Assembly (NCBI GenBank): GCA_964199315.1
Contig: OZ116708.1
Span: forward strand, 2,976,001 to 3,040,000
DNA from: Orbicella franksi
Lineage: Eukaryota
Direction of reading: 5' to 3'
DNA: 64,000 nt
The translations under genes were made by a program, and so were the position numbers. Below the pieces are notes generated by a model. It made no database searches. It saw nothing but the letters and a program-made list of their open reading frames with translations, and was not told the origin of the DNA. Positions 1 through 64,000 of this stretch are shown piece by piece (the first letter of the stretch is position 1; each line of letters begins with the position of its first letter).

Positions 1-430
1 GAAAACACTATGTACAAAATACCACCTAGACATTAGAACCCACACTAAGAATATGCTATATCAACCGGCTGGTTCTGTAGTACCTCCAAGCTACATATCG
101 GGCCTGGTTGAGAAAAATTCTGGACCAGAGTCTGTAGCAAGGTTCTTGTGCATAGGTCCTTGTAATAGTTGGCCTTGTTGCACATTTTTGTGCTTTATTC
201 CCTCTAACAGTCTTTGGGATCCCACAGACTGTCATTGCAACAAATCTTCAGCATAGACAATGTTGCAGACCGTGTGATTCTTGAATGGACTTGTTGACTT
301 TATTATCACTGTTCTGCAACTATGATAGTGATGTGTAATCTACATTGTGTATCAATTTATCTGAATGTCTGTGTCAAATGTTCTTTTTTAACTTCAGATA
401 GTTTGATCTTCTGTTCTTATCTTTTTACAG

Positions 431-517
431 ATTGTTCCTATCGGGCAGAAAGTACAGGATCCACTTCTCCATCTGTGCGAGAAGTGTTCCCTGCCTATTC
501 TGGTCTATGGTCGACTG
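431..517 (+). CDS. CBLL1: Hakai internal exon
   Basis: tttttacag|ATT...CTG|gttagt; [29 protein letters not shown] (87 nt, phase 0-0). Confidence 0.9.
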
Positions 518-2439
518 GTTAGTACATGTGTTATTAACCCAGAAGGGCCAAGTTGATATGATGTAAACCAATTAGCATCACATGAAAGTACTGCTCAGTA
601 GCTTTCATTTGAATGGTCACACACTAGGGTTTCATCCACAGACTTAAAAGTTAGAACCGCCTTGTACAGCATACATGTAATAAACAGTGCCACATGAAAG
701 TACTACTCAATTGCTTTCATTTGAATGGTCACACACTAGGGTTTCATCCACAGACTTAAAAGTTAGAACCACCTTGTCTCAATTACTCATCAGATACTTG
801 GCTAATTTTCCTGTTATATCGTTTTTTCCTGTGCAGAGTCCATGTAAACACTCCTTCTGCCTGACATGTGCTGAAAAGGGGAATGGAAAATGCCCAAGGT
901 ACATTTGCATCAAAGAATAAAATGTCTGTAATGTTATAATGTATTACAAAGTCAAATATTTGTCTTCCACGGCAACAGTGTACACGTATTTGTTCAGCAC
1001 CGAGAAATTCAGTTTCATTGTCAAGTAAATAAACCAAAATGTGCATTCTTTTCTTTTCTTCCCTTTTCTTTTCTTTTTAGTTGGGAGGTATTACAAAACA
1101 CCAAAGTGCCTGGCCCCACGGGAAACAATGAGTTTTGTTTTCCTGAGACCATCAATGTTCACTTAGGCGGATATAGCCTACAGTGCAGGCGTCTTATTGG
1201 GGCGAGTTAGCGTTACAACCTTGAGACCGCCATGTTAGACGGTGGGGGATGGGGGAGGGGAAAAATGAGATTTTCTTCACCCCACTCCCTCCCCTATCCT
1301 TCCTCTTGCCTATCGTTCACCCCCTTGGTAGAACTTTCTTTCTCTCTCCAGTCTTCCACTGCATGAAAAATTCAAGATGGCGGCTAAACTTTTTACGATG
1401 TGAGCGCTCGCTCGAAAAAATCTCGCCTGCTCTGCAGGCTAAGGCGAATATTGTGGGTCTCGAGGAAACGAAACTACCTTTTTCCCTTGCGGTCAGTGAT
1501 TAAGTGCTTATTGACTCACAGACTAGAAAATGTTGCTCTAGCGTTTAAGACAACCTGTCAATCTCCAACTGATTCAATGAATCAAGGCATGACTCTCTTG
1601 ACGTCAAATTTCCCTTCAGGTGCGGAGATGGTGTTCAGCGGATCGAACGCGCACCGCTGGGCAGTGTGTACGTGTGTTCAGTTGGCGGAAGCCGCTATGG
1701 AATCTCGGGATGCCGTCGGAGTTATTTCTCCCAGCGAGACTTGCAGTCGCACATCAAGAGACGTCATCAGAGAGAGCAGGGGGGAGGGGAGAGTGATGGA
1801 GGAGAGGAGACTGATAACGAGATACAACGCGCCATGTTTCCTCAAGCAGTGCCCTTCTTTCCGGCCCCATTGCCGCACCGCGAGGTCCTTCCAGCCGTGC
1901 CCCCGCATCCTATTTTGCCGGGTGACAGGCCCTTTGGAAATGTCGCCGCTGTACCGGTTATGGATGGTCGCCATTTTCCAGGAGTACCCACGATACCTCG
2001 CGAAACGTTTTTCATGGAGGGTCCACGTCAACAGCATCCAGTGGTCAGTGGTTTTCCAACGCAAGCCCCCGCTCCAGCCCCTATACCACATGTCCCTCAA
2101 GGCGCCTTTCCGCGTCCTGAGCAAGGACCTTCTCCGAGGTTTGAAGAGATGCGGGTGTCAAGGCCAATGGCCCCTGCACCCATTGAAGAAGCCTTTGGAC
2201 CAAGACCAGTAGGACCCGGGTTTCCAGGGAGATTTCCCGGACCACCTCGGTCCGAGGCAGACTGGATTCCAGCCGAACGCGGACCGCCTGTTCGAGGAGA
2301 GAGGGACTGGATGCCTCCTCCTGGGCGAGCTGAGAGGGACTGGATCCCACCACGAAGCGTAGGAAACATGGTCCCTCCTGGGGCACCTCCCCCGGGAAGA
2401 CCCCCACCTGGTGACCCTCATTTTCGTCCAATGTTTTGA
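431..2439 (+). CDS. CBLL1: E3 ubiquitin ligase Hakai (RING + C2H2 HYB domain, Pro-rich tail); 5'-partial gene model join(431..517,837..898,1620..2439), 322 aa in window
   Basis: Exons splice in phase with AG/GT boundaries to give [46 protein letters not shown]...[19 protein letters not shown], matching the Hakai signature from recalled family knowledge; TGA at 2437-2439. Confidence 0.93.
574..778. repeat. Two tandem copies (period 112 bp) of a dispersed minisatellite unit in a CBLL1 intron
   Basis: CACATGAAAGTACT...GAATGGTCACACACTAGGGTTTCATCCACAGACTTAAAAGTTAGAACC at 579 and 691; reverse-complement copies at ~29200-29590. Confidence 0.85.
837..898 (+). CDS. CBLL1: Hakai RING exon
   Basis: gtgcag|AGT...CCA AG|gtacat; [20 protein letters not shown](R). 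Confidence 0.92.
1079..1512. mobile_element. Palindromic (hairpin) repeat element interrupted at its centre by the 1174-1441 MITE
   Basis: Left arm CTGGCCCCACGGGAAACAATGAGTTTTGTTTTCCTGAGACCATCAATGTT is an imperfect reverse complement of right arm AATATTGTGGGTCTCGAGGAAACGAAACTACCTTTTTCCCTTGCGGTCAG. Confidence 0.65.
1174..1441. mobile_element. MITE, 268 bp, 18-bp TIRs, apparent 9-bp TSD
   Basis: TAGCCTACAGTGCAGGCG ... CGCCTGCTCTGCAGGCTA; flanks AGGCGGATA (1165-1173) and AGGCGAATA (1442-1450). Confidence 0.75.
1620..2439 (+). CDS. CBLL1: Hakai last coding exon (HYB zinc finger + Pro-rich tail)
   Basis: ttcccttcag|G TGC GGA; in frame with ORF 1666..2439 ending GDPHFRPMF*. Confidence 0.93.
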
Positions 2440-2667
2440 AACCTCGGTTTCTTTGCGAACGAAATTCTCTCTGCAAGTGTAATCAGCCCTTAATTAATTT
2501 TTCGTGTTCAAATACTCATTTCCGACATCTAATTCCAGTAGAAGGAATATAGGTACTCTAATTTAGTGCCCACCGAACTAACAAAGTGTTTAATCTTCTG
2601 ACTTGTACATTGATTTGTAAAACGCAAAGGCTACAGAAAAATGATCTCTCAGACAATGTATCTCTGA

Positions 2668-2673
2668 AATAAA
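2668..2673 (+). terminator. Candidate polyadenylation signal of CBLL1
   Basis: AATAAA ~230 nt after the stop; a second at ~2734. Confidence 0.35.
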
Positions 2674-2790
2674 TTCTCTAGACGGAGGGAATCAATTCGA
2701 GAGGAAGCCGGAGTTCTTACCCAATCGTTAGCAAATAAAACAGCACTAATTTTTTTTTAACCTGTAAAGCATTTTGACAAGCGATATAGA

Positions 2791-3019
2791 CTGGGTCGGG
2801 TTGTTCATAGCGCGATGAAGCTACACCGCGATTAGCAAGAATTATGATTTCGGTTTTGTAGCTTTGCGATGACGTTTTGTGGTTTTTCAGTTTTGAATTT
2901 AAATAATCTGAAACGACCCAAAATTTAGGCAGCGAAAAAAAAAATTAGAAGAAATATTTATAATTCAGTAAACTTTTTATTCTGGGTGAGCGTTAACGGG
3001 CTTTCGAACAACCCGTTCC
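2791..3019. mobile_element. Degenerate MITE between the two convergent 3' ends
   Basis: Imperfect TIRs CTGGGTCGGGTTGTTCATAGC ... GCTTTCGAACAACCCGTTCC. Confidence 0.55.
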
Positions 3020-3577
3020 TTTTGTCAATCTCGCTGTTGAGTGCTTGGGTATAAACTCATTCCACTGACGGGCAAACATTGAAAGAAATTTTTAGCGGTT
3101 AGTATGATGAATCAATTTTGTTTTTAACCTCAGAATGAAAGGGTTAATACCCTCATTCAAGCAAATCAGCAACACGCTCACTCTAGCTTAGTGCAAGGTT
3201 TTTTGTAAACTTGGAGGCAAAGGGGTATTTCTTTCTTTCCTTCAGAGGAAGGAATGAATGCATTGAGCCTAACAACTGTTAGTAACTTTATTTATACAAA
3301 ATAATAAAATAAATAAATACACACTTCAATCTCTTTTACAGGGGTATAGTAATTAATATTTACATTATTTTCGGGAACTTATAGGTTGGGCGCTATTGTA
3401 AATATCTGTTAGTCTCGTTCAACAAAATTGCTCAAAATAAGCTTTTTCGTGCGGAAGATGCAGTTAAACAGGTTTTTGAAGAAAACCGGTAAATCCAGTT
3501 CGGCAGGTTTTAGTGTGAAAGAGTTCTCTAATTATAAATAACAAAGCACTTCTTTTCCTAATTACTCAGTCCATAGC

Positions 3578-5242
3578 TCAGTTATACTCTTGCTCGCTAA
3601 ACACTTCAATGTCCCGCGCTTTCTGCAACTCGTCGTCCATATTGGTCAGGCTGCTAAACACTGAATGAATATATCCTTGGCTTTTCTTGAGTCGTTCCGA
3701 GAGCTCTTTGAACTCCTTCTCTTTAATTTCCGCGCGCTTATCAGCCTCTTTATAATCCAACCACAGGCTGTTATTTTCCTGTTCAAGTGAGTCAAGCTTG
3801 ATTTTCAAGGCGCGCTCTTCGTCTTCAAAGGCGGTCTGCAAATTTTTCAACTGTTGTGACTTCGCAATCAGTTCAAGTTCTTTCTCTTTGAGAATTCCGA
3901 CCATTCTTCGGAGCTCCGAGTTGATCTGGTCTTTTTCCGACGAAAGTGCGTCGAGTCGGTTTCGGAACGAGATTTCGTGCTCCGAAGCCGTCTTCGTGGC
4001 TCGTTTCAGATCTTCGCTAATTGCGTCATACTGCGACTGTTTTCGACTGAGCTCTCCGTTTAACAAATCCATTTTCGACTCGACAGAGTTCTTTTCATGT
4101 TCAATCTCTGCCAAAGAGCCAATGAGGTGCTTGATACTCTTTTGTACATCCGAGAGTTTTCTTTTAACTAGATCCAGCTCCCCGATCGCGTATTTGCCAT
4201 CAATGGCGTCTTTGACGTTTTCTGAGCCAAATTTCTGCCTTGTCTCATCTGGCGACACAACAGGCTGTGCATGTTGTCTTATGGTGTTTTCCAAGCTGTT
4301 GAAATATCCACTCATTTTCAATTCCAACTCCTCTCTGTTTTTGTCAAGTAACTCTTTAATGACCTCCACCAAGTCCTCGCCATCTCTGCTGTCCATCAGG
4401 GTATTTGTTTCCTGGGAGCCTGTTTGGTTGTCCTCTCGTGGCCCTTCCTCATGAAAGTCCTCAATTTCATTCTGCGCGAGAGCTCTTTCGATAACTTGCC
4501 TGGACCTTTTCCTGACCTTTTTGAGTGCCATATGCGCCCTTTTGACTTCATGGAGTTCCTCCGCTTTTTTCTCGAACCGTTTCTTATCTGTCTCAATCTG
4601 TTGAAGAATATCCTCCACATCGCCTTTGAAAGCTTTATAAGCAACTTCTCTCTCGTAATTATCCCACGACATCTCTGCTCTTATGCTTGCCTCCAAAGGG
4701 AAATCTTCGTTTCCTTCTATATCGCTTTCTTCTTCTTTCAATGGTCGCCCTAACTCGTTAACCACCGACTCCAGAAGCGACTTCAAAAGCGACATCCGCT
4801 TAGCAACCGTTTCGAACACATGCGCATGACTGATGACATCTTTGGCTCCATTCGAACAGCCTTGAAAGTACTCTTGCAATTGCCTTAGATCGCCCAGGCA
4901 CTTCTGCGCATGATCTTTCAAACCCTCGTGCTCCGTGAAGAATCGTTTCACCATGTTAAAAAAGTTCTCTTTTTCTAGCAGTTGTCCTCTTCTCAGATTC
5001 CCGTCACTCTCCGGTTGATTTCCTTTCTGTCCAGTTTCCAGTTGTTGCACCATCTGCTGCACGCGGCTCGTGAATTCTTCACTGCTCCGTCTTTCTTTAG
5101 CTACTTTCTGCTTCAGTGCTACCTTCTCGGCCGTTAGATCCCGTATACAAGCCTCAAGGTCCCGGATCTTAAGCTCGTAGGAGTCTTGTTGTTCGCGAAG
5201 TTTTTCCTTCAGTTGATCACAGTTAGAGCACTTCTTGGCTAC
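3578..5242 (-). CDS. CENPF: CENP-F-like last coding exon (coiled coil)
   Basis: tctttcatag|GTA GCC AAG; open frame of 555 codons continuous with ORF 3578..5062, ends FSEQEYN*. Confidence 0.85.
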   Translation of the reverse strand, partial: VAKKCSNCDQLKEKLREQQDSYELKIRDLEACIRDLTAEKVALKQKVAKERRSSEEFTSRVQQMVQQLETGQKGNQPESDGNLRRGQLLEKENFFNMVKRFFTEHEGLKDHAQKCLGDLRQLQEYFQGCSNGAKDVISHAHVFETVAKRMSLLKSLLESVVNELGRPLKEEESDIEGNEDFPLEASIRAEMSWDNYEREVAYKAFKGDVEDILQQIETDKKRFEKKAEELHEVKRAHMALKKVRKRSRQVIERALAQNEIEDFHEEGPREDNQTGSQETNTLMDSRDGEDLVEVIKELLDKNREELELKMSGYFNSLENTIRQHAQPVVSPDETRQKFGSENVKDAIDGKYAIGELDLVKRKLSDVQKSIKHLIGSLAEIEHEKNSVESKMDLLNGELSRKQSQYDAISEDLKRATKTASEHEISFRNRLDALSSEKDQINSELRRMVGILKEKELELIAKSQQLKNLQTAFEDEERALKIKLDSLEQENNSLWLDYKEADKRAEIKEKEFKELSERLKKSQGYIHSVFSSLTNMDDELQKARDIEVFSEQEYN

Positions 5243-8200
5243 CTATGAAAGATATAAATACTGATCTTTTAACGGGTTAACGTTATTATTGATCGTTACT
5301 GTCGAACGAGGACTATCCAATTTACGCAAGAGGCTATGATTTACGTCCCTTTTCTAAACGCTTAGAATGAAGTTAATGAACAATAATATTACGGGAGAAC
5401 ATCAAGTATGTTAACAAAAAACAGGTGTCATTTATTCAGTTTCCGTTCACGTTATATCGAAATGACAGATTTCCCTACCCCCTTCATATACCTCAGCCTG
5501 TGAAATCCCTACCCTTTCATTTACCTGAAGGCTGATATACCTGTATGGGCCGTTTAGGGAGTATCCCCCCCCTCCCCCCGGGGATAGCGTTAGTTCCTTG
5601 AAGAAACATTCTTATACCGACCTTGTCTCGTGATGTTTGATCGCCATTATCCTTCAAGTCCTCTCTGTTGCTCGGCTCCGGTCCTTCCCCTGTTTCATTC
5701 TGCCACAGGTCCTGGCCGATATCGATGTTTTGAAACTTCTTCCTGCAATCTTCTAACGCCTTCGAAACTCGACGGTAAGACCTCTCAGCATTCATAAACT
5801 TTTGTCCCGTGTGTTCAAGTTCTTCGTTTAAGCGGTTGTTCTCCGAGGTGAGAATTTCAACTTTCTCTCCCAGAAACCTGAGTTGGTTTTGCTTCTCTTT
5901 ATAATCATCCTCGAGCGCTTGTATTCTATGGTCTTTCTCCCTCAATTGCTTGGTCGTAGCGAGATGAGATTCAGTTGCAGCGCTGTTTTGCCGCCTCAGG
6001 TAGTCGAGCTCTTGGGTTAATTTGGCATTTTCCTCTTCCAGGGTTTCTACTCTGTCCCGTTTAGCTTTCACTTGGTTTACTCGTTGTGTCAGGTCTGTCT
6101 CCAAAGTTTTGATCTTGTTTTCGGAATCCTCCAGCGCTCTACTCAAAGCAACAAACCTCTCTTTGGTCTCTTCAGTATTGCGTTTCTCGCTCTGAATCTC
6201 CTCGTACAGCTGTTTACCCTTTTCTTCCAATGTTTCCACTCTGTTATGAGTATTTCGTAACTCTCCTTCGGTCCTATCTAGCTTCGCTTCCAGTCTGGCT
6301 ATCTCTTTTTCTCTAGTCTTCAACGTTTGGGATGTCTTCTTGCACTCCGCATGAGATGCGGCCAACTTCTCCATAACCCTCTCTAACTCTTTCTCCTTTT
6401 CACGAAGCATACTTTTCAAATGTTCCACCTGGGACTTGAGTTCTTCACTGTCGCTTATCAGAGCATTATTCTCTCTCTTCAAGATCTCCAAGAAGGCACT
6501 GCTCACAGCTTCTGCAGACGTTAAGTCAGCGGTATCTGTGATAGGCTCAGCCTCGTTTTCAACCATGGACTGGTTCCTTGAGTGTGTGGTCAATAACTCG
6601 TCTCGCTGCCGCAGCTGATCCCTCAGAGCTTCGTTTTCTTGGTAAAGGTTGTCAACTTTCTCTTTGGCGACTAAAGTTATTGAAAATATGAGCAAAGAAT
6701 TCAGATGTTATAGCAATTTTTTTAATCTAGCACCCAGGCCTTGTTGGAGAGGCCTAGGCCTCATGGTTAGTACGCTCGTCTCCGGATTGAGCGGTCCGGA
6801 TTCGAGTCCTGACTGGAGACATTGCGTTGTGTTCTTGGGCAAGGCACTTTATTCCCACCGTGCCTCTCTTCACCCAGGTGTACAAATGGGTACCGACCAA
6901 TTCAATGTTGGGGGTAACCCTGCGATGGACTAGCATCCCATCCAGGGGGTGTAGAAATACTCCTGGTCGCTTCATGCTACAGAAACCGGGATAAGCTCCG
7001 GCCTGATGGGCCACTTGGCTTGTATGCAGACTTTACCTAACGTTAAGATTAGCAGTCGGCGTGAACAACATTCTCTCATTCGGTGTAATTATGTTTTAAC
7101 GCGCTAGCTGAAAATGAGAAATTGAACTTTCGGATAAGATTCTGACTAACTCAGGGTAACAAAGATTCGCTTTTCAGTTCGCGTGACCTTCTACTTTCTT
7201 TTAGAGTTCGTATAACAATAGGTTAAAGACGACAGATTAATCCCCACGCTGAGATAGTATTTAGAATTGATGGTTTTGTCTAAAGCTTGTTAGACGGTTT
7301 TCCACACGACACTCACGCATGCCCCGTCCGCACTAAGCCGGAGGAATTTGAAAACGGAGGTTTCACTCTGAACTAGGAAACGCATCAAATATTTTCCGTC
7401 CACACTACGCTGGAGAAATTTGAAAAAGTAACAATAGCCCGCCATTTCGGATTTGTGTTTGAGGAAAACTCAGGCAGAGAAATCACATGATCATCGTGAC
7501 GCCATCGTTTTAGAAAAGCTCCATTTTCAAAATGTTTTCCGTACACACTAAGACGCAAGGCAAGGTTTTCAAATTTCTCCTGTTTGAAGATCGTTTCCGA
7601 AAAGCTCGGTTTTCGTGACGGATTAGTGTGGACGGCAGGTCTAACCGTAGAAATAAAGTTGCGTTTTTAAATTCCTCCGGTGCAGTGTGGAAGGGGCCTA
7701 ACTCATAAGAGCAAGAGCAGATAAATCACACGTGAGGAAATTCACGCGTTAATTTTTCAAGAGTCAGGAAACATATTGTGCACGAAAGACTGCAGAAGGG
7801 AACGTAACAACTGTTATCCGTACATTTACGAAATCACATGAAAACCATCTGTTTTTTAGATAGCTTAACTGTTGAATGCGCGTGGTGACAAGGATTCGAT
7901 TTATGTTGATAACAAAGAAATGCAGTTTTGGATAACCCATTATGACCGAAAAAAATCTGACCCAGATGTGCACACGACAGAATTTTGCCTGAGATGGCCT
8001 ATGGTTTGATCATCTAGGACTTCAAGTGATAGCAGACCCAAGCGATTTTGGTTAGTTATTCAGCTTTTTTAGCAGTTTCGGAATTTGCAAAGAGGAAATC
8101 AGTCAAAATGACGAACTCTATGTTTACCGAAAACAATCTTGAGACACATTTTGAGGCTGCGTTCTCTCCCAAATCAGTATAAGTTGTTGTTGTAGTTCCT

Positions 8201-11200
8201 GCTGTTTTTGCTTTTTATAAAAGTCTTGTTCTCAACTGAAACATTGATCCAGTGTTTACTCTGGCTTCGTGCAGATATTGGGTCAGTGTAATCTACGACA
8301 CGTCCTAAGATTGTTCATGTATACAGTCTATACAACTAAAACTGATATGACATTTTTAACTGGCAAGCGTTGGCGTTAAATTCTCAGCGATAAAAATCCG
8401 ATCAAGAAGTTTAGTATTTACCCAGTCAAATACGATTACACAGAAACAAAACTTTGCGAATTTTCTCTCAGACATGTTCACTGCCACCGCGGCTCTATTT
8501 GTTTATTTCAGGCGGATTAGAATAAGGAAATAACAGCTTTTTCAAAGGATTTGAAACTCCTTAAAACTCCTAAGTTCCATTAAACTACTTCAGTTTAACA
8601 CGTCGGTCTAGAGATATTGAATAAGTGGCCAGTAGCTTGGGAAACCACAGATATTTTCTAGTTTATTTCCTTGAGCACGTTTTGGAAGATGATATTCAGC
8701 CTCCCGGAAGTACGGGGGAGTTGCAGTCCCGCCGGGTTTTCCCTACCCCCGCGTGGGCCGGGGATGGGCTGGTATTCTGTCCACAGCAGTGAGAATAAAC
8801 ATTAAACTTTTAACAAGAAAATCGCATGTTTAGAATCAATTCGTTGTAAACTATTTCGGAATTCATGGCCAAAAACTTAGGAATTGATTTAAAACTAAGC
8901 ATATATGTATCTATTCAACTTTTCTCTGTGGCGTCAACGGTAACCATGATCAGTGCAAAAGACGAATCTTCGGAAATGAGCGAAATTCTGCGTAATCTCT
9001 CGCAGACTAAATAATTTCCGATAATCTTCGGCGAGATCTGTTTGTTTTCAGGAGCCCATTTGTTTTCCATATTTCCGAGCGTAAAGAATCACGTTTGATG
9101 TAAAAAAATTCTAGTCTGACACCCAGTCAGTCAGCACTTGCACACGCTACAGGTTTTTGTAATCAACAGAGGTCAAAGGTGGCCTTTTAGATGACTTAGA
9201 TTTAAGCTGACTCAACTGTGTCAGTGAGTAGAAGCTTAAGGTAGTTATTCTTAACGATTTGATTGTTTTTATTCTAAAATTAGAAGTCCAAAATTCAAGG
9301 ATTTTAGTCAAGTGCATCAGTACCTACCGCGATAACCCAAGTTTTATCAGAATAAGTTTTATCAGAATGATTCGATCAGAGTTTGATAACAACAGGGGAC
9401 TACTTATGCTTAGCCTGATAAGCAACTTGCACTTGTAAGAGAACTCCCAGCTTGTTGCTGAGGTACCTTCCAAAGCAGCCAGTTTTGCACCTGTGCTTTA
9501 AGAAAATAGCGTCTGAATGTTGAGAAATACAATTAGTTTCTCAATCTAGCAGAATTAAGCTTAACTCACTTTGGTAACAAAAAGGTTGCGAATTATTTTG
9601 ATGAGATTAGTTTCGTGTCTTATCTACGAATTAACTGCCTTGAGTCAAATCTCGTCTGCTGTACTGATTGCAACAGAACCACTGTGTTTTCATCAATACA
9701 AATAAGAAATCAACCAGATCATGCCGATCAGTAAAGTATTCGTAAAGTACTGCAGAAGCGGAACAGAATTTGAAGTGAAACGTAAAATCGGTGACTTTGT
9801 GTTCTCCTTTCAAATTGGTAAACGTGTTTTTACCCTAGTGTTGCATTTGCTCTTATCTGATAAGATGTACCCGGGGTAGATGTTAAATTGCATCACCTTC
9901 GATAAAATGTTCAATGAGGCGCGAGCCATTTTCGACATTCCATTCCCAGATAAATCTAATAAAATAAGCTACTCACGATCAATTTTCATTTGATCGGATT
10001 CTCCTAGATAAAGCTGCAAGATGCATTCAACGATGCAAAGAAAAATTGGACGATTTCAAAAGGATAAAGAGAATACTTCACTGGGAATGCCATTGCAAAA
10101 CAAAGGGAGAAAATGCTAGATTCTTGCTAAATCTAAAGCTCCTTAATGTCACGTATAGTCTTATCTCGACTCAGTTTAGAGGTTGAAATTTTAACCTAAC
10201 ATTCTTTAAACGCTAGACGTTTTGTTTGATAAACGTGATCAATGAAATGAGAAAGCTATGAAGATTGCAGATAAATCGTGTAATCAGAACTGGATTAATG
10301 TTTCAAACCACCAAGATTTGCCGTAACATTAAACATGTGTGCTTTGCAACTTAAAAATAACCATCAACCAAATGGCTGTGCTATCCGCTAGAACATTATA
10401 CTATCAGAGTATTTAAAATAGAATGGCACTTGAAAGTGTAAAGTGAACTTATGAAAAAGATAAAATAGAAAAATGGGCCAAAAATATACAGTCGAACTTC
10501 CCGCTAAATCACAGACACCACGGCTAAAACATACAAGTCACTTAGTCCAAGAGAATTGAAACTCGTTTTTAAACTCTGCCTTTATGATTTGAACACTCGG
10601 CTCTGATCTTTTAGTGTCTGTTCTATATGAAGAAGAGCGACAGTCTAAACAGCCAAAACAATAAGTGAAGAATGTGATTCACAATAATTTGACAATAACG
10701 GAGTATAAAACTGTATAAACAATTTTGTCGCGAAACAACATGTAACGGTTTTGAAATATTAATCAGAAAGTTCCGACGGTATACAAATGGCCATCCCTAG
10801 GCCACTTCAGTTTCCGCAGAGCTAATAAAGTATTTGAGTTCCCTTAACAAATTTGCTTTCCCACAAGTAAAATTTCTTAGCCTAGGTCTTTTTCAAGCTC
10901 TTAGTTTGCCCTGATTCAAAACCATTTCATACCAGAGCAGAAACGCCACCTGCGACTAAACTATAGGGCTTTGAAAGCGAGATTATTTACAATACATACA
11001 AATTAAACATGATTTAGAAGTTACGAGAAGCATCTGTAAATACTTTTACTTTTGTCTCCTCACGCACACAACTGATCTCCGCGGGGTAGAACCCCGCCTA
11101 AAATAAAAGAAATATTGCGGCTTTCCGTTCCCTGCCCCGCCCGATGGGTTAAACCCCATAGCAATTTCTAGCGCTCCGGCATTCTGGTCCAAAACCGCCG

Positions 11201-12813
11201 CCTCTGTACGAAACAAAGACAACTAGAGACTGTCAAGCTGAGAAGTCCAGCTACATGCGGAGAGCTGTTCCATGCCTGGGAAATATTTTTCAGTTTAAAA
11301 TGATCATCAATTAAATCGGGATGATATGCAGCTGTACTAAAAAGCGTTGACGGTGAAGTGACGTTTTCTGTTCTCTCGCAACTAATCAAAAAAGATCCTT
11401 AGGGAATTTGCATGGATTTGAAAAGCGATCGAAAACAGGCTCGTTCTTTTCTTTCAAATCCTGTAATAAATTATGTAACCAATACCGATAGTTTTACTTT
11501 TGATAAATTAATAGAGATGGTGAATTTTAAGCTCGGTAATGAAATGTGAAGGTGAATTAATCAACATGACACGAGCGTGGGACAAAGTATGCAGGACACC
11601 TGTCATACATGAACTCAGTTAAATGAACTCGCTCTCCATGAATTTTCGTAGCTCAGTGGATAGAGCGCCCGCCCGGTGTTCGGGAGGTCATGGGTTCGAT
11701 TCCTGTCGGGGACTCAGAATTTTTCTTTGTCCCACGCTCGTGTCATGTTGATTAATTCACCTTTACATTTCAGTTTTACTTTTGTTTTTAGTTGCTAGCG
11801 CTTCTTAAAGCCATTTAATTTAGACAACCATAGCCTCTGGATCGTCATTCGTCCATTGTAATGGAAGTAGCTGAGAGTTAAAAGCGAAAAGTGCACGAGA
11901 GTTTATTCTGTTCATAGCCGGCGAGCCTTAGCCAAAAGGGCGAAAACTCTCGACTATCTTGAAACAGAGTAAAATGCGATAGGAACACATGCGAATCGCC
12001 AAGAGCGCATGGCAATTCGGGCCCAAATAAACTAGAACGAAAATTTGGGTCGGCTTGTCAACTCTCCCTTGTTCTCGTTTCGGTACGGGCGTTACTGCGT
12101 GTAGCTGCAAATTTTCTCAGCGCGTTCCATTCTTGTATCATGTACCGACGAAAAAGTCAAACAAGCAGGTTATGAGAAAAAAGGATTTAATCACAAAATG
12201 TGTGAAATGTTATCAACTACAATCTGCATAATTTCTCCTAGCTGCTATGTAAGAAATGCACTGATTATAGTACGGAGAATTTGCAGTTTGATGTCTTGCT
12301 CCAGCTTAAAGGAAAACTGAATTACCTACCTTCCGTGTCTTTCACCATCTGCACCTTGGCGTCTTTCGTTCTTTCCAGTTCTTCGCTCAACTCTCCAATT
12401 TCATTTTCCTTCGCTTCCGCAATCAACTTTTGTTGATCAATTTGACTCAGCAAATCAGAATTCTTATCTTCTTCGTCCTTCAGCTTGGCTTTCGCTTTTC
12501 GCAGTTGTTCCTCGAGCAATCCTATTTTGTTGTCTTTAGCTTTGAGATCCACTTGAGTTTTTTCCTCTTGGCTCTCAAGATCGGAACATTGTCGCGTCAG
12601 TTCTTGAATTTCACGCCGGAGATTCGAGTTTGAAGCTTTTTCCTCGGCGTTCAGCTGCTTCTGTTTCTGGAGAGTAGACGACACGCTCTCCAGTTGAAGC
12701 TGCTGTTGTTGTTTGCTTTTGCGGAGATTTTCCGCATCGTTTTCCAACTCGCTAATCTTTCTCAGCGCGGTGGTAGGTAAATCCAGCTTCCATTCATCTC
12801 TAGCCCAGCTCAT
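3578..12813 (-). CDS. CENPF: CENP-F-like coiled-coil protein; complement(join(3578..5242,5622..6670,12330..12813)), 1065 aa
   Basis: N-terminus MSWARDEWKLDLPTTALRKISELE...KSKQQQQLQLESVSSTLQKQKQ resembles the recalled CENP-F N-terminus (MSWALEEWKEGLPTRALQKIQELE). Three exons join in phase (1, then 0) with GT-AG ends. The rest is E/K/L/Q-rich coiled coil. Strict orthology is not established. Confidence 0.75.
5460..5584. mobile_element. MITE terminal remnant in CENP-F-like intron 2
   Basis: TTTCCCTACCC motif twice and a terminal TAGGGAGTATCCCCCCC..CCCCGGGG run, resembling a recalled anthozoan MITE end; only one end present. Confidence 0.45.
5622..6670 (-). CDS. CENPF: CENP-F-like second coding exon (coiled coil)
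   Basis: ttttcaataactttag|TC GCC AAA...GAC AAG|gtcggt; 1049 nt inside ORF 5517..6695. Confidence 0.82.
6746..7037 (+). mobile_element. Near full-length tRNA-derived SINE, antisense in CENP-F-like intron 1
   Basis: A-box-like GGCCTCATGGTTAG, B-box-like GGATTCGAGTCC, body GTGTTCTTGGGCAAG..CACCCAGGTGTACAAATGGG and GCGATGGACTAGCATCCCATCCAGGG; partial copies at 41449 and 53814. Confidence 0.85.
7320..7698. mobile_element. PIF/Harbinger-like MITE (~380 bp)
   Basis: TIRs GCCCCGTCCGCACTAAGCCGGAGGAATTTGAAAACG ... CGTTTTTAAATTCCTCCGGTGCAGTGTGGAAGGGGCC followed by TAA; GGCC ends with TWA flank are typical of Harbinger; left TSD not intact. Confidence 0.7.
11540..11772. mobile_element. Element with 48-bp TIRs enclosing a tRNA-like Pol III head
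   Basis: TGAAATGTGAAGGTGAATTAATCAACATGACACGAGCGTGGGACAAAG / CTTTGTCCCACGCTCGTGTCATGTTGATTAATTCACCTTTACATTTCA (1 mismatch); inside GTAGCTCAGTGG (A box) and GGTTCGATTCC (B box). Confidence 0.8.
12330..12813 (-). CDS. CENPF: CENP-F-like first coding exon
   Basis: ATG at 12813; ends GAA G|gtaggt (phase 1); 484 nt; probable upstream acceptor (ttgtttttcaag) near 12859 implies a 5' non-coding exon. Confidence 0.85.
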
Positions 12814-12899
12814 GATGCAGAACTGAGTCCACTAGCTGTCAATTATCAGAGTTATATCCTTGAAAAACAAGCGAAACTTCTCTTTGACTTAATTTGTGT

Positions 12900-13500
12900 T
12901 TGTGTTTCGTTGAACTGGCGTTCTGACGTTATGAATGGCTTGCGTTTATCTCGTTTGAACTGCGCGCGCTCGCTATGTTCGCGCGTACACGCGCGCTTAT
13001 TTCCACACGGGCTTATTTACGACGCATATTTGGATGGGACAACCAAGTATGGATTTGGACCGAACTACTCTGATGATAGGGGCCTTTGCGAAGTTTTCGG
13101 TGGATCGCAGAGTAAACGCGTAGAAGTAATGGACCAATAACAAAAACAAAATCTGTTTTCGGAGTGAACAAAAAACGCGCGCTTTGTGTGCAGGGGACAG
13201 TTATGCAGTTTTCATTAAATCGCCTGGAATCATTGCGCACTTGTTGGAAATCAAAGCGTTATGTAGCTGAGAGGTCTCTCAAATCAACAGCTCATCTTTT
13301 GGTTTTCCCTGATGAGCGGGAAGTGACAAAGCGTGCAAAATATCACCGCCTTTCATCGCTCCCGGTCAGTTTTTGGTGTATACACAGGAGAGCTCAAAGC
13401 AGCCAGGAACAATGCGACGCGACCGTATTTGAAGTCTGGTGTTCTTTAGCCAGACAAACAAACGTCGCTCTCGCTTGTTATCGATAGATGTGAACGCAAG
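12900..13500 (-). promoter_or_regulatory. Probable promoter / 5' region of the CENP-F-like gene
   Basis: CpG-dense GCGCGCGC/CGCG clusters immediately upstream of the first coding exon; TTTGAA at 12954 and 13428. Confidence 0.4.
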
Positions 13501-15111
13501 AGAGCGACGACTGTTTTTTTTCTCTCGCCTCTTTTTTTTTTTCTTTTTTTCCTCACTGTATAATTATAGAAAGCAGGGCAATTGTATATGCATGGCAGTC
13601 TTGGCTTGAAGGTGGAAAAGTTAATTGATTCCTAGTTGTACTCTACAAGAGGGCCCCACTGAACTAACACCGCACATTCGCCAATATGGGATTGAAGCCA
13701 AGCAGACCTCTATTCTACGTCGGTAACTTTGAGTTTTTCATCACTTGTAGAAAAGATGAAGGCTCCGGCGTTGAGTCGAAAAACCAGTAATGATAGGTGC
13801 TATCAACACACTTGATTTTTGGCTGATCCTACAGAAAGGGGCGCACTTCAGCGTTGGGTCGCAAACTCATACTCTTTTTAGAAACATATTGTCTGTCAAC
13901 GCGCGTCACCTTTAATTTCGGTAAAATCAAAATGTGTCTTCAAAATAGATGATTCCGATCGACCGCAAGCGAAACTCTGACGGCGTCCCCTTTGGTCAAC
14001 TATAAGCTGACATTAATTTCATATTTATCATAGAACTGTTATATGTTGTTATGATCCTGCAAACACAAGTCACTGGATTTTTGACCACAATAAACATAAA
14101 AATATGTGCGTGATAGCGGTCTAACTAGTTTTGCGCACTTGAGATTTTGGCAAATACAGAAACAAATGAGACATTATACGTTTCCGTCTACATGTCGAGA
14201 CACACGTAAGAGTTCGCAATAACGTCTCGTAGTGAAAAAACACGTCTATTTAATTTTAGTATTGCAACTTTAATTTCCGATCGCGGTCACGAAAGCTAAA
14301 TAGATCGTGTTTTATTTTACTGCAAGACGACCAACGAAAATTTTTTTTCTTCGGTAATTCATTGCTTTGTGGCGTTGTTTGTATAACTGTATCATCCAGT
14401 CCAGAGCTCTTGAAGTTTTTTTTTTTTTTTTTTTTTTTTGTGACTGATGTTGTAGTTGAGGTGATATTCAGGTTAGGAGCCCAATAGATAGTAGCCAGAA
14501 GATAAATGAGGTACCCTGCCTTAATTCACTTTCAACAAGTGTCTAGAAACAAGAGTGTCTAGCTGTAAATTAATACTCGACGAAGTGTAATATATAAATT
14601 ACTTCTCCCAACTGATATCAGATCATGAAAACAGACACGCGTCGCTTTTTAGTCACGTTAGATTGAAACAACGAAACCTTTTCTTTCTTCGTGAGATACA
14701 GAAATTCATAAATCTTTGTGTAGTTTGAGAAATAGCGAGTAGACTAAATTCTAAGAGCTTAAGAAAATGACTGTTAATGATCCGTGATTCGTTGATCTAG
14801 GATCTAGGAATCAATCTATTTATATACTTTTTCTCTAAAGTGGTACTTTAGACACTCGTCAACTTTAATGCCCGCAGAGAAAACGTGGAGACAGATTTTA
14901 ATACACGTCTCTATAAATAACAGTTTCGAAACAGTTCGTTCATGCATCTTCTTCGTGCTAAAACCTCGACAGCCTTTGGTCGGGAACTCGAATGGTTTTC
15001 TTTGTGTTGTGAGGGATTTTAAAATGTCGTTGTCTATGTGAACTCTTGTCACTTATCTCACTCTCAGTTAGTGTGAAAAATCTCCGTGGCCGACAGGGGT
15101 CGATACTAAAT

Positions 15112-15356
15112 ATTATTATATGGCTTGCTCCGTGAGCGGGCAAGATGAATCAAATCCTGCGCTGTGATTGGCTACCCGAGCGGGCAAGATGAAGCTATCT
15201 TGCCCGCTCGGGACTACCCGCCGTGTCCCGCAAGAAAAATTTCTCCGAAAGCCATATGATAAATCCTTTATTGACCAAGCTTGTTCGGTCAAGATGGCTG
15301 GATATTGGCCAAGTTCTTTTTTTGCGTGTTTATGGACCGAGACGAGACGCAAAAAA

Positions 15357-15391
<35 letters not shown>

Positions 15392-15410
15392 AAGCTTGGT
15401 CAATAACCCA
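15112..15410. mobile_element. Non-autonomous element with a near-perfect 139-bp hairpin (15268-15406)
   Basis: TTATTGACCAAGCTTGTTCGGTCAAGATGGCTGGATATTGGCC ... GGCCAATATCCAGCCATCTTGACCGAACAAGCTTGGTCAATAA; GCGGGCAAGATG direct repeat and TGATTGGCT at the other end. Confidence 0.8.
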
Positions 15411-17899
15411 TTTTCTTCCAGCAAAAGCTCCAAGATATTTTACGTTTGCAATATCTATCTAGACCAAAATCAAACCACATCACCGAAGGAAACGTTTTAA
15501 AGCAGAATGGAAACCATTTGAAAACTCCCACGCACAACAACACGAAACATTGAGAAACTATTGATAAACTATTGAAATTCAGGAAAACCATTTGTAACAT
15601 AGATTGGAAACCATTTGCACAACTCCTACATTTCCAGAATCTTTTCTTTTCCAAAATGACTCAGTTAGCGTTGTTCTGCAAATATTAAAAAAGAAAATTA
15701 GAACAGCAAAGATTAAGAAATTAAATGAATCATGCACGCATGTACCAAATATGTAATGAGTCGTAGAGACTGTCATAAATGTACGCAATATAACAGTGAA
15801 TTTTCTTTGATATCAAAGTAACAAAATTTCAAGCGCGAAGGGGGAAACATTCTACAAACGACATTTCATTTCCCTTGAACCCTAACGGAAGACCCGACCC
15901 GTTAATTACGAAGGTTTAAAATCAAAGCGGACAACTTTAATATAAGGATTATTGTAAACAAATAAATAAACTTTTGTTTTCCAAACACCGATCGAACTCT
16001 GCGTAGGTGATTTAAACCTAATTTGAATCGGACTTCGCACGCGCGGAAATAAACCTGAAACTCCTTTCTACAGTTTTCAAATTATTTTGGTCATTACATC
16101 ATCATAGTTAAATTAAACTTCGCTAAGTTTTCACCTTCTTCCCTGCATTTCCGATTTTATTTTGTCACGTAGGATTTTGCCAACAAAGCGTTTCTAAAGC
16201 GGCAGGAATTTAGTCATGATATTTATAAATTTGTTCTTAATTATGGTTTGTAGCAATTGTGTTCAACATTTCCGTGAACTGACAATCTATTCAACCAGTG
16301 ATATTGGTTACAAATGTCCCTTTTATTGTGGTTATATAGATCAAATCTTTTGCGAAGATGCTAATTTTAGCTCGGTCAAGTTGGCGCACTTTCGGAAAAG
16401 GACTTTTTAACCACAAAAGCCATGTTTTGTTTCCACAAAATTGCGACTTGAAATTGAAAAATCGCCCTTCACTTCCCGACCAAAAACCCATGCATGGTAA
16501 AATATAATTTTATGCTCATGTACAAAACTGACTCACGAAAGCACTAGATGGAAACATTTTCTAAAGAGAGCATATTTGGCGTTTTGTGGACGAAGTATGG
16601 TAGTCGAGGATTTTTTTTCTAGCAAACTGCGTTAAATTTTGTGACCTAAGATTTCGCAATTGTGACTTTATACTATAGCAATTACTCCAAATACCTTTAC
16701 CATACTGATTTCAATGTCGTCTGCATTGTTATACTTCTCAAATTTCCTTTGCTGTTGAGAGATTTGACTCGAATTAAATTACTTTTTCCCCGTACAACAT
16801 GACAGAATTTGATGCACTTATTTGACGTTTTATTGTGGGATTTTACACATTCACTTTATTGTCTTGAGCTTGTGTAATAATAAATTATGACCCTTGCAAG
16901 GAAGAGAAATGCTAAATTCAACCTCTGATGACAAGGGCATTCTTTTCAGATTGTTTGTTGTAAATCGCCGGGTTGGTCTTCTTTTTACAGCTTTTCATCA
17001 AATTTATAAAAAGCCATCGATGTATACATTTTTGCGGTAATGTGTTTAAACGGTGAATACCTTTTAACGAAAATAATCGCCCCATAAAGTAGGTTTTCTA
17101 ATGCAGTTTACCTGTACTTTCAGAAGAAAGAAGGGTCTTTGAAGATCTTTGAATAACAATCTTAGAAGCTCTAAACCTTTTGAAGGCTTTCTGAAGTTTT
17201 TGCAAGTCTTTCTCGTCCACAGCTAAGTCGGAAAAATGATTTCCTTCTCAGGACATCATGCATGAATTATCTATGTGGGTGAAGTTTCGTGTTTGGCAAC
17301 CGTAGTTAATATAATGTGTTTTCCGCGGTGGCTATTTAATCGCAACTTGCACCTTTCCAACAACAGAGAGGGCGTGCCAAACCAATTGAGTGGAGTGTCT
17401 TTATCGGACTAGATCTTGTCAACGAACGAGAAGACTTCTCTAATGGCGTGAGAAATATCAGAAGTTAATATGAAAGGTAATACATTTCATGACTTCTTCT
17501 AAATGTCTCGTCTATTATCGTTGAACTGAAGAGCACAGATCTCAGAGCTGGCACGAAAACTCGCCAGCCAGCCTCCACGACACTGAATTGTTCCTCAGCT
17601 AACACTTGTAGGTTAGTGTCTCAATGTTGTTACATTGTAAAATTTGATAACCATTTGCTAGATAGGAAGTACATAGATATAAATCTTTCAAAGGGACGAA
17701 CTGTGCAAGGTGAGAAAACAATTGAAGCTGTAAAATGTGAGGGGAGGGGGGAATTAGGAATAAGTTTCGTAGTCGTACATTGACACAACACGCGATCTAT
17801 CAACCATTCTTTGAGTTTCTGAGCGACTGACTTCGAAATGCGGCGAAATTGAATGTCGAAACTCGGAATCAGTCAGCTGAACCCAAGATATAGCTTCTG

Positions 17900-18560
17900 T
17901 CCTCAGACTACAATCCTATGAAAGATAAACAAGCGTCGAAGACGTTTCACTGACTCTTGAGTGAATCAAGTAGTTTATGTTAAACTTAGTAAAATCTTCG
18001 TCACGCTTATAACATATCTTAATTTAACCGTTTCGTTTCTTTAATTTTTATGTTAACACCTTCGCATGTTTTCGCATGTTGAGACACAGCTTTATTAAAT
18101 GGGCTTTGTCTCTTTGTAGGCTTGGGAATTTTTTTGTGTCGGCAGAGGTTGTGAAAACCGCAAACATTTCTCTTGTCACTCAAACGCGAGCGATATAAAA
18201 GGTTCCCGGGGTCTGGCACTTAAAACGCAATGTCCGTTTGATCAAAGCTTTATCAAAAGCAGGACAAAAATACATAGCTATTTATTATTAGCTGGCCTTT
18301 CATGTAGTCGTTATCAGCCCGTCATCTTTTCAGGTAATTTCAGACATGTAGGTGGTAAACAAATTTGGCGGAGCCTCTCGACGGGAAAAGTTTCGCGCGA
18401 ATTTTGGGTGCACAACCTCCGTGTAGGTGGTCAACTGAATAAATTCTCTTTTTCCATTGTTAAAGTTTGTTACACGAGCCATATAATCAGTAATTTAAAA
18501 ACAGAAACCATTCGGGAAGGCTTGGAGTTAACGCCTCAAAGAATATCTTTTTGTAGAAGG
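17900..18560 (-). pseudogene. Decayed Penelope-like retroelement fragment (RT C-terminus, possible GIY-YIG tail)
   Basis: Minus strand with frameshifts reconstructs to LP(F)L(D)VEIT(R)KDDGL.TT (R codon CGA>TGA), preceded by HPKF and followed downstream by KAVSQHAKTC; matches recalled PLE motifs. Confidence 0.5.
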
Positions 18561-21500
18561 TATGGGACTTCAATTTCCAAACGACAGACCTTGTCCGCAT
18601 AATAATGACACCAACGCTACTGGTTTCTCCCAGAAACTATTGGAAATTATTATTGTAACTGGGGGATTTCAAGCGTTGAAACTAAGCGAAACCGCCGGAG
18701 GGTTACAGAAAAACAAAACAACTCGGACGAGAGGGCATCTCTTTATTTAAGGACACCGCAAGAATTCTGCGTGTTTCTACGACAAGAAATGCGCGTCACA
18801 GCGGATTAAGGAAATCTTTTCGCTTCCTTCCTCAATAAGTGTTACAAAATGCCAAGCCCGCCCTCTTGAAAAGCTAGCGTCAAAATAGCTATAAATCGTA
18901 ACAGGGTAATTTACCGTCAAATCACTCGTGAAACCATTAGCGATAAGTATACACTGTGGAAAATTTATCAACGCCGGCAAATAATTTGAATTTACATTCG
19001 CACCCTCGTTATAGGGTTCATTTCGAGTGGCTGTGTGGTGTCAAAGTTGGATTTATGAGGCGAGTGCGGTTGAATTGGAGTGTATTGATCTGTTGGAAAC
19101 CCCAGAGAGACAATCTTTAGGGGACATTTACACAAGAGGGTAAGTAAAGTTCCTTTGTTTTCAACAGTAACAGCGGCAAGGTAGAAGCAAATATTGGGTG
19201 GATAATTTATTATTAGATTGAGCTTTCAGCGGCGAGACATTAACTGGGTTGTAGCTAGGAGAGGTTTATAATGCCGAGTTTTGAACGTTCAGGATTTATT
19301 TCTTCAGAGCGGACAGCACGTGCAAGATTTCGCTGAAAGCGTGCTCTTGTGAGCGAGTAAACCCTTGAAAAGCGTCACTCTCCCTCTTTAGCCTTATATA
19401 AGCCCGTCTTGAGATGCCCCAACTACGCACTTACTTAAATAACACACCGCAATAAATTTGCCCTTATTTCGCGAGGCTCCACTCAATAAAAAGTTCACCA
19501 CTCGATCTAGATATTGTTAGTAACAGTTGAATCGAGTATCGTAGCGTAAAAATTTATTGCGACGTTTTGACCTCAGCACAATGTTCTGCCCACACGACAG
19601 GGAAATTGCGTTAACCGGGAAAGGTTTATATGTCTACTTGCGCGGGTGTACAAAGACAAGATGTTGGCTGTTTGCACGAGCAGGTTTGTAAGCGGTCAAT
19701 ATGCCCTTTAATTACCTGGAGACGGTCGACTATTTGACTCCAGACCAAGAACTATCTGCAATATCAGTAGACAACATGACCGACCTCTCTATTATCTAAC
19801 TGAAAGAGATAAGGTGACGAAACAATTAGCTTCGGGGAAGGGAACTTCGCCTCTTGCGTACGAACTACACGAAGAATTTGATTGCTTTCTGGATCGAAAT
19901 ACCATAACAGACCCCCAGGAGACTTGAACTCATAAAACTAAATGAATTATTGTCTCAAAAACTGATACATAGAGACCAGTCTGATACACATGAAATTATG
20001 GGCTTGTAACAGGGTGCGTTAATAAGTTTTATACCCTTGGCTAAGTTTTATACTCAGTACAGTACAATTCTGTCCGCATTGGTTAGCAATGCACAATAAT
20101 GGGTAATTATGTTGAGTTTATTTGCATAAACTCGCAGATTTTTATCTTAAAAACCGCTTATAGACATTGCACGCTTGGCTAGAGTTCTCTCTAAATAGCA
20201 AAAAAAAACTGGTTTCCTGTAGAGTATCGAAGTTAGAGGAAACTTGTGAATAATTTTTCTGGTTTAACCAAAAAAGAAAGCGCAAAATTAACAGAGGTCT
20301 TGTTTTCCCAGGCTGAAGAAATGTTTGAAACAAGATACAATACAACAGAGTAATTCAAACTCAAATCGAAGCACATTGTTTAAGAAAACAAGTTTCCATT
20401 GTGAAGGTGACGAGAAAAAAATGTAAATTGCTCGTAAGCGCTTTGTCTGTGTTTGTTATTAATCAGCGTGAATCGAGTAAGCATTGAAGGTTTAGAAGTA
20501 GGGCCAACTTGTAGCATAAATTACACACGAAAGTGCCCATTGTTGCAAAAAATTGGGTTCCTGTCTTAAGTTTTAACAAAAAGGAATTTGTAGTAAAATG
20601 GAGCTCACGATTTTGCTTCCTCGACTGTTTCTCTGGCAGACGAATTATTTGTCTTTTTTTACAGCTCCGCGTTTCCGGAATGAAACAACCATTTACTCTC
20701 AAATCAAAGGTCATCAAAAATGATCGATTTTATTTCCTATTTCAACAAGACAATGAGAACACGAAAAACCATGATTACTAAAATAAACCAAACCTCGAGT
20801 TAGATCCGAAGGGGAAAATGCCTGTTATATTTAAACTCCGTTCTCGATGTTCATGTTTTGAACTAAATCAACCGCATCTACATGAACCAACGTAAAACAT
20901 GGTTGATTTTTATGCGTTGTTGAGCATTAATGCGAGTACAGACGGTAACAACCAGTGATGGAATTCATTAATTATAATTCTATGATATCATGTTCTTGAC
21001 AAGAACGCGATCCTGAATTATGTCTTTTTGCCAACGTTTATAACCCAACACTGTGCAATTTTGTCCTGGTATTTCCGAACAAACGACAAAACTTGAAAGA
21101 AGCTGTATTAAAACTTTGGGAAATTTAATTAAGGCAACAAGTTTGCGGAACCATATCAACAACTTTGTCAATTAAAAAAAATTTCGTGTTTTTAAGGATC
21201 TTATTTAACCGGTTTTATTTTTTCACGAAACTTCTAGCAGATCTTATTACGATTACTACCCGGTATGACGGTAGCAGGGCATTTAAGTTTCCGTCTAAGC
21301 AAATATTTTAACGCACGGGAATTTCTTGTCGACTTTTCGTCTTCTGGAGCACTCGACGAAAACATTGTCAAAAGCCGGATTAAGCATCACGTCATATTAT
21401 GTCCCGTGTCGTTTGCTCGCATAAACTAGAATTGCAATTTGATCTTTTCGGATGAAACACTGGATCACAAAAAAATAGCTAAATTTTACTACCTGATGAT

Positions 21501-24500
21501 CGCTGTAACCCTAAACCCTTCTTTTAATAACTGAATGGCAAAGAGAGATTTTCTAGAAAATAAACTTACCATTATTAGTTTTCAAAAAGTTTTAGTTGAT
21601 CAAATATCAAGAAATAATTCAAACTGAGGAAAGGAGGAGTTTTTGCGTAATTTTTCAGTGCAACGACTGTATTTTCCGAAAACAAAGCGCGGCAAATTAA
21701 AATTGTCCCGTGGTATTAGCACTGAGTAAGATCACAGTCATTTTCAGTCGTCAAAACTGGTTTTATTTTTTCATTAATAATATAATAGTAATTGTAAAAA
21801 CAACAATATTTAAAGAGGGTAACACCACAAAATCTATTACGTACCTTTTTTACGGATATTTTTTTTATGTTCGTAGTGCGTATATCGAGATGTGTGCCTC
21901 GTAAACAGGTGTGACACTTAAATGTCACTTGTTTCCGGCGGAAACCGGAATGAGGTGTGTTTAACCACAACTTCCAAACGAAATACGAGCGTGAGTATGT
22001 AGTGCGCTTGTTTACGTTTTGTGGCGAAGCAGCTTGAGTATAAAACTGGAGACCAAGCGACTAAGCACTCTCAAGTGTTGACAGGAAAACAAGAAGTTGT
22101 ATAGCAACGTTTAAAAATAGCCAAATGGACATTTTTGAACAGAAAATTCCACGCGCAGAATAGCGCGCGAAAATGTGGAGAGAAACGAAAAGCGCGCGAT
22201 AATGTGGGCGCAGCTCGTTTAGTAACGTGTTGACCCGTGTTGGGCTCTGAATGTGATTGGACGCAAGAATACATACGCACTATTGATTCTTATTGCCTTG
22301 TAATATTAGTATGTACGGCATGCTCCAATACTTTGTTTTGAATTGCAACAAGAAATAAGTTCGTCAAATGATCGTAACGTTTAGAAGATCACAAAAACGT
22401 CTGTGGATATTCTGTAGATCAGGCGAAGGCCTCCCAAAATCCTTTAGGACAGCTTTGATGTGCGCGCACAAATTTTTTGTTTGTCATATTCTCTAACGTC
22501 GTGAAATAATCAATGCATGAAAAGAAAAAAAATAGAAAGGATTAAAGGATGCAATAGAAATACAATACAATAAATACAGTAGAAGTGATACCTTTAGCTA
22601 GCTTTAATACCAGGAAAAGCTCATTTTATTGTCTTTCTTTTCAATGCGTGATGCCAGATTGAACTTGAAGCGTCTTTAAGCCTTTACAAAATAAAAGGCT
22701 GGTTTCTTTTCATGTCACAGTACACGCTCAAGGCTAGCAGTCGACTATTATTATTTTTTTTTTCTGGCATTTAAATAAAATTGTTTACAATAACTGCAGT
22801 ATTCCCTGTCTATAATAAATATAAATATCTTATTATATAAGTTATTCTTTGTTGTTATTTGCAGAAATTAAAAGTTATGAATCTCTGTACATAAAGATTA
22901 GTTTCTCTTTAAGACAAAGCACAATGTTATCTTCACAAAAGACCTTGCGAAAGACCATGGTTGTCAAAACTTTTAATCAGTTATGCCTTTGTCAAAAACA
23001 TTTTATGTTGAAAAGTGCTAATTCCCAAAGTTTTCGAGACCTTGGCTAGCTTATCAGTTTGAATATTGGTAGAGATCACGAAACCTGGGTCTATCTCAGC
23101 AAAAAATCTGTTATACTGTAGAGAGATTATCCAAAGGTCTTCCTTAATGTCTGTAAAATGAGGGTTATTTATGACGTCAGTGTTTGCGTGAGCACGACAT
23201 GTGGAGCTGGTTGCGTGTGTAACTACAGCCATGCCATCCTTTACCGAACTGGGAGAGAAGCCTGTGAAAACGATGTGAAAGTTGTGCAAATGCCCTCAAA
23301 TATCCAATGTTCTCCGACAGCCAACAGGGTATGAGAAAACCAGAGATGCTTGCATTATTATAAGGTCAGATTTAGCCTATGCATACGTTTAATTTAGTTA
23401 GACTCAATCGAAAATATTCAATTGTTGACAAGGCATCTTTTTTCTCGCAGGTCATTACTAACAAAGTTTCCACTTTGGAAAACTCGAAGGTTTCTTTCAA
23501 GCTATAAAAAAATTCTTTGATAAGCTTGCAGACCTTTTTGAATCCACAATTTTAAATCATTCATTTATTCCTTTCAATATCTCTGTGATATTTTTCTATA
23601 TTATAATATGAACAGATTATTCAAATAATTTTTCGGTCAGCCAATGTAAAATCGTTTATTTATTGTGGCAAATTTTGTTCTGAAATTTGCCATACATAGT
23701 AACTGCAGTCACTCAAGAGGGAGGTTTTTGCTTCACGCTTAAGATTAGTTTTTAGCGATCGCTGTACTTTAAATTTTTGTGTTATTTGCACATTAATTTA
23801 ATTCTCTTTCAGCGTGATGACGAATTTTCTTGAAATTATCCAAGTGCGAGTGTACCAAAAGCGAACAGTGACACCATAATTTAAGTCCCGTTTTCGAATT
23901 TCTTCGATGCTGGGGATCCTAAGAAACTCAGTGGCAGGCTTCTGCCCACAAACACGAATCGCTAGGCAACGTATTTGATTCTTTTACTGGAATGGAATGC
24001 AATCTCGTTGTTAGCATGTATCACTGCGGTAATGACACGCTAAGGAAGGGGGGGGCAGTCTAACGTCCTAGGCCACCCTACCACAAAACCAAATTTAGAC
24101 AAATTTAGACCCAATACAACGCCAATACAGTGATGAGCCATTTATAGATATCCGTGAAGTTTTACATACTTTTTGCGGGCCTGACCATGATTTTAATATC
24201 GTAATTAAAGGTTTGCATGTTTGCAAAATGATATTGCCTGTACAAGGAATCAATGTGTTTTTGTTTCTGCGGTTTCATTTTCGCTTCCTTAATTGCTTGT
24301 ATAGAAGCAGAAGTACTCAAATATAACTGTGAGAAGAAGTGACTCCCATACAGAGAAGTCAGTATTTGTTTTGACATATTACGGTAAAGACTTCGCTTAT
24401 TGGTGATTTCGAGTAGGATTTCATCGCTTAAACGTTGAGGTAAGCAGATGAAATAAAGCAGAAACGATTTATAGCCTAAGATTGCTTTAACACGAGGTAT

Positions 24501-26287
24501 AAATGATTATCACCACGTTTACATCATTTTTTACTTAACATAACATCATATATAACGGTAAGTTTTTTTGCCTTAATTAATTCCTCTATAGCCGAAATTC
24601 AGTGAAAACTCAGTGGTCCTTATATGCTGGCTTATAGTGATGCATAGACTCGAAGATGTTTGGAGCCATCGTTCGCCAAATTATTCTAGTAATTTCAATG
24701 TTCGCATGTGGTTTAGATATTCATTCATGTAAAAGTTCATGTTCGCTCTCACCAAGAGAAAATGAGGTCATGGTCTCTCGCTCTCACATAAAGCCGAGAC
24801 TTTCCATTCTGCATGGTAAAAGGCTGCAGGTATTTATTCTAACGTAACCTCGGATACAAACGAGTATTTACTTATCAATTTCTTGGCGCAAAAACACACT
24901 TGAGTTAGCTTACACAAAAAAACACCCTCATGAAAATATACTGATTTAAAAGTAGTAGTCATTAACTATATTACCGTAGAAACGAAACAGTAGATATTTA
25001 GAATTCTCCTTCGCCACAAACTGAAGAGAAAAGAAAACACAGGAAATTGTAAAAAAAAAACTGTAATTTGTCTTCTTTGCCACGATGGAACAGTGTAACA
25101 ATACATCTTCTGTAGTAAAATGTGTGTAGTGACAATATATTTAACAGCATGCTGACTGTTTAGTCGTGACATCAAATACTTAACTTGCTCGATATAAATA
25201 GCACTTCGCCAGTCGCCGCCTTGCTAATTTCTGTGTAAGAATACACAATTACCAAACTTGGATATATTTTGCTACATTTTAGTTTTCCACTTACGAAAGG
25301 GCAAATTAGACTTTCTTCTGATAGCTTTAGCTTTGTTTGGGCACGCAATAAGGCAACTTTGTACCTATCACCCATCTCATAACCAAAACCCGCGAACCCC
25401 AAACCAGCGGTCGGGTGACGCGGGCCTGAGCAAAGTGACACGACAGCGCATGCGTCAAGGTTTGCACCATATCTTCTCGACCGAAAATATTTGCGAAAGT
25501 TATGGCGATCTTGTTCGTAATTCCTCTCGATCTTTCTCAGTCGTAACCACATTTGGTGATTATACCTATTTGGTTTTCTTTATAGACCCTTTTCATAAAT
25601 TAAATGGCTGCCAATTTAAAATTCTTTTGTATGTATTTGAATTAGCCTCACTAAACTCGTTTGGGAGTAAAAATTCTTTTGAATTATCAACTCAAGAACG
25701 AGGTTAGTCAGGCTAATTTTAATACTTACAAAAGAATTTATAATTGGCAGCCATTTATGAAAAGGGTCTATTCATCGGTGGCTATAAAGGAAAAGCTGAA
25801 TTCCGTAGTTACATAGAACAATGCCTTAATGAATCAATTAAGGCTTTCCGGTTTAAAAGAAGAAAGGTCAAACGTACAACGAATGTAGCTTCGTAATTTC
25901 ACGAATTCTTTTGCAGTAAAAACTGAGCAAGAACAAACCAAAAAAATTAGCAAGTAAATTGAAAGAATCCTTCAAACCAACGTCAAGAACTTCTTTAATT
26001 TCTAACTTCTAACTAAAACCAACGTTTATGACGAGATTCGTTTTAAAAAGGGAAGAACTAGTAGAACCAGAATTATTCATTAATCCATCGCCTACAACAG
26101 CTGTTTGCATGGCATATTTAGCGTCACTATTTCTCAAGATTGGCATGTAAATTCTCCGAAAGCGGAATTTGAGTAATTTTGAGACTTGCTTTCCTTTTCT
26201 TTATTCAAGTTTGTAGATATATTAAATATAGCTGCATTCAATTTCTTTATTACTGTGTATAGGTCTTTGCATAGAAGAGCCACGCCC

Positions 26288-26422
26288 NNNNNNNNNNNNN
26301 NNNNNNNNNNNNNNNNNNNNNNNNNNNNNNNNNNNNNNNNNNNNNNNNNNNNNNNNNNNNNNNNNNNNNNNNNNNNNNNNNNNNNNNNNNNNNNNNNNNN
26401 NNNNNNNNNNNNNNNNNNNNNN
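26288..26422. other. Sequence gap, 135 N
   Basis: Run of N. Confidence 0.99.
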
Positions 26423-26516
26423 TGTCATCCTCACGTAATGTTTGCTTAGAGTCCTTAGGGCCGAGACCAAACCATGGTCCTGGGGCACTAGGGGATAGCC
26501 AGTTTTTAGCTTGATA

Positions 26517-26664
26517 NNNNNNNNNNNNNNNNNNNNNNNNNNNNNNNNNNNNNNNNNNNNNNNNNNNNNNNNNNNNNNNNNNNNNNNNNNNNNNNNNNNN
26601 NNNNNNNNNNNNNNNNNNNNNNNNNNNNNNNNNNNNNNNNNNNNNNNNNNNNNNNNNNNNNNNN
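26517..26664. other. Sequence gap, 148 N
   Basis: Run of N. Confidence 0.99.
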
Positions 26665-26880
26665 TACATTTTTTTTCAAGTCTTTTCTGTGAACTTAGCA
26701 AAACATCAAAATCGACGATATCTCCGGGTTGATGATTCTCGTTATTCTCATTATCTGCTTCCTTGACAACAGACTGATACTATGAGGAAAAAAAAGATTT
26801 TGATCACACGTGGAAGCCTTTTCATGTGACATCACCCTGAGCCATGTCCGGTAGACGTAAACCACGACATTTCCCTTCAT

Positions 26881-26882
<2 letters not shown>

Positions 26883-26928
<46 letters not shown>

Positions 26929-27032
26929 TAATAACTGTTATGCCTTTCAAAACATCAATATGTCTGCCGTGAAAGTTTCAGATTAACATCATCGTCATCA
27001 TCATCATAAACATCATCGTCATCATCATCACA
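26883..27032. repeat. (AAT)~14 microsatellite followed by (ATC)-rich tracts
   Basis: Direct reading. Confidence 0.95.
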
Positions 27033-29199
27033 TGCTGCAAAATTATTAATACTTTCACTCTCCCTAGATGTAAAACCTGTTTCCCGCTTACATAACTCGC
27101 AAAAAATTTCGGGCGTTAAAATTCAGGACGTCTTATTTCGGACGTTTAATTTTCGGAAACTTTTTAAACCATTTCGAACAAATTTCGGACAAAAATTTCA
27201 GACACTTTTCTGAAACATAGCTTAAGCAAATTGACGCGTACAAAACGCGAGTTAGACTGAAACAACATCTGTTTTACTGCAGCCTCAAGGTTTAAGAATA
27301 CACCGACGAGAAAATAACAAAAATTCTATCAAGTTGTTACGCATCTCGAGCAGTGTCTCAACTAGAGTTCACCCCATAAAGGAAACTAAGAGCTTTGGAG
27401 CTGCAATAGCTCAAAATTTCATTAACTGTACTGTATAAGTAAATATTTCGGACGTTTAAAAATTTCGGACCGTTTTACTTTCGGACCCTTTTTTGTCCCA
27501 AATTAAAATCGTCCGAAAATTTCTGCAAGTAATGTAGTGTGTGGCCATTCAAACGATAATTTAAGAAGTTAGATGCTGGACCCACTAGACTCCCATCCGT
27601 CTTCTATCGTAAAATTGGTTAAATGAGTATTTTGGAATTTTCAACTCTCACGAGTAGAAACATTTGACAATTTTGGTCAAAAATATTTAAAATATTTCCA
27701 AGAAAAGAGTCGACTGTACTTTCGTTAAAGCAGTCTGAAAGGCCATCTATGAGTAATTTAAGGATATATATGGCACATTGTTTCATAGTGGAATTCCATT
27801 CAATTTTGTCTCAATTTAGTTTTCAGCGATTATCTTCAATCTGATTAGAGTGTTTACATACACTAAGTTGAAATACATTAGCGGTTTAATAACATTAGCC
27901 GTGATAAACAATCGATAACTAGACTCAGTGGCGGAGAATTGACTTCTTTGGGAAAAGACACGTCTGGTCAGTCTAACCACAAAATACTGGGACACTCCCA
28001 AAAAATTAGATTATCCAATCACATTGTGGTGTTCTGTTTTTGCAAAGGAAAGAACTCAATTTCAAAGGCAACATGCCAGAAACTTCCTACTGTTAGAATC
28101 CATCCAAAATAAACATTCTTCAAGAGCCAGCTATTCTCTTTTCGTTTTAACAGCGCTAAACAGCTCGTTGTTGTTTTGAATGATGCATGTTTTTGTGGCC
28201 ATGTGACTAATTATTGCAGTTTGATACGACAGCAGTTTAAAAGGTGGACGACCCATTAATTCCGAAACAAGACACTACGGAAATTGAACAAAGTCACAAG
28301 CAATTGAATGGGCTCCATGTTTCCTCAAACTCAATGAATAGAATTCAATTTGCGACTGACGCAAAGAAGGGTTTATTCATTACAAGCTTTGACGAGCTAA
28401 GATTACTGTTACGCTTATAAGAATGTGTAAGACCAAAGGTTTCTGCATTTATTTCTTCTGCACAAATAATACTGAACAAAGCTCGTGGACATTCTTTAGC
28501 TAGGTAAGCCGCCAGTCCGTTTATACAAAACATCTGCTTTGTTTACATTCAATATTGATGCTGTTGGTGGAAGTTAGAAGAGTGCATGATTTAACTTTTT
28601 TTAGCTAACGAAGACGAAAATTTACGACAGGGTTAGTCATTTTTGAGAGAAAATTATTCCTTCATGGATGGAAAAAAAAAATAATATATGAAAGAAATTT
28701 TCACAGAGAAAAGTGAGATGATAATGTCTTTTAACCTTGTTGACACGAACGTGAAAGACATGCATTGAAAGGGTTGGTAAGTTTGATTTTATCTGATTTG
28801 TTCTCTGGGTGTTGTCCAAAGTGTAAGCAATTAGATGAAAGCAATCTTGCAAAAGCATGTTTTATACACAGGGTGGATATTTCAATTGTCTCATAACCTT
28901 ACAATGTAGTGCACCGTGCTTCTGCGGCTGACCCGTGATTTATTCAACGTTTGATCGGTCAAATAATCGCTTTCAGTGAATACGTCTATGTGGCGGTGGT
29001 TATAAACCAGAACAGGTTGTGTTGTTTTATCTTATCTCTCTTGATTCCCGATGTGGTGCCGGGTGCTTTTGCGTGCGATTAACTAAACTCTGATCATTTT
29101 ATTGTTTTGTTGATGAGCTTAAACTGTTCATTGGGTCAAATCGCGCAAGGTTAAGTCTGTTAGCAGTCAGATGACATCTGAACGAGCATTACTTTCTCA

Positions 29200-29590
29200 T
29201 GCGATATTGTTTAGTATACTGTAAAAAGTGGTTGTACCTTCTGGGTATCCGGATAAGACCCTGGTGTGTGGCCATAGAGGTACTGAGCAGTAATTTCATG
29301 TGGTACTCTTTATTATGCTGTACAAGGTGGTTCTAACTTAAAGGCCACAGTGTGTCACCACTCGAATAAGCTTTTGAGCAGTACTTTCATGTTGTACTAT
29401 TTATTGTGCTGTGCAAGGTGGGTCTCACTTTTAATAAGGTTTGTGGATGAAACCCTGGTGAGTGACCATTTAAATGAAGGCTATTGAGCAGTACTTACAT
29501 GTGGTATTGCAAGGTTATTTGATTAACTTTCAGTGCCAAAAGTTGTGGGAGAGATTCCTAGTAAGTGATCCTGATTCAAATGAAAGCATT
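29200..29590. repeat. Degenerate tandem array (3-4 units) of the same minisatellite in opposite orientation
   Basis: Recurring GAGCAGTA(C/A)TT(T/A)CATGT(G/T)GTA, GTACAAGGTGGTTCTAACTT, GTGGATGAAACCCTGGTG, GACCATTTAAATGAA. Confidence 0.75.
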
Positions 29591-31546
29591 TGTTGAATAC
29601 ATTCTTGTGGTTTCGTTCATTATTCTGTGAAGTAATTATAACAAGCGAGAAAGTTACCCATGAGCAACCTGTTAAAGTGGTTAGCATAATCGTTGAACGA
29701 GATCAGTCTGTCATTTTTACAGTTCCTGATGATAAGTTTCGTGTTTTGGTATTTGGCACTCAGCTGATAATGTTGCCCAAAGTGTGCTCACTATGAGCAC
29801 TTTGGATGCGCAGTCTCTTAAGTGTGTGTGATAGTTCGGAGCTGTCAGCGAGTATTGTCAAAAATGCAACACAGGAAATGTTTAAACACCATTACCTGTT
29901 GCAGGAAGCTATCACACCAAATTATTCTAGACATTTTTCCTAAAAACAATTAAAATTTTTGAAAATTACTGAGTCCAATCTATCATTAGGTTTGAAAGCG
30001 TCCAAAGTTTATGCTTCCGAAGTTTGTTAAAAGCTTCCTTACCATTGTTAATCGTCTTCGCTTACTGTTTCCTGTCATTTTCCGAGCACTGTTTAGCGTA
30101 CAAAACTGCATTGCTGCCAGGTTTCCTGTTCTCTAGCTTTGCAATTGTCTTTTATTCTTTTACCATCACGAGGGAATGTTCGCAAGCTACTCACAGGCTA
30201 GATCTCTGTGAAAACTATTCATATGCTAAAATTAATATGATGCTTCAAAAGCAAAGCACGACCAGAAAAGTTAAAGCTTTGTTTCAAATGACATTGAATG
30301 AGACAAATTCTTTTTACATGGTTTAGTCGAAGGACGAATGCATTCTTGCGGTTGTTTCAACACAGGCGCCATTTCCTTTCCCAGATGACACCAACTGCGA
30401 GGTGAAGTTACCTTACAACGGACATGCTATCAATTTGTTGGTAATGTTATTAGTCGCGGTTTGCAAGATCCGGGTTGCCGTATATCCTCCAACATGTAAC
30501 ATGCAATGTAATCATTGAACCGTTCATTTTGGACGTCTCACGTGTCAGTTCCAGCTGATAATATTAAATAATCAGTTTTTAGTGGTAGGTTTATTAGCAC
30601 AACTTTAATTGTGGCATATTATCATACGAGTAGGCAACGAATTGGGAGCACAAGATTATCTGTTGTCACGTTTTATTAGATAAACCTGTAGACCATTTTG
30701 CGGTGTTTGGTATTGCCACCTTCAAATTGTGCAAGTCCTCATGTGTAGGGCGTAAGTCGCCTTTTTTTAAAAGAACGTCGAGGCCGACAATTTACAAGAT
30801 TACCAGGCACTGCTCGCAGCTGGCGATGAAGAGAGTGGAGAAATAATGCTTCACATTTAAGAACGTACTCATGCACAGAAAACACACTGAAAACGTGTCA
30901 GAACTGATCACGAATTTTAGCTAAAAACTTAATTCCTTGGTCCCTAGTTTGAGCCGTTTCTTTAAGAGGTGCAATGTCAGTTTATGAAAAATTGGTTGCA
31001 GTAAAATCAACCAAAACGGCGGCTGAGGAGTAACGATGTAGCGGTATGCATGGTGAAAATGCACTTTTTGTTCTCTGGTTGTAGGAAATCTCCACACAAA
31101 TAAAGGAATAAGGCATCTCCAGATCTAAAACTTCCTTCTCAATCTACATTTGAACATGGGTGGTCCCCTGTGGAAGGTCCAAGTTTTGCTGACGCGAGCC
31201 TAACAATTGAATTAAGACAAAACTGAGCTCGTAGATATGTATTTCTGCATACCATGAGTGCAGAGATTTGTGAGATTCTCGATTCAAAATTGCATGCAAT
31301 AGTGGAAGGGTCAATTACTGACCGTGCAAATATAGCTTTTTTTCACGAAGAAGGCGCAGCGGAAATTCTGGGTCAACCTGGTGCCACCCATATATAACAA
31401 CCGTGTATGCCATATCACTGGTATTGCCTACAGATATTGCTGATATTGCCTAAGCGTCTGCCGCAGCTGCAAGGAAGTTTCCAACCTTGTAAACATCTCT
31501 CTGCAGGAAAGAAATTTTCCAGAGTGTGAGAGGTCTCCTATTAAAA

Positions 31547-31846
31547 AATTAGATTATGAGCTCGAGATTTCTATCGCGTGATAGGTGATGAGGATGCAGC
31601 CCGAGTCAACTATCGTGCCTAGAAATCGAGAGCGAATAATCTAATTGTTTTAGTATGATTCTTTTAGTCGTGCAAAACGCTATCTAATCCTTTTCACAAA
31701 CACTGCGAAAACGCAAAGAATCGGCCGCCATTTTGTTAACACCGCACACTGCTAGGCTACTCACTATCTATCACAGAACAGATAGCGAGTAGTGTAGCCA
31801 ATCAGAGAACGACATTCGTGATAGAACGCTAGTAGATTTATACTAA
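31547..31846 (-). mobile_element. Hairpin-ended non-autonomous element sharing its hairpin with 56432-56927 (opposite orientation)
   Basis: AATTAGATTATGAGCTCGAGATTTCTAT..TAGAAATCGAGAGCGAATAATCTAATTG hairpin; AGCCAATCAGA near the far end; TAGTAGATTTATACTAA terminus. Confidence 0.7.
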
Positions 31847-34800
31847 TGAGCGTTAAATGCAACACTACCTGTACAACACACCCTTGAAAAAATGTTACCG
31901 CATGGAAAACAAAGTTTCGTGATGGAGAAAACGTCTAGGAAGCCCTAAGAACACTTATGGTTGGCAGGTTTTTAACCACATGATTCAAGCAGTCCACTTG
32001 GATTCAATTAGCTCTCACTCTACTTCAATCCCTTGCGTGTTTCACGGTTGGTTTTTTTCATAGGGTTAGGTTAAGTTTTTTTGAGAAAGTCGCCACTGAG
32101 ACGGCGGTACTGTAATGTCTACTCGAACGAGCAGGAAACATGACCACAAAAGCAGAAAAAAGCACAGACATTTCTTTCGAGCTGTCTACAGCTATTCTCA
32201 AATTTTCTAGTACTGATTAATTCCTTTCTTCCCATCACTTTCTACGTGTAAGAACACTTCAATCCCGCAGGCAGCGCATGCGATCTGTGCTCTTCAAGTG
32301 ACGTGCTCATGACGTGAATCTATTTTTCCCAAGGAAAGAATGTCTTGGAGGAGAAAGTAGCATTACAATGCTGGCTTGGAAACAGGCTTTCGGGAATTTA
32401 GTTGTTTTACAGCTTTCTTAAAGCCTTTATTTTTTTTTTTACTGTGGTACCTTATCGGCACCGAGAAACGAGGGCTTAGGATCTAGTTACGGAAACAAGG
32501 TTGGAAAATCTCGTACATGCAGTGGAGTCCTGTGGAGAATTGAAGTGCGCAAGATTTTCTTGTTACAGAACGAGCCGATACCTTTGACACGCTGCAGAGC
32601 ATGGAAATTTTTCTTATTTCCAGTTCGTTTTAGACCTTGGAGAACAAATCTTTATCAGATTCTTAAGCTATTTCCAATCATTTTGATGTCTGCAAGAAAA
32701 TCTAGTTGTCACGAAGTAAGGTAGCGCTGTCCTGTTTGAAGACAAGCCACTGAAATTAAATTGGTTTATGGGATTTTGTAAATTTTACTGTAATTCAATA
32801 GTTTTTTCATTTGATATCCTTAACTAGGCATGAACTAGCGGGTTTAAAAGTTCTGTACCCTTCTGAATCACAACCGGTTTAATGTTTTGTTTGCGACAGT
32901 CTTGGCGAACAGAACACAACTGAAAATGAAGACGGATCTAAACAACACCTACCGAACTTTTTTCTCGCCTTTATGTATTTCATTATTTTCAAAGGAATTC
33001 TCACTTATACGGACAGATTAAACTGAGAATTATGAAAATCATCCATTATGGAATCGAATAGCACCTTGATCTATACCATAATTCTCAGAACTAAATTTGA
33101 AGGACTGTATGTCATTAGTAAGGAGATTTTATGTATCGAACATGGCAACGTAAGGGCACACGTGAGAAATGGGGATGTAATCGTTTGCGTGTATAAAGCG
33201 ATAGAAATTCTCGGCATAACAACACTAGCGCCGGACATACAAAGTCTTATTCATCCGGATTGAAAGTTCAATGCGATCAACTTCAGAAAATCTGTTATAG
33301 ATACCTCCAAGTTAAGCGCTACCGACCATTAGGTATAGACAACAACTGCGCAATTCCTTTGCGCAATTCCCAGTCGTCTATGATTGGTTCGTCGATGACG
33401 ACACAGTCAACCGCAAGGTGTAGTCACTGGCGCAATATTGAGGCTTTGTTCCTGAAAGGGGATGTTTTTGATAAAACGGTCCTTGTGTTATACGCCATTT
33501 TTAATTCGTTTGTTTGCTGGACGGATGGTCAACTTTTGTTATTTAATGCGGTTACCTTCAACTCCCACAGTTTGTTCAGTTCAAGTGGAATCAACTCGAA
33601 AATCTCTAAGGTGGGTATAAATAGGCCACATGCTTGTCAGAAAATTCTAGATTCAAAGGCGTTGAGTTTCGTGTTGCGTGCGTTAACAAAGTTTAAAGTT
33701 TGTATTATTAGCCTAGTCCGGTCTGCCATTAATATCAGAGCATTAAAAAGCCCGGGTTCTTAGCAAATCAGCTTACTAATAGTCGTCGGCTTACACTGAT
33801 GACGAACCGAGTAGAAATCTGGTACACTGTAAATTGTCGTTAACATTAAAGTAAAACTGTTTTGGCTTGAATATAAACATTAGTACAACAGCCTAACACA
33901 ACGAGGCAAGATTAAAACTATTTAATTACATAAATAACGAAAGTTCGCCGAGTACATGACGATTTGTTTAGCTATTAAGGGGGTAACTTATCGATAATAT
34001 CTTATCTTGGTTTACTATCTTATAGCAAGATTTAAATTAAAGTATATTTATATATAGATATGAATTCAAATGGTCTCCATATTTTATTTTAAGACTTGTT
34101 TGGATCACGACCGACGAATTTGGGGGGAAGTAGTGAATAGATTCCATATCCCACCCAAAGGGTGAAAAAACAAAATTACACAAGTCCATTTCCGATTGTC
34201 AGAACAACACAACGAATTGAAACCTTTGTTTTTAATACGAATGTCAAAATACAGAAACTTTTGGCGGCATATTTTGCCATATTCGCCCAGAATTCAGTCA
34301 GTCGCCACTTTGACTCAGAAATACATGATGCTCCTTCATATTAACTTCAACTAAGGCAGATTTTCTTGCCAATAAACTACCTAAAGGGATAAGCTTTGTA
34401 AACCGCAAATACTTTTTCATTTGTTTCGAAAATACCATTTTAGAGGTTAGCGCCTTACTGCCAAATTGTCCGACAAGAGAAAATCGTATCGGTTTACTTT
34501 ACGTTCGATTTAATTCGAGGGCGTTTGCAAGTTTAAATTTAATTCGCGCACATGTTAGGCTGCTAATTGGCAATTGAAGCGAACTGGCTCATTCTTGAAA
34601 TCGCTGCTCCGCTATTTAAGGACTTCTGCCTAAATATCTACACAGATAATATCCATCACTCCACATGAGGCTCCAAGATGATTTTAATTTAGTTTGTTGT
34701 CGAAGTTCACGACACAGCAGAATATAAATATAAACATCGCGCCTTTGACAACGCGTGCAGCAAAAAAAGGAACAAGAAAACAGAATTGGTAATACGTGTT

Positions 34801-35544
34801 GTACATCGAGCAGGAACCTTCCCTGACCGCTAAAACCAACGCCTCAGGTAAGTTACGGATATCCAAGTGTCTTGGCTAACCTGACCAGATTCCTTGACAT
34901 TAAAAAGACCGAATGCAGAAAGATACTGTTATGTCTTCGTGAGCGATGCTATTACCAGTTATCTCGTACCAAATGGATCAGGATTTCGCGTGATTAGAAA
35001 GATTACAGCTTTGATTTTCTGCTTCTTTTCAAGGACAAAATGCGCGGAGTCTTTTAAACGCAGATCGATGAAGAAGAGGATGAAATTTATAGGAAGTGGA
35101 ATTTAAAGAATATTAAAAGAGCTTATGGCATGTGATATTCATAGCAGCAATGTATACCACAGTTTCGTTTACAGAAATGACAGATGAGTATTTTACGATA
35201 TGTCTGTTTGAAAGCGTTTGTTTTAAAGGGCTTTTACTGAGAAGAAAGCGCGCGCTATCAAACTTCTTTTCCACCATGTGATCAAAATTTAAATTCTCCA
35301 CAAACATAAACGGTATGCAATCAAGCATGTTGGATAATGAGAATACAGAGAATGATCACCAAGAAGAAGTCATTAAAGTGATAGACAGTGCAATTCTCCC
35401 AACTCGTGCTACTTAGAATGTATCAATTTTTATTGTATTTTAGATTTTAATGTATTTTAAAGGTTTAACATTTATTTTCTCAGAGGACCCTCCTGAAAAC
35501 CACCTTATGGTGATTGGAGGCCTCCTCTTAAAATATAATGTATT

Positions 35545-35600
35545 ATCATTATTATTATCATTATTATTATTATTATTATTATTATCATTATTATTATAAC
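35545..35600. repeat. (ATT/ATC)n microsatellite
   Basis: Direct reading. Confidence 0.9.
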
Positions 35601-38146
35601 GAGAACTTAAATGTTGGTATAAATCTGACTTGGCAACAAACGTGAATTGTATTTTTTTTTTTTTTTTTTTAATGGTTCCAAGCCAAATAGACGACAAAAC
35701 GTTTTTCACCGGACCACGCTCGAAGCTCGAAAACCAAACTGTTTTGTTTTTATGATAAAACGTTATCTTAATATCGGACATGCTGTTAAAAAGAACCTAA
35801 ACTGTCAATTGCATAACCACAGTGTCTATATGAGGTCAATGGCTGAGAATTTTTTACTGAACTCCTAGCTTTTTCGGTGCAAACAAAACAAAATTTTTCG
35901 GCTATGGCCGCAACAGCTAGTAATTCGATTTTAAGTTTTGGCAAGAATAATGACTTTTGCACAAATCGGCTTTTTTGTCACTTGAGAGACACAAAATCTG
36001 CGGTCGTTTTGCAAAGAAATTTTTCGCGCTTTGCCGCGAACGACCAAACGCTGGCCGCTCTCGCCGATGTGAATTCTTGAAATGTTTCGCTTTGTTTAAA
36101 CGACTGGAGAAAAGCGCCCTCTAAGATGGTAAGTAGGTAAAACACATGTCAATTGAACAGTTATGAAGGGCAGACAGGATTTCTAAGGCGATGAGCTCAA
36201 ACATAATCCCTGGACCAATCGAGAAGGTTTTTAAAGTATTCTGCTGACGACAAATCCGCTAACCGTTTGGCTGTACATGTAGTGATGTCCACGTGGAAAA
36301 TTGCGCGCGCTCAGTTTTTCAGTCGACGAATCGTGGTACATATATTTTTTCTCCAAACTTTCTGTAAAATTCTCTACTTTCTTTTCAGTAGAGATACAAA
36401 GCTGAACTTGGTCGATCCGCGGTACGCACGGTCATATTTTGAAGGAAATCGATATATGGCAAATTGTTTCCGGTTTCGTTTGACGAAAGGAATGACTATG
36501 CGACAACAGAGAGATTATGTCCAAAGGTCCGCGATGCGAGACACTGATGTCCAAGCTAAAAGGTCAGATCGGAAATACAAACTGAGGATATTTTTTCTTT
36601 CAACCTTATGTGCAAGCTTGCTACAATATTGCTACCACTTCGCCTCTTTTAAAACTGAAATCTCGGTCATGTCATATTTTAATGTGCATTTCATTCATAT
36701 AAACACATTTTAAATCGATTTCATCTGTGGCTAATTTGATCATACCGAGGTATTTTTAAACAGTTAATGTGAGAGCTCATTCTCCACGACCATAATAAGA
36801 AATTTTCGTCCTCGAGCATGTGTTGTTGATGTAAATATAGCAGCTTTCATTGTAGAATTCCAAGATTGCATTAATGTTTCAATTAGAAGGGTTTCCGTCG
36901 TTGAACGATTTGCGATAAACAAAAACAACTTTTCCAGTTTGGTCGATCCGTATTTTCATCCATAAAAGGCCGGGTATTAATTTTCGAGTTTTCCTCGTTC
37001 CCTAAAAGAATTTGATTCGTTTTGACAGGGTATTCAAGCTCTGGTTTACTGATTTGTAGAGAGCGGTTAAAACATTCCTGATCGAATAACAAGTGATATG
37101 AATTCACAATATTGAACTTATTATTTAACCCTGTAAGATGTTATTAAAACTTCAAATTATCATTGTCTTAGTTTGTAAATGATGCGCACCATTTAAACGT
37201 GACTAGTACTGATATGTCTATTATCAGAGGTTTTTGGGACTTGCGACCTGATGCAGACTCCAGACTGTGCGATATTTACCGTATCTAACTCGAGCACCAG
37301 TTTTCGGTGTTCATTGATCATTTTGATGTAAATATTTACCTTTATTTGCGGTCAGTAGAAAGCAGGAACAAATACCAGGATTTCTTCTGCGTTGCGCAAC
37401 TTTTTTGATGAAACCGTCGTTGTCTCGGGCATGTGACATTCTCGATTGCCTACACGCAGAACTGGCCAGTTGATTTGTTTTCATTGTGTTACGGGAAATA
37501 ATTCAATGTTTTTTATGACAGTCTTGTCTCAAGTCAGCGCTTGAGCGACAGAGGGCAATGCAAAGCTGCTGCAATGACATCATTAGCCTCAACCATCTCC
37601 GTTGTAAAACGAAGTGAAGCACCTAAAACTTAGTAGCGTCAAAGGGCACGTAAACAATTCTGCAGTAATTGTGTGCGCGCAACATTTATCCCGTGCAAAA
37701 CTTGGGCTCCGAAGCTGCTTTTGTGAAGTCATTTATCCCTGGGTCCATTGTAACGGTTGTGGGCTTAATCAGAACCCTCTTGTGACAGTGCCTAATGATT
37801 TCCCTGACACTAATGACAACTTCTAGTTACAACTCACCCACAGCGAGGAGGATCAGCGTCTTATCAAATCAGGGAAACAGCAGCAAATCCTTGTCTGTTT
37901 CCTACTCGTGTCTTGTATAGTAAAGAAAACAAACAGCGCAGTTTTGTGATGTAGAAATTCTTTTCTTTCTCACCAGGTAATTTGTGTCAACGCGAATAAC
38001 GTGGCTATCGAGAAGCTGGCTTGTGATTGGCTAGTTTCATGCTCTCCGTGGGCGTTCCTAGAAGTCCTGTAGCTGTCTACCAAAACACTTCATTGAAAGT
38101 CACTGCAACGCGGCTCCTGCTCTAGTAATCACCGAAAACCTGTACT

Positions 38147-38228
38147 ATGAAGACACTATCCACCGCTGTATTTATAATTATTTTGATTCATCAAATTTGC
38201 GCAGCGACGGACAAGAAACCCTTGAAAG
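38147..38228 (+). CDS. ADAMTS9: ADAMTS exon 1, signal peptide
   Basis: [28 protein letters not shown]|gtaagt. Confidence 0.85.
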
Positions 38229-41200
38229 GTAAGTGGGAACTCTCCATTTAAAGCTGACTTAAAGCATTCAACACTGCTGTTTGTATGTTAATGTTTTCTA
38301 ATTGTAACTTCTCCGGGCTTCCCCTGATTCAGGTCGCGCGCACGGCTCTAGCGGTCTTCCAAACAACAATGGACGCGTTGAATACGAGATAACGTTAGTG
38401 GAGCGGGTAAACCGCAATGGAAGAAGACTCTCGCCTCATAAACATTTTATAAAATACGAACACAGAGGTCTAAGGACAGGCACAGTTTACTATAGACTCG
38501 CCGCGTTTGGGCGTACTTTTCAATTTCGCTTGGAGCGGGACGATAGCTTTGTATCGCCTGTGCTTACTGTAGAACATGTTTATAGCGATACGCGCCGACT
38601 ACCGTTGGCTGGGGACTTGCAGCATTGTTTCTACAGTGGGGAAATCCAGGGCGACCCCAACTCGACTGCCGTGTTTAATTTATGCAACGGGCTGGTAAGT
38701 TCACTACTTAATTCTGTATTTTACCATTGGAGATATTTTTTGTGTGTCATTAGCTGCGCGACGAGATGCAGAATGCGCACTGTAACGCCGTGCTGCTTTT
38801 CACTATAGCGGCAGTGTGCTTCGCCTGTAATTTTAATTTCTACTTAGACTGAGTTCGTATTATCCACCCGCATATGATGAAAACATTTGGAAAAATTATC
38901 ATTTGAGGCTATGGCGGTATATTGTATTTATTTACTCAATTAACGATGCCTGGCCGACCGTCCATTAGCCAGCGGCCTCACTGACAAGTAAGTAAGCCCG
39001 TGAATTGAATAGTCTTATCCAAAGCTATTTATTAGGGAGATTTTCGTCTTAAAAGACAGGCGCTTAGCCAGAATTTAGCCGCGCATCATTGCTCTCCGAG
39101 AAGAATTCTCGACAGAGGCTGGGACTTGTTTGTGGTTGCCATTTCGGATTTTTTGGGTTTTGATTTAACCGGAAGCGCTATGATGTGGTAAATGACCCCC
39201 CGGTAATCAATACGAAGGGGTTTTAGCGGCTCACGCACTTCGTGTCTCGCGGCCCATCGCGATACGCTTTTAAAAACAATTTTTAAGTTGTTTTGTTGTG
39301 TTTAAACTACAACTTCTGCTATTTAGAAATATAATTAGCTTATTTAACTTCGAGTAGCTACTTCCTATGCGATAAATAGCTATAATAAACAACGTGATGA
39401 GCGCAAGAAACCCGGACAAAAACTCACAATTCCCTTCATACTTTTATTACTATATTTTATAGGCGCGCGTTTTATTTTTCTTACATAGCCTCTCAGATTT
39501 GTGCGCAATTTACTCTTTTCTTTATTTCAGCGAGGTTCGTTCGTCTCAAACGGCGAACGCTATTTTGTTGAGCCAGCCAACGACGGAAAGATGAATACAA
39601 GCGCACATTACAGGAAATTCCATCTCTTGTTTCGCCAAGCTACCGTGAGAGAAGGCTTTAGTAACGCACCGTCGACTTGTGGCCTTGTGGGTAAGTTAAC
39701 TTTTAAAATTAAAGACCTCCGTGAGTGAGTGCGTGCTTAACCAGATGAGCCAAACCTATGCTCTGTTTTTGTTGTTACCGTCATATTTCCCGGATCCAAA
39801 AGGCTTATCTTTTTTGCCGAAACCCTATTTTCCTTATCTACACAAGTGATAGGCATGACAATGCCCTACTTCACGTTGTCTTGAATCATGCGCCAAATCA
39901 GATGGGTTTACCTCACTCCAGGCTCGACCTCAGCTAAAACAAATAAATATCATCTCAACCTTGGGCTTGATAACCTAACAAAGAAAGAATCACTAATTGT
40001 TTTAATTGCGCGCAGTCTTTCGCGTGAAGACGCGTTCTTAAATTATATCTGTTAAACCATGTGCGCGCAAAACTGCCAGTGAAGGAAAGCACGAGTGACT
40101 TGAATGAAATTCCTTTACGCATCACCCTGCAAAACGATTTGTTGACCCCAGATACACTTCTGCCTTGTGCGTGCCAGCGCGGGAACGCCGCAGAAATGTA
40201 CCTGATATCGATCCTCTTATCGCGACACCATCATGCTGCGCGCGCGAGAAAGGTTCCTCTAAGACATTTATGACGCAAAGCTGATAGGGTTCAGTAAGCA
40301 TTCCAAATTTAATCTGATACGATCAACAAACTAACATTTTTCAGTTTACTTTGTGTCTTTAGTTGGCTGAAACCATTTTTGTGGATTTTATCTAGTTAGT
40401 GGTTTCTCTGCTAGGTCACGAGGTCCTTTTAACCCCACGTTGCACAAAAAAGCGGTATTCTCGATGAGGAATGGCCCGTAAATTAGATGAAGAAATCGCT
40501 ATCACTTGTTTTCAGCACGTGCTTAATTACCAGTTACTAAAAACATGAAATAGCGACGAGGTCTGCAACATCTACCTGTCACTTGCCTGAGGTCAACAGC
40601 TAATGACGGAGGTTAGAGATTCTTTAGATTTTGTAAATACCAACTTGTTCCAAAAACACAGGGGTTTTCTCCACACTTTACCCCGTTGTCTCAAGCGTGC
40701 TCGTTGATTGCTGGATGACAAAAAGACGTCTTTAAAACTGAGATTCTTCTGTGAGAGAAAAGAACTTTGCACGCTTACGAATCGTTCTGTAGATGGAGTC
40801 TTTTCTGCTCACACAGCATGAAGGCCTTCGAGGCATTTTACAAATCACTCCAGTTCAACGATTCGACAGAGCAAAAAACTGAAGACTCTCTAGATCACAA
40901 TTGCAGATTTTTTTACAAAGGTATCTCGTTCTCCGTGCGCGGCTGACACAGAACATTACGCATACTCGAAATAAACCCGCGTATAGTAACATTCATCGTG
41001 ATCGATTTTAAATGACAACGATCATTGCATGGTTGCAATCGAGATCGTCTTTAACTTTGACCCCTCGTCACACACCGTCACGCATCGAGTTTTCTACCAC
41101 ACGATTCCTTTTGAGCGCTGTAGCAACTTAAACGCTCTTGACAGCATGATTGTAACCTTTTACCCTAACCGTTTACCAATTTAAGTGGAATCTATGACAC

Positions 41201-44200
41201 TCGATCTTCCTCACTCTAGCGCGGATAAACACCCGTGTAAACAGTGCCGGTTTAAATAGCATTGGGTCCAGCTCTGAGATTTTTGCGCGCAAAATCCACA
41301 CAACATTTGAAAGCAGGATGGTGAAGTTAAACCAGGGTTGTAAACGTACACTGCAATTTTGTGGCACATAATGTTGCATCGTGTGCCTGGGCTGCATTCC
41401 ATTCACTGTCGTTTCAGAATGAAATGTTTGTAAGTGTTGGTCGCGTTGAGGCGCGGTGGCCTCACGGTTAGTGCGCTCGACTCCGGATCGAGTGGTGCGG
41501 GTTCATGTAGGCCTGGCCGGGGACATTGTGTTGTGTTCTTGGGCAAGAAATTCACTCTCACAGTGCCTCTCTCCATCCAGGTGTATAAATGGGAATTTAA
41601 AACTTATCTTTCTCGACGTATATTCGACTGCGCTTTGTCACCCACTCTCCGCAAGTGGCGGATTTCATGGCTTGAAGTTAATCATCCCTGATGTTCATCT
41701 CCAATTTTGCAAGCTTGATGTGGCTCTATCACGCTCATATACAGACTGCATCAAATTCCATCGAAGTTGTCTCGAGTTTTCTGAGCAATTTTCCAACACT
41801 CATACATAGGGTGGAGAGAGGCGCTTTCAGAATCAAGGATCTTGCCAGAAACGATACTCTAACCAAACCAGACTGCCACCCTTAATCTGTCCTTTCATAC
41901 GCTCGTAGTTGTTCTTTGTTAAAGGGAGAGTTTCACGGTTTGGCGCATGTCTCTAAATCAAAATACTTTTGTTCGCTTCTTCAATGTTATCGCTTTAAAA
42001 ACCCACTCAGATGTAGTTCAGTAATCACATGCTATAGTTAGTCAAGATAGAATGACAGATGGCCAAAATTTTCAGAAGATTTCAGTGGACCGACGGTGTC
42101 GACCGTTGAATTTAATGTTGACCCGTACGATTTATTCTACGGTTGATGATTTTACGGCTATTTGCATGCGAAATTAGGTGACTTTCTTACGATTGGTTCA
42201 TAAACAAAGAAAAATTGGGCTTGTGCCAAAAAGCGGTACGCAGGCGAACAAATAATACAGACATGCGCCGAACTGTGAAACCCTCCCCTTAAACTTTATA
42301 TTTGTTTCAAATCCTCATTCTTTAGACACCAACAAACCTCTGCAGTTGTTACGTGGCCTCCCGCCATCCCCTTCCAACGAGACCAGCTCAAGAAGACGGC
42401 GTAAAAGAAGCATCCATGACAATTTTGTTGAAACTTTAGTGGTCGCTGACAAGACAATGGTGGACGCGTTCGACAACAAGGCCGATTTACAAAGCTATAT
42501 CATTACTCTTATGGGAGTGGTAAGTAACGCAACCTCAGATTCATTTATAGTTTGCTTTTAATACCAGCTGTTATTTAGGTTGTCACGCGACACTTAAGCT
42601 TCGCGTGACTTCCTGAATTACGACCGCAGTTTCTTCAGCAACCTACGCTGAGGTTAACAAACACGGCGCCTTACATTATTCTGTCTAGAATTTCGTTTGG
42701 CTTGACTTAAAACATCGCTCATTCCTTTGTGAATCTGTGTACAGAGATGCGTATGTTTGAAAACGTTCTGTTTTCCCACCATTAACTTAGTCGTTCAAGT
42801 TATATCAATGTAAAGAGATCAAAGCTTAATACGCTGACGTGTTTGAGTGCACATACCGTAACAAAAACTTAGTTTGTGTGGTGAGCGTGTTCGTCTACAT
42901 ATTGATCGCGACAATCCCGCGTAATTCCGCGCCACGATACACGCGCGATATGATCACATGACGATCCACAACTCGACAAAAGTCATTGTGTAAGAATCCT
43001 TAACTCAAAAGCACCACGCCCTGACGCAACCAAGGCAGGATGGCTTTGTCTGGTCTGGAGAAAATCTTCCAGCCTGCCTCACGACAGTTGTTGAATCGCT
43101 GAAAGCACAGTTCAGCATGTTTCCTGTAATTGCCAGTAACAATTTTAACACCATGCGACCAACTAAACCTACGCAAAGTGTCGTGCGACTCTCTAAAACC
43201 CGAAACGCCTGAGAAAATATCTAGACAGCACCGTGTTTATTGTGATCGTCATGACCTTGAAACAAAGATTTTTCGCTTCACTTCCCCCGTTCAGTCCATA
43301 AGTAGTTAATAAGCATCTAATACGTAAACATGGTTAATCCCAAATGATATGGGTCGAGGTTTAATCTGATAAAAAGGCACGACGAAAGGTCAAACTAGAG
43401 CAAGTGGCTGTCAAAAAGCGATTGTTCAAATCACGCGTCTTTTGTACTAAAAGTTTCACTGTTTGATAAACCTCAGCTTAACCAATTTCTGTTCATGTGT
43501 TATTTCAGCCTGTTCTACCTTCGTGGTTGACCCATTTGTCCTTAAACAGTTTTGTTAGATGGATTTGGAGATGTATTTTTTTAGGAACTGCTGTGCTGCA
43601 TTGACGGGGAAGTGACACAACGAGATGTTCAAAAAGTCGCCGGTCAGCGGAAGTATTGCGGTTTAACGCTGAAATGCAAATTGAAACTTCCTAGCCTTCC
43701 GCTGAAAACGACGTTTTTTCTCAGGCGATGGCAAAATAACTTCTGTGAATCCTGGAAAATAAACACTCATACTCTTATAAAATTCCTTTTCCTGACATCA
43801 GCATTATTTGTTTAAGATCGCGCGCTAAAAACCACATAGGCAAGGCAATGAAATGAAGTCTAGACATGCCTCAGCGCTCATCCCATTAGCTCCTTCTTGA
43901 GGGCTTACACTCGATCACAAACTCCAAGTCAAAAATAGATTTAAATGTTTAAAAAAAAACTAGTTACTTGCTTAGTTTGCGTATTATTTCCAGACAAAGT
44001 TAATGACTTTTTTAATTAATTAACCAATGTTTTCTCTCTAAAGGTTGCCCAATTGTATCGAGACAGAAGCATTGGTAATTCCATTAACATTGTAGTGGTG
44101 AAGATAGTTTTTCTAGAAACCGACGAGGTATGGTTTCGATTTTTCTCTGAGACTTTTAAAATTTAAGTAACGAAGAACAGCCCCCTGCTCCGAGAGAGCT

Positions 44201-47200
44201 TGCTGACAGGCTTAAAAACTACAAATCTTGAATAACAACGAAACATTCAAGCCTGAAAACACTTTCCCTGCACGTTTGCCGGTGTTCCAAAATTCAATAT
44301 GGCGGCCAGAGGCGGGAAAGAGTGGGTGGTATTCTCACAAACCGGCGACAGTGCGGTGGCGCTGAAAATGACTTGGTAAAAAAAACTAGCCATGGAACAA
44401 TTAAAATCGTTGCTAAAAAAAAATTTCCGCCAAGGAGCTTTCCTGTTTTCTTAGCTGCTAAACTATGTGCATCATCACTACCCAAATTGCCGGGTATTGC
44501 CGAATACTATTGACCAGGTCTTCACTTATCTTTCTTTAAACGTCATCATCGCAGTCGTACCCTATTTACACGTTAAGCGTGGGAAGAGATTCAATTCTAG
44601 AGCAATAAGAGCACAAGATTTATCTAGGCATCCCAGGCAAATTAGGGGGTTTCTTTGACTGATAAGAAGAGGGGTAGGTGCAAGCAAAGTCGCAACGGAA
44701 CCCAAACAATGATTGGATTTAGTTAATTTTGTTCGCCTATGTATCAAACCGGCGACTAATTCTTTATTTCCGAAACACGTAGCGAGGAATAGCTTTGCTA
44801 TTTCCCCTTGATTTGAAGTATTTTTAATCCATCTCAGCTAACTCTTACGCCCCCTTCCTTCCCCTTCGTTCCCTCTTGCCTTTCCCACCATTCCCTCTTC
44901 GCCCCTCTATCCCTCCTATTGGTACCCATTTCTATTTCGTAGGGGTGGGGAAAGGCACTGTGAGGTAAAGCGAGCACATGAGACCAACGGTCAGCGGACT
45001 TCTTCATCCCGCGTCACTAGGTCACAACGCATGCGCCTCCCTTTATCTGTTGTCATGATAATGTTTGTACTCGTCATAACAGGGCATGATGTGTTTTTGT
45101 TAATTTCAGCCCGATATCCGTATTTCGACAGACGCGACGAGTACTCTGAAAAGTTTCTGTCGCTGGCAGAAAAAAGTAATGGCAAAAGACCAGAGTCACC
45201 CAGAACACCATGACACAGCCATCTTACTAACAAGGTAAGCTTTGTCTTTATTTTCTGTGAAGCGAGTGTGTTTAGTTAGCAAAAAGTGAACAAAGCGTGA
45301 ATCACTATGCCCATAAGTAGTGTGATAAGACAGATGAAAATCAAGCTAAAACGTGCAGTCGGCAGAAAGCGCGGGAAGCTCACAGGGTTTAAAGGAGCTC
45401 AGTCATGGTATTTTGAGCTATTAAGGAATTTAAGTAACCACGACGGCGACGCCGAAGACAACGTCGATTAAAAAATGACTTTACACTTTACCTACGAATC
45501 TCGCAATACTCTAAAGTCATTTACTTTGTTTGTCACCGACAAAACTTTCACGAAACTGAATCTGGTTCACAGCGATAAACTTGAAATAAAATTTAAAAAA
45601 TTAGCCGTCGTGGTCCACGTTCTCCAGACAACGCAGAATTTGGTCATTTCACGTTGTTGTTGTGCAGAGGACGGTAAAGAAATGTACCAAGAATTATAAC
45701 GCACGTGCATAGCCATTGTTCGGCTCATTAAATCTTTTGTTTAGCGACGTTCCCGTTGCCGTTGCTGTCGTGGTTTTCTTAAACTCCCTAATTTGGCCAC
45801 CACGTACGAAGTTACCTTTAAATTGAGGGAAACCCGAAAATAACAGTTTACTCAGATAGAAAAACACTTAAAAGTTCATAATAAACCATAAAATAACAAG
45901 GACGGTTAAGGATGGAGAAGATTGACGCGGATTACAAACGACGAATTTGAAAAATTTAGGCTAAACTTTTCAAGATGCGCAAACCGTGTCGTAGCTCCAT
46001 TAAATCATGATTGGTTTTCATCAGTAGAGCACGCGCCATGCTTCTGTCACTTTACTACGTTTAGTAATCTAAGTGAAGGTGTCTTATTCCCCGTTCTTAG
46101 TCGAAAGTGTAGCAGCTCTCATAAGCTTGTAATTCTATTTGTCGTCATAGTGTATAGCTGTTGTTGTTTTGGGGCTAGGTGCATTGTTTCTGTTGCTTGT
46201 TTTATTGTTCTCTCAAAGGGAATCGAGCCATTCATGTGAGACCTTATGAGAGCTGCTAAAGACCCTTATTAATCGTCTACCCTTTCAATTCTTTGTCGTT
46301 CTCATTTCAGGACGAATATATGTCGATCAGTTGGAAAATGTGGCACATTAGGTAAATAATCCAGTCCATAGCTTCTCTGTCATACTTTTTAAGACTATCT
46401 TCGATTTATCCCCCACGCACAAGCTACGAAACGAGATGTCAATTCACTTATTTCGAGACGAAAAAAGTGCTTCAAAATCAGAGGAAACCGTACCCTAAAC
46501 ATACAGCCCAGTAATGTAGAGAAACAAGCAGAGGTAATACCAAACCTGTTGGTTAGATAAAGGAGATTCAGACGGTTTTATGAAAGACTAAGTCTGAAAA
46601 AATGGGCCTAAGTTTTTCAACATGCTGACGTTCTTAATGAAGATGTGCTCTGAATGAAAAAATTCAAGCTTCTGGTTCGCGAAATCGTAAAGCCGCGAGA
46701 AGAAAAAGCCAATGTCCACCGGGTTGGCAGAGTTGAACAAAACACTAACAATAAAACGCGGGAAAACTATTGCTAAAGAGAGTACTGACGCGCATATGCT
46801 TCCACCAGTCATTTCCCCCTCAAACCTGTTGTTCGTTTTCTTCTCTGAGCTTTTGTGTCTCTGCTTCTTGTCAGGTCTTGCCGAACTTGGAACAATGTGT
46901 CATCCATCAAGGAGCTGTGCTTTGGCCGAGGACAATGGACTGAGCACAGCTTACACGATAGCGCATGAACTGGGACATGTGTAAGTATTTGATAATTTTC
47001 TGAATGAGGAAGAAAAGGAACCCGAACCTGAAGAATTCTAGCAAGCAGACATGATATTACGGAAGACATTTGGCCCCATAAGAGCAACCAGAAACTGTGT
47101 GATGCCTTGTATGACCTGTAGAGTACACCAGCCCTTCCGCTTCAATTCCTCCTACTCAGCGTTTTCCTCCTCTCCATCTTCCACCCGCCCCTTCTCTTCT

Positions 47201-50200
47201 TCTTTCTTCTCCTCCTTTGACTCCTCCGACCCCTACCCCATTTCATCATCATCATCATCATAATCATCATCATTATCATTATCATCCACCTTCTCCTCCC
47301 AGTTGTCGTCTTGTCAATTCTCTCGCTGAAGTTTCTCATTCTTTGTGTCGTCGTAGTTTCAGTCTTCCTCATGATGGCGATAATAACAGGTGTACCCGGA
47401 GCCGCAGAGATCAACACCTCATGGCGCCATCACTCAGTTTTGACACCAAGCCGTGGTCATGGTCCAACTGTAGTCGCGAGAAAATCACGCAGTTCTTAGA
47501 GTAAGTACATACACTACTGAGGGTGCGACATAGGTTTGGTGGGATGCGGAATGAGAGTGAAAATGGATGCGGGATGCGGGATGACATAAATTTTAGTGGC
47601 GGGATTTCGGGATGAAAATACTTCGGGACTGCGGGATGCGGGATGAAAAACAGAAAATCATACGTTGCGGTCGTTACGCGGAGGACGGCACCTTTAGCGA
47701 GGAGGGATTGGGTTAAACATTCGGAGTTGAGCGGGATGGCGGGATTGAATCCTCACTATTGGCAATACATGTATCTTAATAATTATGTCCGAAGGCCGTT
47801 CTGGGAGAACATGGACCCTATTTGTCTGAAAACTACAAATCGAGTGCAGTCATGTCCGTAATGAAAACACTGAGGATTGACCTTTGCATTGTGAAGTCCG
47901 AAACGAACTCTTTTTTGTGTCCATCGATCGTATTATAATTAAACGTTCGCTCATAAAATCGTTTTGTATTTTTGTCCCAGTCTAGGATATGGATCCTGCT
48001 TGTCAGACAAACCCGACGAGAAAACGAACGTTAAATACCATGACACTCTCCCGGGTGAAGTTTATGGCGCCAACAAACAATGTCAAATGATCTTTGGAGA
48101 GAGTTCGTCACTTTGTCCTTTTATGGTAAGTACAAAAGAACAGAAACTTTGTCTCCAACGTGCTTCTCGATTTTTGTGCTCTGAACCACAGTAAAGAAAC
48201 CCTGTACGAGCTCGGTTAATAAGAGATTTATTACACGACTGAAACTACCAGGAAATCTTCAAGAGCGATCTTGCGGGATCATTCGGGACAGGGCCCGGTC
48301 CAGTAATACTTAGAGAATATTCGACTGGGAATGGAGCAATCTGATTGGCTGATTTTAGTTATTGGCCCTCTGATCTAACTTAGTCGTATGATAAGAGTCG
48401 GTTACGAACTGGCGAGCCCACGGCAGTTTCGTTTTTCAAGCGTTCTAAATGCGTTTGTTTTGTCTTCTTCTTATGTAAGGAACCTTGCAGACGCCTTTGG
48501 TGCGTGAAGATGATTGGACAAAGAAGAGGCTGCTCGACTAATCACATGCCATGGGCTGATGGAACACCTTGCGCGAAAAGACGGGTGAGTCAAGAATCTT
48601 CCTCAATCTTAAAGGAGCTTAGTCACGGTATTTTGAAATATTTTGGTAACGTAAAAAATTACCTTTAAATTGAAGGAAACCTGAAAATAATAGTTAACTA
48701 AAATAGGAAATCACTTAAGAGATAGTAATAAACCATCAAGAAACAAGGATGGTTAAGGATGGAGAAGATTGACACGGATAACTAAAGACAAACTTAAAAA
48801 GTTAAGGCTTAACTTTTCAAGATGCCCAAACCGTGATGTAGCTCTTTTAACAATCCTTCTTTAGTTTTAGTTAATAATTTAACACCTCTTTTGACTAATA
48901 TCACTCTGACAAACTATTTCTGTTTTGAGTTTTCTTTAATTTATACTTCGAAAATGAGTGTCTCTGTAAGTTTGACGCTCATCTTTGAATTCACACATGA
49001 CTGGATTTATGAAAAGGGTGTTACTGAAAACTGAGTTCCTTTGCACCAAATGAGCGACACACTTTGATTTCACGACTCCTAAAGGCCTAAAAATTCACTC
49101 CAAGTGATGTATGAAAAACACTGTTTTCATAAATCCAGACAGATATGTCATTATTTTTAAGTAGAGTTACTTTCAATATTCCGAATTCGCTGGTCCATTC
49201 CAAGCTTTTTTTCCAAATTGTGACCAATGCTTGGATCGTGTAGGAAATGTCTAAACTACAATTAACGCGTGCATATGTTGACAATTATTTAATCTAGTCT
49301 GTCAGAAAACAAGGTCACTTAATTTAGTTGGATTGTAAAACATGTCTTTATCGTGGTTTATCTCAATTATTGCACGCGCGTGCGGGTTATACAAGGGACA
49401 ATGCCGTCAACGTAGAAATTTACACTTCCTGCTATTAAACATGTGCACGCCCCGTCTTCACGTACGTTAAAACGTGCACACGCTCATGTTCATGAATGGT
49501 TCTGGTTGGATAAGCCATTCTTAGCAGATTAACTGCCTTATCTTTCCAAGAACATCTTCGTGAAGTTCTTCTCAAGGATTAACCTAAGAAAGAATGGCGC
49601 CAAGAAATCACCTTTTGTTGCATAATTGTAGGCCAAGGTCTCATTCACCTCTGCTTTTTTTTTTCTTTTCGCTACTTAACATCTTTTGGACCTTTTTTAG
49701 ACCTGTAAGAGGTCGGTAATCTGTTGGCTACAAAGCCAACGCGAGTTTTAAATAGTTACTCGTCTGAAGAGCTTTCTGAAGCACGTACTAGAGGTCGTGC
49801 AACTATTGTTTTCACAACGGCAAATTACTTAAACGCAATGAGATGTGTTTTGTGTGTGTTCAAATGAACGTTCCGTCCCTCGTGTGTCATCACCTTTGTA
49901 ATGAAACCAATATATTCCGTGTGTAGTTCCGATTTTTCAAGGGTACATTATTTTATTCATTTTATGATGTACTTCTCATCAAGGAGTTGATCGATCATTT
50001 CCGAGTTCAGTTCCTTCGGAAATTAGGCGAGCACTTTGTACACGGCTTTAATTGCTGTAATTGCTTTCCTCTCACATTAGAAGATCTTACATGTCACCTC
50101 TTAATTAATAGACACCAGAATACGTCATTTCAGTCTTACGATCACGCGAACATAAGCTCATGTTTTGCAAGTGTAAACACTGATACAACTTCCTTTATAC

Positions 50201-53200
50201 AAGCATCGAGCAATTCTGTTAAGCAACGAGCGCATTGGAAGATTTTACAGTCTGAGGTTCTCTCCTTGGAGTACTTTTGTGTCAATAGCTCTCGAATCGT
50301 CGTTACAATTGGGTCACGGAGGTCGATAATGCGACGCAAATAAGGGTTAATTTTTGCTGTGTTTACAATTCCAATCACTCAATCCCAATTTGTTTACATT
50401 CTCGAAATCCCTGGAGAAGTGTGGTCGCCAGATATCTGTCACCTTGCGATTGTTTTTCCACCTTGACTAACAGGATCAGCGGGTATAACATGACGTGACA
50501 CAAAATCCATGTGACGTAAAGAATTGAAACAATTTTTCGAGTTCTTAACTTTGGGTCCTTATTTGGAACGACGGCGAAAGTTGTGTACAGTTACCTGTGA
50601 TGTGCGAATACTGCTATCCAGACGAACATTTTATGAGTAAATACCACGACTGTAAAATCAAGAAGTGCTGATTTTTTTAAAAGAAGAACTTCCTCAGTGC
50701 ATAGAAAACAGGGACAAAAATTCCACTTGTAAGCTTGGATTAAAACTCGTTAACGATAAGGATGAGGTCTCAGCTTTGCTTAAATTGTTCACCGTGGGAT
50801 CATGTTTGATTATGAAATAACACCGTTGCACTCAATCGCGCACATTCCAATGCCATGCTGCAACGAGATTGCAGAACAGTTGCAAGATAATGGCACGTTT
50901 CGTGAAGATTTTTCTACGTTTACTGCAATTCTCGTCTCTTTTTAGATGCGCAACAAGTTTCGCGTCTTACTTCCATTCTTGCAATATTAAAAACCTTGAG
51001 CAGGTGTTGCGTGACGAATAGAAGGCATGACTCGTGAGAGTTACTCAGTACTCTAGCAATAGAGATTGAAAGAAATTTGACATTTGTGTTTATTTTCAAA
51101 TCATAGTGGTGCATCAGGGGCCAATGTGTAAAGAAACGAAGACTGAAGCCTGTTGACGGCAACTGGGGGCCCTGGGGCCCGTACAATGCATGCACCAGGA
51201 AATGCGGTGGAGGTATTACATTCTCATACAGGAAATGCAACAATCCAATGTAAGTACCTTCATCACGCACTTCTTGTCACGCAATCCGATGTTCGTTCGG
51301 CAGGTCACCGAATATTTTCACTGCAAAAAAGGAAGATTGCGGGTTCACCTGAGTAAAAGTCAAATCAGTAAAACAAAATGGTATTTTGCTTTTAGTGGCG
51401 AAAGTACCTCCGATAATATTTTACACCACGGCAATGTAAAATGAAATTCATGCTTTCGCGAAGTCAAGTTAAAGCAGCTTCGTCACGGGTTATGCATCTT
51501 GACAAGTTAAGCCTAGAGTTGTTAAGTTCATCGTTTGTAATCCGTGTTAATCTTCTCCGTCCTCAACCATTCTTGGTCCTTTATTGTTTATTGTTATCTC
51601 TTTGGTTTTTTTTTTTTTTATCTTAGTAAACTATTATTTTCAGTTTTCCGTCAATTTAAAGGTAATTTTGTGCTTGCCTAAAACAGCTCAAAATACCGTG
51701 ACTGAGCTTCTTTAAATAGCCCCTCAGTAATTCCTGTATCACAAATGGTGGAAGACAATTTTTACTTGATTATTGGCCTTTGTTATCCTATTTACGCAGA
51801 CCAGAAAATGGAGGAAAATATTGTGTCGGTGAACGAAAACGATTCAAGTCCTGTAACAGTCAGGTAACAATAACCACTTAACGAGTAGCTTGCCACGTTG
51901 TGTTACCTTAACACTTCCATTCTTGAAACTTTTGTCACGCAATATTATAACTTCTAGTCATTGTGTTATAATTAATTTACCAGGAATGCCCCAAGGGTTC
52001 AGCAGATTTCCGGGCTTTACAGTGTGTTAATACGCATCCTCGAACCATAAGCTCTGGTTCTAAGAGCTACAGAGCGACCCAATGGTTGCCGAAATATGCT
52101 GGAGGTACGAAAGTCATTTAACAGTAATGAAATGTCTCTTTGATGCATTGTACAAAAGTATACTTGTAAATTTCGTTTTATCAAAGGAACCATAATGCAA
52201 GGCTTGTAGCCTACGAAAGGCACATCTTTAATCTAATCAGCGGATGCTTGCTTTGTCTAGTCTGCAAAGCCTCAGTTTTCATCAGAACTCCAAGGCGACC
52301 TTTTGGGATTTTGGGCTTTTTCAAGGCAGTTAAAGAATCAAGGAGGACTTATAGTTCAGACTCTACCGTTGATCATGACCTTGGTGTTGGTTTTTGAGCA
52401 TTTTATGGCTATTTATACCAGCGATTTGCTAACCGCCAGTTTGTGTTATTGTTGATGTACAGTTAGAAAAGAAAACCAGTGTAAACTCTACTGTCGCATG
52501 GCCGGGACTGCCATCTATTTCAAGTTAAGGGACAAGGTTATTGACGGGACTCCGTGTAACCAGGAGACTACAGACATCTGTGTGGACGGCAAATGTTTGG
52601 TAAGAGTCCAGTTTAACGGAGATGAAACACTCTGACACTCCTACCTGGCTTATCATCGGCGTAAAATCGAGAACGTTAAATCTGCTCACTAGAGGATCCA
52701 AGTGTACTTTGGTAGATTTGGTAAAACTATGCTACGAAGAATTTTAACACACCTTTTGAAGAAGTTTGCAGAATGTAACTTTTTTCAACTATATTTACTT
52801 TCTTTTTTAGAGGGGGGAGCGACAATTAGTCGTTGGGCGCAATAGAAATGCAATTATTATTTTATATTATATCAAAATATGCGTGAACACCCGGTTGTTT
52901 TTGTTTTTAGCCCGCTGGTTGTGACAGAGTCCTCAACTCAAAGAAGAAGGTTGATAAGTGTGGAGTATGCGACGGAGACAATTCATCCTGTAGGAGATTT
53001 ACCGGAACATTCAACGAGACAAGGTTTGGTAAGGTTTGCAAGCATGTTATCCGAATACCTAGCTTTGCGTTACGCTTTACGTTTAGAGTCTTTAGACCAC
53101 GACCAGTTCGATCCTATCTCCCTTAGTTAGTCGAGTGGGAAGCGAAACTTAAAGATCCGTGTTATACCAAGATTAAGAGGGGAAAAAACTAGCTACGCAA

Positions 53201-56200
53201 ATACTGATGGCTGGGGCTTATCTTGTCTCCAGTTATCTGCACCTTTTACTAATTTTGTTTTCGATTTTCACTCCGCAAGCTAATGTAGAAAAGAACTGCC
53301 TAATACGCTCCTGTTGTTTCAAACGGGTCATTTTAAAAGTTTCTTGCTGTTGTAAAACAAATTGCGCGTGTTACTGATTCACTTAAAATATTCTACGCGA
53401 ACTAACCCCCTTTAAGACCACTTTGTAGATCACAGAATCACGAAGAAGAGGAATCGAGTGTCTTGCCCAATAAAGTAAACTTATGACAGTGTCCTCGCTA
53501 GAAACTCCTTGATCAAATTGAATGTCGAGTGTGGAGGCGCAAACCGCAGTCAGATTTGTTTGGTGTTTTGGTGCGATGAAACAGATGACTAATTGTTTTA
53601 TTCTATGTTAACATTCACAGGGTACAACTATATATTCACAATTCCTGTCAACTCGACCGACATACTTATTACCCAGTATGGTTGGAAAAATCGCGAAGAC
53701 TCCAATTACTTAGGTTAGCATTTTTATCTGCACTTCAGTTGTTTATTTGTATAGTTTGCAAGGAGTTTGTTGACTTAAACCTACCTCATGTAAACGCTAA
53801 GCCATTTGAGAAGCCAGGTGTATAAATGGCAACCGGAGAATTTAATGCTCGGGGTAACGCTGCGATGGACTAGCATCCCATCCAGGGTGGAGTGGAGATA
53901 CCTCTAATTGCTTCATGCTACTGAAACCGGAAAAAAAGCGTCGGCGTAATGGGCCGCTTGGCTCCAACTCAGAATTTAATTAAAATACAAAATTAAAATA
54001 TTATTTATCTGGTATTGACATAGCTAAGATATCTTTCTTTTGTTTTACAATCAGCGCTTCAAAGTGACAGTGGCACTTTTCTCCTGAATGGTGGAATGAT
54101 CATCGGGATTGGAGTCAGAGAATTCAGGATGGACGGCGCTAAAGTCTGGTACTCAGGCTCGGACAAAGCTACTGAGCAAATCAAAATTGACGGGAAAATA
54201 AAGAAACCAATCAAAGTGCACGTGAGTAACCAATGCTACTTTTCTTGTTACCATAGTAACTCCGTAAAATGATAGTCATCCGATTTCCTGATACCCTCTT
54301 GCAAAGTGAATTTAGGAGAGATTAGGCACCATCTGACAGCGCTAAGTATTCTGTAACGCGCTGAGTAATTAATAACAAGATAATGCACAATTAATGTGTG
54401 CTGCAGTATTTCTTCAAAAATAAAATGAAGACGCCGTTGACTTCAGTACTAGAGAATTTTAAAGCCAGCTACTCTCGGATTTTCTAATTAGATTTCAGTT
54501 AATTTTAAGCTTTGGAGTTGTGACAAAGCGTTTGCAAAGTAACATTGATGATCAGGTTTTGCCTAATTCTGATTTGGCGCGATTTTGCGCGTGTCCTGCC
54601 TGGAGACAAGAAATCCATGCGCTCGTCAGCTTCTGTTTATGATCGTGTTGGCAACACTGAATGGCTCAATAACGGGCCGTTTGAACAGAAATGAAGAAGA
54701 CAGTATCTGTTTTTCAAGATGTCAGTATTTTCATCAATGTATATTCTACCGCAGGTCCTTGAAGTGGGAGAGGTTCGTCCCCCTAGTGTTCACTACGCCC
54801 TTAACCAAATGGTAGCAGAACCTACAAAGTTTGTCTATAAATGGGACCAGCTTGGACCATGGACTCAGTGCAGCAAGTTATGTCAAGGTACGACACAAAT
54901 TTGCACGTAACAAAATAAACCCAAATGGGGCATTTACACCAGGTTTCAAAATTTTCAGCTTTACACTAAATGAAACGACTTGCAACGTTTTTAGTCAGCG
55001 GAGTTCAGTAAAACGCCACACCAATTTTCAGCGTTGCGCAGTCTAGCATCGCTTGAATACCTTAGCTCGAAAAAATATATAAAGCCTCTCTGAATCGGCC
55101 GTGACAGAATTTTACGACAAATTGCAGCTAAAAATGATGTTACCCCCTTTTCTGTAAAGCTTTCAATTACTCCTGTTGTCTTACTTCAGGGCAAAGAAAA
55201 CGGCGACCAAGATGTGTCCGCGCTATTGACGGACAGCTCGTATCGAATTCACGCTGTGATCAGAGGACTCGGCCGAGTAGTGTGACGGAAGACTGTAACA
55301 TTAGCTGCCGCCTCAGGTTGGTAACGAAATCTATATGGTGGAGTTGTAACGTACATTAACACTTAATTGTATTGATTTCTTTTCATCATTTAAATGAAAT
55401 ATTTGACGCATTTAGTACCATTCATTGGCACATACCTTGCATTCTTGTCATGTCAGATGGCACAAGGAAGACCCGGGAAAATGTTCCGCACGTTGTGGGC
55501 CTGGGTACCAGAGTCGACCTGTACGGTGCATGCGCGTTACCAGCGACCGGTGGGACATTGTTCAAGATAAACATTGCCCAGGAGCCAAGCCTGCTGTGGT
55601 TGTTCCATGCAAGGGGACCTGTGAGGGAACCAGATGGGTGTACACTAAGTGGACACAGGTATTTTGACACACGTACCCGTGATATACCTACTTCAGTTTT
55701 ACTAATTGATAAAGATCATTAACTAATATATAACCGAAGAAATGGTTGTTTGCTTTATAATTTACAGTGTTCAAAAAGTTGTGATAAAGGAGAGCAGACT
55801 CGACAAGCCACCTGTGTGGACACCTTTGGAGAGAGCTTGATCGATCGAGACTGCCGACCAAAAGACAAGCAAACGCTGAGACGACAATGTAACAGCTTCA
55901 AGTGTCCGTGGTGGACAGAAGGAGACTGGAGCTCGGTAAGTCGAACATTCTCAAATATTCATTGTGTCTTAACTCTGTCTGTCTGTCTGTCTGTCCATCC
56001 GTCTATTTGTCTCTCTGTCTGTCTGTCTGTCTGTCGATCTCTCTATCTTTCTGCCTCTCGGTCTGTCAATCTATCTGTCCGTCCATCCGTCTATTTGTCT
56101 GTCTCAATGTAAGGCCGAAAAGGCTCTTAAAAGTGTCAAATAGTAGCTGCTTTACTAAACGTATATGAAATAAGCGAGCCACTCCATATTTGTCTGTCTG

Positions 56201-59200
56201 TCTGTCTCACTGTGTGTCTCTCTGTCTCTCTGTCTGTCTGTCTGCATGAAACAGTCAGTGTCTGTCTGGGAATTCTATGTCATACAATGCCCTTATAGTT
56301 TGATTCTAAAATATTCAGTATTTGAAAAAACGTAACACGGTGCTGGCGTCAGGGTCACTACAATGCTCTCTTGGGTAAGGCCTTTGTGTACGGCACACAA
56401 GCTGTCAGAGCGGCTACTGCTCTATGCATAATTAGTAGAATTCTACTAGTATAATACTGCAAATGCCGCAATCCGATTGGCTGAGCTACTCGTATACTAT
56501 CAGCCATTAGAATGCAGTAGCTGTCGGCCGTCAACGAAATGCGACGTTTTTATCGTTTTTCCGAAGTTTTGGAAGAAAGTTGAAATGTAAATGGACAATT
56601 GAATTCCTGAGAAGACTAAAAGAAGTACATAAACGGATTCTTGACTTTAAAAACTTGAAATTATTGAAAAACCGGTGCGCGCGCGTAAACAACAACTGCA
56701 AATTTACTAAGGACAATTCAATACGTGCGATTTTGTTAAAGTGTGAAGTTCAATAATGCGTCGACAAATACTTGGAAACCATTATTTGCGTTAATTTAAG
56801 TTAGAATTCTACTGAAACAATTAGATTATTCGCTCTCGATTTCTATGAGGCGATAGTTGATTCGGCCTTCGGCCTCATCAACTATCACCTCATAGAAATC
56901 TCGAGCTCATAATCTAATTGTTAATTAGTATTCCTTAAATATAAGAATTGTAATGCATTACTTATCTGCGTAAAAGGTTGCTAGTATACACAGGGGAAAT
57001 AATTAATACGGATGAGCGAGACATTCATTGTGTTCCTCTCCCAGTGCAGTGTGACGTGTGGCTCGGGACAGCAGACCCGTCAAGTGAAATGTACATCAGA
57101 GCAGGGAGTAGCTGTTGCACATAAAAAGTGTGACGCGAACAAAAAGCCACTCACAACAAAGTCATGTGACCTGAAGATTCCCTGTCCTTATTGGTTCGCA
57201 GGAAAATGGACAGACGTAAGTAAAGTGTCCTATATATTGTGCCTAAGATTTTGAACGAACTAGCCTGCAATGCATGTGTATTCTGGCGAGCGAGTGCATT
57301 TTGATTAAGCGAGCGCCATGTTGGATTCAAAATCCGAAGAGGGTGGGGGGAGACGAAAAGGCGTCTTAGGGAGAGGGAGCGATGCCGAAAGAAGAGTAAC
57401 GAGAGAGGGGAAGGGGAAGGAAAAATACGCCTGCCTGTAATCATTTAATTTGAGTTCATTGGGAAAACTGCACCGATAAAGCAGTTTTTCAACTGTTTTT
57501 GGTTCACCTGCTAATATCTCTTCGGCTGGATCAATCTATTGATGCAGGCTGTGACATTTACCTAATGCGCGAAGTTACGTGACATCTAGAAGTACGTCAC
57601 GCAAGTACGTACGGACCATGTAAAATCTGAGTTACTCTGTCTTTCGTCCCAGTGCTCCAAGACGTGCAGCACGGGACTCAAGACTAGGCAAGTTCTATGT
57701 CTGTCCGGGAGAGGACTGGTCGCCAGCGCCGTAGACGATGAGTTATGTTCCGCTGACACCAGACCAGTTTCCCGTAGAGAGTGCAAACTTCAAGTTTGCC
57801 CGGCGACGCTGTTCGAATTTTACGAGGAAAAGCCAAAGGAGTTTTATTGGAGAATCACAGTCTGGTCCCAAGTAAGATTCTATGCATTTGTCATTTAGTT
57901 TTTAGAACTGTTGCTGTGTCACTGACGCAGACAACAAGGCGCTCTGGTTATTTACTGCATGATCATTTTTGCGTCTTGCAGTGTTCTGTGACATGTGGAG
58001 AGAAGCCTGGAACACGGTACCGTAACGTCGAGTGCGTGAAGGTGAAGCCTGGGAAACAGGAAGTTACAGAAGAACAGGAAGTTGTTCGTGAACAATATTG
58101 CGAAAGCACTCCAAAACCTGCCGATACAGAGTTGTGCAAGGTCCTACCGTGCACGAGCTGGAAGCATGGGTCCTGGGGAAGAGTAAGTATTTAAGCCTCG
58201 GTTGATAAAAGTTTTTATACCTTGCCATAGAAAATGCAGCCAATCAGAATACAGAAGCGCCGTCGTATATTTGACGGTGTTGCACCTATCCTTTCCATCA
58301 TGCGCCGCGCGTATGTCGCATTGATTGTGTTTGCCACTGTATTTTCTATGGCATGGTATAAAAAATTATGCAATGCTCTCTCGTGGTATACCATGGAATA
58401 TCCCACTTTAGTATATACCACACAAGTGAATAGTGCTTTTCGCTCGCTCTGATTGGTTAACTCGGAGGTGATTACCAAGTACTATTCACCTCCGAGCAGC
58501 CAGCGCGAGAGATTTTAAAATTTTCGGCCGCTTGTCAAACATAAAATAACGTTTTGGTCCGCTAATTATTCAGCTTGTGTGGTATATACTAAAACAATTA
58601 TTCACCTCAGTGTCGGTGAAAGTGATAGATATTTACCTCCACTTCGATGAATAATTGTTAATTATTTCCTTGGCACACTCACTCATCTAAAGGCTCGTGG
58701 GTATACCGGAGGAAATACAAGCGACTCGTGGGATATTCCACGGTATACCACTCGAAAGAATTGTAAAACGAATATGTGTTTTGACCAGTCACTTACAACT
58801 TTTTATTTTATTGTGCCTTCCGTTACAGTGCTCTCAACGCTGTGGAGTAGGTTTTCAGCTCCGTGTGGTCAAGTGTGCCTACTCTAACTGGAAAATCACA
58901 AAAGACGAGAACTGTGACCCGAACAGCCGACCAAACAACAGAAGGTATTGTCAAATTAAACCTTGTAAGACAACGACTACAGCAAGCAACGGTAACCAAC
59001 TTCCGAGCACGACACGAGTAAGACCGACCACGACACCAGCTCCGACAACTCCCCGAGAAATACCGAGCTGGAAGGAAGGCAGTTGGAGTGAGGTAAAAAA
59101 GATTGTTTTTACCTCCTAATGGAACCAAATGTTGTAATGGTTAGGTGTATATACTATCGAAACGTAGTTGCCAAACTATTTATCGTCTTTCCTACTCATC

Positions 59201-62200
59201 TTCTTGCAAGGACGGATCCAGAATTTTTCAAGGGGGGGCTGGTACCTTGGGGTTGCAGAATCAATGGGGCGTGTTCCCAAAATGTTGCAATTTGAGAGTT
59301 GAAACTTAACTGAAAACCGTTTCACTAGAAATACTACCAATGTCACAAAGTAGAACTTACAATGAGGTACCTGTCTAGAGAGTTTGCCTTAATTTCTGTC
59401 ATGATATTGATGTTTTGGTTCTCCAAAAGGGTGATGGCTAGCCACCCAGTCCACATCCCCTCCCCCCTCCCCCTCCCCCCTTGAATATGCCCCTGACTTA
59501 CAACTAAGATATCAATCCACTCAATGCAAAGTACACTTCGGGAGCAAAACTCCCTTTCTGTGACTAATTTATTTTAGTTTATTCCTTTAAGTGCTCTGTT
59601 ACATGTGGCCTGGGTGAGAGGTATCGACAAGTACATTGCAGATTAAGTAACGGACAGAACAGTAGTGACTGCGATGTAAACAAGAGACCGTTGACCGTTA
59701 TGGCGTGCATTTTAAGAGATTGTCCTGTGTGGCATGAGGATTTCTGGAGTGAAGTAAGTTTCACGGACTGAGTTTTCGTCTGTCATCATTAAGGCACATG
59801 ATATCTTTACAGTAAGCTACCACTGGAGTCATTTAGAGTGTTGTCAAATGACGTCAAGGCAGCCATATTGGTGTCCGAAAACATCGAAACGGCGACCATG
59901 TTGGTGTGGCAAAACAATGCTGGTAGTTAAATTCTTTTCTTATGTAAACCCTTTCTTTTGTTCCAATAAATTTGCATGGCTACTGGTCACGTGAGTGAAA
60001 ACACTCTATTACCTGAAGCTGAAAATGTCCAAAAAATCAATGATTAATAGCCTCAGAAACGAAACGAGGCTCAGAGGAAATCACAGACAAATTGTATAGC
60101 AAGGTACCATGTGAAGTTATTGCTGATTAGCTGTATTCTCTTGGTTCTAGTGCTCAGTCTCTTGCGGAGAAGGTCAAAGGCGGAGAAGTGTCGACTGCCG
60201 ATTCGCAAATGGCCAGTCGAGTCCCGGATGTGACGAGAAACTCAAACCTGCAACTAGAGAAGCTTGTAACATCAGACCTTGTCCGTATTGGATGAAAGGA
60301 GACTGGGGCAAAGTATGTCGTCAATTTTAAACTCTTTCCTATGCAGGTTTAAATCGTTTAGAACCAAACACTAATGATATATGACGGACTGTTTTTTACA
60401 GTGTTCAGTGACTTGTGGCTCAGGAATTAAGATTCGTTCAGTGGAGTGCAGCGATAAAGATATAAGCTGTGACGCAGGAACGAAACCACCAACTTCAGAA
60501 CGATGTGAACTTAAAGAGTGTCCACGATGGATAACGAGCCCTTGGGAGGAGGTAAATGAGTTTACATGAAGAATAGACCAATTTCGGTATATTAAAATTC
60601 AGCCTAAAACAATAGACCTCAGTACGAGGCTCTGGGGAATAAACCCCACAAACTCTGTAGTTATTCCCCAGAGCCTCGCACTGAGGTCTATTGTTTTAGG
60701 CTGAGTTTTGATATATCGAAATTGGTCTATTTGGTGACTCAGACAATGCCGAATGGCTCCGACCGATTCCGAAAGTTGTCAAAGATTTTCCCGATGGTAA
60801 CTCGACGTCTGCGAGCATTTATAAACATTTTCGAAGGTTTTTCGAAGTCCCCTGATGAGTGCCAAAGATATTACGCAAAATGTCCCATAATCTAAATGAA
60901 AGCAATTGAAACCCGCCTTGTAGGAAACAAATAAACCACAAAACGTTTAGTTTTTAACTTTATTTAAATAGAAGTAAGCCTTAAAGTAATAGTTTTCTGT
61001 GGTTGAAACAAGAAACAAAAACTATAAACAAATCAGGAGCAAATAGGCTACGATTGAGACGGAATAAGAACAACAAACTTGACATCTCATCGCCAATTAA
61101 CATTTTGAACTTCATACACGCTTTTACACTATGAATTTTCATTTGCTGTCTGTAGTGCTCAGTTTCCTGTGGCGACGGTCAAAGACAGCGGACCGTTGAT
61201 TGCAAATCTACAGACGGGAAGTCAAGTCCCGGATGTGACGAGGGAAATAAACCTGCAAGTAAAGAGGACTGTAACATCAGACCGTGTCCTTATTGGATAA
61301 AGGGAGACTGGGGCAAAGTAAGAAGTACTCCAAAAAAAGTCAAATTTTAATTGTTTGTTTCGCATTTTAGTTCCTCTTTCTCTGGCCAAATGGCGAAATT
61401 ACAGTCCCATGAACTATGTCCATTCCATTTCATGAAATTAAGTTCCCGCGAAAATAAGTAACAATAAGGTACTTATAGTATTTTAATGATGGTTGTTTAT
61501 AGTGCTCCGTGACTTGTGGTTCAGGAATTAAAATTCGCTCAGTGGAATGCAGTGATAAGGACATAAGCTGTGACGCGTGGGCAAAACCTCCGACTACACG
61601 ACGATGTGATCTTGAAGCATGTCCAGAGTGGATAGCAAACCCATGGGAAGAGGTTAGCAATAACTTATATTCGATAGCCTGGTTGGATACATTTTAGAGA
61701 GAATTAAGTTAAGAGACTTCGTTTAAACAAAAACCATATAAACAAATTGGCTCCGATTGAGACGGAATAAGTCTTTTATTTACTTAGGGCTGGTACAGGA
61801 AATTACTCCTTAGCTCAAACATCAAGTGCCAAGATCATTGACCGGCATCTGAAGTTTATCTTATACCCTCCTCTTTGCAAAACTAATCTTATTGGTTAGT
61901 TACACCATGCTATAGTAAACACCCAAGATGGCTGGCTAAAACAGTTTTTATAGCTTCGCGCGTCTACATTTGACCGGCAAATGCAGTGGTAGCTTCCACA
62001 AATACTAAAATGCCTTCATTCAATGGTTTCAAGACACCCATGCACAGTTTGTGTGTGTTAATAATTTTTTTGTCATTCTCTGACCATATACCACACGCGT
62101 TATACATCGGGCATGTTACCTGTCTTTAGCAAGAATTTACCTCATGCTTAATCTTTTTTGTTTGTGCTACAATCAAACATTTAAATGCTTTTTATTCATA

Positions 62201-63825
62201 GTGCTCGGTCTCTTGTGGCAAAGGCCAAAGACAGCGGAGTGTTAGTTGTAAGTCTGAAAATGGACAGGCAAGTTTCGGATGTGATGAAAAAATCAAACCA
62301 CCTGTTAAAGAGGACTGTAACATCAGACCATGTCCGTATTGGATGACAGGAGACTGGGGCAAAGTAAGTAGTCGATTCTAACGCCTTTCTGTCAGTAAGT
62401 CACAAAAATTAGGGGAATTATAAACAAAAGTCCAACAGTATCTTAACAGTAACAGTGAACAAAGTTAAGCGAAAATGCCTTGACAAGTTGGACTAGGTTT
62501 ACTCGTACCTTATGTAGTCAGACTCAGTATCAGTTTTGACTATCCGCTTTATAGACGTGTCGTTTCGTTGAGGGAGAGGGATATGGGCCCAACGGACTCG
62601 CAAGTGCTAAAAAAAAATCCATTTCAAGGTTACGGGCTTAGTCCCGCGCGGCCAAAATTAACCATCACGCACTCAACTTGCATAGACGTAGCTCAGCTTG
62701 CGTTGACTTGGTGTGGGTGGCCAAACGGTGAAAGACGTCGACTTGCGTTCAAAATTTGTCTTCACCAAAGTGAGCGCAAGTCATCTCAAGCAGACCTAAG
62801 TTTTCAACTTGCGAGTCCGTTTGACAAGGGCGTTTGTTACACGCTTTTGAGAGGTCACCGTTTACTGAGATGTATGTGAGAAGGTGTTTGGCTTTAAGTA
62901 AGTGTTAAAACCAGAAAAGATAGTTTTACAATGTTCCACACTTATGTGGCCGCTTGTGTTATCTGGTATTGTCTTTCAAGGACGCTTTTGTGTAGCTGAT
63001 TGTCTTTTCTTTTCTTTTCTTTCACAGTGTTCAGTAACTTGTGGCTCAGGAATTAAAACTCGTTCACTGGAATGCAGCGATAAAGATATAAGCTGTGACG
63101 CAAGGACGAAACCGCCGACTACGGAACGATGTGAACTTAAAGAGTGTCCTGAGTGGAAAACAAGCCTGTGGGGAGAGGTAAGTCCGTTTACATGAGGTAT
63201 TTTACGACAATGCCGAACACAACAGAATCGAATGGCTCCGACCGATTCCGAACATTTCCCTGACGGTAACGTCTGCGAGCATATAAGAGTGGCCCTTCAT
63301 GGCGTATTTCCTAGTTTATGTGACAACCCATTCAAGTTAAACTATGTTTGCAATGAAGTTCTTTATTTGTAATTAGTTTGCTTGTGAAGTAATCAAATTT
63401 TGAATTGTGCGTCCTTCTCTTTAGTGCTCAGTCTCCTGCGGCGCAGGCACAAGGCAGCGGGCTGTTGATTGCAGATTCACTGATGGCCGGTCAGGTCCCG
63501 GATGTGACGAGAAAGTCAGGCCAACTGCTAAAGAGGCCTGTAACATCCGACCGTGTCCTTATTGGATAACGGGAGACTGGAGCAAAGTGAGTGGTCAAGT
63601 TTAAACCATTTTCTGCATGTAACTGCAAACTATGAGCGCTAATGATAACTTCTTTCCGTTTTTTTCCATATGTAGTGCTCTGTTACTTGCGGCTCAGGAG
63701 TTAAGAATCGATTAGTGGAATGTAGTGATGAAGATTTCAGCTGTGACGCCAGAACAAAGCCGCTGGCCACACAACGCTGTGAACTTGAAACGTGTCCGCA
63801 GTGGACAACAGGTGCTTGGGGGAAG
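38147..63825 (+). CDS. ADAMTS9: ADAMTS9/20/GON-1-like secreted metalloprotease, 3'-partial; 35 exons, 5286 nt, 1762 codons without a stop
   Basis: Signal peptide, prodomain with PSTCG, furin site RRRRKR, catalytic HELGHVFSLPHD plus Met-turn HLMAP, disintegrin-like domain, central TSP1, Cys-rich, spacer, then 16 more complete TSP1 repeats. All 34 introns are GT-AG and phase-compatible. Confidence 0.9.
38333..38694 (+). CDS. ADAMTS9: ADAMTS exon 2, prodomain
   Basis: ttcag|..[48 protein letters not shown]|gtaagt. Confidence 0.92.
39531..39690 (+). CDS. ADAMTS9: ADAMTS exon 3, prodomain
   Basis: tttcag|[23 protein letters not shown]|gtaagt. Confidence 0.92.
41449..41594 (+). mobile_element. 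5' half of the same SINE family (ADAMTS intron 3)
   Basis: GGTGGCCTCACGGTTAGTGCGCTCGACTCCGGATCGAG..GTGTTCTTGGGCAAG..CCAGGTGTATAAATGGG. Confidence 0.8.
42326..42519 (+). CDS. ADAMTS9: ADAMTS exon 4, furin site and start of catalytic domain
   Basis: tttag|..[34 protein letters not shown]|gtaagt. Confidence 0.92.
44044..44127 (+). CDS. ADAMTS9: ADAMTS exon 5, catalytic
   Basis: taaag|[28 protein letters not shown]|gtatgg. Confidence 0.92.
45110..45234 (+). CDS. ADAMTS9: ADAMTS exon 6, catalytic
   Basis: ttcag|[41 protein letters not shown](R)|gtaagc. Confidence 0.93.
45389..46003. mobile_element. TTAA-flanked (Kolobok-like) MITE, interrupted by a second MITE
   Basis: TTAA-AGGAGCT ... AGCTCCA-TTAA; uninterrupted relative at 48609-48850. 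Confidence 0.7.
45421..45792. mobile_element. Harbinger-like MITE nested in the Kolobok-like element
   Basis: TIRs TTAAGGAATTTAAGTAACCACGACGGCGAC / GTTGCTGTCGTGGTTTTCTTAAACTCCCTAA; TWA-like flanks. Confidence 0.75.
46311..46351 (+). CDS. ADAMTS9: ADAMTS exon 7, catalytic (41 nt)
   Basis: tttcag|[13 protein letters not shown](G)|gtaaat. Confidence 0.9.
46875..46980 (+). CDS. ADAMTS9: ADAMTS exon 8, zinc-binding motif part 1
   Basis: gtcag|[35 protein letters not shown](V)|gtaagt. Confidence 0.95.
47150..47300. repeat. Pyrimidine-rich low-complexity tract and (ATC)n microsatellite upstream of exon 9
   Basis: Direct reading. Confidence 0.85.
47357..47500 (+). CDS. ADAMTS9: ADAMTS exon 9, zinc motif part 2 and Met-turn
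   Basis: tcgtag|[40 protein letters not shown]|gtaagt. Confidence 0.93.
47538..47750. repeat. Degenerate (GCGGGAT)n cluster in ADAMTS intron 9
   Basis: Multiple GGGATGC/GCGGGAT units. Confidence 0.7.
47981..48125 (+). CDS. ADAMTS9: ADAMTS exon 10, catalytic end and disintegrin-like start
   Basis: cccag|[37 protein letters not shown]|gtaagt. Confidence 0.93.
48480..48584 (+). CDS. ADAMTS9: ADAMTS exon 11, disintegrin-like
   Basis: gtaag|[35 protein letters not shown]|gtgagt. Confidence 0.92.
48609..48850. mobile_element. TTAA-flanked (Kolobok-like) MITE, uninterrupted copy
   Basis: TTAA-AGGAGCT ... AGCTCTT-TTAA; shares GGTTAAGGATGGAGAAGATTGAC and AACTTTTCAAGATG with the 45.4-46.0 kb copy. 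Confidence 0.75.
51107..51249 (+). CDS. ADAMTS9: ADAMTS exon 12, central TSP1
   Basis: catag|[40 protein letters not shown]|gtaagt. Confidence 0.93.
51800..51863 (+). CDS. ADAMTS9: ADAMTS exon 13, central TSP1 end
   Basis: acgcag|[21 protein letters not shown]|gtaaca. Confidence 0.93.
51984..52104 (+). CDS. ADAMTS9: ADAMTS exon 14, Cys-rich domain
   Basis: accag|[22 protein letters not shown]|gtacga. Confidence 0.92.
52463..52599 (+). CDS. ADAMTS9: ADAMTS exon 15, Cys-rich domain
   Basis: tacag|[34 protein letters not shown]|gtaaga. Confidence 0.93.
52911..53028 (+). CDS. ADAMTS9: ADAMTS exon 16, Cys-rich end
   Basis: tttag|[39 protein letters not shown](G)|gtaagg. Confidence 0.92.
53621..53713 (+). 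CDS. ADAMTS9: ADAMTS exon 17, spacer
   Basis: cacag|[30 protein letters not shown]|gttagc. Confidence 0.9.
   Translation, partial: GTTIYSQFLSTRPTYLLPSMVGKIAKTPIT
53814..53975 (+). mobile_element. 3' half of the same SINE family (ADAMTS intron 17)
   Basis: CCAGGTGTATAAATGG..GCGATGGACTAGCATCCCATCCAGGG..GCTTCATGCTACTGAAACCGG. Confidence 0.8.
54055..54221 (+). CDS. ADAMTS9: ADAMTS exon 18, spacer
   Basis: atcag|[39 protein letters not shown]|gtgagt. Confidence 0.9.
54755..54887 (+). CDS. ADAMTS9: ADAMTS exon 19, spacer end and TSP1-2 start
   Basis: cgcag|[31 protein letters not shown](G)|gtacga. Confidence 0.92.
55190..55316 (+). CDS. ADAMTS9: ADAMTS exon 20, TSP1-2
   Basis: ttcag|[36 protein letters not shown](R)|gttggt. 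Confidence 0.9.
55457..55658 (+). CDS. ADAMTS9: ADAMTS exon 21, TSP1-3
   Basis: gtcag|[33 protein letters not shown]|gtattt. Confidence 0.92.
55768..55935 (+). CDS. ADAMTS9: ADAMTS exon 22, TSP1
   Basis: tacag|[32 protein letters not shown]|gtaagt. Confidence 0.93.
55970..56250. repeat. (TCTG)n-type microsatellite tracts in ADAMTS intron 22
   Basis: Direct reading; explains the spurious LSVCLSV ORFs. Confidence 0.9.
56432..56927 (+). mobile_element. Hairpin-ended non-autonomous element (~500 bp)
   Basis: Starts TTAGTAGAATTCTACTA, contains CGATTGGCTGAG, repeats TTAGAATTCTACT just before a 107-bp hairpin (56816-56922), ends TTGTTAATTA. Confidence 0.75.
57045..57215 (+). CDS. ADAMTS9: ADAMTS exon 23, TSP1
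   Basis: cccag|[28 protein letters not shown]|gtaagt. Confidence 0.93.
57261..57440. mobile_element. Truncated MITE related to the TAGCCTGC-ended family
   Basis: CTAGCCTGCAATGCA start and AAAATACGCCTGC motif. Confidence 0.45.
57653..57871 (+). CDS. ADAMTS9: ADAMTS exon 24, TSP1
   Basis: cccag|[34 protein letters not shown]|gtaaga. Confidence 0.9.
57982..58182 (+). CDS. ADAMTS9: ADAMTS exon 25, TSP1
   Basis: tgcag|[34 protein letters not shown]|gtaagt. Confidence 0.92.
58213..58770. mobile_element. Two nested hairpin-type elements (inner 58408-58664)
   Basis: Outer arms GTGGTATACCATGGAATATCCCAC (58383) / GTGGGATATTCCACGGTATACCAC (58728); inner TTAGTATATACCACACAAG ... CTTGTGTGGTATATACTAA plus terminal hairpin ending TTGTTAATTA. 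Confidence 0.7.
58829..59092 (+). CDS. ADAMTS9: ADAMTS exon 26, TSP1 + Thr/Pro linker
   Basis: tacag|[37 protein letters not shown]|gtaaaa. Confidence 0.92.
59207..59495. mobile_element. Degenerate hAT-like MITE
   Basis: Ends CAAGGACGGATCC ... AATATGCCCCTG resemble CAGGGGCGGATCC-type TIRs; no intact TSD. Confidence 0.45.
59592..59753 (+). CDS. ADAMTS9: ADAMTS exon 27, TSP1
   Basis: ttaag|[32 protein letters not shown]|gtaagt. Confidence 0.92.
59833..60010. mobile_element. MITE with internal GCCAT(A/G)TTGGTGT direct repeat
   Basis: TAGAGTGTTGTCAAATGACGTCA ... CACGTGAGTGAAAACACTCTA imperfect TIRs. Confidence 0.65.
60151..60312 (+). CDS. ADAMTS9: ADAMTS exon 28, TSP1 type A copy 1
   Basis: tctag|[54 protein letters not shown]|gtatgt. 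Confidence 0.92.
60402..60551 (+). CDS. ADAMTS9: ADAMTS exon 29, TSP1 type B copy 1
   Basis: tacag|[50 protein letters not shown]|gtaaat. Confidence 0.92.
60572..60731. mobile_element. 160-bp near-perfect palindromic MITE in ADAMTS intron 29
   Basis: AATAGACCAATTTCGGTATATTAAAATTCAGCCTAAAACAATAGACCTCAGTACGAGGCTCTGGGGAATAA / TTATTCCCCAGAGCCTCGCACTGAGGTCTATTGTTTTAGGCTGAGTTTTGATATATCGAAATTGGTCTATT. Confidence 0.85.
61156..61317 (+). CDS. ADAMTS9: ADAMTS exon 30, TSP1 type A copy 2
   Basis: tgtag|[54 protein letters not shown]|gtaaga. Confidence 0.92.
61503..61652 (+). CDS. ADAMTS9: ADAMTS exon 31, TSP1 type B copy 2
   Basis: tatag|[50 protein letters not shown]|gttagc. Confidence 0.92.
62202..62363 (+). 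CDS. ADAMTS9: ADAMTS exon 32, TSP1 type A copy 3
   Basis: catag|[54 protein letters not shown]|gtaagt. Confidence 0.92.
62630..62832. mobile_element. Degenerate Harbinger-like MITE remnant in ADAMTS intron 32
   Basis: GGCCAAACGG, ACTTGCG repeats and a terminal GAGTCCGTTTGACAAGGGC. Confidence 0.45.
63028..63177 (+). CDS. ADAMTS9: ADAMTS exon 33, TSP1 type B copy 3
   Basis: cacag|[50 protein letters not shown]|gtaagt. Confidence 0.92.
63425..63586 (+). CDS. ADAMTS9: ADAMTS exon 34, TSP1 type A copy 4
   Basis: tttag|[54 protein letters not shown]|gtgagt. Confidence 0.92.
63676..63825 (+). CDS. ADAMTS9: ADAMTS exon 35, TSP1 type B copy 4 (gene continues past the window)
   Basis: tgtag|[50 protein letters not shown]|gtaaaa. 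Confidence 0.92.
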
Positions 63826-64000
63826 GTAAAACGATTTTTGATAAGATAGCTAAGTTCTATTTGCTTTGCTGGTCGTTTAACATCTGGATAATATCTGTTT
63901 ACTCCAAAACAAATGTTTGTTCGAAGATGCGGTTCTTAGTTGTTTGGCAAGTAAACATTAGCATATGTCACATCCGCACTCACGTGCAGATCACGTGTTG

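Follow-up and report, generated by a model that had tools for sequence, protein, structure and literature searches.

Two types of TSR exon alternate strictly, four times over, in the tail of an ADAMTS gene of the coral Orbicella franksi, which raises the question of whether this array is a young acquisition of the species' own lineage, as a first-pass annotation of the DNA had proposed, or an older feature shared with other corals. We analysed the window, i.e., the whole stretch of 64,000 nucleotides (positions 2,976,001 to 3,040,000 of contig OZ116708.1), along with the remainder of the gene beyond its end and orthologues from other animals. The best explanation as a whole, in which we place high confidence, is that of an old, conserved A-B array in the stony-coral ADAMTS9/GON-1 gene, and not of a recent expansion.

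Four copies of a two-exon unit

Between positions 60151 and 63825, eight exons on the forward strand alternate strictly between a type A of 162 nt and a type B of 150 nt, with four copies of each: A1 (60151-60312), B1 (60402-60551), A2 (61156-61317), B2 (61503-61652), A3 (62202-62363), B3 (63028-63177), A4 (63425-63586) and B4 (63676-63825), the gene's final exon within the window. All eight are preceded by AG and followed by GT, start on the codon of a first cysteine (TGC or TGT) and end on a whole codon, and are therefore in phase 0-0; each lies where the first-pass annotation had placed it, with the order, lengths and phase given there. A1 covers the body of a TSR and, in addition, the W-strand of the one that follows, and both A1 and B1 exceed the Pfam threshold for PF19030, TSP1_ADAMTS (35.8 and 35.1 vs 23.8 bits). 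A repeat finder independently delineated two four-copy families, limited to the exons and ∼20-30 nt of flanking DNA. Protein identity reaches 65-74% among A exons and 62-84% among B exons, versus 38-48% (about 42%) between A and B and 35-54% between the A/B exons and three earlier TSR exons, so that copies of one type are indeed far more alike than the earlier exons, as had been claimed. In DNA the copies differ by 14-27%, B1 being the closest paralogue of B3 (86% nucleotide identity), and the net charge within the window ranges from +1 to +4 for A exons and from -1 to -3 for B exons, a trend found elsewhere too and weak in Porites. The array consists of a genomic unit, one A exon of 162 nt and one B exon of 150 nt, that occurs four times in tandem midway along the TSR tail.

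Coral metatranscriptome contigs contain joints at the exact exon borders from T03, the 162-nt TSR exon directly before the array (59592-59753, forward strand), to A1 (59753 to 60151), from A1 to B1 (60312 to 60402), and for B1-A2, A2-B2, B2-A3, B3-A4 and A4-B4. Seven of the eight consecutive splice joints are thus represented, the A3-B3 joint not being among those listed for these contigs. The array exons are expressed and, at these seven joints, appear constitutively spliced. Only consecutive joints and no exon skipping were seen in two sets of RNA contigs, which drop rare forms, and two raw-read RNA runs gave coverage on intronic repeats only, with none on exons. In orthologues, RefSeq isoforms vary by the presence of exactly one TSR exon, which in two Montipora species is the first B exon. 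Since every exon is in phase 0-0, skipping any single one preserves the reading frame, as the first reading of the sequence had pointed out, and leaves the TSR periodicity intact as well.

The host gene and its TSR tail

The gene spans from position 38147 to ∼27.4 kb beyond the end of the window. On sequence grounds we assign it as the ADAMTS9/ADAMTS20/GON-1 orthologue of a robust-clade stony coral, based on best-hit colinearity and shared architecture; in tblastn searches it is colinear with ADAMTS9 of Nematostella (XP_048588500) and its Oculina counterpart (XP_078343627). It opens on the forward strand with a signal-peptide exon (38147-38233; a methionine, then a hydrophobic stretch) and an M12B propeptide exon (38323-38742; PF01562, 51.4 bits), followed by a catalytic-domain exon (46862-46981, forward strand), identified by motif and Pfam, that ends in the zinc-site motif HELGH, the remainder of which falls in the next exon. 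The single-exon Pfam matches to reprolysin are weak, as expected because the exon encodes only 40 amino acids, and the catalytic region is 75-91% identical to and colinear with that of Oculina. Next come a central TSR exon (51107-51250), 94% identical to Oculina residues 517-564, a cysteine-rich exon (52911-53120) with a weak ADAMTS_CR_3 match, and an ADAMTS spacer exon (54054-54224, forward strand; PF05986, 31.6 bits). After the spacer there are 37 matches to TSR units, from 55186 to the extended coordinate 86813; the gene has ∼38 TSRs. They include T03 as well as three TSR exons that lie further upstream and are more divergent (57045-57215, 57647-57871 and 57982-58182, forward strand). A unit of 53-54 amino acids occupies the position of T03 in every coral examined and in Nematostella, and a vertebrate ADAMTS9 shows one of 54 amino acids at the corresponding ordinal position (a match by length alone); the A type may derive from T03.

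Downstream of the window, 21 further TSR exons precede a C-terminal GON domain, detected by PF08685 on two exons (L007:4435-4602 and L007:5994-6110; 42.4 and 23.9 bits) and lying in a region where six exons are colinear with the GON domain as found in Nematostella and Porites. With propeptide, reprolysin, spacer and TSP1_ADAMTS matches in window exons and the GON domain beyond, the initial description of the array as an ADAMTS tail was borne out, as was its guess that the array may run on past the window's end. All 28 TSR exons listed start on a codon boundary and have a length divisible by 3, and 27 of them begin with the POFUT2 consensus CXX(S/T)CXXG (PMC5043182). The tail is laid out as one TSR-sized phase-0 exon per repeat, each exon beginning at the CSxxCG of a TSR and extending to the W....W.. 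strand of the one that follows, with the Pfam TSP1_ADAMTS profile beginning at position 9 in each exon. Such a layout is found throughout the gene, and in Oculina and Nematostella as well; it is ancient, as 27 Nematostella units coincide with AG..GT exons, and it means that unequal crossing-over in introns can add or remove whole repeats in frame.

Mammalian ADAMTS9 and ADAMTS20 and C. elegans GON-1 share with the coral gene the M12B protease, the disintegrin-like, central TSR, cysteine-rich and spacer domains, a long TSR array and GON, and most of their TSRs likewise carry the O-fucosylation consensus CXX(S/T)CXXG (PMC5043182). However, no A/B super-repeat was seen in them, and ADAMTS9 has 15 TSRs (PMC5043182) against the ∼38 of the coral gene, in which the extra units form, by comparison of unit lengths, a mid-array block after the eighth unit. 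The ADAMTS9-like proteins of sea stars (Asterias amurensis XP_071810505, Acanthaster, Patiria) belong to the same family, possess GON and have independently enlarged their tail to 25-28 TSR units, but by a run of twelve 55-aa units, all of one type and placed early in the array, with no alternation of two types.

Distribution, age and competing explanations

The ADAMTS9-like protein of Oculina patagonica (XP_078343627, isoforms X1-X4) has the same domain order, ∼80% identity over the N-terminal non-TSR part, and the same four pairs of 162/150-nt exons with AG/GT borders at the same splice sites. Orthologues from Desmophyllum (KAJ7351111), Pocillopora (XP_058944069), Montipora (XP_068714559), Acropora (XP_074610395) and Porites (CAH3189279) have colinear domains and 65-72% identity over this part, and all stony-coral orthologues compared end in a GON domain. 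The 54/50-aa alternation occurs in all six of these other corals, in 4 to 5 or more copies: Oculina and Desmophyllum have four modules, Pocillopora four plus an extra B, the Acroporidae (Acropora and Montipora) five, and Porites at least five. It is thus present in both major stony-coral clades, being read from protein unit lengths in the complex clade, with exon borders checked in the window, Oculina and Nematostella. Across the seven coral genomes all 31 A units measure 54 amino acids and all 31 B units 50, and the type-specific motifs are kept without exception (NGQxSPGC and CNIRPCPxW in 31 of 31 A units, ECSDKDxSCD in 31 of 31 B units); in both clades the final B unit contains LETCPQW or a sequence close to it. 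The modules of the two clades do not pair one-to-one, and in Porites evermanni neighbouring modules are identical. A downstream family of 150-nt exons has five copies in the window versus three in Oculina.

Outside the stony corals, Nematostella vectensis ADAMTS9 (XP_048588487 / XP_048588500) resembles the coral gene in its propeptide, reprolysin, spacer, ∼32 TSRs and GON, and in having one phase-0 exon per TSR unit at the same offset from the domain boundary. Yet identity is only ∼50%, a single 53-aa unit is followed by units of 48-52 amino acids (a 53/48 pair, then 50-aa units), and neither the A-B alternation nor an A or B signature motif is present. A profile search with the A-type alignment over 1.84 billion representatives retrieved neither signature outside stony corals. 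Six extra short profile matches (P0029, P0060, P0067, P0086, P0093 and P0113) stem from coral contigs, as fragments of read-through ORFs; matches from the octocorals Xenia (P0176) and Dendronephthya (P0171) and the ENA cluster P0001 are not orthologues and belong to a different TSR-rich gene without GON that has 50/51-aa arrays of its own. Whether distant cnidarians share the same array, on which the first-pass annotation had made its view depend, therefore receives a divided answer: they do within Scleractinia, and Nematostella does not. As the one non-scleractinian hexacoral orthologue compared, Nematostella brackets the origin of the A-B pair only loosely.

Between copies, dS amounts to 0.5-1.6 and dN to 0.06-0.23, and the dN/dS of roughly 0.1-0.3 indicates purifying selection on them. 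The introns between copies cannot be aligned, except those after B1 and B3: the start of the former (60552-60845, forward strand) carries an inverted-repeat insertion at 60572-60731, without which ∼110 nt align with the intron after B3 (63178-63290), a residual homology implying that genomic DNA and not cDNA was duplicated. In a tree of the modules, those of the window pair with their Oculina counterparts for module 2 (96/89), module 3 (98/76), the pair with which the third module of Desmophyllum groups, and module 4 (97/94); the first module of the window has its best identity with Oculina module 1 (85%). AU tests rejected a single clade of the four window modules (p-AU 0.026) and a clade of the terminal modules of all species (p-AU 0.016), these values being modest and one of the tested groups having been defined after the sequences were viewed. 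The module alignment has 104 columns only, leaving deep branches poorly resolved, and the grouping of all robust-coral modules was supported at no more than 80/13; a nucleotide tree built from the window's own set of 28 TSR exons is too short to resolve and has no starred branch. B1 and B3 resemble one another more than would be predicted from their positions, and any gene conversion among copies could bias dS values as well as the tree. The four copies of the window were already present in the common ancestor with Oculina, and they probably also predate the split from Desmophyllum.

The array would be older still if a single amplification had preceded the split of the two stony-coral clades, with gene conversion within each lineage keeping the copies similar and erasing deep one-to-one orthology. 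We take this as a serious possibility, though an unlikely one. None of the stony corals examined has fewer than four modules, and these always occupy the corresponding part of the array; the ending of the last B unit is common to both clades, and the unusually high identity of B1 and B3, with the homology of their intron flanks, is consistent with a conversion tract. Yet the terminal modules of all species do not form one clade in the AU test, copy numbers differ between the clades (4 vs 5 or more), and the window-Oculina pairs recovered for modules 2-4 imply that conversion was not strong over that span.

It seems rather improbable that the alternation itself has been functionally selected, the net basic A and net acidic B TSRs forming a paired super-repeat that would serve, for example, in self-association or in binding a periodic matrix ligand. 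The strict lengths and type-specific motifs, invariant over 31 units per type in seven corals, would fit such a role, as would the opposite charges in the window and the low dN/dS; but Pocillopora tolerates two neighbouring B units, Montipora isoforms omit one B exon, the charge trend is weak in Porites, and the duplication of a two-exon segment yields alternation automatically.

An expansion that is recent and specific to the species' lineage, hence likely copy-number polymorphic today, is very improbable and largely refuted. The much greater likeness of same-type copies than of the gene's other TSR exons, the exact conservation of lengths and the identical neighbouring modules of Porites evermanni, which show that modules can be gained recently in this gene, do point towards it. 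Neither the recency nor the lineage specificity claimed at first can be upheld, however, given the dS between copies, introns that are mostly unalignable, the positionally matched modules of Oculina (four in number, modules 2-4 forming pairs in the tree), the rejection of a window-only clade, and the occurrence of the alternation in six other corals from both major clades. An assembly artefact, be it a collapsed or an over-expanded repeat, is implausible in spite of the proneness of tandem repeats to misassembly and of the A3-B3 joint missing from RNA contigs: the copies are too divergent in DNA to be confused, RNA contigs join A1-B1-A2-B2-A3 and B3-A4-B4 in order, six runs not labelled as RNA, under three organism labels, contain 92-98% of the sampled words, and the independent Oculina assembly has the same structure and count. 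We conclude that the array arose by ordinary tandem duplication of a unit of two exons and that it is old and subject to purifying selection.

Proposed mechanism and meaning for the gene

Titin and nebulin contain multi-exon super-repeat arrays that arose by tandem segmental duplication. There, as in the coral gene, block duplication of more than one domain-sized, phase-symmetric exon leads to a higher-order periodicity; families and folds are different, however, and the coral unit comprises only two TSR exons, repeated four times. For the old array favoured here, we propose that unequal crossing-over in introns would add and remove whole TSR exons in frame, and that the A-B pair would have been amplified in this way. 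Since the common ancestor with Oculina, purifying selection has held each copy at exactly 54 or 50 residues. Amplification probably occurred separately in the two major coral clades, unless early gene conversion erased the pairing. The modules may lengthen an O-fucosylated TSR rod between the protease/spacer and the GON domain; this rod may mediate binding to matrix and cell surface, and its length may be adjusted when a single exon is now and then skipped in frame. The role suggested for the extra TSRs is drawn entirely, by analogy, from mammalian ADAMTS9 and nematode GON-1. More doubtful again than selection on the alternation as such is a fuller proposal: the A-B pair would have arisen in stony corals and been retained for its function as a super-repeat of two TSRs, basic 54-aa units alternating with acidic 50-aa ones, and how far ADAMTS9 reaches in the extracellular matrix of corals, or the periodicity of its binding there, would depend on module number (4 to 5 or more) together with occasional single-exon skipping.

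Our literature searches brought up catalogues of the TSR and ADAMTS proteins of cnidarians (PMC5446238) and returned no description of the A-B array. The locus by itself opens no new biological question; it offers a clean, datable case of a domain amplified exon by exon, in a gene whose architecture is usually regarded as fixed. The matrix protease ADAMTS9/GON-1 shows deep conservation, and both worms and mammals require it for morphogenesis, secretion and ciliogenesis. In hexacorals its TSR tail has come to hold over twice as many repeats (∼38 vs 15), and stony corals have added to it a conserved alternating module of two types. In genome annotation, the locus accounts for coral gene models and isoforms differing between assemblies by exact steps of 48-54 residues. 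Should the super-repeat reading be true, the array would show that one lineage has re-engineered a developmental protease that is otherwise deeply conserved.

Exon structure of the gene and its alternating array

A scan for the CSxxCG TSR motif directly after AG, reading 59800-64000, delimits four A exons of 162 nt (A1, 60151-60312; A2, 61156-61317; A3, 62202-62363; A4, 63425-63586) alternating with four B exons of 150 nt (B1, 60402-60551; B2, 61503-61652; B3, 63028-63177; B4, 63676-63825), all on the forward strand. Upstream of each of the eight lie a polypyrimidine tract and an AG, and a GT follows; likewise in 8/8 the first codon encodes Cys and the last codon is whole, and all are therefore phase 0-0. 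A repeat finder independently returned two direct-repeat families of four copies each, whose homology ends ~20-30 nt beyond the exon borders. Identity among A copies is 75-78% for DNA and 65-74% for protein, among B copies 73-86% and 62-84%; between A and B it is 38-48% at the protein level, and between the A/B exons and the three preceding TSR exons 35-54%. The first-pass annotation had positioned these exons exactly and described them correctly in every checkable detail.

Its guess that the array goes on beyond the window was borne out by 21 further TSR exons and the GON exons in the 30 kb that follow. In window numbering carried on past 64000, 19 TSR exons continue unbroken from 64327 to ~73720, followed by a 12.6-kb intron, two TSR exons at 86361 and 86670, and six exons (86918-91401) aligning to the GON domain of Nematostella and Porites proteins. 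Another family of 150-nt TSR exons in the same gene, with five similar copies (at most 86% nucleotide identity), lies just past the window at 66547-68573; Oculina has three units at this position, and the number of copies in this sub-array has thus altered since the two lineages diverged.

The first coding exon falls at 38147 according to colinear tblastn alignments with two orthologues, Nematostella ADAMTS9 (XP_048588500) and Oculina patagonica ADAMTS9-like (XP_078343627). Searching the window's own exons and the fetched downstream exons with Pfam identified an M12B propeptide (38323-38742), weak reprolysin matches in a 40-aa exon ending in HELGH (46862-46981) and an ADAMTS spacer (54054-54224), all on the forward strand, as well as TSP1_ADAMTS on A1 and B1 and GON on two exons downstream of the window. 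An HMM built from the units counts 37 TSRs after the spacer (~38 with the central TSR), versus 15 in mammalian ADAMTS9 (PMC5043182). The gene fits the ADAMTS9/20/GON-1 subfamily on every criterion checked, an assignment made on shared architecture and best-hit colinearity, and orthologues with the same array are named ADAMTS9-like or ADAMTS20-like in public databases. The closest is that of Oculina (~80% identity over the N-terminal part), followed by Desmophyllum (72%), Pocillopora and Montipora (67-68%), Acropora (65%) and Nematostella (50%). This order assigns the window to a stony coral of the robust clade. The window also holds two runs of N (26288-26422, 135 bases; 26517-26664, 148 bases).

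One TSR per exon, splicing and isoforms

The Pfam TSP1_ADAMTS profile begins at position 9 of each TSR exon, which contains the CSxxCG...CP body of one TSR and the W....W.. strand of the next; losing one exon costs exactly one TSR equivalent, and the TSR formed at the new joint is a hybrid, though complete. In-frame skipping, proposed earlier for the A-B exons, is possible for every one of them but is not special to them: since the phase-0, one-unit-per-exon layout recurs in 14/14 Oculina units checked (162/150 alternation included) and in 27 units of the Nematostella gene, skippability is old and gene-wide. RefSeq isoforms of the orthologues, which are model proteins, differ by exactly one TSR unit with borders coinciding with exons: Oculina X2 and X3 each lack a different 50-aa unit, Pocillopora X2 one unit and one Acropora X2 a 48-aa unit, while in two Montipora species it is the array's first B unit that X2 lacks.

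Contigs from two coral metatranscriptome sets confirm the predicted borders exactly, joining the 162-nt TSR exon directly before A1 (59592-59753) to A1 (59753->60151), A1 to B1 (60312->60402), B1 to A2 (60551->61156), A2 to B2 (61317->61503), B2 to A3 (61652->62202), B3 to A4 (63177->63425) and A4 to B4 (63586->63676). A3->B3 is the sole array joint missing from those listed, and no skipping joints are listed in the two sets, such contigs dropping rare forms. Two raw-read polyA runs from a near relative gave no reads on the exons, and 92-98% of the sampled words were present in six non-RNA-labelled runs (three organism labels). In the RNA contigs, two intronic stretches behave like elements present in many copies: 59862-60015 (depth near 1850) and ~62590-62820 (internal deletion joints 62605->62800 and 62658->62808).

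Age and distribution of the A-B modules

The expansion had been called recent and lineage-specific, a reading that the evidence does not support. The alternation of 54-aa and 50-aa units is found at the same array position in 6/6 other stony-coral orthologues: four A-B modules in Oculina and Desmophyllum, four and one extra B in Pocillopora, five in Montipora and Acropora, and five in Porites, where the preceding unit is also duplicated and one more B-like unit leads. The number of modules clearly varies from one coral family to another. A units are exactly 54 aa in 31/31 and B units exactly 50 aa in 31/31, with conserved motifs specific to each type. In the Nematostella gene, a 53-aa unit precedes units of 48-52 aa, and neither the A nor the B signature motif was found. 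By the unit-splitting pattern, a canonical-length ADAMTS9-like protein of the octocoral Dendronephthya and the proteins of Hydra, vertebrates and nematodes have 10-16 units. Sea-star ADAMTS9-like proteins carry their own, independent enlargement, in which twelve TSR units of 55 aa follow one another close to the array start.

Same-type copies differ by dS 0.5-1.6 and dN 0.06-0.23; silent sites are near saturation and the protein is under purifying selection. Between modules the introns cannot be aligned, with one exception: those following B1 (60552-60845) and B3 (63178-63290) share ~110 nt at 65% identity with indels (score 74 versus a shuffled maximum of 27), seen after removing an inverted-repeat insertion; no other intron pair of the array showed residual homology. 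Genomic DNA, introns included, was therefore duplicated, and B1 and B3 point to a shared later duplication or a conversion tract. The insertion, in the B1-A2 intron, is a perfect-looking hairpin (60572-60731; 71-nt arms, 94% complementary, 18-nt gap), very deeply covered in raw reads and contigs with reads extending into unrelated sequence, and thus a dispersed, transcribed MITE-like repeat; it arrived after the two introns had diverged.

When A+B modules are placed in a tree, three of the window's pair with their Oculina counterparts, namely module 2 (96/89), module 3 (98/76) and module 4 (97/94); Desmophyllum module 3 groups with the module-3 pair, and Montipora and Acropora pair one-to-one in 4/5 modules; window module 1 is most identical to Oculina module 1 (85%). 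A single clade of the four window modules costs 46.6 log-likelihood units (p-AU 0.026). The dS values, the non-aligning introns, the Oculina pairs and this test all contradict a recent origin: the A-B expansion is old. No one-to-one pairing across the split of the two major coral clades was found in the tree, which points either to separate amplification in each clade or to erasure of the pairing by early gene conversion; robust-clade modules group weakly (80/13), and a constraint that unites every terminal module in a single clade is rejected (p 0.016).

Over residues 621-828 and 879-1378, Porites evermanni CAH3189279 has identical or nearly identical adjoining A-B modules and a five-TSR block repeated almost exactly, representing either very recent duplication or a haplotype/assembly artefact of the record. 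Octocoral (Xenia, Dendronephthya) and unnamed ENA proteins represent a different ADAMTS-like gene with 35-50 TSRs and no GON domain; its nine nearly identical 50-aa units in a run in Xenia look like a truly recent expansion.

Growth of the TSR tail

The tail gains and loses whole phase-0 exons, and the A-B unit was copied as a genomic segment of two exons and roughly 1 kb, presumably by unequal crossing-over between introns; selection keeps every copy. The extra TSRs would lengthen the glycosylated rod that separates protease and spacer from the GON domain, and may give ligands of the matrix or cell surface more area to bind; the POFUT2 consensus CXX(S/T)CXXG (PMC5043182) stands at the start of 27/28 TSR exons. 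The A exons of the window are basic (net charge +1 to +4) and the B exons acidic (-1 to -3), a trend repeated in most other corals, and from this contrast the A-B pair could work as a unit. Literature searches found no paper describing the A-B array. It represents an ordinary process, phase-symmetric exons duplicated in tandem, within a gene family already known, and is old rather than recent.
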